In this document: piece after piece, positions 1 to 20,000 of the stretch
How positions within the stretch are numbered: position 1 is the first letter of the stretch
Layout: every line of letters starts with the position of its first letter
Source: an uncultured virus (IMG/VR IMGVR_UViG_3300020047_004730)
Taxonomy: Duplodnaviria; Heunggongvirae; Uroviricota; Caudoviricetes; Crassvirales
Virus record (IMG/VR): IMGVR_UViG_3300020047_004730
Direction: 5' to 3' (one strand)
Length of the DNA stretch: 20,000 nucleotides
Program-made: the position numbers and the translations under genes
Notes under the pieces: model-generated
Database searches by the model: none
The model's input: the letters and a program-made list of their open reading frames with translations, nothing else
Told to the model about the DNA's origin: nothing

Positions 1-3000
1 TTAGCAGCAGGCTTAACTTCAGTAACAACTTCTTGTTTAGCTACAGTTGGTGTCGCTTTTTCTACTTTCGTAGTAGTAGCAGTTTTAGTTGCAGGCAACA
101 AAGGAGTTATTTTTGCATCGTACTTATTGTATATTTCGTTATACTTAGCTAAAACATCAGCTGGCATAGATTCCTTGTTTATCTCACCATCGACTTTGTA
201 TTCCTCTATATTAGGTATAGCTTCATTTAACTCTTGCTGTTCTTGAGCTCTTAAAGTTTTTACTTTTTCGCTATTGGTAGCCTCCTTGCTTTTAGAAGTC
301 TCCTTAACGTACTTTGTCTCTACTTCTTTGTATACAGTATCAAAGTCAGCTTGCTCTACAGTTCCAATCTCATTTTCTCTTTGCTTTATAGCTAAATCCA
401 TAGCTATGTCACCAGTAAACTTAGCTGTTGTTCCAAATCTATCTGTTACCGTTACAGCCGCAAGATTACCTGCATCATCAAATTCAAAGTCTCCTTCATT
501 TATCTTCATCGTAGGAGTGTCTAGAACAACAGTTTCACCGTTATCCATTACAGCCTCTGTTCTGCCTTTGTTTGATTTAAAGGTAGCAGGAACTCCGTTT
601 ACTTCTGCTGTTTGTCCTTCGAAGAATTTTTCTGCGCTGATTTTAGCTGTAGCAGCTTGTTTAGCAACTGGAGCTGTGCCTCTTTGGGTAACAGCGATAG
701 TTTCAGTCTTTGTTCTAAATTCATAGTTGTCTAGTTGTTCTGCTATATTCATTAATTTTTCAGACAAAGATTTCTTGGTCTGATCAGAATAATTTGCATC
801 GTTATTAATTGATTCTACTTCACTAAATATCGTATCTATAGTTGAATTAATTTCTGAATCGTTAATGTATTCAGCGTTATTCATCTTAGCCATTACGCTA
901 TCTATAGTACCACCTATTCTCTCGTTTGATCCTAGTTCTGAAATATAATTACTTACTTCTTGTGTTGCCTTAGCACCGAGTTCTTTTACACTTATGCTTT
1001 CGACAGCGCTATCGCCAGTATTTGCTTCATTGACCGTGGCTTCCCGTTGGATCCCTTCTCCTTGCCCGACTTTTTGTTGTCCTTCACTAGTTCCCTGATA
1101 TTCGACTGTACTACCTTCTGTTGTACCTTCTTGTTGCTGGATGTTGTCTTTTTTATTGGCATCTTCTGATATTTGTGTTAGTTTATTGTTTATTTCTGAT
1201 ATTCTAGCTTTTTGTACTGAAACAAGACTCTCATCTTTACCTGAAATTTCATTTTCTAATCTTTGTTTTTCAGCCAATAACTTAAATGATTCTGTCTTAT
1301 CAGTTACATTAGCTGGAATCTTATCAAGCAAACCTATAGAAGAATTTAATTCATCTATTTGATCTTTAGCTTGCTCTACTGTAATCTGATTATTTAAAAT
1401 TTTTGTCTTTAAATCATTTTCAAATACAGTTTTTACATTTGGATCATTTATTATTTTCTCTAATGTATTTATTTGATTTGCAGTTCTAACTTCCTTAGCA
1501 GTACTTATAGCCTGAGTAGTAGAAGACATTATCGTTCCTCCAAGAAGTCCTAGCTTATAGCTTTCAGACATTCTATCTACTATCTCTGGAAATGAAGGAT
1601 TTTTAAATACCTCTTGATCTTTCATTTCATTGTATGCATACTTTATCCCAATATCACCTAATTCCTGTAAGGCTTCAGTAGACGCTTCAACATTACCTTT
1701 AGCTGACAAGCTTATTACTCCCTTTGCAATTAATGCATTCACGTTAGTCTTTACAGCCTTATCTACCATTTCTTCAGTAGCATCCTTAGGTAAATCCTTA
1801 AATGCTTTTGCCATTATATATGATGTGAGATTAACACCAGCTGGACTCTTAGAAAACCATTTAGACATACCCAAAGACTCTAGCTTGGAAGATATATATC
1901 CATATCCACCACTTAATAATATCTTATCAGCTTCATCTATACCTGCAGTATCTGGGTCTGAATTTATTTGATCTTTAAAGTTTAAGTATGAGTTAGCAAA
2001 CAATCCTAATTGTTGAGGATTTAGAACAGCTTTTTTACCAAGTTGTTTCATTATCTCAATCCCTCCTTGTCTCCAAAATGATGATGTAGCAACAGATCCA
2101 ACAGCTCCTCCTATAGGCATAGAAGCTGCAGCACCTATTGATTCAGCCATTCCAGCCAATACTTTTTCAACATCAGATAATTTTGCACTTTTTGTATACT
2201 CATCAGACATTATTCCGGGAAGAAGATCTTGCCATGCATCATTTCTTGACACTGACTCATCATATATTCTTTTACCATTTATGTCATATGTAGGGGTCTT
2301 AGTGTAATCATCGATTTGCTTTAACATCTTAGGAAGGCTTACAAATCCACTAGCAAAACTAGAAATTATATTACTAGCCATGTCGCCTCTTAATTCTTTT
2401 GGAGTTGATGCCTCACCGATAATCTTTTCCATGGAATCATTATTTTCCATTATAGTTTTAGATTCATCGACAAGATTATCATATCTTTCCTTTAGCTGTA
2501 GCTTATTAGTTTTGTATGACTCATCATTTGTTATTTCATCATATTTTTCTTTAGTTATCTGACCTGAAACATATAAATTTTTTAACTCTTCATCTGTCTC
2601 TTGTTGTTTTTTCAAGTCATCCTTAAATACAACAGAATTAGATACAAATCTTGTTATATTTTGTTGTGTATCTTCCCTAACGTCAGTGGCATTTTTCTTA
2701 CCATACATTGCCATTGCATTATAATTATTTTGCAATGCATATCCTTTTCTGTAAAATTCTTGTTCTTTTATTTTAGAGTCAGTATCTGAAATTTCTTTTT
2801 CTATTTCATATGACGGTCTGCCAGCTGGATTTTTTAATTCATCAACTAGGTATCTTCTTTTTTCAACTAGATTATTATAGTCTCTAAATTCAAGATTGGA
2901 TTTTATAAATGACTTAAATATTTCTTTTTCATTTTCTGTTCCATCTAAGTCTATTACGATATCTTGAAGAGTTTTTTTGTTCGTTATTTTCAACATGTTA

Positions 3001-3656
3001 CCCATGCCAGCTTCTTCGAAATCAAATAAATCATATCCAATATCTTTAAAGCTTCTAGATAATTCATATACAGATTCTTCTTCTGATTTATTAACGTACT
3101 TAGATGCAGCTTCTGATATCTTATCTATCTTTTTTCTTTCTACTACAATAGGGTCATCATTCTCCATTACATTGAATGACTTTTTAAACAAATCTTGAGC
3201 TTGTTTTTGATCTACTGTAGCGTTCTTTTTTTCTTTCTGAATATCTGGTGTAGACGTAAATTTTAATTCAAGATTTTTCTCATAATCTGAATCAAATAAT
3301 TTTTTAGAATTTTTCTCTAAATTTGAAATTCTTTTATCAACATCTCCTTTATATAGTTTGATAAAATTTCCAGATCTATTTGTATCTACAAACCATTCAT
3401 TGCCCTTCTTTTTGTATACAGAGAACTCATTACCGGGAAATGAATATAATCCTTCAGGCTTTCCTCCAGAAGAAACCGAAGGCTTTTGCTCCTTCTTGGC
3501 TGGAGTAACCGATGAAGTAGGTTTTTGACCTGATGGAGAAAGTGATGCCGTAGGTTCTTTTTTTTTTACAGCATCTTCACTTGAGTATTTTTCCCAAGGT
3601 TTCTTATCTTCTGTTTGTTGAGAATATTTTTCCCAAGGTTTTTTTTCTTCTGACAT
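1..3656 (-). CDS. Giant internal virion (cargo/ejection) protein, >1218 aa, 3' end beyond the window
   Basis: ATG at 3656 (MSEEKKPWEKYSQQTEDKKPWEKYSS...). The frame reads open to the window edge (...QEVVTEVKPAA), which explains its absence from the ORF track. Coiled-coil-like K/E-rich stretches, Gly/Ala hydrophobic segments (LAGMAESIGAAASMPIGGAVGSVA) and EASTEALQE. Lies after two smaller ejection-type genes. Confidence 0.88.
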   Translation of the reverse strand, partial: MSEEKKPWEKYSQQTEDKKPWEKYSSEDAVKKKEPTASLSPSGQKPTSSVTPAKKEQKPSVSSGGKPEGLYSFPGNEFSVYKKKGNEWFVDTNRSGNFIKLYKGDVDKRISNLEKNSKKLFDSDYEKNLELKFTSTPDIQKEKKNATVDQKQAQDLFKKSFNVMENDDPIVVERKKIDKISEAASKYVNKSEEESVYELSRSFKDIGYDLFDFEEAGMGNMLKITNKKTLQDIVIDLDGTENEKEIFKSFIKSNLEFRDYNNLVEKRRYLVDELKNPAGRPSYEIEKEISDTDSKIKEQEFYRKGYALQNNYNAMAMYGKKNATDVREDTQQNITRFVSNSVVFKDDLKKQQETDEELKNLYVSGQITKEKYDEITNDESYKTNKLQLKERYDNLVDESKTIMENNDSMEKIIGEASTPKELRGDMASNIISSFASGFVSLPKMLKQIDDYTKTPTYDINGKRIYDESVSRNDAWQDLLPGIMSDEYTKSAKLSDVEKVLAGMAESIGAAASMPIGGAVGSVATSSFWRQGGIEIMKQLGKKAVLNPQQLGLFANSYLNFKDQINSDPDTAGIDEADKILLSGGYGYISSKLESLGMSKWFSKSPAGVNLTSYIMAKAFKDLPKDATEEMVDKAVKTNVNALIAKGVISLSAKGNVEASTEALQELGDIGIKYAYNEMKDQEVFKNPSFPEIVDRMSESYKLGLLGGTIMSSTTQAISTAKEVRTANQINTLEKIINDPNVKTVFENDLKTKILNNQITVEQAKDQIDELNSSIGLLDKIPANVTDKTESFKLLAEKQRLENEISGKDESLVSVQKARISEINNKLTQISEDANKKDNIQQQEGTTEGSTVEYQGTSEGQQKVGQGEGIQREATVNEANTGDSAVESISVKELGAKATQEVSNYISELGSNERIGGTIDSVMAKMNNAEYINDSEINSTIDTIFSEVESINNDANYSDQTKKSLSEKLMNIAEQLDNYEFRTKTETIAVTQRGTAPVAKQAATAKISAEKFFEGQTAEVNGVPATFKSNKGRTEAVMDNGETVVLDTPTMKINEGDFEFDDAGNLAAVTVTDRFGTTAKFTGDIAMDLAIKQRENEIGTVEQADFDTVYKEVETKYVKETSKSKEATNSEKVKTLRAQEQQELNEAIPNIEEYKVDGEINKESMPADVLAKYNEIYNKYDAKITPLLPATKTATTTKVEKATPTVAKQEVVTEVKPAA
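992..1162 (-). CDS. Nested (+1 frame) 56-aa basic protein MPIKKTTSSNKKVQQKVVQSNIRELVKDNKKSGKEKGSNGKPRSMKQILAIALSKA
   Basis: Hand translation: ATG at 1162-1160, TAA at 994-992. Resembles the small phage proteins of pattern MPLKKG...SENIRE...KQAVAIALSKA (DUF6496-like, from memory). A-rich upstream sequence. Local GC about 45% versus about 30% at 1201-1320. Confidence 0.7.
   Translation of the reverse strand: MPIKKTTSSNKKVQQKVVQSNIRELVKDNKKSGKEKGSNGKPRSMKQILAIALSKA
3454..3567 (-). other. A10 slippery run (3558-3567) and -1 frame extension KKKRTYGITFSIRSKTYFIGYSSQEGAKAFGFFWRKA*
   Basis: Zero frame reads GTA AAA AAA AAA GAA. The -1 frame is bounded by TGA at 3579-3577 and TGA at 3456-3454 and has no start codon. 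The zero frame over this stretch is S/P/T/K low-complexity. Confidence 0.6.
3586..3641 (-). repeat. 17-bp direct repeat, 39 nt apart, encoding tandem KKPWEKYS motifs
   Basis: tatttttcccaaggttt at 3586-3602 and 3625-3641. Confidence 0.9.
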
Positions 3657-3659
3657 AGA

Positions 3660-5222
3660 TTAATTTTTTTTCCAATTTTTCTTATCTGCAGGATCTCCAC
3701 CTAGAAATGTATATCCTTCTACCGAATCACCCTTTTTAGGTGTTTTACCGCCTGTACTTGTTTCTCCTGTATTCGTATTCGTGCTGCCTCCCGGTTTGTA
3801 GTAGTAATCACCGTAAAGTTTCTTGTAATCATCTTTTCCTTTATGATACAATGGAACATTACCTTTCACGTTTTTCAAGTACTGAGTCATTCCATCAGGA
3901 CTGTATATTCTTACTTTTTGATTAGCAGGCTTAATTTTACCATTACCAACGTCTATTTTTTCATCAATTACAACATAAGGATTTCCATCTTTGTCTTTAT
4001 ACCAGTTGAATGTATAGTTGTCAGTATCGAATCCTGCAAAATTTCCTTTAGAAAGAGCGTCAGCTGATGCCGTATATGCGTTAATAGCTACTTTCTGGTC
4101 GTCAGTACCTCCACCTCCACCACTGCTTGAATACGGCTGAGGTGCACTAGCTTGAATCTTAGTTTCAATCTGGTAGTCAATCTCTTTAGCAACTCTCTCT
4201 TTAGCTGCAGTCAGTTGATCGTTCGTAAGTACTGGAATCATTTCTCCAGCTGCATTCTTTTCAAACTTAATAAATGACATTTCAATTTTCTTCTTGTCAT
4301 CATCAGTAAATTTCTTTCCTGCTGCTTCGTATTCAGCCTTTGCTTTAGATAGCTCCTTAGATAGCATTGCATCTTTTTCGCTATCTTTTGAGTAGTAGTT
4401 TGCTGAATTAATAACGCCATTATCAACTAGTATACTAAGTGCTGACTTTGGGTTTGACGTTACTGCATTAGCAACATTTATCTGCATGAACTTATAATCA
4501 TCTTGATTTTTAATGCTTGAAACTGTTTTTTCACCACCTCTACCAAGCATAGTCCATTCATCTACACTCTTCCAGTTTCCAATAGCTCCATCAACAACTG
4601 AGCCAATGTCTACTCGATTTATCTGAAGGTTTTCTGGACGAGCAAAGTCACGGTAATCAATAAGTTCACCTACTGGATTTCCTGATGCGTCTGTCTCTTG
4701 TAAGTACATAGATCCATCATTACCCAATACCATCTTCTTGTTATTCAAGTCAGCCATCTTAAGGTATTCATTCATGTAGAATGACTCTCCGTCAGATGCT
4801 GCAACTACTCCATTAGCATCTGGAGTAAGTCTGTCTTGATAAAGCTTGAATCTTTCATCAGCTGTCTTTGCTTGGTCAGCAAAATTACTCCAGTATTCCT
4901 GTGCGTTTGCAAGAGTCTTCTTATAATCTGCAGTTGATATTTCTCTATTGTATAGCTTCTTCTTTAAATCAAGAGCCATCTTCTTGTACTTATCAGCTCC
5001 ATCAATAACGAAGTTCGTTAGCGTCTGCTTTTCAAGATTTAATGGTTTGTTTAATTTAGTAAGCGTATCTGAATATTGAGTTTCAATTTCTTCAATTGCC
5101 TTATCCCTATTCTTACCTATCTGAGATACTTCAGCTCCTAACTTAGAGGTTAGTGCAGCCCAATCTACATTGGATCCACGATCTCTATATTCTATATTTT
5201 GTAGTGTACTTTGTCCTGCCAT
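3660..5222 (-). CDS. Putative internal virion/ejection protein (520 aa)
   Basis: Helical N-terminus, Gly/Ser linker (SSSGGGGGT) and C-terminal mini-domain KGDSVEGYTFLGGDPADKKNWKK. Lies between the pilot-like gene and the giant gene. Confidence 0.75.
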   Translation of the reverse strand: MAGQSTLQNIEYRDRGSNVDWAALTSKLGAEVSQIGKNRDKAIEEIETQYSDTLTKLNKPLNLEKQTLTNFVIDGADKYKKMALDLKKKLYNREISTADYKKTLANAQEYWSNFADQAKTADERFKLYQDRLTPDANGVVAASDGESFYMNEYLKMADLNNKKMVLGNDGSMYLQETDASGNPVGELIDYRDFARPENLQINRVDIGSVVDGAIGNWKSVDEWTMLGRGGEKTVSSIKNQDDYKFMQINVANAVTSNPKSALSILVDNGVINSANYYSKDSEKDAMLSKELSKAKAEYEAAGKKFTDDDKKKIEMSFIKFEKNAAGEMIPVLTNDQLTAAKERVAKEIDYQIETKIQASAPQPYSSSGGGGGTDDQKVAINAYTASADALSKGNFAGFDTDNYTFNWYKDKDGNPYVVIDEKIDVGNGKIKPANQKVRIYSPDGMTQYLKNVKGNVPLYHKGKDDYKKLYGDYYYKPGGSTNTNTGETSTGGKTPKKGDSVEGYTFLGGDPADKKNWKKN

Positions 5223-5236
5223 AATATATCTATAAC

Positions 5237-5983
5237 TTAGTTATATCCACCTAATCCAGCAGGTGCTCCTGCATTCCATAAATAATCTCCAGCTAGATTG
5301 CTTGCACCCACTACAGGCGCTCCATAGTTAGATGTTACACTTCCAGAGTAATTAGCTACTGGATTACTGTATGCTTTCTTAAATGATTTGCGTGAAATAT
5401 TAGATTCATCCTTATCTTTCTTATACTTATATCTTCCTGTTGCTGGGTCAAAGTCTCCAGCTGCTGCTCCAATACCTGCTGCTGCAGCTCCTACCATTCC
5501 AGAAATTGCGTCATTCCTATTTGCTGAAGCTGTATTGAATTGAGTATTGGCTTGACCTATCTCATATCCTGCAGCTTCTTCTTGACGTCTTACTGCATCC
5601 TGACCAATTCTTGATTGCTCATTAGCCTTCAATAAGTCAGTCTGTGCATTAATTTCTCCTTGCTGTTGTGCAGCCTGAAGATTTGCCTCTTGTCCTGCCT
5701 GAACTAAGTTGGTTACACCCCCAATAGCTCCCTCAGCTCCGGTCTGAGATAGTGCATCAACTCCTTGAGACATAGCTCTTTGAGTTCTATCAAATTGTAA
5801 TGATGAAATATCTGGTGCTTGCAATGAAGCTAGAGCATTCTGCTCTGTAATATTTTTGTATCCTTGAAGTGCTGCATTTGATTTTGCTTGAGCTTCTTTC
5901 ATACGTCTGCCCTCTTGGACAGCCTGAATAGCACTCATGCCTAAACCTGCTAAAGATACACCTGCTGAAATAAGTCCGAACAT
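5237..5983 (-). CDS. Putative ejection/pilot-type internal virion protein (248 aa)
   Basis: Hydrophobic Gly/Ala N-terminus (MFGLISAGVSLAGLGMSAIQA), Q/A-rich coiled coil and a second Gly/Ala segment (GMVGAAAAGIGAAAG), typical of podovirus DNA-injection proteins. Confidence 0.75.
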   Translation of the reverse strand: MFGLISAGVSLAGLGMSAIQAVQEGRRMKEAQAKSNAALQGYKNITEQNALASLQAPDISSLQFDRTQRAMSQGVDALSQTGAEGAIGGVTNLVQAGQEANLQAAQQQGEINAQTDLLKANEQSRIGQDAVRRQEEAAGYEIGQANTQFNTASANRNDAISGMVGAAAAGIGAAAGDFDPATGRYKYKKDKDESNISRKSFKKAYSNPVANYSGSVTSNYGAPVVGASNLAGDYLWNAGAPAGLGGYN

Positions 5984-5998
5984 AGTGAAGATTTTAAC

Positions 5999-6015
5999 GC
6001 AAAGATAGTTAAATT
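5999..6015 (-). promoter_or_regulatory. Bacteroidota sigma70-type -7 promoter element (TATCTTTG) upstream of the ejection-protein genes
   Basis: Minus strand reads AATTTAACTATCTTTGC, an identical 17-mer to 6755-6771. Intergenic and matches TAnnTTTG. Confidence 0.8.
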
Positions 6016-6025
6016 TACCTTATCA

Positions 6026-6751
6026 TTAAGGATTTGACTTAAAAACATTTGAACTGATTTCAAATATCTCTACCTCGTCTTCTGAACTATTGGTTATTGT
6101 TACCTCCATCCATGCGCCACGAGCACCAAAACTCTCAGCCTGACTGGCTTTAACGTACACGATCAAGTCAGAAGATGCTGGTGCGCTGATTTCCGACACG
6201 AGAGTTATGGACTGAGCGTCATGTGAGGCTACCATTCCAACTAAAATTAGTGCGCCACCAACTACCTTGTAGATTGCATCTCCCTGACTGATCGATGTAC
6301 CAATATTAAAGTCAAAAGAAATTACAGGATTAGAGTATGAATCAACCTCCCCAATTCCTTGAGTTGATAATGCCCTATTGTCCCCGTCTCCAGAGTTACG
6401 TCTTATAAAGGCAAACCAATGTCCTTCCTTTTGAACGAACCAATCCTTATCAATTATTCCAGTATTTAAGTCTGTTGTTGCTGATAAATCCCAAACGTCG
6501 TTACTCTCCAATGAGATAGTCTTGAACATCTTAAGTGTTGTCGGCTCTTGATTAAAGAGCATTGTTATAGAAGAGTCATACTTAATATCGTAAAACTCAT
6601 TTCTAGTAGAATTAGAATCGTGCTTGTAAAGGCTTCCATCCTTCCATGTGTAGAATGTATTATTCATTCCAGTCATCCAGTCAGGAATAAAGGACCAAAA
6701 AGAGGTCCAGCCATTACCCGTTGGTGAATATGATATAGTCTTATCTGCCAT
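6026..6751 (-). CDS. Tail structural protein; stand-alone equivalent of the muzzle/stabilisation protein C-terminal domain (241 aa)
   Basis: TISYS..GWTSFWSFIPDWM...NNTFYT.K.G.LYKH, RNEFY, KMFKTISLES, F.QKEG.WFA.I and GARG.WM motifs recall the C-terminus of crAss-like stabilisation proteins. Confidence 0.75.
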   Translation of the reverse strand: MADKTISYSPTGNGWTSFWSFIPDWMTGMNNTFYTWKDGSLYKHDSNSTRNEFYDIKYDSSITMLFNQEPTTLKMFKTISLESNDVWDLSATTDLNTGIIDKDWFVQKEGHWFAFIRRNSGDGDNRALSTQGIGEVDSYSNPVISFDFNIGTSISQGDAIYKVVGGALILVGMVASHDAQSITLVSEISAPASSDLIVYVKASQAESFGARGAWMEVTITNSSEDEVEIFEISSNVFKSNP

Positions 6752-6771
6752 AATGCAAAGATAGTTAAATT
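6749..6771 (-). promoter_or_regulatory. -7 promoter element immediately before the ATG (probable leaderless mRNA)
   Basis: Minus strand reads TTG-N18-TATCTTTG-CATT-ATG. ACTATCTTTGCATTATG is identical to 16075-16091. Confidence 0.8.
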
Positions 6772-7682
6772 AAACAAGTATCAACCGACTGAACTAAGTC
6801 AAAGTATTTCTTCGAGCAGTGTTCATCCGAAAGCTCTAGCTCAATTCCATACGGTAGCTTGTCAATATAATCAGCCTTAAAGAACATTCCCCTATTTGGA
6901 CCAGACACCCCAGCATTATGGAAGAACGCATGTTCGTCCCATCTGTCAGTATGGCATGTAGCCCAGCTAAAGTTAAATTCTTTCGGACATACTGTCTTGT
7001 ATCCATTCTTCCATGCAGTCCAAAGTTCAGCCCACATTGATGCCGTCCATATCTGTATTCCGTACTGATGCCCCTCTGGCTTGATGTGAGCGACTTTCTT
7101 TAGAAGTTGGTATAGATTTACTGAATGAGCGTTTACCTCCCTCCAGTAGTCCTTATTTACGTTCTTCATTAACTTCTGTGCGCCACCTGAATTCTTCTCG
7201 TTAGACTCAACTAACGAACGATTGATTCCTATGGTCTGGCACATCATGTCAAGTACTGCCGAACCTTTGCTTTTAATATACTCCGATCCGATGTAACTTA
7301 CCGTATCACTGAAGTACCAAATGTCGTCCTGCAGGAATGGAGTGAAGTCGAAATATTTTGTGAATAAGAAGTCTGCATCATGGAAAAACAAGGCGCACTC
7401 AGATAAGTATGGGTGCAGTTCGAAGTGTTTATATAAAATTGCACTCTGCATGGCTGGTGCGTATTCACAATCATAATACTCGTATACGTGAATTTCCACG
7501 TCAGGGAATGCTTGTTTTAACACCGTCCATGACTTATCAACTCCAGAGCTTGACGTGTACCCTCCAAGTACAATAATATCTTCTGGATTATATCCCAGTC
7601 GAATGAACTGGGTTAAATATACCTCAACCTGCCAAGCATAATACTGAGTGGCAGGTTGAGCGCTAATTAGTTTTAACTGCAT
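6765..7682 (-). CDS. GT-A fold glycosyltransferase, HPAT/SERGT1 (GT95/GT96)-like (305 aa)
   Basis: Ordered motifs YYAWQ, EYAPAMQSAILYKHF, FFHDADFLF (DxD), GGAQKLM, WTASMWAELWTAW and FFHNAG parallel the YxxWQ, YxxxNKP, DxD, WxxEMY and late His motifs of plant protein O-glycosyltransferases. Overlaps the upstream gene by 10 nt. Confidence 0.75.
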   Translation of the reverse strand: MQLKLISAQPATQYYAWQVEVYLTQFIRLGYNPEDIIVLGGYTSSSGVDKSWTVLKQAFPDVEIHVYEYYDCEYAPAMQSAILYKHFELHPYLSECALFFHDADFLFTKYFDFTPFLQDDIWYFSDTVSYIGSEYIKSKGSAVLDMMCQTIGINRSLVESNEKNSGGAQKLMKNVNKDYWREVNAHSVNLYQLLKKVAHIKPEGHQYGIQIWTASMWAELWTAWKNGYKTVCPKEFNFSWATCHTDRWDEHAFFHNAGVSGPNRGMFFKADYIDKLPYGIELELSDEHCSKKYFDLVQSVDTCLI

Positions 7683-10546
7683 GTGTAAGATACTTCAGTC
7701 CATACATCTCCGTCCCATTGTTCGGATACAGTTTGAGTTAATTTTTGATACCATCCAGCATCCGCTTTTGCGCTACCGTCTGCTTTTTTAAATATGTTAT
7801 TCCCAGCTACTCCCATTGGTCCATCTATCCAGTATTCAGATATTGTACCATTACAAGACAATACTCCAGTAGTTCCGTATCTAAGAAGCATCCTAGTTAG
7901 TGGCGCTGCAGTAGTTGTGGTGGTTGTAGTAGTAGTTGTACTTGTTGTGGTTGTACTTGTAGTGGTGGTAGTTGTCGTAGTTGTTATTCCTTGACAGTCA
8001 ACACAGTTATCAAAAGTAAACAAAATTGTTGATATTGCAGGTCCAGATCCAGCGTATGAGTTTATTGTATAACAGGTTCCATTTACTGCCTTTACTACAG
8101 TTCCTAACGGTAGCTGTAATAATGCCTGTTCGCTAATAATAACTGATGGAGAAGCAGTTCCGCATGCCGTACAGTTATAGAACCAAGTTGGTAACGTAGT
8201 AGTAGTTGTAGTAGTTGTCGCTGAACAATTAACCACAGCTAATACCTGACCAAGCAGTCCAATTTGTATTACTATCCCAGTAGATACCTTGTACCACTTT
8301 GACAGTCCATTAAACGTAATAGTTCCACCAGCATCTGTAAACACAAAGTCTGAAACAGTAGGAACAGCTCCAGCTCCGTTATGATATCTAGTAGTCCAAG
8401 GAGCAGCTCCGTTATCGCAAGCTAGAGATGATGACACAAATGCATCGGCATCAATACTGAATGCTGTTATTGGAGTTGCTGTAGTTGTTGTGGTAGTTGT
8501 AGTTGTTGTAGTAACACTCAAACAAGTGTCGCAGTCAGCATACGTAACTACTGGATGCTCAATCGATAGGTATGGGAATGTAGCTGTAGTTACAGATGTA
8601 ATCGTCCAACAGTTACCGTCATCCGTCTTTACAATATCTGACACAATTACTCCTGATGTAGTCGCATCAAAAAGAACAGCCGATACAGTTGGATCAACAC
8701 AAGATGTACCCACAAAGTAATCACCTGTAGGTAATGTAGTTGTAGTTGTAGTAGTGGTTGTAGTTGTAGTTGTAGTTGTTGATGTAGGACACTCGTTCTT
8801 ACTGCAAACCTTACCTAACTCGTTTAGTTTTATAGAGTATGTCGCAGGGTCAATGCTGTACCAAACCCCTCCACCCATAAATGGCTCTAGTCCCTTATCG
8901 TCCTTGAATACGTGATCTCCTTCTGTCGGAACGTATCCAGCTCCATCGTGATACATTATTGAGTAAAGTGGAGAACTCAAAACGCATGCAGCATCCCCAG
9001 TATCAGCGAAGTTCTCTACGTCAATAAGGAATGGCTTCAGTTGGATATCAGTACCTACCGTTACAGTAAGTGACTTAACCACTGAGTCACCAAAACAGTT
9101 AGATGCCTGAACGTCAAACATAAATGTACAGCTGTCTGTAGGAGTTCCTGAAATACTTCCCGTATCGCTTAATGTTATCCCTGCAGGAAGTATGTCAGCC
9201 TGAGAAGGTCCAACAAGTGTCTGCGCTCCCGGTCCTCCTATAACTGCAGGTGTTGATGAGGAAGAAATTAAAGACGTAGTGTTTGCACTTACGGTTACCT
9301 TCTTCGCTTGATTGTCACATGATGTGTAACTAAATATTGTTCCAGTATCTCCACCCGTTAGCTCGTATGTATTACATGTTGCATTTACTATACTCCACGA
9401 TGTAGGATTTCCAGTTGCTAATAATTGAATGTTAACATTTCTTCCAACCAGAAGTGATAAGTCTTCTTGATGTATAAACGGTGGAGCAAACTCATTGCAG
9501 TCACACCCCCCATTAGCAAATACAGCTCCGTCGGATGCCACCCCAATATACGTACCTCCAGAAACAGGCGGTACAAGTAATGACGTTACTGATGTCTGGT
9601 AGTAAGCACCACCACCATCGAATAATACGTACTCTCCATTCTCTAATCTATAAATCCTATCTCCCGTTGTTGGAAGTAATCCAGCTCCGTCATGATAGTA
9701 TAACTCGTCAGCTACTTGAGAACAAACATTAGCTAGTGTTCCAACAGCTGAGTCTATATAAAAAGAAGTTAACGTAGGATCTATTCTCTCTAAGAAGAAT
9801 GATGTGTTGGTAGATATAGTTGTAGCATATACATTAGATACCCCAGTAGATAGGTGCTTACTGAATCTTAATTGTCCAGTTCCGTTATTTACTAATCCAT
9901 TATATGGAGCCACTAGTCCTATGTCTTCTGGACTTATACCGTCAGCAATTAGTGCTAGATAGTTAGCATTAGAATTCAATCCTACATACTTAGTGTCTGC
10001 TACTATTACGCCATTCCATTCTATCTGAACTCTAGTTGGCTTGTCAGGGATCACATAATCAATTCCAGCTCTACCTAAATCAGTTCCAAAGTCGCAATCA
10101 ATAATTCTTTCTGATCCTGCACCTAGGTAAGATACAACTCCGCTATCTAAATTATCTGAGTAGTCCCATATAACATACAAGAACGGGAGATCATCAGGAT
10201 TTAAAAATACAAATGTACCCTCATATCTTCCTCCATCCGTAGCACTATACACCACTGGTATCTCTGTAGCGTTTGATACTATCTCAGATCTATCTGAAGG
10301 ACCATACTGAATATCAGACACTAGGTAGTACACCTTGTTGTTTAATCCCGGTTGTAGCTTCTGATTTATTTTATTTGATCCATTTCCAGCAATTATATAT
10401 ACCGTATCACCATTTGCAGGCATATAATCTATACCACCTATGCCGTTTCTAGAGTCAAACAAAGATACGCCAGAGTCAGACAGATTGATTCTATCTATTT
10501 GATAGTAAGTGACTCCATCAGGAGAGTATGATTGATTTGATTGCAT
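7673..10546 (-). CDS. Modular virion surface/tail appendage protein with Ig-like domain, Cys-containing repeats and poly-Thr linkers (957 aa)
   Basis: Three YH[DN]GAGxxPTxxD modules plus a degenerate fourth, two CxxC-ending modules, a He_PIG-like domain (LPAGITLSDTGSISGTPT...VQASN), and four Thr tracts. Confidence 0.8.
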   Translation of the reverse strand: MQSNQSYSPDGVTYYQIDRINLSDSGVSLFDSRNGIGGIDYMPANGDTVYIIAGNGSNKINQKLQPGLNNKVYYLVSDIQYGPSDRSEIVSNATEIPVVYSATDGGRYEGTFVFLNPDDLPFLYVIWDYSDNLDSGVVSYLGAGSERIIDCDFGTDLGRAGIDYVIPDKPTRVQIEWNGVIVADTKYVGLNSNANYLALIADGISPEDIGLVAPYNGLVNNGTGQLRFSKHLSTGVSNVYATTISTNTSFFLERIDPTLTSFYIDSAVGTLANVCSQVADELYYHDGAGLLPTTGDRIYRLENGEYVLFDGGGAYYQTSVTSLLVPPVSGGTYIGVASDGAVFANGGCDCNEFAPPFIHQEDLSLLVGRNVNIQLLATGNPTSWSIVNATCNTYELTGGDTGTIFSYTSCDNQAKKVTVSANTTSLISSSSTPAVIGGPGAQTLVGPSQADILPAGITLSDTGSISGTPTDSCTFMFDVQASNCFGDSVVKSLTVTVGTDIQLKPFLIDVENFADTGDAACVLSSPLYSIMYHDGAGYVPTEGDHVFKDDKGLEPFMGGGVWYSIDPATYSIKLNELGKVCSKNECPTSTTTTTTTTTTTTTTTLPTGDYFVGTSCVDPTVSAVLFDATTSGVIVSDIVKTDDGNCWTITSVTTATFPYLSIEHPVVTYADCDTCLSVTTTTTTTTTTTATPITAFSIDADAFVSSSLACDNGAAPWTTRYHNGAGAVPTVSDFVFTDAGGTITFNGLSKWYKVSTGIVIQIGLLGQVLAVVNCSATTTTTTTTLPTWFYNCTACGTASPSVIISEQALLQLPLGTVVKAVNGTCYTINSYAGSGPAISTILFTFDNCVDCQGITTTTTTTTTSTTTTSTTTTTTTTTTAAPLTRMLLRYGTTGVLSCNGTISEYWIDGPMGVAGNNIFKKADGSAKADAGWYQKLTQTVSEQWDGDVWTEVSYTCS
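7910..7984 (-). repeat. Poly-Thr tract T9-S-T4-S-T10
   Basis: 25 consecutive Thr/Ser codons with mixed ACN codons. Confidence 0.95.
8195..8218 (-). repeat. Poly-Thr tract T8
   Basis: 8 ACN codons. Confidence 0.95.
8480..8512 (-). repeat. Poly-Thr tract T11
   Basis: 11 ACN codons. Confidence 0.95.
8735..8779 (-). repeat. Poly-Thr tract T15
   Basis: 15 ACN codons. Confidence 0.95.
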
Positions 10547-10549
10547 ATT

Positions 10550-13500
10550 TTATTTTTTAGGTGTTTCAGCGTTTAGTACTAGTGTTATTATCGTTCCCTT
10601 TCTACCTCTAGCTTGAGTTAGAATAAACGATTCAGTTAATCCGTCACAGTATGTAACTCTAAGCTCTACCTCTCTATTTATTGAAGTATTATTTACAGCC
10701 ACTTCTCCATAGATATTTTGAGATCCAGATCCAGATGTTGCGAAGTTACCTATCCAGTTAGTTCCAAATCCAATATTTACAGCTGTTATTGTCCAAGGAG
10801 AGTCAGTATTTATAGAGAATAGTAGGTATCCTAAATTATCTTTTGGTACGCTTAATGAGTTTCTACTTATCGAAAGTCTACAAGGTATAGATCTTTGAGA
10901 GTTGTTGCTAATCATGTACACATGATTGAATGGATCGTACGCACCTAACTTCTGAGTGAATGGATTGTCTCTCATCAAGTCTCTGAAGTAATCTCTCATC
11001 CCTAAAGACGATACCTCAACCATTGTATCTCCCTCCATTTGAAGTACCACACCGTTTCTAGGATCTGCAAACCACATTAAGTCACCCCATGTAGCAAATG
11101 ACTCTGGCGCATTACTTATCCCATACTCATACTGCATTGGTATTTGATTTCCAAGAACTTCTGGTATAGATGCTACCTGTCCTCCTCCAACTGAGTCAAA
11201 CAATACGTTCTTACCGTACAGTACTCTTGAAACCTTTTTCTCTTGAAATACTCTAAGGTCTGTATCTCTTGCATGAAGTTTTTGAATGCTTGCGAATTCT
11301 CTATCTAAGTACTTGAAGTTAGCAAGACTTAAATTAAATTCATTCAGTCTGTTATACTGTGTGTTCTCATTGTATATTCCACTGTAGCAAATTGATGCAT
11401 CATTTCTGATTTTCTTGTAGTTGTCAATTACCGTAGTGGCTCTTGGAGAGTATTCAATAGTTGTTTGATTGAAGTCATCATAAATACGGTCAGACTCCAA
11501 TCCATTTCCCCATGCCCAAGCATTATAGTCACAGTTTGGATTAGCTGGAGTATTTAACTCAATTACAGCTGCTTGATTAGATGATACAGACTGATCTTCA
11601 TTTGATGATCCTGACAATATAACAGGTCCTGCAGCTACTGATCCAGTCCATGTCTTGTCTATTATCATTTGATATCTATCTCTTGTTTGTAATACCTCAT
11701 AGTCAGTACCTGCAACAGTTACTATATCACCTACAGTAAAGTAATGAGGTCTAGACCTATCAGATAATCTTAGTCTTGTTTTTGCTGCTAATCCAGCATA
11801 TCCTAATGATGAAACATCAAACTTCCAAGTTACAATATGGTTTCCATTCTGATCTATTGGATACGTCTGAGATAACTCATGAAAAATGTCAGCGTCTGTA
11901 TTTTTTGGTGATGTCTCGCAAAGTAGAGGAGTATCAGTTTGTGCTATTGAGAACCTAACTACTATCTTATTTTCATCATTATCATCGTAACCAAATCCTT
12001 GTATAATCATATAAACAGGAGCTTGTACTCCACCTGAAGATATTCCTTGAGATATTACAAGTTGTGTATTTCCATCATTTGATGCATTAGAAGTAAATGG
12101 TGTAAATCCCCTTCTAAATGTAACTCCTCTTGAATTTGGTACATTTACACCATTAGTGTCGTACTGATCAAACTCAAGATACGCTCCAGATTCAACAAAC
12201 CATTCCTCTATATTTTCGTAGTATGAGCTAGAAGGTAGAAATTGCTGTATTGGTGCTTGTGCTACAGAGTTAAGAGAATCCTCAACTATCTGAAGTCTTA
12301 TGACTGCTCCCGGTTGAATAGGATCTGTAAATCCTGCATTTACAATTGCTCCACCTCCATATTGTCCCGGACTATATAATAAACTTTGAGATGGTAAACC
12401 AACTCCTCCAAAATAATTACCAGTAAGATTACCATTGCCTCTTACATTTATTTTCCAAACATCTCCAGATGTATAGTTAGATTGTGTAAATAAAATACTC
12501 ACATACGGTAATCCATCTCTATTAATTGTAACTGCAGATCCTTGAACTATGTTTGCTGCAGCAGACCATGGACCTGATCCATCTAATGATCTAGTATAAC
12601 GAAATTGATTGTTATTTAATATCTCTATGGTAAATCTTGTATCTACAGCATATAAATTAAGAGGTGTCGAACTTACTAATTGTAATCCACTAGAGTCCCC
12701 ATCACCATAATGTATAGGCTGTTCAACAGTTGCAAACCTACCTACTACTGGATATAATACAGCTCCAGCTCCCCATCCCGTAGACTCAATAGTTACATTT
12801 GTAATAGCTGACGGAGAGAATTGAGATAGTGAGTCAACCTTTATTTTAAAATATACACCCGGTATAGATCCAGATACAATTGCTCCAGCATTCTTTGACT
12901 CTAGCTCTAGTATCTTGTATTTCTTGTTTGACTGAGTTGGTCCATTAGGGTCTGATTTAAATATAATGTATTCACCAACCTTTACCTTGTCTACGTCTGA
13001 GTCATTAATCAAGAAGTATCGATATGCTCCACTTACATAGTAAAGTATTGGAAATACATTATATATCTTACTCTGACCTTGCTTTACTGCTATTCTATAG
13101 TTTGTCGCCCAACATGGAGCCGTGTGATTAATTCTTAGAAGCAACTGATTAGCCGAAGTTGAATTTGCTGGCGGTATATAGATAGAGTTAGTGTCACATG
13201 TAAGTGCAGTAGTAAGTCGTCCATACTCATCAGAATACAACAAGGCAAACTCAAGATCTCTATCCGATCTCCAAGTAGACATTGGGTTAAGAACTGTAGG
13301 TAATAGTGTAGGTTGTTTTATACCCAATGTAAAGTTGATATTTATATTATCACCATTACAATCAATTATATCTCTAAACTGCTCGTAGTTTCCATACGCT
13401 AGTCTATTACCTATTACGTCTTGAGCCTTTGCTAGTAATGGAACATTATCAAATAGTCTAGTCACCTGATCTGTAGGTAGTGCTGCTAAAACTCTGTTAT

Positions 13501-14446
13501 TCTTGAACGTAACAGTTACAGAGTCACCTGTCTGACTAAATCCCGGTAGGTTATCTTTTTCGTATGTCTCTACAATACCAACGTTCAAGCTTCTAGTGTC
13601 TCTAACTACTAATTGAATAGCCTTCACAAACTCGTTACCAGTCTCAAATGAAACCCGGCATGAGTTGTAAATATTTGTCATTGACTTATTGTTTCCTACC
13701 CCGTAGTCAAAATTATATTCATCAGGCATGAATGACACTGCTGAGAATGGAGATAGTGAGCTGTACTGATTATCTAAGTATAGGTATCTATATGCAAAAT
13801 AAAGGAATTTCTCCTCCATGTTGTTTGCCTCTGGATCAGATGAATCCAAGAACGGATCAATATGAGGTGCATACATTGGAGGATTAAGGATCACGTCAAT
13901 GTCTTTATCAATTCGTGCATCATCAATGTTATACCCACCGATACCGTTAGCTCCTGCCTTTACTCTTTTTATGTTTATTCTTCGTGGAGGGTTATAGTCG
14001 TCAGTCCAATACAAGAACGTATTCCCGTCTGGACCAATAATGTGATTTACTCCAGTGATTAAGTATTCCTTCTTAAAATTAAGTTTTGATGGAGTTGATT
14101 CGTTTGCCTTGTTTGACTGTAACACACGAACGGTTGTGCCTGTGTTCTCGTCGTACTCATAGATTCCATCAAAGAAGTCTCCAGCAACAAACCAGTACAA
14201 TAAACCTCCAGCCTCATACGTCACAGATCCAATCGTTCTAGCGTCTGTTGCGTTTCTACCTGATACAGCAGCTATGTTTGCCGCTATTGTATTTCCTATT
14301 GAGTTCTGTGCAGCTCCTACATTTGATCCGGTAGATGTCTCTACAGTTATGTTTTGGGCATCTCTGTATTGACCTTGAGGCACAAGTCGCTCATCAAGGT
14401 CTTTGTTCATTACTCCTTGTATAAATGTATTCTTAAGTTCTGCCAT
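10550..14446 (-). CDS. Muzzle / tail stabilisation protein (P22 gp10-like, crAss-like), 1298 aa
   Basis: N-terminus F..G.MNKDLDERLVP.GQYRDA.NI, YWTDDYNPPRRINI, FAYRYLYLDNQYSSLSPFS, FDNVPLLAKAQ, GNRL.YGNY, NGLES.RI.DDFN and YGIS..PESFA.WG are characteristic of this family. Confidence 0.88.
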   Translation of the reverse strand: MAELKNTFIQGVMNKDLDERLVPQGQYRDAQNITVETSTGSNVGAAQNSIGNTIAANIAAVSGRNATDARTIGSVTYEAGGLLYWFVAGDFFDGIYEYDENTGTTVRVLQSNKANESTPSKLNFKKEYLITGVNHIIGPDGNTFLYWTDDYNPPRRINIKRVKAGANGIGGYNIDDARIDKDIDVILNPPMYAPHIDPFLDSSDPEANNMEEKFLYFAYRYLYLDNQYSSLSPFSAVSFMPDEYNFDYGVGNNKSMTNIYNSCRVSFETGNEFVKAIQLVVRDTRSLNVGIVETYEKDNLPGFSQTGDSVTVTFKNNRVLAALPTDQVTRLFDNVPLLAKAQDVIGNRLAYGNYEQFRDIIDCNGDNININFTLGIKQPTLLPTVLNPMSTWRSDRDLEFALLYSDEYGRLTTALTCDTNSIYIPPANSTSANQLLLRINHTAPCWATNYRIAVKQGQSKIYNVFPILYYVSGAYRYFLINDSDVDKVKVGEYIIFKSDPNGPTQSNKKYKILELESKNAGAIVSGSIPGVYFKIKVDSLSQFSPSAITNVTIESTGWGAGAVLYPVVGRFATVEQPIHYGDGDSSGLQLVSSTPLNLYAVDTRFTIEILNNNQFRYTRSLDGSGPWSAAANIVQGSAVTINRDGLPYVSILFTQSNYTSGDVWKINVRGNGNLTGNYFGGVGLPSQSLLYSPGQYGGGAIVNAGFTDPIQPGAVIRLQIVEDSLNSVAQAPIQQFLPSSSYYENIEEWFVESGAYLEFDQYDTNGVNVPNSRGVTFRRGFTPFTSNASNDGNTQLVISQGISSGGVQAPVYMIIQGFGYDDNDENKIVVRFSIAQTDTPLLCETSPKNTDADIFHELSQTYPIDQNGNHIVTWKFDVSSLGYAGLAAKTRLRLSDRSRPHYFTVGDIVTVAGTDYEVLQTRDRYQMIIDKTWTGSVAAGPVILSGSSNEDQSVSSNQAAVIELNTPANPNCDYNAWAWGNGLESDRIYDDFNQTTIEYSPRATTVIDNYKKIRNDASICYSGIYNENTQYNRLNEFNLSLANFKYLDREFASIQKLHARDTDLRVFQEKKVSRVLYGKNVLFDSVGGGQVASIPEVLGNQIPMQYEYGISNAPESFATWGDLMWFADPRNGVVLQMEGDTMVEVSSLGMRDYFRDLMRDNPFTQKLGAYDPFNHVYMISNNSQRSIPCRLSISRNSLSVPKDNLGYLLFSINTDSPWTITAVNIGFGTNWIGNFATSGSGSQNIYGEVAVNNTSINREVELRVTYCDGLTESFILTQARGRKGTIITLVLNAETPKK

Positions 14447-15324
14447 TACTTGATTTGTTTGTTTTGTCCTCTCATTATCATCAACAAGTTGCCAGCCTTG
14501 ATGTTACTTAGTCTAAGCTTTAGGTTTCTAAGTAGTGATGATTTTTTATCTCTAGCCCGTCGAACTATGTACTCTTGTATATTAACCTTGCTGTCAAGTA
14601 TGCACCAAGTAATGTATGCGTACACGTACTTCTCAGCCATCTTATGGATTCTAACTTCTGAATCGTCTACCTCTAATCCATCAGATATGTACTCAAGAAC
14701 AACTCTTTGACCTGTAATATTATTTGCAAAGTCTATAACCCCTGACCGTTTGTTGATTGTGAAAGTTCCGTTGACATTCGCTCTGTCTGTCTCAAGTCCA
14801 AAACGACCGCCAGCTTGCCCGTCGAAGTACCAATTACCACCGAAACACCAGCCCATGCAATTGTTATAGACTCCGGGTCCAGAGTATAGAGACTGGTCAA
14901 GACGTCTGATGTCAAGCTCGGACTCACCCGTAATAACATTACCATTTATATTAAATGTTAGATCATTGTTAGCGTCTTGAACGTATGCAGGAGTTGATAT
15001 TCTAGATAAACTCTCTGACATAGGTAACAGTACGCCATTAATCTCTAGTGATAACTTAACATAGTTTACGTAGTCATGTGGTAGTATCATCTTTAAGTCA
15101 CTCCCAACTATATACTCTATGGACTTTGCCTCTCTTGACGTATCAAAGCTCATCTCTTTGACCGCTTCCTTTGCATAAAACAATGCCTTGTATCTTCTTA
15201 TATTGCTAATCAACTGATCATCCCCAACGTTAATTAACATGTAGTTGTTAACTAACTCGTCAAGAGTAACATACTGATAACTTCCCCAGTTAGCTGAATT
15301 TTGATAGTACTGCTGATCTGTCAT
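14446..15324 (-). CDS. Tail ring / tubular adaptor protein (292 aa)
   Basis: LPHDYVNYVKLS, VVLEYISDGL and IHKMAEKYVYAYI motifs. Directly upstream of the muzzle gene with a TAATG overlap. Confidence 0.75.
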   Translation of the reverse strand: MTDQQYYQNSANWGSYQYVTLDELVNNYMLINVGDDQLISNIRRYKALFYAKEAVKEMSFDTSREAKSIEYIVGSDLKMILPHDYVNYVKLSLEINGVLLPMSESLSRISTPAYVQDANNDLTFNINGNVITGESELDIRRLDQSLYSGPGVYNNCMGWCFGGNWYFDGQAGGRFGLETDRANVNGTFTINKRSGVIDFANNITGQRVVLEYISDGLEVDDSEVRIHKMAEKYVYAYITWCILDSKVNIQEYIVRRARDKKSSLLRNLKLRLSNIKAGNLLMIMRGQNKQIK

Positions 15325-15327
15325 CTA

Positions 15328-16077
15328 TTATGATTTTTGTTGATTGTCATTAACCTCTTCTGCCTGCATTAATTGAACTACGTCAGCCTCTTGTATAGAT
15401 ACTCCAGCTAACTTACAAATCCCAACTACTAACCTAGGTGCATCCGTGTATGGAAGCTCAAAGTCTTGGAAGTCACTTGCTGATTGATTAAATACTGGTG
15501 CACCATCAGAAAGTATTGTATTGTACGTCCACTTAGGATCAAGTGGGTATCTCAAGTAGTTAATAGTAACGTTTGCCGTTATTGACACTGGATAAACTTG
15601 TATGCCTTGAATGTCTGCTCCTGTAGCATACTCATTAAGTACATATACTGGGTATGTATTCGTAGGCGCAACCATACTTGATGAAAGCAAGTTTAGTATT
15701 TTAACTGGACTCACCTTCTCAATTTCTACAGTATTATTATACGTAAGTCTAATAATCTTGTATGGCTTCGCTTCTAATGGCTGTGCTGGATTATCTCCCG
15801 GTACATAGAACCTATCTGATGTATTGTTATAAACAAGCACGTCTTCAATCAAGAACTTATCCATTATCTCATGAAGTAATTCTGGAATGTCTGAGTATCC
15901 AGAGTTATGCATTCTAGCATTCTGCTTGTTGATTGCATTGCTATAGTCGTACATGTACTGACCAAATAAATCCAACTGAGTATGTCTTGCAAACAAGTTG
16001 AATTCCTCTGGTGTAATGTATCCACGATTGTCTTTACTTACTATCGCTAAGACCGTATTTCTGATAGTATTAATCAT
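15328..16077 (-). CDS. Tail ring / head-tail adaptor protein (249 aa)
   Basis: K.NRGYITPEEFNLFA..Q, YLRYP.DPKWTY and DFELP motifs, plus synteny. Confidence 0.75.
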   Translation of the reverse strand: MINTIRNTVLAIVSKDNRGYITPEEFNLFARHTQLDLFGQYMYDYSNAINKQNARMHNSGYSDIPELLHEIMDKFLIEDVLVYNNTSDRFYVPGDNPAQPLEAKPYKIIRLTYNNTVEIEKVSPVKILNLLSSSMVAPTNTYPVYVLNEYATGADIQGIQVYPVSITANVTINYLRYPLDPKWTYNTILSDGAPVFNQSASDFQDFELPYTDAPRLVVGICKLAGVSIQEADVVQLMQAEEVNDNQQKS

Positions 16078-16091
16078 AATGCAAAGATAGT
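16075..16091 (-). promoter_or_regulatory. -7 promoter element with ATG 4 nt downstream (probable leaderless mRNA for the tail operon)
   Basis: ACTATCTTTGCATTATG directly after a terminator U-tract. Confidence 0.8.
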
Positions 16092-16120
16092 AAAAAAGGG
16101 CACTCGATATGAATGCCCTT
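16092..16120 (-). terminator. Intrinsic terminator after the paralog pair
   Basis: AAGGGCATTC-ATATC-GAGTGCCCTT followed by TTTT. Confidence 0.85.
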
Positions 16121-16140
16121 AGTTTTGGTGAATGAGGTAA

Positions 16141-16644
16141 TTAAGACAGTGGACCTGTAACTAAAATTACGTCTGTATTCAATGTTGATAAAACCTCTCC
16201 AGCTCTTTTACCAGAATGAATTTCTGATAATAAGTTATTGATAGAGTCTACTACATATTCTGAATTCGCGTCAGACTTATGAGTGAGTGTAAGCGTGTCC
16301 ATTGCTGCTTGAGCATGATTGTATTTAATCACTGTATTATATGCATCAGTTCTTGATGTGTACATAATATTCTCAGCGCTAAACATTCTGTCCGTATAAG
16401 CGTCTCCAGCATAAATAGTGTAAGCTGTAAGCGTAGGAACTCCTCCTCCATCTACAGACAATACAGTATTGCTATCTACTTCTAATACAGTATATACAAT
16501 CCCTGCTGCTACAACAATATCTCCTGCACTTACTGTAGCTAGGAAGTTTTGTCCAGCTTCAGTAAGTTTGTTATCAGTACCGGCAGAAGTGGTACCAGAA
16601 TCTACTGATGTATTGTAGAGTCTTGTTTTTATGAATCTTGCCAT
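16141..16644 (-). CDS. Small virion protein, paralog B with a ~70-aa inserted beta-rich domain (167 aa)
   Basis: Shares R.FSAENI...RT....TVI.YNH......D..T.TH.SDA....VV...N......H..K with the upstream gene. Confidence 0.8.
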   Translation of the reverse strand: MARFIKTRLYNTSVDSGTTSAGTDNKLTEAGQNFLATVSAGDIVVAAGIVYTVLEVDSNTVLSVDGGGVPTLTAYTIYAGDAYTDRMFSAENIMYTSRTDAYNTVIKYNHAQAAMDTLTLTHKSDANSEYVVDSINNLLSEIHSGKRAGEVLSTLNTDVILVTGPLS

Positions 16645-16654
16645 GTCTTACTTA

Positions 16655-16942
16655 TTAAGAAAATACAACTCCTGAAATAGCAACTGGTAATGTAACATCA
16701 ATAATTACATCTGGACGATTTTTATTTCCATGTGCTGCAATAATTGCGTCGTTAAATAAACCTACAACCTTATCAGTAGCTGCATCTGAAGCATGAGTGA
16801 ACGTTGCCACATCAAGACCAGATTGCTGATGGTTATAAGTAATAACAGTTGTCGTAGCTGCTGTACGTTCTGTTGTAATGATGTTCTCTGCTGAGAAAAT
16901 ACGCTCTGTACCGTTTACGGTAATGTTTAAGAATTTTGCCAT
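16655..16942 (-). CDS. Small virion protein, paralog A (95 aa; start re-assigned to MAKFLNITV)
   Basis: ATG at 16942 aligns with MARFIK of the paralog. The longer track start at 16987 lies within the terminator/promoter. Confidence 0.8.
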   Translation of the reverse strand: MAKFLNITVNGTERIFSAENIITTERTAATTTVITYNHQQSGLDVATFTHASDAATDKVVGLFNDAIIAAHGNKNRPDVIIDVTLPVAISGVVFS

Positions 16943-16974
16943 AGTCAAACCTTTTATGGGGTTAATAATAGGTA

Positions 16975-16982
16975 CAAAGATA
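16975..16982 (-). promoter_or_regulatory. -7 promoter element TATCTTTG for the paralog pair
   Basis: Intergenic, just after a terminator U-tract and 32 nt before the ATG. Confidence 0.75.
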
Positions 16983-16985
16983 AAC

Positions 16986-17010
16986 AAAAAAGCCGACAGT
17001 TAAGTCGGCT
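16986..17010 (-). terminator. Intrinsic terminator
   Basis: AGCCGAC-TTAACT-GTCGGCT followed by TTTTT, 6 nt after the stop at 17017. Confidence 0.85.
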
Positions 17011-17016
17011 CTTATA

Positions 17017-17754
17017 TTAGTCTTCGTATTGTACCTGAAGGTATTTATAGAAATCAATTCCATCGTCCGTCTGAAGGAAAGCAGATAATGCCGAAGCAGC
17101 TGATTCTCCTAATGGAACTGTCATTAATTTTTTCTTATTGTCTTTTAGGTTGTAGTAGATATCTCTATCTCCATTTCGAAGTCCAACATATCCATCTCTG
17201 ATTGCACGAGTTGCGATATCGTCTAACTCTAGGTCTGGATCATTTATTAAATCCATTAAATCGGTAGGATATTGTTCTGCAATCTTCATTACCTCCCACT
17301 TTAATTCATTTGGTGATAATTTATCCGTATTTATCTCTTTAAATATACGTATAATTGAAGACATCTTTTCAATAGACAAATCTCTAGCTATTATTTTAGC
17401 ATCTAATATTGCATTTTCTCTATCAAAGTTTTCTTCTGCTTCTTTTTCAGGATCCCATTCCTCAAACAAATTACCATTTTGAGGATGACTTCTAAGAAAA
17501 TTAATTAGCGTATGCTCAGTATCTCTAACTTTTAATACACCGTCTTCAAATATGATTGGTTCAAGTATGATGTTCTCATCTTGATCATCAACAAAAATAG
17601 ACTCTTGATTGCTTGCGTATCGCATACTACGATTCTTTTTTTTCTTCTCATCGTAATAAAGAAGTCTTTTTGTTGGCATGTCTCTCGATTGAAGAATAAA
17701 AGACACGGGTGATTTTTTTCCTTTTAAAAGGAAAATAGTTTCTGATTTTTTCAT
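17017..17754 (-). CDS. Conserved phage protein downstream of MCP, function unknown (245 aa)
   Basis: Long ORF, RYASNQ.SIFVD.Q / IIFEDG.L.V / FL..HP.NG motifs, flanked by terminators. Confidence 0.8.
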   Translation of the reverse strand: MKKSETIFLLKGKKSPVSFILQSRDMPTKRLLYYDEKKKKNRSMRYASNQESIFVDDQDENIILEPIIFEDGVLKVRDTEHTLINFLRSHPQNGNLFEEWDPEKEAEENFDRENAILDAKIIARDLSIEKMSSIIRIFKEINTDKLSPNELKWEVMKIAEQYPTDLMDLINDPDLELDDIATRAIRDGYVGLRNGDRDIYYNLKDNKKKLMTVPLGESAASALSAFLQTDDGIDFYKYLQVQYED

Positions 17755-17776
17755 TTGATATAGATTTGAATTAAAT

Positions 17777-17808
17777 TAAAAGAAAGGGGAGAGAACTCGT
17801 CCCTCCCC
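17777..17808 (-). terminator. Intrinsic terminator after MCP
   Basis: GGGGAGGGA-CGAGT-TCTCTCCCC followed by TTTCTTTT. Confidence 0.85.
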
Positions 17809-17819
17809 ATTCGGGTTTC

Positions 17820-19208
17820 TTATTTAAATAAGAAGAAATTGTTTGCACCAAGAGTACAAAGTGCTCTTTCTGAAAGGAAGTGACACTCCATTGCATCCAA
17901 GTCGCTAGTAGAAGCTCCACCTGCTGAACCTGTGATCCAAGTCTTGTACTTACGGTTTTCTGTTTCCGATTGACGGTAACGAACGTGTAAGTATGGACGC
18001 TGTGCACGCTTTCCGATAACTTGATCGTATACGTTCATTGTTCCTGCTGGAACCATTACTCCATTCACAGCTCCACCAACTAATCCTCCACGAAGAGTTG
18101 CATCGTTTAAGTATTTCCAGTCAGTCTTGTAGAAATCGTAAGATCCTCTACGGAAACCTGTAAATCCTAAATTCAATGCCATCTTCTCGTCATTGTCAAA
18201 CAATCCGTATGATGTACCACCAACTCCGTAAGAGTTTTGAGCAGCTAACATATCATCAATTGCCAAAGCAAAAGAACGGTTAGTGAACAATGTGTTTTCA
18301 GCGATTGATCCTTGCTTATCTAAACGGTCAAGGATAACGTCAAAGTCAGCCAATGTAGATGGAACACCACCAGACCAAGTATTTCCACGAGAGTCGATAG
18401 CAGCAAACATACCTTCTGTACCTTTATTACCAACATCTGTAGTTGTTAATCCGATAGCACCTGAACCACTTTCTGCTTCAACGTGTTCAACCATCATCAT
18501 CTCAAGATAGTCTTCGAAACGCATACGAGTTTCAGACTTAGACTTCAAGTACCAAAGGTATGACATACCTCCATCAGTCTCTACTTCAACCCATCCGATC
18601 TGAGCCATGTCAGAACCAGCGATAGCAAACTTATCTTTGATGATTACTGGAGATACCTCAAAGATATCAAGGTCAGCATCTAATGAACCTGACATTCCGT
18701 TAGCACCCTTCTTGAACTCAGATCCATAAACAAAAGCAATAATATCAGCTGTAGGATTTGCAAATCCAACAGTAACAGCATTTGAATAGTATGCTACAGT
18801 AAATGTATCAGCTGTAGGAAGAGCAGTAATGATACCTTTTTCTAATTTATTAACTGAAGCAGAAGACAACATAACTGTTTGACCAATACGGAACACGCAT
18901 GTACCAGTACCGATGTCAAAAGTTTGAAGTCCTGATGAAACAGCACCTGTTGTAGTTACACCAACATACTTAGTGTGTAGACGACCTTCTTCTGTCCACT
19001 TGATTAAGTCAGAGTTAGAAGGGATTTCTGCTCCCATTCTACGTAAAAAAGACGATACAGAGCGATCTCCGTAACGTGCGAATTCTTGCTCATATGTATC
19101 TGGAAGATACTGACTCAAGAAATTAAAATTAGTGATGTAGTTACTCTGTAGAGTAGCTTTCACCGAGCTTGGTTGTAGATCAAAAGATCCACCGATTGTT
19201 CCTGCCAT
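17820..19208 (-). CDS. Major capsid protein (HK97 fold, crAss-like type), 462 aa
   Basis: Size, position after an acidic scaffold-like gene, downstream terminator, strongly biased codons (CGT, TTC, AAC), and motifs IKWTEEGRLH, GSEFKKG, RFEDYLEM and LNLGFTGFRRG. Confidence 0.88.
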   Translation of the reverse strand: MAGTIGGSFDLQPSSVKATLQSNYITNFNFLSQYLPDTYEQEFARYGDRSVSSFLRRMGAEIPSNSDLIKWTEEGRLHTKYVGVTTTGAVSSGLQTFDIGTGTCVFRIGQTVMLSSASVNKLEKGIITALPTADTFTVAYYSNAVTVGFANPTADIIAFVYGSEFKKGANGMSGSLDADLDIFEVSPVIIKDKFAIAGSDMAQIGWVEVETDGGMSYLWYLKSKSETRMRFEDYLEMMMVEHVEAESGSGAIGLTTTDVGNKGTEGMFAAIDSRGNTWSGGVPSTLADFDVILDRLDKQGSIAENTLFTNRSFALAIDDMLAAQNSYGVGGTSYGLFDNDEKMALNLGFTGFRRGSYDFYKTDWKYLNDATLRGGLVGGAVNGVMVPAGTMNVYDQVIGKRAQRPYLHVRYRQSETENRKYKTWITGSAGGASTSDLDAMECHFLSERALCTLGANNFFLFK

Positions 19209-19235
19209 TTTTGTAGGTTTTTGTTTTTGTTATTA

Positions 19236-20000
19236 CTATTTTATCTTGTACCTTGGCTGCTCTCCTGCTGATGCATCTCTAACGATTAGTCCTTCTTTCG
19301 GTGTTATAGTTGTTGCCGATTTAGTTCCCATATCAATATTCTTAGAATCCTTCTCTAATCCATTCACTCCATCTGCCTTACCTTGTTCGTAAGCGAAAGA
19401 GAAGAATTTATCAGGATCTGATGCGACTGCAATTGCCCGGTGAAACGCTTCTGAATCTTTCAAGAATCCTTTGTCATCCAAGAACTTCCCAATGAAGTTT
19501 GAAATGTCTGACTGAGACTCCTTTAATGTCTTTGCTTCTGCTGGCTTATAAACCAATTCGCTTTCCCCATTCTTAAATTTGAAACCTTCAAATCCGTCAG
19601 AAAAAAGTTTGTTAGTCTGTTCAGCAAAAAACTTGGACCGAACCTGATTCTCCTGTTCAACCGTTTGAGCTTGCTCAAGATTTCTTTTAAAAGCTTTGTA
19701 ATTCTCCTTTTCACTTTCTGGAACGAAAGAATCTCTTGACTCAAGAGGAACTTTATATTGTTCTTTTAGCTTATTGAAGTGATCCTTCGCTTTCGAAAGC
19801 TCTTCTTTTAAATAAAGCTGTTTCTCAGTAACTTCATCTTCATCGTCCATGTCTACGTCATAAGTAAATTTTCTCAACTTAAACGACAACTCACGATCAG
19901 AAATTTCTGGATCCTGCTCAGTATAAAAATCTCTCAAGGTCTTCATCGGGTCCTCCTTAGAGTAATCCTTCTGAAGCTTAACGAAATCCTCAAATGTTCT
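19236..20000 (-). CDS. Putative scaffolding protein, 5'-truncated
   Basis: The frame is open from the window edge (RTFEDFVKLQKDYSKEDPMKTL...). Acidic and helical, immediately upstream of MCP, ending in TAG TAA TAA. Confidence 0.72.
   Translation of the reverse strand, partial: RTFEDFVKLQKDYSKEDPMKTLRDFYTEQDPEISDRELSFKLRKFTYDVDMDDEDEVTEKQLYLKEELSKAKDHFNKLKEQYKVPLESRDSFVPESEKENYKAFKRNLEQAQTVEQENQVRSKFFAEQTNKLFSDGFEGFKFKNGESELVYKPAEAKTLKESQSDISNFIGKFLDDKGFLKDSEAFHRAIAVASDPDKFFSFAYEQGKADGVNGLEKDSKNIDMGTKSATTITPKEGLIVRDASAGEQPRYKIK

What the first reader, a model, noticed from the sequence alone, without database searches (positions are those of the whole stretch)
992..1162. Overprinted 56-aa basic protein gene fully nested in the giant virion gene
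Seen: the same-strand +1 frame encodes MPIKKTTSSNKKVQQKVVQSNIRELVKDNKKSGKEKGSNGKPRSMKQILAIALSKA, below the ORF-track cutoff. The host frame over this span becomes a disordered Q/E/G linker with codons atypical for the gene (GTC, GGG, CGG, ACG). GC rises to about 45% from about 30%, and the upstream sequence is A-rich like a Bacteroidota initiation region. From memory, the MPxKK...NIRE...KQxxAIALSKA pattern matches a widespread stand-alone small phage protein family. Inference: a formerly free gene was captured within a tolerant linker and is still translated, perhaps as a DNA-binding or core protein.
Basis: partly seen in the sequence, partly recalled or inferred. Interest (0 to 1): 0.78.

Follow-up and report, generated by a model that had tools for sequence, protein, structure and literature searches.

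The report
Small basic-protein gene nested in giant phage gene
A 56-codon gene for a small, very basic phage protein sits in a second reading frame inside a 3479-codon virion-module gene of a crAss-like phage, is kept intact by selection in dozens of relatives, and can be replaced at the same site by an unrelated small gene.

Summary
Window 992-1162 (minus strand) is an intact 56-codon ORF in the +1 frame of a 3479-aa gene downstream of a crAss-type muzzle gene. Its product belongs to the DUF6496 small-protein family (23.8 bits against a cut-off of 24; 35 database homologues). In 28 related viral contigs the same ORF is nested in the same frame. There the small frame shows purifying selection (pN/pS 0.32) and the host frame does not (1.86), yet the host frame has no stop. 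All 52 stand-alone homologues have 1-10 stops in that frame. The small protein is 55-86% identical across relatives whose host protein is only 26-51% identical.

Beyond the finding: of 66 homologues of the host gene, 25 carry this ORF (S1). Another 40 carry a non-homologous small ORF (S2) at the same site, in the same frame, with the ATG at the same host codons. Host-gene homology between near-identical phages ends about 20 nt into the nested ORF, so its start is a recombination junction.

All 68 records of cultured Flavobacterium elemo phages hold an S2 ORF lying only under the giant "structural protein" CDS. Translation and function remain untested.

The parts
992..1162 (-). Nested gene S1: ATG, 56 codons, TAA. 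It encodes a basic (pI 10.7) two-helix protein of the DUF6496 family. This copy lacks the K-rich C-terminal tail that the 28 other nested copies have.
1..3656 (-). 5' part (1218 codons) of the giant host gene. It starts with ATG at 3656 and runs off the window. The whole gene is 3479 aa (L002:1108-11547). Its only Pfam match is DUF7178 at aa 1730-1842. It lies downstream of the crAss-type muzzle gene (window 10550-14446, minus strand).
990..1163 (-). Host codons 832-889: an acidic Q/E/G/T-rich segment (pI 4.1) read from the same DNA as S1. It uses codons that are rare in the rest of the gene and has raised GC.
1163..1192 (-). 30 nt upstream of the S1 start. The region is A-rich with A at -3 and -2, has no Shine-Dalgarno motif, and folds weakly. 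An S-frame stop lies 5 codons before the ATG.
1164..1256 (-). Host codons 801-831: the conserved motif (GKD..LV....RI.EIN..L..IS) that ends the conserved N-terminal module just before the nested start.
1162..1165 (.). Mosaic boundary at the S1 start. Metagenome contigs that match S1 diverge here. In related pairs, host-gene homology ends about 20 nt inside the nested ORF.
995..1008 (.). Mosaic boundary at the S1 end. Metagenome contigs that match S1, or S1 plus the upstream host gene, diverge here.
   Evidence: host sequence downstream of S1 differs between relatives

Best explanation
Window 992-1162 (minus strand) is a working gene, here called S1, for a 56-aa strongly basic two-helix protein of the DUF6496 family. 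It is fully nested in the +1 frame of a 3479-aa gene in the cargo-gene position of a crAss-like phage.

Shown:
- Selection acts on the S1 frame.
- The host frame across S1 is only kept free of stops. It reads as an acidic low-complexity linker because Lys-rich codons read one base earlier give Glu/Gln/Gly codons.
- The site is a cassette slot at the end of a conserved N-terminal module of about 830 aa. It is filled by S1 or by a non-homologous small gene, S2.
- Recombination junctions lie at the ends of the nested gene.

Inferred:
- S1 is translated on its own, by internal initiation on the late mRNA at an unstructured, A-rich start with A at -3, as expected for Bacteroidota hosts.
- S1 is older than the host-frame linker. 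The giant gene therefore reads through a once free-standing small gene, rather than a new gene having arisen inside it.

Guess (about one chance in three): the product is a nucleic-acid-binding or virion-internal protein made together with the virion and cargo proteins.
For: Family:
- Pfam DUF6496, E 5.8e-5.
- 35 homologues; 14 of the 35 carry PF20106 in the precomputed column.
- All 9 invariant alignment columns are present in the window's copy.
- 285 cluster representatives at E<=1e-3, mostly 40-90 aa and matched from residue 1.

Nesting conserved:
- 29 of 81 sequences (80 loci plus the window) have S1 inside a large same-strand ORF, always with host frame = S frame + 2 and with 0 stops.
- The 52 stand-alone copies have 1-10 stops in that frame (median 5); 0 of 52 are open.

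Selection:
- Nucleotide diversity at S1 codon positions 1/2/3 is 0.245/0.192/0.390. Host third positions are therefore the least variable.
- Host flanks show the normal pattern: 0.42/0.34/0.51 and 0.56/0.45/0.62.
- pN/pS is 0.32 in the S frame, 1.86 in the host frame and 0.98 in the third frame (378 pairs).
- S1 is 55-86% identical across relatives, while host N-terminal regions are 26-36% identical, 51% in one.

Start:
- ATG is present in all 29 nested S1 copies, in all 25 further S1 copies and in 40 S2 copies.
- In 101 distinct contexts the -30..+20 window folds at -1.44 against -6.28 kcal/mol for the host-gene background. It is weaker than the background in 101 of 101.
- A at -3 is found in 0.88 of S1 and 0.72 of S2 contexts. 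This fits the abstract of PMC6847099.

Cassette slot:
- Of 66 host-gene homologues, 25 have S1, 40 have S2 and 1 has neither.
- S2 shows the same codon-position signature, 0.25/0.158/0.401.
- S1 and S2 are not homologous.
- At least 10 S1/S2 switches are forced on the host-module tree.
- L083 (S2) and L084 (S1) are 97.4% identical until about 20 nt into the nested ORF; homology then ends.
- Metagenome contigs break at both ends of S1.

GC: the rise is a dual-coding effect. Nested S1 has GC 0.495 against host 0.344 (28 of 28 higher). Stand-alone S1 has 0.378 against locus 0.393.
Against: - No direct evidence of translation or of the protein: no RNA holder was listed, and no proteome was seen.
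- The Pfam score is 0.2 bits below the curated cut-off.
- The window's copy is the only one of the 29 nested S1 copies without the K-rich tail. It ends at TAA right after the second helix, with a second stop two codons on, so it could be a slightly damaged copy.
- dN/dS estimates in overlapping frames depend on each other. I used plain Nei-Gojobori counts, not a dual-frame model.
- No unfused ancestor with three separate genes was found. Large ORFs that precede stand-alone S1 in L029 and L040 are not homologous to the host module.
- Function has no support beyond charge, size and neighbourhood, and the neighbourhoods of stand-alone copies are mixed.
Confidence: 0.85

Rival explanations
1. Programmed +1 ribosomal frameshift. 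Ribosomes translating the N-terminal module slip into the S frame, so the product is an approximately 830-aa protein with an S1 C-terminal domain, not a free 56-aa protein.
For: - S1 lies in the +1 frame exactly at the end of the conserved N-terminal module.
- Some relatives have A-runs just before the ATG.
- In L031 the homologous module is a separate gene that ends soon after S1.
Against: - An S-frame stop lies 1-5 codons before the ATG in nested S1 copies, and directly before it in several S2 copies. This leaves almost no room for a shift site.
- No slippery motif is shared. The window has CAGAAGATGCC.
- The ATG is kept in every copy seen.
- Stand-alone homologues begin at this same Met.
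- The start region carries initiation-type features.
Confidence: 0.06
2. Non-coding or passenger conservation. The S1 frame is a fossil of a captured gene, and the DNA is conserved for another reason, such as the host linker, an RNA element or a recombination site.
For: - The region is a recombination junction.
- Its conservation exceeds that of the flanks.
- The window's copy has lost the C-terminal tail.
Against: - Variation is concentrated at S-frame third positions and is lowest at host third positions.
- pN/pS is 0.32 in the S frame against 1.86 in the host frame.
- No nested copy has an internal stop or a lost start, across relatives whose host proteins are only 26-36% identical.
- The region around the start is less structured than the background, not more.
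Confidence: 0.05
3. The giant ORF is not one gene. The real genes are an N-terminal gene, S1 and a downstream gene, and the host frame merely happens to be open across S1.
For: - Mosaic breakpoints lie at both ends of S1, as at gene borders.
- L031 has the N-terminal module as a separate 756-aa gene.
- Sequence downstream of S1 differs between relatives.
Against: - The host frame has no stop across the nested ORF in 29 of 29 S1 carriers, in 25 of 25 further S1 carriers and in 65 S2 carriers.
- The same frame has stops in 52 of 52 stand-alone S1 copies.
- There is no stop at which the N-terminal gene could end, so it must at least read through S1.
- GenBank annotators also call the elemo gene as one 3668-aa CDS.
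Confidence: 0.04

Closest known systems
Phage lambda Rz/Rz1 embedded spanin genes (recalled from general knowledge, not from a call)
   Same: A small gene lies wholly inside a larger phage gene on the same strand in the +1 frame. It has its own start codon, and both frames are maintained.
   Different: - Rz1 and Rz are functional partners, and the embedded frame is thought to have arisen within the pair.
- Here the nested gene belongs to a family that mostly stands alone.
- The host is a giant virion-module gene.
- The nested gene can be replaced by a non-homologous one at the same site.
- No functional link between the host and nested products is known.
Overprinted (de novo) overlapping genes of small viruses, e.g. 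phiX174 E in D (reviewed in PMC8227390; abstract seen in the listings)
   Same: Two proteins are read from one stretch of DNA. One frame is strongly constrained, and the other is compositionally odd and probably disordered.
   Different: The age relation is reversed. The nested frame is the old, widespread one, and the stretch of the large gene that overlaps it is the derived reading.
Pfam DUF6496 (PF20106), small proteins of unknown function
   Same: Similar size and a helix-loop-helix prediction. The HMM matches model positions 4-47 of 58. Near relatives carry the Pfam label.
   Different: - The window's copy scores 0.2 bits under the curated cut-off.
- This subfamily was found almost only on viral contigs. 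Only 6 hits came from one genome per prokaryote species, all of them on MAG contigs.
- No function is known. A full-text search for 'DUF6496' found 0 papers.
Phage morons: small autonomous genes inserted between phage genes (recalled from general knowledge)
   Same: Small accessory genes with patchy distribution and breakpoints at their ends; they are exchanged between otherwise similar phages.
   Different: These lie inside a coding sequence without interrupting it, because their second frame is open. No promoter or terminator of their own was shown.

Membership tests
Pfam DUF6496 (PF20106) | Score at or above the curated gathering cut-off (24 bits) | tested here: inconclusive
   23.8 bits, E 5.8e-5, model positions 4-47 of 58. 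A search of the window's own genome gave 22.8 bits.
Pfam DUF6496 (PF20106) | Clear homology to proteins that carry the family label | tested here: met
   35 homologues at E 9.5e-20 to 2.7e-4, of which 14 carry PF20106 precomputed. All 9 invariant columns are shared. The Atlas's nearest clusters are DUF6496.
Nested same-strand overlapping gene (Rz1-in-Rz type) | Small ORF wholly inside a larger ORF, same strand, other frame | tested here: met
Nested same-strand overlapping gene (Rz1-in-Rz type) | Nested frame under purifying selection while the host frame is kept open | tested here: met
Nested same-strand overlapping gene (Rz1-in-Rz type) | Independent translation of the nested ORF | not testable with these tools
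   Only indirect evidence: a conserved ATG, and an unstructured A-rich start with A at -3. No RNA holder was listed.
De novo overprinted gene | The nested frame is the younger one, confined to the lineage that has the overlap | tested here: not met
   52 stand-alone homologues among 80 loci. 285 cluster representatives of mostly 40-90 aa.
Programmed +1 frameshift product | A conserved shift site upstream, and an open S frame reaching back into the host gene | tested here: not met
   An S-frame stop lies 1-5 codons before the ATG, and no motif is shared.
crAss-like (Crassvirales-type) virion module, as context for the host gene | Muzzle protein and the conserved order of virion genes | tested here: met
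   PF25731 crAss_MUZ 46.5 bits and PF25729 crAss_MUZ_C 52.3 bits, both against a cut-off of 27. PHROG virion families occur in the same order as in L201. That the giant gene is a cargo gene is inferred from its position only (PMC10172136, passages).

The most novel reading that the evidence does not exclude
S1 and S2 may represent a class of 'read-through cassettes'. These would be small basic-protein genes that carry their own start and whose second frame has been purged of stops. That second frame encodes a harmless acidic disordered linker.

Such a gene could sit inside a virion gene, or weld two virion genes together, without breaking them. Recombination at the cassette ends would then shuffle modules and help build the giant multi-domain virion proteins of crAss-like and related podophages.

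Observations in favour:
- The same frame relation is found in at least four host contexts that could not be linked to one another:
  - the giant gene family of the window;
  - the giant genes of L036 and L037;
  - the elemo giant gene;
  - an acidic gene of about 400 aa between the portal gene and the capsid-like gene.
- The homologous but unfused 756-aa gene of L031 carries the nested gene as well.
- At least 10 S1/S2 swaps are forced on one host lineage.
Probability: 0.35. Interest if true: 0.9.

Novelty: new variant of a known kind. Interest (0 to 1): 0.8.

Why it matters
Nested genes are dropped by standard annotation. All 68 GenBank records of a cultured Flavobacterium phage group hold such an ORF, and in every row listed it lies under the giant 'structural protein' CDS alone (12 of 69 rows were listed). 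The one region I opened in full has no feature for it.

This case reverses the usual story of overprinting. An old, widespread small gene lies inside a younger reading of the same DNA. That shows one way in which giant phage proteins can be assembled across small genes.

The alternative, non-homologous cassettes at one site point to a selected need for some small basic protein to be made from the same late message as the virion and cargo genes. That gives two uncharacterised small-protein families (DUF6496 and the MPFKSK-type family) a testable context in a culturable phage-host pair.

Tried and rejected
- GenBank phage collection: blastn of window 1-3700, tblastn of S1, of a stand-alone S1 and of the 831-aa N-terminal module all gave no match. 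BLAST's low-complexity filter is on and may hide Lys-rich hits.
- Solved structures: a profile of S1 against PDB sequences gave 0 hits at E<=10. The giant protein gave 0 at E<=0.01.
- Fold searches with the S1 model: PDB gave nothing at E<=0.001. BFVD gave 67 weak rows and none at E<=0.001, mostly small uncharacterised phage proteins.
- The NCBIfam XopR match of S1 (16.6 bits against a cut-off of 500) is noise.
- S1 against S2 by profile comparison: probability 1.1%; only the first five residues align.
- Search for an unfused ancestor: the host-module profile against the C-termini of large ORFs that precede stand-alone S1 in L040 and L029 gave probability 0.3% and 0.2%. Against the elemo giant gene upstream of its S2 it gave 0.4%.
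- PHROGs gave no family for six acidic host ORFs of about 400 aa, nor for the elemo giant protein.
- Longer fused forms of S1: none scored among 17 candidates, which is weak evidence.
- Expression: no RNA holder listed.
- Earlier findings of this scan: nothing by place or by sequence.
- Papers: 'DUF6496' is in 0 papers. Two searches on overlapping or nested genes with crAss-like or bacteriophage terms listed no paper on this case among the 15 titles shown each. 'BAL314' is in 1 paper, which I did not read.
- An alternative genetic code was considered and dropped: all large ORFs of the window are open under table 11.
- Nine other nested ORFs of the window look like chance.
Full report
**What is in the window**

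The window is the minus strand of G000:C1:20763-40762, a 54,979-bp virus record that CheckV estimates to be about 90% complete. All large ORFs run on the minus strand. They include:
- a muzzle protein, 10550-14446, matching PF25731 at 46.5 bits against a cut-off of 27;
- a separate muzzle C-terminal domain protein, 6026-6751, matching PF25729;
- several PHROG virion structural families.

So this is the virion module of a crAss-like phage.

The last gene starts at 3656 and leaves the window. In the full record it is 3479 aa (L002:1108-11547). Its only Pfam match is DUF7178 at aa 1730-1842. It has no PDB sequence match.

In PhicrAss001 the genes after the muzzle gene encode cargo and RNA-polymerase-associated proteins (PMC10172136, passages). 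That the giant gene is a cargo gene is an inference from position only.

Parts of its C-terminal two thirds match proteins in 284 GenBank phage records. The best match is 54% identity over about 200 aa with the 'structural protein' of Flavobacterium elemo phages.

**The observation**

ORF 992..1162 (minus strand) is ATG plus 56 codons plus TAA, and it encodes exactly the quoted peptide. It lies in the +1 frame of host codons 832-889.
- The small protein has pI 10.7 (15 K+R, 3 D+E).
- The host-frame reading has pI 4.1 and is rich in Q/E/G/T.
- Host codons rare in the rest of the gene are enriched there: GTC 4/58 against 8/3421, GGG 2/58 against 8/3421, CGG 1/58 against 0/3421.
- GC reaches 0.467 against 0.24-0.32 nearby.

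All elements of the observation are confirmed.

**Family**

S1, as I call the nested gene, scores 23.8 bits on Pfam DUF6496 against a cut-off of 24, with E 5.8e-5.
- A word-indexed search found 35 small proteins of 37-65 aa at up to 82% identity. Fourteen of them carry PF20106.
- The alignment has 9 invariant columns, and the window's copy has all of them.
- A profile search of 1.84 billion cluster representatives found 285 at E<=1e-3. Among the best 150, most are 40-90 aa and are matched from residue 1.
- No longer fused form scored.
- In one genome per prokaryote species there were only 6 hits, all on MAG contigs.
- In IMG/VR, 229 contigs encode a relative.
- AlphaFold2 with this alignment predicts helix 11-29, a loop, and helix 45-55, with mean pLDDT 83.5.
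- No solved or annotated fold matched.
- 'DUF6496' occurs in no paper of the library.

**Is the nested copy a gene?**

I examined the best 80 viral loci plus the window.
- In 29 of the 81 sequences, S1 lies inside a large same-strand ORF. The frame relation is always the same and the host frame has no stop.
- In the other 52, S1 stands alone, and that same frame holds 1-10 stops (median 5).
- All 29 nested copies keep the ATG and have no internal stop.

Among 28 distinct nested sequences, nucleotide diversity at S1 codon positions 1/2/3 is 0.245/0.192/0.390. S1 position 2 is host position 3, so host third positions are the least variable sites. In the host flanks the usual order returns: 0.424/0.341/0.512 and 0.555/0.451/0.618.

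Nei-Gojobori pN/pS over 49 ungapped codons and 378 pairs is 0.32 in the S1 frame, 1.86 in the host frame and 0.98 in the third frame.

S1 is 55-86% identical to the window's copy. The host N-terminal regions of the same loci are 26-36% identical, 51% in one.

The GC rise is a dual-coding effect. Nested S1 has GC 0.495 against 0.344 for the host gene (28 of 28 higher). Stand-alone S1 has 0.378 against 0.393 for its locus (higher in only 10 of 52). The reason is visible in the code. A T at an S1 third position before a Lys, Asn, Glu, Asp, AGR-Arg or AGY-Ser codon would make a host stop. G or C there gives host Glu, Gly or Gln codons.

**How it is probably expressed**

An S-frame stop lies 5 codons before the ATG in the window, and 1-5 codons before it in relatives. 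This leaves little room for a frameshift into S1.

In 101 distinct nested-start contexts (34 S1, 67 S2):
- The -30..+20 window folds at a mean of -1.44 kcal/mol, against -6.28 for windows across the upstream host gene.
- It is weaker than the background mean in 101 of 101.
- A at -3 is found in 0.88 of S1 and 0.72 of S2 contexts.

Bacteroidetes lack Shine-Dalgarno sequences, and their initiation is tuned by mRNA structure and by A at -3 (abstract of PMC6847099).

One distant carrier, L037, instead has AGGAGG a few bases before the ATG. Independent initiation is therefore the best reading, but it remains an inference.

**The site is a cassette slot**

A profile of the 350 host residues before S1 (A2) found 66 viral loci.
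- 25 carry S1.
- Of the other 41, 40 carry a different small ORF, S2, of 41-66 aa where complete. It begins MPFKSK or a close variant. It has the same +1 frame, and its ATG falls on the same host Asn/Asp-Ala codons. Three of the 40 ran past the stretch I read.
- One locus (L148) has neither.

S2 has no Pfam family. It has 21 database homologues and is not homologous to S1 (hhalign probability 1.1%). Its predicted fold is two short helices followed by a tail (pLDDT 79.6).

S2 shows the same selection signature as S1: 0.25/0.158/0.401 against 0.57/0.445/0.627 in the host codons just upstream.

On a quick maximum-likelihood tree of 102 distinct host modules (35 with S1, 67 with S2), the S1/S2 state changes 15 times. 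At least 10 changes are forced by starred branches (SH-aLRT support only, with several long branches).

The window (S1) groups with L083 (S2) and L084 (S1). L083 and L084 are 97.4% identical in DNA up to about 20 nt into the nested ORF, and homology then ends. L105 and L104 behave likewise at 89%.

Logan contigs of four metagenome runs match the window only, or mainly, across 995-1165. Their loose ends lie at 995-1008 and at 1162-1165. Both ends of S1 are thus mosaic borders. Host sequence downstream of S1 differs between relatives.

**Other hosts of the nested genes**

- L031, another crAss-like contig with a muzzle family upstream, has a homologue of the N-terminal module (hhalign 97.2%, E 4.5e-11) as a separate 756-aa gene. 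That gene covers S1 and ends 65 codons later.
- L036 and L037 carry S1 inside ORFs of 1953 and 2595 aa. BLAST links L036 to the window's gene only through a 65-residue match across the overlap, and links L037 not at all.
- Among the best 80 of 364 S2 loci, 74 gave an S2 ORF by pattern. Of these, 65 are nested and 9 stand alone.
- Of the 65 nested S2 copies, 21 lie near the 5' end of an acidic ORF of 384-439 aa. In L201 this ORF sits between the portal gene and the capsid-like gene phrog_13704 of a crAss-like gene order.
- Cultured phages have it too. In Flavobacterium phage vB_FspP_elemoA_1-9A the 3668-aa 'structural protein' CDS holds an S2 ORF at L229:3582-3710 in its +1 frame, and no feature is annotated for it.
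- All 68 elemo records match this ORF at 99% or more over residues 1-29, and one uncultured record matches at 86%.

**What it may do**

Stand-alone S1 genes have mixed neighbours. Three of 30 flanking proteins tested match a portal-like PHROG (phrog_332). Others match terminase small subunit, endolysin, nucleotide enzymes, or nothing. A Streptomyces phage has an S2-like gene between a 'peptidase' gene and a holin gene.

What S1 and S2 share is small size, strong positive charge, short helices, a Lys-rich tail in most copies, and a place inside late virion-module genes. My best guess, at about one in three, is a nucleic-acid-binding or internal virion protein made with the cargo proteins.

**Caveats**

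- There is no expression or protein evidence.
- The Pfam score is just under the cut-off.
- The window's S1 is the only one of the 29 nested copies without the Lys-rich tail.
- I used simple dN/dS counts, not a dual-frame model.
- I examined only the best-scoring loci of each scan.
- The host-module tree is a quick one.

**Verdict**

The nested gene is real, conserved and under selection. It belongs to a known but uncharacterised family. It is embedded at a recombination junction of a giant virion-module gene, where it alternates with an unrelated small gene. Nested genes are known in phages (for example Rz1 in Rz, recalled). Three things are new: the age relation is reversed, alternative cassettes share one site, and the arrangement recurs in several host genes.

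Noticed in passing
L229:3186-3218 (Flavobacterium phage vB_FspP_elemoA_1-9A, MT497075.1): A 10-codon stump that begins like S2 lies in the same +1 frame of the giant CDS, about 400 nt upstream of the full nested S2 ORF (3582-3710). It may be a decayed second cassette.
   Followed up: no
L103:5019-5147: A 43-aa S1 variant without the central loop is nested in a host ORF of more than 2300 aa at the usual site.
   Followed up: no
L037:6001-6168: S1 is nested in a 2595-aa ORF that also has a tRNA-methyltransferase-like PHROG domain. AGGAGG lies just upstream of the nested ATG, which suggests a host that uses Shine-Dalgarno sequences.
   Followed up: partly
L031:4116-6386: A homologue of the N-terminal module exists as a separate 756-aa gene with S1 nested near its 3' end. 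Separate genes of 165 and 948 aa follow. This may be an unfused state of the giant gene.
   Followed up: partly
window 6026-6751 (-): A 241-aa protein carries a crAss muzzle C-terminal domain (PF25729, 52.3 bits), apart from the 1298-aa muzzle gene at 10550-14446. This is a split or duplicated muzzle domain.
   Followed up: no
L002:4705-11544 (giant protein aa 1200-3479): The C-terminal two thirds are a mosaic. Separate segments match a Flavobacterium phage structural protein, a 'lysin containing a beta/gamma crystallin motif' of an Octadecabacter virus, and 199 Mycobacterium phage records.
   Followed up: no
L236:2501-2719 (Streptomyces phage FlowerPower gene 48): A stand-alone 72-aa gene between an annotated peptidase gene and a holin gene shares the first 26 residues of S2 at 73% identity.
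   Followed up: partly
window 995-1165: In four metagenome runs the summed contig depth over S1 is several-fold higher than over its flanks. Contigs of other phages share only this stretch.
   Followed up: partly

What the first reader, a model, noticed from the sequence alone, without database searches (positions are those of the whole stretch)
3454..3656. A10 slippery site opens a hidden -1 frame encoding an amphipathic aromatic beta-strand peptide
Seen: after codon 30 of the giant gene the sequence is GTA AAA AAA AAA GAA. A -1 shift, or one extra A from transcriptional slippage, gives a 67-aa product MSEEKKPWEKYSQQTEDKKPWEKYSSEDAVKKK-RTYGITFSIRSKTYFIGYSSQEGAKAFGFFWRKA*. The -1 frame has a TGA just upstream and no start codon, so it is reachable only by slippage. 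The zero frame here is featureless (PTASLSPSGQKPTSSVTP), while the -1 frame has three strand-like segments with alternating aromatic/aliphatic residues. GC is about 48% versus about 22% at 3241-3360, consistent with dual coding. Inference: a short isoform keeps the PWEKY repeats and gains a beta-meander resembling outer-membrane strands. It could form an oligomeric pore or anchor for ejection, or mimic a beta-signal, made at a fixed ratio to the giant protein.
Basis: partly seen in the sequence, partly recalled or inferred. Interest (0 to 1): 0.85.

Follow-up and report, generated by a model that had tools for sequence, protein, structure and literature searches.

The report
Conserved poly-A recoding site, giant phage gene
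A run of ten A's near the start of a phage's giant virion-protein gene is conserved in dozens of related phages, together with a hidden reading frame behind it, so slippage there very likely makes a second, small protein that ordinary annotation misses.

Summary
The A10 run lies at window 3558-3567 (minus strand), codons 30-33 of a 3479-aa gene. The -1 frame is closed just upstream, has no start codon, and is open for 34 codons to TGA at 3454-3456.

Comparison shows this is not chance. All 32 related metagenomic contigs carry an A9-A12 run at this junction (27 are A10), always with the giant ORF in frame 0 and a 30-40 codon ORF in frame -1. The three Lys codons are AAA in 18 of 18 loci, against 0 of 13 other KKK tripeptides in the same genes.

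In the overlap, nucleotide variation peaks at the third position of the -1 frame. The run plus overlap forms a ~110-nt conserved island between unrelated flanks. The -1 peptide folds as a three-stranded beta meander (pLDDT 84.6), while the frame-0 stretch is predicted disordered. Nine database proteins have exactly the predicted fused architecture.

A cultured relative, Flavobacterium phage elemoF, keeps the A10 run in another codon phase (E-K-K-N) with a homologous -1 ORF.

The best reading is programmed slippage (RNA polymerase or ribosome) producing a 67-aa trans-frame protein. There is no RNA or protein evidence yet, and its function is unknown.

The parts
3..3656 (-). 5' part (1218 codons) of the giant gene. 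The whole gene is 3479 aa on the 54,979-bp virus contig (contig 37107-47546).
   Evidence: ORF listing and translation. Homologues of 2425-3144 aa. Only DUF7178, phrog_3842 and phrog_3170 match. The middle region matches genes annotated 'large polyvalent protein' or lysin in other phages. The syntenic giant genes of cultured relatives are annotated 'structural protein'.
3567..3656 (-). N-terminal module, codons 1-30, with two copies of KKPWEKYS (3621-3644 and 3582-3605). It is shared by both products.
   Evidence: Translation. Homologues carry unrelated tandem-motif modules at this position. The module is exchanged exactly at the run.
3558..3567 (-). A10 slippery run: the last base of GTA plus AAA AAA AAA.
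   Evidence: Conserved as A9-A12 in 32 of 32 related contigs. All-AAA in 18 of 18 loci at this site against 0 of 13 other KKK sites (Fisher p = 5e-9). Kept in another codon phase in phage elemoF.
3457..3558 (-). Hidden -1 frame ORF of 34 codons (RTYG...WRKA). It encodes a cationic, aromatic three-stranded beta meander.
   Evidence: Conserved alignment. Variation is highest at the third position of the -1 frame. AF2 mean pLDDT 84.6 with strands at residues 3-11, 14-23 and 26-35. The profile finds 9 database proteins with the fused architecture.
3454..3456 (-). TGA stop of the -1 ORF, formed by CCT GAA (the P-E of GKPEGLY) in frame 0.
   Evidence: Tail length is 30-40 codons in 28 loci, and 25 of the 28 fall within 31-35.
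3577..3579 (-). TGA that closes the -1 frame upstream of the run.
   Evidence: All 18 loci have a stop 2-13 codons upstream and no start codon in between.
3456..3557 (-). Frame-0 codons 34-67, a Ser/Thr/Pro-rich linker of the giant protein that overlaps the hidden ORF.
   Evidence: AF2 of the first 150 residues gives pLDDT 45-52 and no secondary structure for residues 1-65. The fold starts at residue 69, just after the -1 stop.
3660..5222 (-). Upstream 520-aa gene (context only). Its stop lies 3 nt before the giant gene's ATG.
   Evidence: No Pfam or PHROG match.

Best explanation
The A10 run is a programmed slippage site. It sits at the junction between a swappable N-terminal tandem-motif module and the body of a giant virion protein gene of 'polyvalent' type, in a podophage of Flavobacteriia-type hosts.

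Standard decoding gives the 3479-aa giant protein. In a fraction of expression events the reading frame moves to -1. This happens either because RNA polymerase adds one A while transcribing the run (A11 mRNA) or because the ribosome slips back one base on A_AAA_AAA. Translation then runs through a 34-codon overlapping ORF and stops.

The result is a 67-aa trans-frame protein. It consists of the same N-terminal module, the Lys run, and a cationic aromatic three-stranded beta meander.

What is shown: the run is conserved at nucleotide level, the -1 ORF is conserved and under purifying selection, it has no start of its own, and it has a predicted fold.

What is inferred:
- That slippage actually occurs.
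- Which machine slips. I favour transcription, about 2:1, because run length of 9 or more is what is kept and no stimulatory element is conserved.
- That the small protein works alongside the giant one through the shared N-terminal module, for example in docking or packaging into the virion, at a ratio set by slippage.
For: 1. **Unbiased set.** Twelve contigs were found through the frame-0 domain downstream. In 12 of 12 the site is AAA AAA AAA with a run of 10 or more, and the -1 ORF is 32-39 codons. The +1 frame is open for only 9-57 codons and is not conserved.
2. **More contigs.** Twenty further contigs were found with the tail profile. In 20 of 20 the giant ORF is in frame 0 and the tail in frame -1. 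Run lengths over all 32 contigs are A9 x2, A10 x27, A11 x2 and A12 x1.
3. **The tenth A** is supplied either by the preceding codon (GTA, ACA, TTA, CCA, GGA, GCA) or by the following one (AGC, AGT, AAT).
4. **Codon choice.** AAA makes up 65% of Lys codons elsewhere in these ORFs. Of 13 other KKK tripeptides, 0 are all-AAA, against 18 of 18 at the site (p = 5e-9).
5. **Codon phase.** Cultured Flavobacterium phage elemoF keeps an A10 run in another codon phase (CCT GAA AAA AAA AAT, so there is no KKK). The tail HMM hits its -1 ORF alone among 346 ORFs (E = 2.7e-6; next best 0.45). So the nucleotide run is what is conserved, not the Lys motif.
6. **Period-3 signal.** Pairwise differences by -1-frame codon position are 0.371, 0.352 and 0.464 over 28 loci. 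In the 25 codons downstream of the overlap, the usual frame-0 pattern returns.
7. **Openness is not forced by the frame-0 protein.** Synonymous recoding keeps the -1 frame open in only 0.4-19% of trials per locus.
8. **Conserved island.** In four pairs of loci, identity is 60-100% (mostly 73-100%) across the run and overlap. It is 13-50% on both sides. Public contigs diverge exactly at the run.
9. **No independent start** in 18 of 18 loci.
10. **Fold.** The tail is predicted as a three-stranded beta meander with pLDDT 84.6. The frame-0 overlap is predicted disordered.
11. **Database proteins.** A profile search of 1.84 billion proteins gave 10 hits. Nine are 63-110 aa proteins built as M + tandem module + KKK + tail ending at the C-terminus.
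12. **No stimulator.** There is no conserved RNA structure after the run and no conserved sequence before it. This fits slippage driven by the run alone.
13. **Literature.** A published abstract (PMC6260861) reports that bacterial RNAP needs runs of at least 7 T and more A's to slip.
Against: - There is no RNA-level or protein-level evidence. The laid runs are assembled contigs, which cannot show A11 transcripts.
- Selection signals are clear in direction but moderate in size. Codon identity at conserved frame-0 residues is 0.66 in the overlap against 0.56 downstream. Changes silent only in frame -1 number 1300 of 1013 possible, against 1325 of 1327 for frame 0. Both frames are therefore constrained.
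- Loci are phylogenetically related, so the counts are not independent.
- The 20 contigs found with the tail profile are biased towards having a tail.
- The fold rests on 11 sequences of 36 aa.
- In more distant cultured phages the run is kept, but the -1 peptide is not detectably homologous. phi38:1 has no significant hit (best ORF E = 0.078) and Panino has no hit. The MW202828 peptide lacks the aromatic pattern.
- Some deposited genomes have A9 with the giant out of frame. This could be sequencing error rather than biology.
Confidence: 0.85

Rival explanations
1. Heritable run-length variation in the DNA (phase-variation-like replication slippage), rather than slippage during expression, is the main route to the small protein. 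Genomes with one more A would encode it in frame and lack the giant protein.
For: Nine singleton database proteins have the N-terminal module in frame with the tail, each seen on one contig of 738-29,431 bp. One of them has the N-terminus of locus L004 but reads on into the tail frame. Deposited genomes of Panino, phi19:3 and phi13:2 carry A9 with the giant ORF out of frame. A laid DNA contig also appears to carry A9.
Against: In 0 of 32 viral or metagenome contigs is the tail in frame with the N-terminal module. A genome without the giant virion protein would probably be defective on its own. The variant records may be homopolymer errors, and I could not read their DNA or reads. This rival does not exclude slippage during expression, since long A-runs slip at both levels.
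Confidence: 0.1
2. The run and the ~100 nt behind it are conserved as a nucleic-acid element, for example a homology 'linker' for exchanging N-terminal modules or a regulatory DNA/RNA signal. The open -1 frame is then a by-product.
For: The island of identity is flanked on both sides by unrelated sequence, and module exchange happens exactly at the run.
Against: - A nucleic-acid element would not give a period-3 pattern with most change at the third position of the -1 frame.
- The ORF stays open at 45-67% peptide identity.
- No RNA structure or covariation was found.
- The peptide folds confidently.
- Phage elemoF keeps the run and the peptide pattern with very different nucleotides.
Confidence: 0.05
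3. Only frame 0 matters. KKK plus the Ser/Thr/Pro linker would be a conserved protein signal such as a cleavage or packaging site. The all-AAA coding would serve to stall or attenuate translation of the giant protein, and the -1 ORF would be incidental.
For: KKK is invariant in 22 of 22 full-length proteins. The linker has some conserved residues. Poly-A Lys runs are known, from general knowledge and recalled here, to perturb elongation.
Against: - Phage elemoF keeps A10 but reads E-K-K-N in frame 0.
- Frame-0 second positions are the most variable in the overlap.
- The linker is predicted disordered, yet it is the best-conserved stretch of the 5' region.
- The -1 frame's openness is not forced by the frame-0 protein.
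Confidence: 0.05

Closest known systems
Potyvirus P3N-PIPO (polymerase slippage at GAAAAAA giving access to the pipo ORF)
   Same: A short ORF with no start of its own lies inside a very long ORF. It is reached when the polymerase adds one A at an A-run. The product is a trans-frame fusion that keeps the N-terminal part of the main protein. The ORF was recognised by conservation in an alternative frame. (Passages read in PMC5009743; abstracts of PMC4552492 and PMC5027478 in the listing.)
   Different: PIPO belongs to a plant RNA virus with its own replicase and an A6 run. The present case is a dsDNA phage with A9-A12, a DNA-dependent RNA polymerase (or the ribosome), a shift only about 30-70 codons into the gene, and an unrelated 30-40 aa beta tail.
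E. coli copA giving a 70-aa CopA(Z), and dnaX tau/gamma (-1 ribosomal frameshift; Thermus dnaX by transcriptional slippage on an A-run)
   Same: A recoding site early or midway in a long gene yields a much shorter protein that keeps the N-terminal domain, at a set ratio. (copA: passage in PMC5009743. dnaX: recalled, not read here.)
   Different: In those cases the shifted frame stops almost at once and adds no conserved domain. E. coli dnaX and copA also use stimulatory elements. Here the shifted frame encodes a conserved folded peptide, and no stimulator was found.
Shigella spa13 / mxiE and Citrobacter rodentium tssM transcriptional slippage
   Same: Bacterial RNA polymerase slips on a homopolymer run inside a gene of an injection machine and gives two products. 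(spa13: passage in PMC5009743. tssM: abstract start in the listing.)
   Different: In those cases slippage restores or extends the long product. They are chromosomal or plasmid genes, not phage genes.
Phage lambda G/GT tail-assembly chaperone frameshift
   Same: A conserved programmed frameshift in a phage structural module gives two proteins with a common N-terminal part at a fixed ratio. (Figure legend passage in PMC5009743.)
   Different: G/GT is a -1 ribosomal shift at the 3' end of a small gene and gives a longer product, between the tail-tube and tape-measure genes of long-tailed phages. Here the site is at the 5' end of a giant gene in a podophage-type module with crAss-muzzle-like proteins, and the shifted product is the short one.

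Membership tests
Programmed transcriptional slippage site (homopolymer type) | A homopolymer run long enough for a multisubunit RNA polymerase to slip, conserved at nucleotide level | tested here: met
   A9-A12 in 32 of 32 contigs. All-AAA in 18 of 18 loci against 0 of 13 control KKK sites. The run is kept in another codon phase in elemoF.
Programmed transcriptional slippage site (homopolymer type) | A conserved, selected ORF in the frame reached by a one-base insertion, with no start of its own | tested here: met
Programmed transcriptional slippage site (homopolymer type) | Run-length heterogeneity in mRNA above that in DNA | not testable with these tools
   Only assembled contigs could be laid.
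Programmed transcriptional slippage site (homopolymer type) | The trans-frame protein is detected | not testable with these tools
   No proteome data were on hand. Database ORFs with the fused architecture are gene predictions, not protein detections.
-1 programmed ribosomal frameshift (X_XXY_YYZ plus stimulator) | A slippery heptamer in frame 0 | tested here: met
   A_AAA_AAA lies within the run in every locus.
-1 programmed ribosomal frameshift (X_XXY_YYZ plus stimulator) | A stimulatory structure 5-9 nt downstream, or a Shine-Dalgarno-like element upstream | tested here: not met
   The consensus fold is -3.6 kcal/mol with 0 covarying pairs. The window fold has z = -1.31, and the first 20 nt after the run are unpaired. 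The upstream sequence is unrelated between loci.
Phage tail-assembly chaperone (G/GT-type) frameshift | The site lies at the end of a small chaperone gene before the tape-measure gene, and the shifted product is longer | tested here: not met
   The site is at codon 30-33 of a 3479-aa gene. The shifted product is 67 aa. No tape-measure context is present.
Large polyvalent / giant virion protein of phages (the host gene) | More than 2000 aa, many domains, similarity to genes annotated as polyvalent proteins, virion-associated | tested here: inconclusive
   The protein is 3479 aa. It has an HExxH motif at residue 1317 and DUF7178. tblastn finds matches of 30-44% coverage to genes annotated 'large polyvalent protein', lysin or methyltransferase. 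Syntenic genes are annotated 'structural protein' in cultured relatives. No DxDGD motif is present and there is no PDB relative. Virion association was not tested.

The most novel reading that the evidence does not exclude
The run plus hidden ORF is an ancient, portable recoding cassette shared by several families of Flavobacteriia phages (elemoviruses, Pervagoviridae, Pachyviridae and their freshwater relatives). Any N-terminal 'address' module placed before it is issued in two forms at once: fused to the giant injected or virion protein, and fused to a small cationic beta-meander peptide. In some phages (A9 genomes such as phi19:3, phi13:2 and Panino) the giant protein itself can be made only by slippage. 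The A-run would then be both an obligatory decoding device and the recombination joint at which modules are exchanged.
Probability: 0.3. Interest if true: 0.85.

Novelty: new member of a known kind. Interest (0 to 1): 0.72.

Why it matters
Recoding sites conserved across phages are few, the tail-chaperone frameshift being the classic case. This would be a second widely conserved one, in a different gene class and probably at the level of transcription. It adds an unannotated small protein to at least 32 uncultured phage genomes and to cultured model phages, clearly in the Flavobacterium elemo phages and probably in Cellulophaga phi38:1 and Tenacibaculum Gundel_1.

It also suggests that some deposited genomes may be mis-annotated at this spot. 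In phi19:3 and phi13:2 the giant gene is split into a small 'structural protein' and a gene starting at a non-ATG codon (TTG in phi19:3). In Panino the giant gene's start is placed downstream of an unannotated module.

Because cultured hosts and phages exist, the prediction can be tested directly. It also gives a handle on how giant virion proteins are addressed or loaded, since both products share the exchangeable N-terminal tandem motif.

I found no report of this site. Four searches were run: crAss-like / frameshift / slippage; transcriptional slippage / phage / homopolymeric; polyvalent protein / frameshift / phage; and Flavobacterium or Cellulophaga phage / programmed frameshift / transcriptional slippage / trans-frame. 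In one search, the five listed papers that mention phi38 contain the word 'frameshift' zero times. The library lacks most subscription journals, including the original descriptions of these phages.

Tried and rejected
**Binding and fold**
- Complex prediction with four copies of the tail (alignment A2) gave no verdict (score 0.02). It counts neither for nor against self-association.
- Foldseek of the tail model against the PDB found no match at E <= 0.001.
- ESM Atlas with the short form P0026 gave a best score of 0.77, below any useful level.

**Family libraries**
- Pfam on the nine short forms gave only sub-threshold noise.
- PHROGs gave nothing for the tails. The N-terminal modules of P0027 and P0029 match the first 60 positions of the 1686-position family phrog_32588.

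**Searches with the window's own sequence against the GenBank phage collection**
- blastn of 2800-3900, tblastn of the first 400 aa, tblastn of the tail, and tblastn of P0029 all found no match.
- The cassette in cultured phages was found only by going to the syntenic gene.
- The first viral-contig scan with a single protein found no relative. Scans with alignments were needed. One alignment (A4) was too diverse to scan with and was replaced by A5.

**RNA evidence**
- The four runs laid are assembled contigs, so they cannot show transcript heterogeneity. Two come from RNA libraries but do not prove transcription.
- No stimulatory RNA structure was found.

**Identity of the giant gene**
- The idea that it is the crAss-type virion RNA polymerase was dropped. 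There is no DxDGD motif, no PDB relative and no RNA polymerase family match.

**Other**
Full report
**Context.** The window is the reverse strand of positions 20763-40762 of a 54,979-bp virus contig, about 90% complete by the collection's estimate. All large ORFs in the window lie on the minus strand and form a structural module. They include a major-capsid-like protein (phrog_13704), two proteins matching crAss muzzle families (PF25731, PF25729) and several 'virion structural protein' PHROGs. The nearest cultured relatives by capsid protein are Flavobacterium elemo phages (51%), Maribacter phage Panino (55%) and Cellulophaga and Tenacibaculum phages, plus an uncultured record, MW202828 (60%). 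The gene in question starts at window 3656 and runs off the window. On the contig it is 3479 aa. Only DUF7178 and two function-less PHROGs match it. It has an HExxH motif, no DxDGD motif and no relative in the PDB. Its middle part resembles genes annotated 'large polyvalent protein', lysin or methyltransferase in other phages.

**The observation.** It is exact. Codon 30 is GTA and codons 31-33 are AAA AAA AAA, then GAA, which gives A10 at 3558-3567. The -1 frame has TGA at 3579-3577, no start codon after it, and then 34 codons from the last A of the run to TGA at 3456-3454. GC is 48.1% in the overlap and 21.7% at 3241-3360. Alone this is weak evidence. In this genome, 2.5% of codon boundaries have a -1 frame open for 34 or more codons, and A-runs of 7 or more occur 14 times on this strand of the contig.

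**Homologues at protein level.** A search with residues 1-420 found 21 other giant proteins of 2425-3144 aa. Their N-termini differ completely. Each has its own pair of tandem short motifs. All 22 converge on an invariant KKK, then a Ser/Thr/Pro-rich stretch, then a conserved domain (GKPEGLY...WYVD...KGDV).

**Homologues at DNA level, unbiased set.** I scanned the viral and metagenome contig collections with patterns taken from the conserved frame-0 domain, well downstream of the run. This gave 11 distinct contigs besides the window's own.
- In 12 of 12 the three Lys codons are AAA.
- In 12 of 12 the run is 10 or more (ten A10, one A11, one A12).
- The -1 frame is closed 2-13 codons upstream and open for 32-39 codons after the run.
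- The +1 frame is open for 9-57 codons with no conserved sequence.
- The tenth A comes from the codon before the run or the codon after it, depending on the locus.

**More loci.** Scans with profiles of the -1 peptide added 20 contigs. This set is biased towards having the peptide, but not with respect to run length or frame relation. In 20 of 20 the long ORF passes the run in frame 0 and the peptide is in frame -1. Over all 32 contigs the run lengths are A9 x2, A10 x27, A11 x2 and A12 x1. In 0 of 32 is the peptide in frame with the N-terminal module.

**Is the run selected as nucleotides?** AAA is 46% of Lys codons in this genome's genes and 65% in the giant ORFs. Of 13 other KKK tripeptides in these ORFs, none is all-AAA, against 18 of 18 at the site (Fisher p = 5e-9). 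In the whole genome only this one of 12 KKK windows is A9. The clearest case is the cultured Flavobacterium phage elemoF. Its syntenic 3694-aa 'structural protein' gene has A10 at nt 170-179 in another codon phase (CCT GAA AAA AAA AAT, reading P-E-K-K-N). The -1 frame begins with TGA and then runs for 43 codons after the Lys codons. An HMM of the 28 tails hits that ORF alone among 346 stop-to-stop ORFs of the 22.8-kb locus (E = 2.7e-6; next best 0.45). So the A-run and the -1 peptide are kept while the frame-0 Lys motif is not.

**Is the -1 frame selected as protein?**
- Among 28 distinct loci, pairwise nucleotide difference is 0.371, 0.352 and 0.464 at positions 1, 2 and 3 of the -1 frame. 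Four loci with identical sequence in this region were dropped: L008, L020, L036 and L040. The most variable position is thus the second position of frame 0.
- In the 25 codons after the overlap, the normal frame-0 pattern returns: 0.31, 0.28 and 0.375 (8 ungapped loci).
- In the same 8 loci, peptide identity in the overlap is 0.63 in frame -1 and 0.56 in frame 0. Downstream it is 0.47 and 0.57.
- Differences silent only in frame -1 number 1300 (1013 possible). Those silent only in frame 0 number 1325 (1327 possible) (17 loci). Both frames are constrained, frame -1 somewhat more.
- Codon identity at conserved frame-0 residues is modestly higher in the overlap: 0.66 against 0.56 in distant pairs.
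- Synonymous recoding of frame 0 keeps the -1 frame open in only 0.4-19% of trials per locus.
- Tail length is 30-40 codons, and 25 of 28 fall within 31-35.

**A conserved island.** Four pairs of loci were compared: L011/L021, L010/L024, L007/L026 and L006/L016. In each, the run and the first ~90 nt of the overlap are 73-100% identical. Identity falls to 60-77% in the last 20 nt of the overlap. The sequences on both sides are 13-50% identical in ungapped comparison, which is essentially unrelated. L008 is 93-100% identical to the window from the run onward but has a wholly different N-terminal module. Public assemblies show the same thing:
- One DNA contig follows the window to inside the run and then diverges.
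- A contig from an RNA library matches 3491-3568 without a difference. It is unlike the window before 3491, and 208 other letters replace 3569-3743.

**The peptide.** AlphaFold2 on 11 aligned tails gives three strands (residues 3-11, 14-23, 26-35) with mean pLDDT 84.6. The first 150 residues of frame 0 give pLDDT 45-52 and no secondary structure up to residue 65. The fold starts at residue 69, directly after the -1 stop. The hidden ORF therefore sits in a disordered linker of the giant protein. The tail has net charge +8 to +10 and 6-9 aromatic residues in 33-37. The conserved pattern is G-[IVF]-x-[FI], then [YC]-[FYI]-[IF]-G, then K-A-[FIY]-G-[IFVL]-F.

**Independent sightings of the fused product.** A profile of the tails run against 1.84 billion proteins found 10 hits at E <= 0.001. 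Nine are proteins of 63-110 aa built as Met + tandem module + KKK + tail, ending at the C-terminus. The tenth is a repeat protein and a false hit. Each is a singleton on one contig. One has the N-terminus of locus L004 but continues in the tail frame. So assemblies exist whose run length puts the tail in frame. These could be real variants, homopolymer errors or RNA assemblies, and I could not see their DNA. They extend the tail family to more distant forms that keep the strand pattern.

**Other cultured phages**.

| Phage | Gene | Run | Giant ORF | -1 ORF after the run |
|---|---|---|---|---|
| Cellulophaga phage phi38:1 | gp101 | A10 (..L KKK E..), after two LDEFGIP motifs | in frame | 24 codons, aromatic/Gly/basic |
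| Tenacibaculum phage Gundel_1 | gp74 | A10 | in frame | 30 codons, aromatic/Gly/basic |
| MW202828 (uncultured) | giant | A11 | in frame | 25 codons, basic, without the aromatic pattern |

- The tail HMM has no significant hit in the phi38:1 locus (best ORF E = 0.078). The Gundel_1 and MW202828 peptides were not scored with it. Homology is therefore not shown for these three.
- A -1 frame open for 24 or more codons has a 6% chance per site in the window's genome.
- In Panino, phi19:3 and phi13:2 the deposited run is A9 and the N-terminal module is out of frame with the giant ORF.
- phi18:3 and phi46:3 probably have the same layout (matches of equal length; not read).
- In these records the giant ORF's frame is nevertheless open from the run onward (KKKDVSES...).
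- The phi19:3 and phi13:2 records annotate a small 'structural protein' followed by a giant gene that starts at a non-ATG codon (TTG in phi19:3).
- This is either a homopolymer undercall or a genome in which the giant protein depends on slippage.
- phi13:2 and phi19:3 carry different N-terminal modules joined at the run.

**Mechanism.** Nothing conserved lies upstream of the run. Downstream there is no conserved structure. The consensus fold is -3.6 kcal/mol with no covarying pair. The window fold has z = -1.31 and the first 20 nt are unpaired. What is conserved is a run of 9 or more. The abstract of PMC6260861 states that bacterial RNA polymerase needs at least 7 T, and more A's, to slip. Known bacterial and viral cases of polymerase slippage at A-runs are reviewed in PMC5009743 (passages read). 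I therefore favour transcriptional insertion of one A as the main route, with a run-driven -1 ribosomal slip as the alternative or an additional route. The sequence cannot separate them.

**Function.** This part is inference. Both products share the exchangeable N-terminal tandem motif, so they probably bind the same partner. The giant protein's relatives are annotated as virion proteins. A reasonable guess is a docking or loading role in the virion, with the small protein as co-factor or competitor at a ratio set by slippage. Its cationic aromatic sheet could bind nucleic acid, membrane or another sheet. The oligomer job gave no verdict, and fold, atlas and family searches were blank.

**Verdict.** It is a conserved recoding cassette: an A-run plus a hidden -1 ORF at the head of a giant virion protein gene. 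It is present in at least 32 uncultured phage contigs and in cultured Flavobacterium elemo phages, with run-only conservation reaching Cellulophaga and Tenacibaculum phages. It is a new member of a known kind of recoding, closest in logic to potyvirus P3N-PIPO and to copA/dnaX-type short isoforms. I found no report of it, within a library that lacks most subscription journals. Direct RNA and protein evidence is missing but easy to obtain in cultured systems.

Noticed in passing
window 3567-3656 (-); loci L003-L042, first 30-70 codons of the giant genes: The N-terminal modules are pairs of tandem motifs that differ completely between otherwise close homologues. Examples are KKPWEKYS x2, F[IV]PPSDAV x2, NDPLGIL x2, DEFGIPI x2, LPSPxxxL x2, KYPEYKD x2, and longer ~30-aa helical-looking repeats. 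They are exchanged exactly at the A-run. Two types match the first 60 positions of phrog_32588, a 1686-position family.
   Followed up: partly
L010 and L013, C-terminus of the gene upstream of the giant gene: The upstream protein ends in ...NDPLNLG(L/INKNK). This resembles the NDPLGIL motif that other phages carry in tandem at the N-terminus of the giant protein (L006). In the window, the upstream protein ends ...KKNWKKN, next to the giant's KKPWEKY repeats. The same short docking motif may be shared by neighbouring virion proteins.
   Followed up: no
public records NC_021789.1 (L049:7056-7560), NC_021803.1 (L052:554-970), PP540027.1 (L046:25718-25902, minus strand): In these deposited genomes of cultured phages the run is A9 and the giant gene is annotated in two parts. 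phi19:3 and phi13:2 have a small 'structural protein' plus a giant gene starting at a non-ATG codon (TTG in phi19:3). In Panino the start is placed downstream, leaving a 184-nt gap that holds an unannotated KYPEYKD-type module. Either these are homopolymer errors or the giant protein needs slippage.
   Followed up: partly
Flavobacterium elemo phage records: Of 60 listed records, 7 begin at nt 170/171 of the giant gene, which is the first base of the A10 run. Another 26 begin at nt 80/81. Assembly breaks at the run may reflect read heterogeneity or a coverage drop at the homopolymer.
   Followed up: no
window 3639-3646 (-) and 3664-3671 (-): Two further A8 runs lie within about 110 nt of the A10 run. 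One is in codons 4-6 of the giant gene (GAA AAA AAA) and one is at the end of the upstream gene (..KKNWKKN). They are not conserved, because these segments differ between homologues.
   Followed up: no
window 7673-10546 (-): This 957-aa protein has several poly-threonine linkers (runs of 8-16 Thr) separating repeated Cys-containing segments. Only phrog_21885 matches it, twice.
   Followed up: no
outside the window: contig 3702-5288 (L028): The phage encodes a GroEL-like chaperonin (PF00118, E = 1e-46), as does Cellulophaga phage phi38:1 (gp005 and a Cpn10).
   Followed up: no
loci L016, L019, L021, L024, L026, after the hidden ORF: The frame-0 domain that follows the overlap is also exchangeable. 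Some loci have the GLYSFPGN..WYVD..KGDV domain. Others have FTG[FY]PGKE-type repeats or unrelated sequence, starting right after the -1 stop.
   Followed up: partly

Follow-up and report, generated by a model that had tools for sequence, protein, structure and literature searches.

A poly-threonine protein and an adjoining predicted glycosyltransferase within the split muzzle gene of an uncultured phage

We analyzed a stretch of 20,000 nucleotides (the window) from an uncultured phage with kinship to phages that infect marine flavobacteria. In this stretch a protein with long threonine tracts (P0001) adjoins a protein with the predicted fold of a glycosyltransferase (P0002). Linkage, fold and gene fusions together make it probable that P0002 is a phage-encoded soluble O-glycosyltransferase which acts on the poly-Thr linkers of P0001, and that P0001 is an accessory of the muzzle, the tail-tip protein. 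Since the family of the adjoining enzyme accompanies Thr runs in many unrelated phages, this phage very probably sugar-coats P0001. A preliminary description had proposed a virion O-glycosylation cassette with a plant-like enzyme, and our results support this interpretation in part.

The cassette and the split muzzle gene

The features used in this study are as follows.

10550..14446, minus strand: muzzle (tail-tip) protein body, 1298 aa (crAss_MUZ, phrog_14478)
7673..10546, minus strand: P0001, proposed acceptor, 957 aa (ORF translation)
8735..8785, minus strand: Thr tract 1, residues 588-604, TS and then T15 (590-604)
8480..8512, minus strand: Thr tract 2, residues 679-689, T11
8195..8218, minus strand: Thr tract 3, residues 777-784, T8
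7910..7984, minus strand: Thr tract 4, residues 855-879, 25 residues (23 T and 2 S)
7673..7682, minus strand: overlap of P0001 stop and P0002 start, 10 nt, ATGCAGTTAA
6765..7682, minus strand: P0002, soluble protein of predicted GT-A fold, phrog_4417, 305 aa
7371..7379, minus strand: DxD codons, D102-A103-D104 (within HDADF)
6918..6920, minus strand: invariant His255, in strand 253-255
6026..6751, minus strand: muzzle C-terminal domain protein, 241 aa (crAss_MUZ_C)

The four tracts of the 957-aa protein, the 10-nt gene overlap and the 305-aa DxD protein had all been described before, and we found each of them at the same position. Translational coupling of P0001 and P0002 through the overlap is likely.

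The genes on both sides of the cassette were identified with the crassvirus muzzle profiles of Pfam (PF25731 and PF25729). The product of 10550..14446 matched crAss_MUZ over the N-terminal 169 positions only (E 2.1e-12, 46.5 bits, cut-off 27) and phrog_14478 (E 3.8e-178), and its alignment with gp097 of Cellulophaga phage phi40:1, a structural protein verified by mass spectrometry (MS), covered 91% of its length at 32% identity. The 241-aa product of 6026..6751 matched crAss_MUZ_C (E 7.9e-14, 52.3 bits, cut-off 27), residues 1083-1327 of the single-chain muzzle of phi40:1 (36% identity, E 1e-43) and residues 1241-1470 of elemoA. These alignments show a muzzle gene divided in two, with the P0001-P0002 cassette between the parts. 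In relatives L034-L036 one ORF (about 2070 aa) encodes the muzzle part (1-1199) and, after it, a P0001 homologue (about 1208-1966). The best explanation is that P0001 is an accessory of a crAss-type muzzle at the tail tip. The earlier term "tail protein" was right and can be made more precise, as P0001 comes next after the muzzle protein and forms one chain with it in some relatives.

The comparison covered 22 muzzle-anchored loci in which the downstream sequence reaches 4.5 kb or more. Both genes were present in 16, neither in 5, the poly-Thr gene only in 0 and the enzyme only in 1, and the linkers of this last locus were T/S/P-mixed. P0001 and P0002 were both absent from three cultured relatives. 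This slot within the muzzle gene is swappable and probably tied to host contact. The other 13 large ORFs of the window had no enzyme family match in Pfam or PHROGs, which agrees with the claim that among the structural genes P0002 alone resembles an enzyme. We found neither a sugar-nucleotide gene in the phage nor a second transferase in its genome.

P0001 matched phrog_21885 in PHROGs (E 3.9e-16), and its own domains were present in only about 21-28 loci. It contains 24 Cys residues. Within the N-terminal part (residues 1 to about 510) there is a weak Ig-like segment (about 431-505), for which 4nzj and 4ogz gave a weak profile match through their N-terminal domain (E 0.0026). The remaining part consists of five small Cys-containing beta domains with the four poly-Thr linkers between them; the domains are of two alternating types (D1 resembles D3, E 1.6e-11; D2 resembles D4, E 0.008). 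AlphaFold modelled the five domains of residues 505-957 with pLDDT of about 90 or more (pTM 0.29), and the four segments with pLDDT below 50 were the Thr tracts, which are thus predicted to be disordered linkers. P0001 is the only ORF with a Thr run of at least 5 in the 54,979-bp genome, and its poly-Thr content is far above chance.

Within the tracts Thr is encoded by ACA (25), ACT (24), ACC (7) and ACG (2). The longest exact DNA run of period 3, 6 or 9 was 17-23 nt, while the tracts are 24-75 nt long. In P0001 orthologues (48-96% identity) the tract lengths were kept (17 or 16, 11, 8-10 and 25 residues) despite synonymous differences in the codons. This supports selection at the protein level, which had been proposed earlier from the codon mix.

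Predicted fold and family of P0002

The AlphaFold model of P0002 (pLDDT 96.4, pTM 0.93) is a single Rossmann-like alpha/beta/alpha domain of predicted GT-A topology, and its DxD directly follows strand 97-101 (strand 4), the canonical GT-A site. Foldseek against PDB returned 268 matches at E<=1e-3, and the top matches listed were all GT-A transferases (WbbM, XXYLT1, UGGT, alpha3GalT, LgtC, XXT1, GlyE, COLGALT1). The best structural matches were sugar transferases of families GT8, GT24 and GT6, ahead by 3-4 Z units. No GT27 chain was present among the top structural matches listed, and no solved HPAT structure turned up in the fold searches. These predictions, made with high confidence, bear out the GT-A fold that had been suggested. 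The label HPAT could not be established for P0002, as there was no Pfam match and the closest solved folds, GT8, GT24 and GT6, are not plant ones. Nor did Pfam scans of P0002 and 66 relatives return any family named SERGT1, the other enzyme named in the preliminary description. Glyco_transf_8 (CAZy GT8) did not match P0002 in Pfam at E<=0.01, and for the 66 relatives the families listed (E<=1) did not include it; the likeness to GT8 is one of fold only.

P0002 belongs to phrog_4417 (E 2.4e-58, residues 4-301 on profile positions 2-292 of 293), a phage family without a name which has 770 cluster representatives at 50% identity. Seven homologues from cultured phages matched the profile with E 2e-78 to 4e-156, and cultured phages with homologues infect Lactococcus, Lactobacillus, Enterococcus, Staphylococcus, Clostridium and Chryseobacterium. 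The annotations that we found were hypothetical or uninformative ("prophage pi2 protein 34"), and our literature search returned no report of a glycan, mass shift or enzyme activity for any member. D102 was kept in 65 of 66 relatives, whereas D104, His255, K269 and G167 were each kept in 66/66. P0002 is probably metal-dependent, given the predicted GT-A fold and the DxD motif, and by analogy with GT8 enzymes His255 is a candidate third metal ligand. No transmembrane segment was detected in P0002 (maximum 19-residue Kyte-Doolittle hydropathy 0.79). Among 30 long relatives (400-1160 aa), 11 were fused to GT2, GT6, GT7C, GT25 or DXD-sugar-binding domains; nine of these 11 matches exceed Pfam's cut-off, and the GT25 and methyltransferase matches in fused relatives are just under it.

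Linkage to poly-Thr proteins and alternative explanations

A link between homologues of the enzyme and poly-Thr proteins had been predicted, and the loci confirmed it. Thr runs of at least 6 were found in 66 of 80 viral loci with phrog_4417 (the closest 80 of 589, many of which share descent) and in 1 of 80 random viral loci (Fisher p 2e-29). There were 333 Thr runs in the phrog_4417 loci; every other residue had at most 7, except Val (81), whose runs come from the antisense frame of the Thr tracts. The ORF directly upstream on the same strand had Thr runs in 58/79 loci, compared with 28/827 other ORFs. In cultured phages Thr runs were detected in 8/8 loci, on major capsid or major tail proteins (labelled by annotation, or from size and position) or on the gene adjoining the enzyme. 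For instance, the major tail protein gp50 of Enterococcus phage phiFL1A ends with TTTTTSTTTTTTSSTTTTTTT at its C-terminus, and the homologue gp51 follows immediately. Acceptor ORFs (n = 103) formed 34 BLAST clusters, with 64 of the 103 in one single-linkage cluster.

The linkage is not absolute in either direction. Within the DNA examined, 12/80 loci had no Thr-rich ORF. Six of them span 14.5-21 kb, and the other six belong to a clade whose relatives have the tagged gene about 9 kb upstream, outside the DNA examined. Therefore the partner is not always near, or not always poly-Thr. In the reverse test, we collected loci by the poly-Thr codon pattern and kept those which truly encode T>=8 (n = 54). 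A phrog_4417 member was present in 6, directly downstream in 5, and 48/54 poly-Thr ORFs in viral contigs had no member within 10 kb. Thus poly-Thr does not need the phrog_4417 enzyme.

These exceptions have to be set against our reading. The 12 loci with the enzyme and no Thr-rich ORF nearby would fit a glycosyltransferase with another acceptor (host envelope glycans, phage DNA or another virion protein) that was co-inherited with poly-Thr modules, and the single large cluster of acceptors indicates that the linkage is partly shared descent. It is, moreover, well known that some phage transferases have DNA or host O-antigen as their substrate (PMC12619734). We consider this unlikely, as unrelated acceptors are also linked (34 clusters, including C-termini of capsid and tail-tube proteins in phages of Firmicutes), and the partner gene is immediately adjoining in most loci. 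Moreover, the enzyme lies within structural modules and not within DNA-metabolism or lysogeny modules, and P0002 has no membrane segment for action at the envelope. It is also quite improbable that P0002 places a group other than a simple sugar on the tracts, either sugar-1-phosphate (phosphoglycosylation like that of Stealth/GlcNAc-1-phosphotransferase) or a nucleotidyl group. Very weak Stealth_CR2 matches were obtained in 2/66 relatives (best E 0.079), but the lead of 3-4 Z units belongs to sugar transferases, and the fusion partners are glycan-extending transferases.

The many poly-Thr ORFs without phrog_4417 nearby are what would be expected if the tracts were plain flexible linkers, unmodified or modified by host enzymes, and if P0002, without being a catalyst, helped poly-Thr proteins to assemble or acted as their chaperone. 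The tracts are, besides, predicted disordered linkers with or without glycosylation. Nevertheless, in relatives of 30-70% identity there is little or no variation at the DxD, His, Lys and Gly-Ala-Gln positions, which favours catalysis. Fusion to transferase domains of active type is repeated. In addition, the tracts are pure Thr, not mixed Gly/Ser/Pro, and keep a fixed length under synonymous change, which indicates a specific readout of Thr. Hence we regard this explanation as very improbable, the least probable of the three.

The preferred explanation is that P0002 is a cytoplasmic glycosyltransferase of predicted GT-A fold which modifies P0001. It would be produced by translational coupling straight after P0001 and would take its donor, a nucleotide sugar, from the host. 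Before the tail is assembled, or while this is under way, the sugar would be moved to Thr hydroxyls in the four linkers of P0001. P0002 is probably retaining and would leave an alpha-linked monosaccharide, given that the nearest folds are the retaining GT8, GT24 and GT6 and that the genome has no second transferase. The small beta domains of P0001, five in number, are strung along the chain like beads. Glycosylation of mucins and of cellulase linkers extends and stiffens the chain and shields it from proteases. In P0001 it may likewise extend, stiffen and protect the linkers and hold the small domains off the tail tip, so that the Thr tracts may serve as a stiff protease-resistant stalk or as a shield.

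For a broader proposal we see an even balance of chances. In it, poly-Thr serves as a glycosylation tag that can be carried from protein to protein and is recognized by a single dedicated family of soluble phage enzymes. Any virion protein that gains a Thr run, be it at the C-terminus of a capsid or tail-tube protein, in a fibre linker or in an appendage of the muzzle, would receive a coat of sugar in the cytoplasm. In this way phages of Bacteroidota, Firmicutes and Proteobacteria would obtain mucin-like surfaces by an undescribed, minimal two-part system of tag and enzyme, extended elsewhere by fused GT2, GT6 and GT7 modules. Our literature search returned no paper describing such a pairing, and it found virion glycosylation by phage-encoded enzymes for mycobacteriophages only. 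If Thr tags are sugar-coated, a hitherto undescribed kind of virion glycosylation would be widespread, and many phages would have mucin-like glycoprotein surfaces; the phage studied here would carry a sugar-coated element at its tail tip, within the split muzzle gene. This would matter for the stability of virions and their resistance to proteases, for adhesion to mucus or polysaccharide, for recognition of therapeutic phages by antibodies, and for mass discrepancies seen with capsid and tail proteins in proteomics and cryo-EM. Moreover, a short homopolymer tag and its one soluble enzyme would make a simple orthogonal tool for O-glycosylation of recombinant proteins in the cytoplasm.

Comparison with known systems

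Plant hydroxyproline O-arabinosyltransferases (HPAT, GT95, PF23452) resemble the proposed system in that hydroxyl side chains of repetitive extended proteins are glycosylated. PF23452 matched 2/66 relatives of P0002 with 21.9 and 11.2 bits (best E 1.3e-4), both lower than the gathering threshold of 23.9 bits. The better match was collinear (9-242 on profile positions 9-230 of 307), and P0002 itself had no match at E<=1. Of the 30 named clusters nearest to P0002 in a protein atlas, 22 belong to the family set with the label HPAT, and the cluster listed carried HPAT on about 10% of its members. Distant kinship with HPAT is a weak lead suggested by these profile and cluster matches. Golgi HPAT enzymes have a type II membrane anchor, which P0002 lacks, and the proposed acceptor is Thr, not hydroxyproline.

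GT8-type retaining GT-A transferases (LgtC 1g9r, glycogenin 1zcu, 3u2t) share 9-11% identity with P0002, with TM-scores of 0.4-0.5. Serine-rich repeat adhesins of streptococci and staphylococci are glycosylated by GtfA/GtfB, whose initiating enzyme has a GT-B fold, and by GT8-type extenders such as GlyE. GlyE (5gvv/5gvw) was among the top fold matches listed for P0002; no sequence-level homology of P0002 to enzymes of adhesin glycosylation was found. That system is bacterial, with Ser-rich dipeptide repeats and accessory Sec export, whereas the one described here is phage-borne, with pure Thr tracts and a single GT-A enzyme. Mucin-type polypeptide GalNAc-transferases (GT27) are eukaryotic and act on Thr-rich tandem repeats, and P0002 lacks their lectin domain. 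A64R of PBCV-1 (2p6w) takes part in capsid glycosylation of a giant virus, not a tailed phage, and PBCV-1 glycans are N-linked.

A close parallel in function is found in mycobacteriophages, whose virion glycosylation was reportedly described by Freeman et al. in Cell Host Microbe in 2023. Virions of Che8, Corndog and Myrna are glycosylated by phage-encoded transferases, according to PMC12619734, PMC12363180 and PMC11256854. As in our proposal, the proteins modified are those of the phage's own virion, and the modification takes place in the cytoplasm. The Che8 enzymes gp108-gp110 (GT2 plus methyltransferase, GT2-like, and GT25) share Pfam domain types (GT2, GT25, methyltransferase) with fused relatives of P0002. 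Nevertheless, gp110 aligned with the phrog_4417 profile with an hhalign probability of 0.1% and is of a different enzyme family, and no mycobacteriophage was present among the 75 phage records with a P0002 homologue (tblastn). Che8 capsid and tail proteins end with ...NKTGS and ...YSDGS, without a Thr tract, and the Che8 transferases are located at the far end of the genome, away from the acceptor, whereas P0002 adjoins P0001.

The gene pair and its genomic setting

The window corresponds to bases 20763-40762 of a virus record of 54,979 bp, the completeness of which is estimated at 90%. Its genes form a virion block, every one of them on the minus strand. A poly-Thr protein, P0001, and a DxD protein, P0002 (together, the cassette), lie between two parts of the crAss-type tail-tip protein, the muzzle:

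10550-14446, minus strand: muzzle body, 1298 aa, upstream of P0001; matches Pfam crAss_MUZ and phrog_14478
7673-10546, minus strand: P0001, 957 aa, 24 Cys in the translation
P0001 residues 590-604 (T15), 679-689 (T11), 777-784 (T8) and 855-879 (23 T + 2 S), minus strand: Thr tracts
6765-7682, minus strand: P0002, 305 aa, contains HDADF
6026-6751, minus strand: ORF of the muzzle C-terminal domain, 241 aa, Pfam crAss_MUZ_C

The preliminary description had reported a 957-aa protein with four Thr tracts, overlapped by 10 nt by a DxD enzyme, and we found every particular of it in place. The ATG of P0002 is located 10 nt ahead of the end of the P0001 stop codon (ATGCAGTTAA). P0001 is the sole ORF in the whole genome with a run of at least five Thr. 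The Thr codons of the tracts are mixed (ACA 25, ACT 24, ACC 7, ACG 2). In orthologues at 48-96% identity the tract lengths were kept (17 or 16, 11, 8-10 and 25), with many synonymous codon differences. Therefore what selection preserves is the Thr residues and the length of the tracts rather than a DNA repeat, and the earlier proposal of protein-level selection was supported. After each tract (8735-8785, 8480-8512, 8195-8218 and 7910-7984, minus strand) come a hydrophobic residue and Pro (TTT-LPTG, TTT-ATPI, TTT-LPTW, TTT-AAPL), a boundary kept in the orthologue consensus, which could belong to the linker or to a recognition signal. Scanning 5000-15500, we observed no excess over chance of promoter-like sites (29 vs 36.7 in shuffles) or terminator-like sites (7 vs 4.6 in shuffles).

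In its N-terminal half, P0001 is conserved across orthologues. Within that half, residues ~431-505 weakly matched, by profile (E 0.0026), the Ig-like N-terminal domain of two alpha-galactosidases from Bacteroides. Five domains, each 70-87 residues long, make up the C-terminal half: two types alternate, and a terminal one is added. In the AlphaFold model of residues 505-957 every domain was a small beta structure (pLDDT ~90 or more), and the segments with pLDDT below 50 (model residues 85-99, 177-184, 273-279 and 351-375) were exactly the Thr tracts. The pTM of this model was 0.29, so no fixed arrangement between the domains is predicted, and the C-terminal half may be pictured as beads on a string. 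None of the solved folds searched resembled these domains, and tblastn of the C-terminal half against 50,697 phage records gave no match.

The nearest cultured relatives of the muzzle body were structural proteins of Cellulophaga phages phi40:1 and phi38:1 (Pervagoviridae), Maribacter phage Panino and Flavobacterium elemoA phages (32-36% identity), and because of this the host is probably a flavobacterium. In phi40:1 and elemoA the muzzle is one chain, the last ~240 residues of which are homologous to the 241-aa ORF. Since this domain is a separate ORF here, the muzzle gene is split, with P0001 and P0002 inside the split. In three cultured relatives the corresponding region has no P0002 homologue and is free of Thr runs. 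Three uncultured relatives (L034-L036) carry a single ORF of ~2070 aa, in which the muzzle body is joined to a P0001 homologue, and then the enzyme.

Further observations concern related loci and other genes of the phage. Where relatives lack the cassette (L368, L382, L406), the muzzle C-terminal domain stands at the end of a separate protein of 332-564 aa. Locus L089 (10867-15309), from a near-identical relative whose 292-aa neighbour gene is 99% identical, has one ORF in which a ~590-residue N-terminal stretch, presumably the start of the muzzle protein, continues into P0001 from ~residue 105; this ORF is either a ~3 kb deletion variant or a chimeric metagenome assembly. The phage also codes for a 528-aa chaperonin of the Cpn60/TCP-1 family (G000 C1 3702-5288, locus L338; Pfam E 9.6e-47). 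The ORF open at the window edge (3-3656, minus strand) runs on into L340 (11-7546); it belongs to a protein of 2511 aa with DUF7178, in the position taken in relatives by giant structural proteins (phi40:1 gp101, 1691 aa).

Family, predicted fold and fusions of P0002

The sole family match of P0002 was phrog_4417, to which PHROGs assigns no function (E 2.4e-58). Searches of Pfam, NCBIfam and PDB by sequence or profile gave no real match. PDB matches to TAL-effector repeats were summed weak hits of a 31-residue stretch, no single one of them significant, and we rejected them as chance. At E<=1e-3 the family comprises 770 cluster representatives (50% identity). It forms 368 clusters at 90% identity, and among 120 listed the only source name was 'hypothetical protein'. 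Second and third homologue searches returned no named or Pfam-annotated distant relative except one GT2 fusion. In an alignment of 66 relatives D102 was present in 65 and D104 in all, as were G167, M216, H255, G258 and K269.

An AlphaFold2 model built on this alignment was confident (pLDDT 96.4, pTM 0.93), with the DxD directly after strand 97-101. Foldseek against PDB gave 268 matches at E<=1e-3 (TM-scores 0.40-0.53, identity 9-15%). The top matches listed were GT-A glycosyltransferases, namely WbbM, XXYLT1, the UGGT catalytic domain, alpha-1,3-GalT, LgtC, XXT1, GTA/GTB, GlyE and COLGALT1. Among BFVD neighbours the closest relatives were 'uncharacterized' and the nearest annotated ones were viral GT8-like transferases. 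No hydrophobic segment was detected in P0002. On the fold matches, the DxD placement and the lack of a hydrophobic segment, the model indicates that P0002 is a soluble GT-A enzyme with a fold nearest to the retaining families GT8, GT24 and GT6, and by sequence it falls in none of them. A GT-A fold, for which the preliminary description proposed to search, was thus predicted. The label HPAT/SERGT1-like (HPAT being the plant hydroxyproline arabinosyltransferase) is at most tentative, as the sequence resemblance to HPAT is weak and stays under Pfam's threshold.

We also scanned 30 relatives of 400-1160 aa for fused domains. Known transferase domains stood beside the family domain in 11 of them (GT2 6, GT6 2, Glyco_transf_7C 2, GT25 1), nine above Pfam's cut-off and two also with a DXD sugar-binding region. 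One relative was fused to a methyltransferase, just below the cut-off. Such a pattern is as expected of an initiating transferase whose product would be extended in other phages. Another relative, the 658-aa protein P0141, is fused to radical-SAM and SPASM domains, a hint that the family may also act in peptide maturation loci, apart from virions.

Linkage of the family to poly-Thr proteins

We detected homologues by tblastn in 75 phage records (Lactobacillus, Enterococcus, Staphylococcus, Lactococcus, Clostridium, one Chryseobacterium and others). In all eight of the 75 that we inspected, cultured phages, Thr runs occurred on the major capsid or major tail ORFs (annotated, or apparently such by size and position) or on a neighbour gene. 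Enterococcus phage phiFL1A is one example: its major tail protein, gp50, has the C-terminus TTTTTSTTTTTTSSTTTTTTT, and the homologue, gp51, comes immediately after it. In Chryseobacterium phage MA9V-3 the gene upstream of the homologue carries TTTTTSTTTTTTSSTTTTTT.

For uncultured viruses we took the best 80 of 589 confirmed IMG/VR loci and counted runs of at least six residues in ORFs of at least 100 aa. There were 333 Thr runs. Other residues gave Val 81, Gly 7, Ser 2, Leu 1, Pro 1 and all others 0, the Val runs arising because Val is read in the antisense frame of the Thr tracts. Thr runs were present in 66/80 family loci vs 1/80 random viral loci drawn via an arbitrary 14-mer (Fisher p 2e-29), many of the loci in these counts sharing descent; the family itself was in 0/80 control loci. 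The ORF ending directly at the enzyme start carried Thr runs in 58/79 loci, vs 28/827 other same-strand ORFs. Of the muzzle-anchored loci that extend at least 4.5 kb downstream, 16 had both genes, 5 neither, 0 poly-Thr alone and 1 the enzyme without a run of at least six Thr (p 2e-4). That single locus has T/S/P-mixed linkers at the same places.

The 103 Thr-run ORFs (75 loci) formed 34 BLAST clusters, one single-linkage cluster holding 64 ORFs, and P0001's own domains were directly found in just 21-28 loci. On the enzyme tree, presence or absence of a Thr-run ORF switches at least 10 times. Further putative acceptors include a tail-tube protein extended by a Thr tract, a Fib_succ_major protein and a protein with a Gly-rich domain. 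A single-protein search of bacterial genomes with P0002 gave one match (40% identity), on a Gammaproteobacteria MAG contig (L416 5483-8957); directly upstream of it lies an 810-aa ORF with nine Thr runs. The cassette is a real, non-chance feature, and the linkage of homologues to poly-Thr proteins, anticipated in the preliminary description, exceeds chance.

Proposed activity and known systems

We observed the gene pair with its tracts, the predicted fold with the conserved motif, the fused relatives and the linkage; what P0002 catalyzes, and its acceptor, donor and biological role, we infer as follows. P0002 would be translated immediately after P0001 and would O-glycosylate its Thr linkers in the cytoplasm, ahead of tail assembly, with a host nucleotide sugar as donor. 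The linkage would be alpha, since the families that P0002 resembles are retaining. One sugar per Thr is expected because there is no second transferase: by Pfam, the remaining genome holds no other transferase or sugar-nucleotide enzyme. Sugar-coated linkers could serve as extended, protease-resistant spacers, setting the small domains at a distance from the tail-tip muzzle. We regard this reading as a whole as probable.

Some loci have to be weighed against it. A run of at least six Thr was missing in 14/80 family loci, two of which had mixed T/S tracts and 12 no Thr-rich ORF in the DNA examined; six of the 12 were 14.5-21 kb long. Six others belong to a clade in which relatives have a small Thr-tailed gene ~9 kb upstream, and theirs would then lie beyond the examined DNA. 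In one enzyme clade (L050 713-1096, L060 472-885, L080 546-983) the sole Thr-run genes encode proteins of 128-146 aa with the runs near the C-terminus, ~9 kb upstream of the enzyme and not adjacent. In the reverse search, 79 loci were fetched by ten ACN codons and 54 truly encoded at least eight Thr in an ORF. The family was present in six of these (E<=1e-96), directly downstream in five, and 48/54 had no family member within 10 kb. Given the adjacency of enzyme and Thr-run ORF, we consider an acceptor other than the Thr tracts unlikely. Slightly less likely still are transfer of a group other than a sugar, given the fold matches and the fused glycosyltransferase domains, and the absence of any modification, given the invariant residues of the family.

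The O-glycosylation of Thr linkers may be compared with described systems. In the main texts of openly accessible papers we found no description of this enzyme family, no experiment on any member, no poly-Thr tags as phage glycosylation sites or with a phage transferase, and nothing linking HPAT with bacteriophages. Functional analogues are the glycosylation of serine-rich-repeat adhesins, mucin-type O-glycosylation and the glycosylation of chlorovirus capsids. Nearest among described systems is mycobacteriophage virion glycosylation (PMC12619734, PMC12363180, PMC11256854). The Che8 glycosylation genes gp108-gp110 have domain types (GT2, GT25, methyltransferase) also found fused to P0002 relatives, where the GT25 and methyltransferase matches are just below Pfam's cut-off. 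However, the Che8 enzymes are unrelated to the P0002 family (hhalign probability 0.1%) and are encoded far from their substrates, unlike P0002 beside P0001, and Thr tracts are absent from the capsid and tail proteins of Che8. In summary, the cassette would be a case of phage-encoded virion glycosylation, a known kind of system, with an enzyme family and a type of acceptor tag that appear to be new; this reading is well supported by computation.
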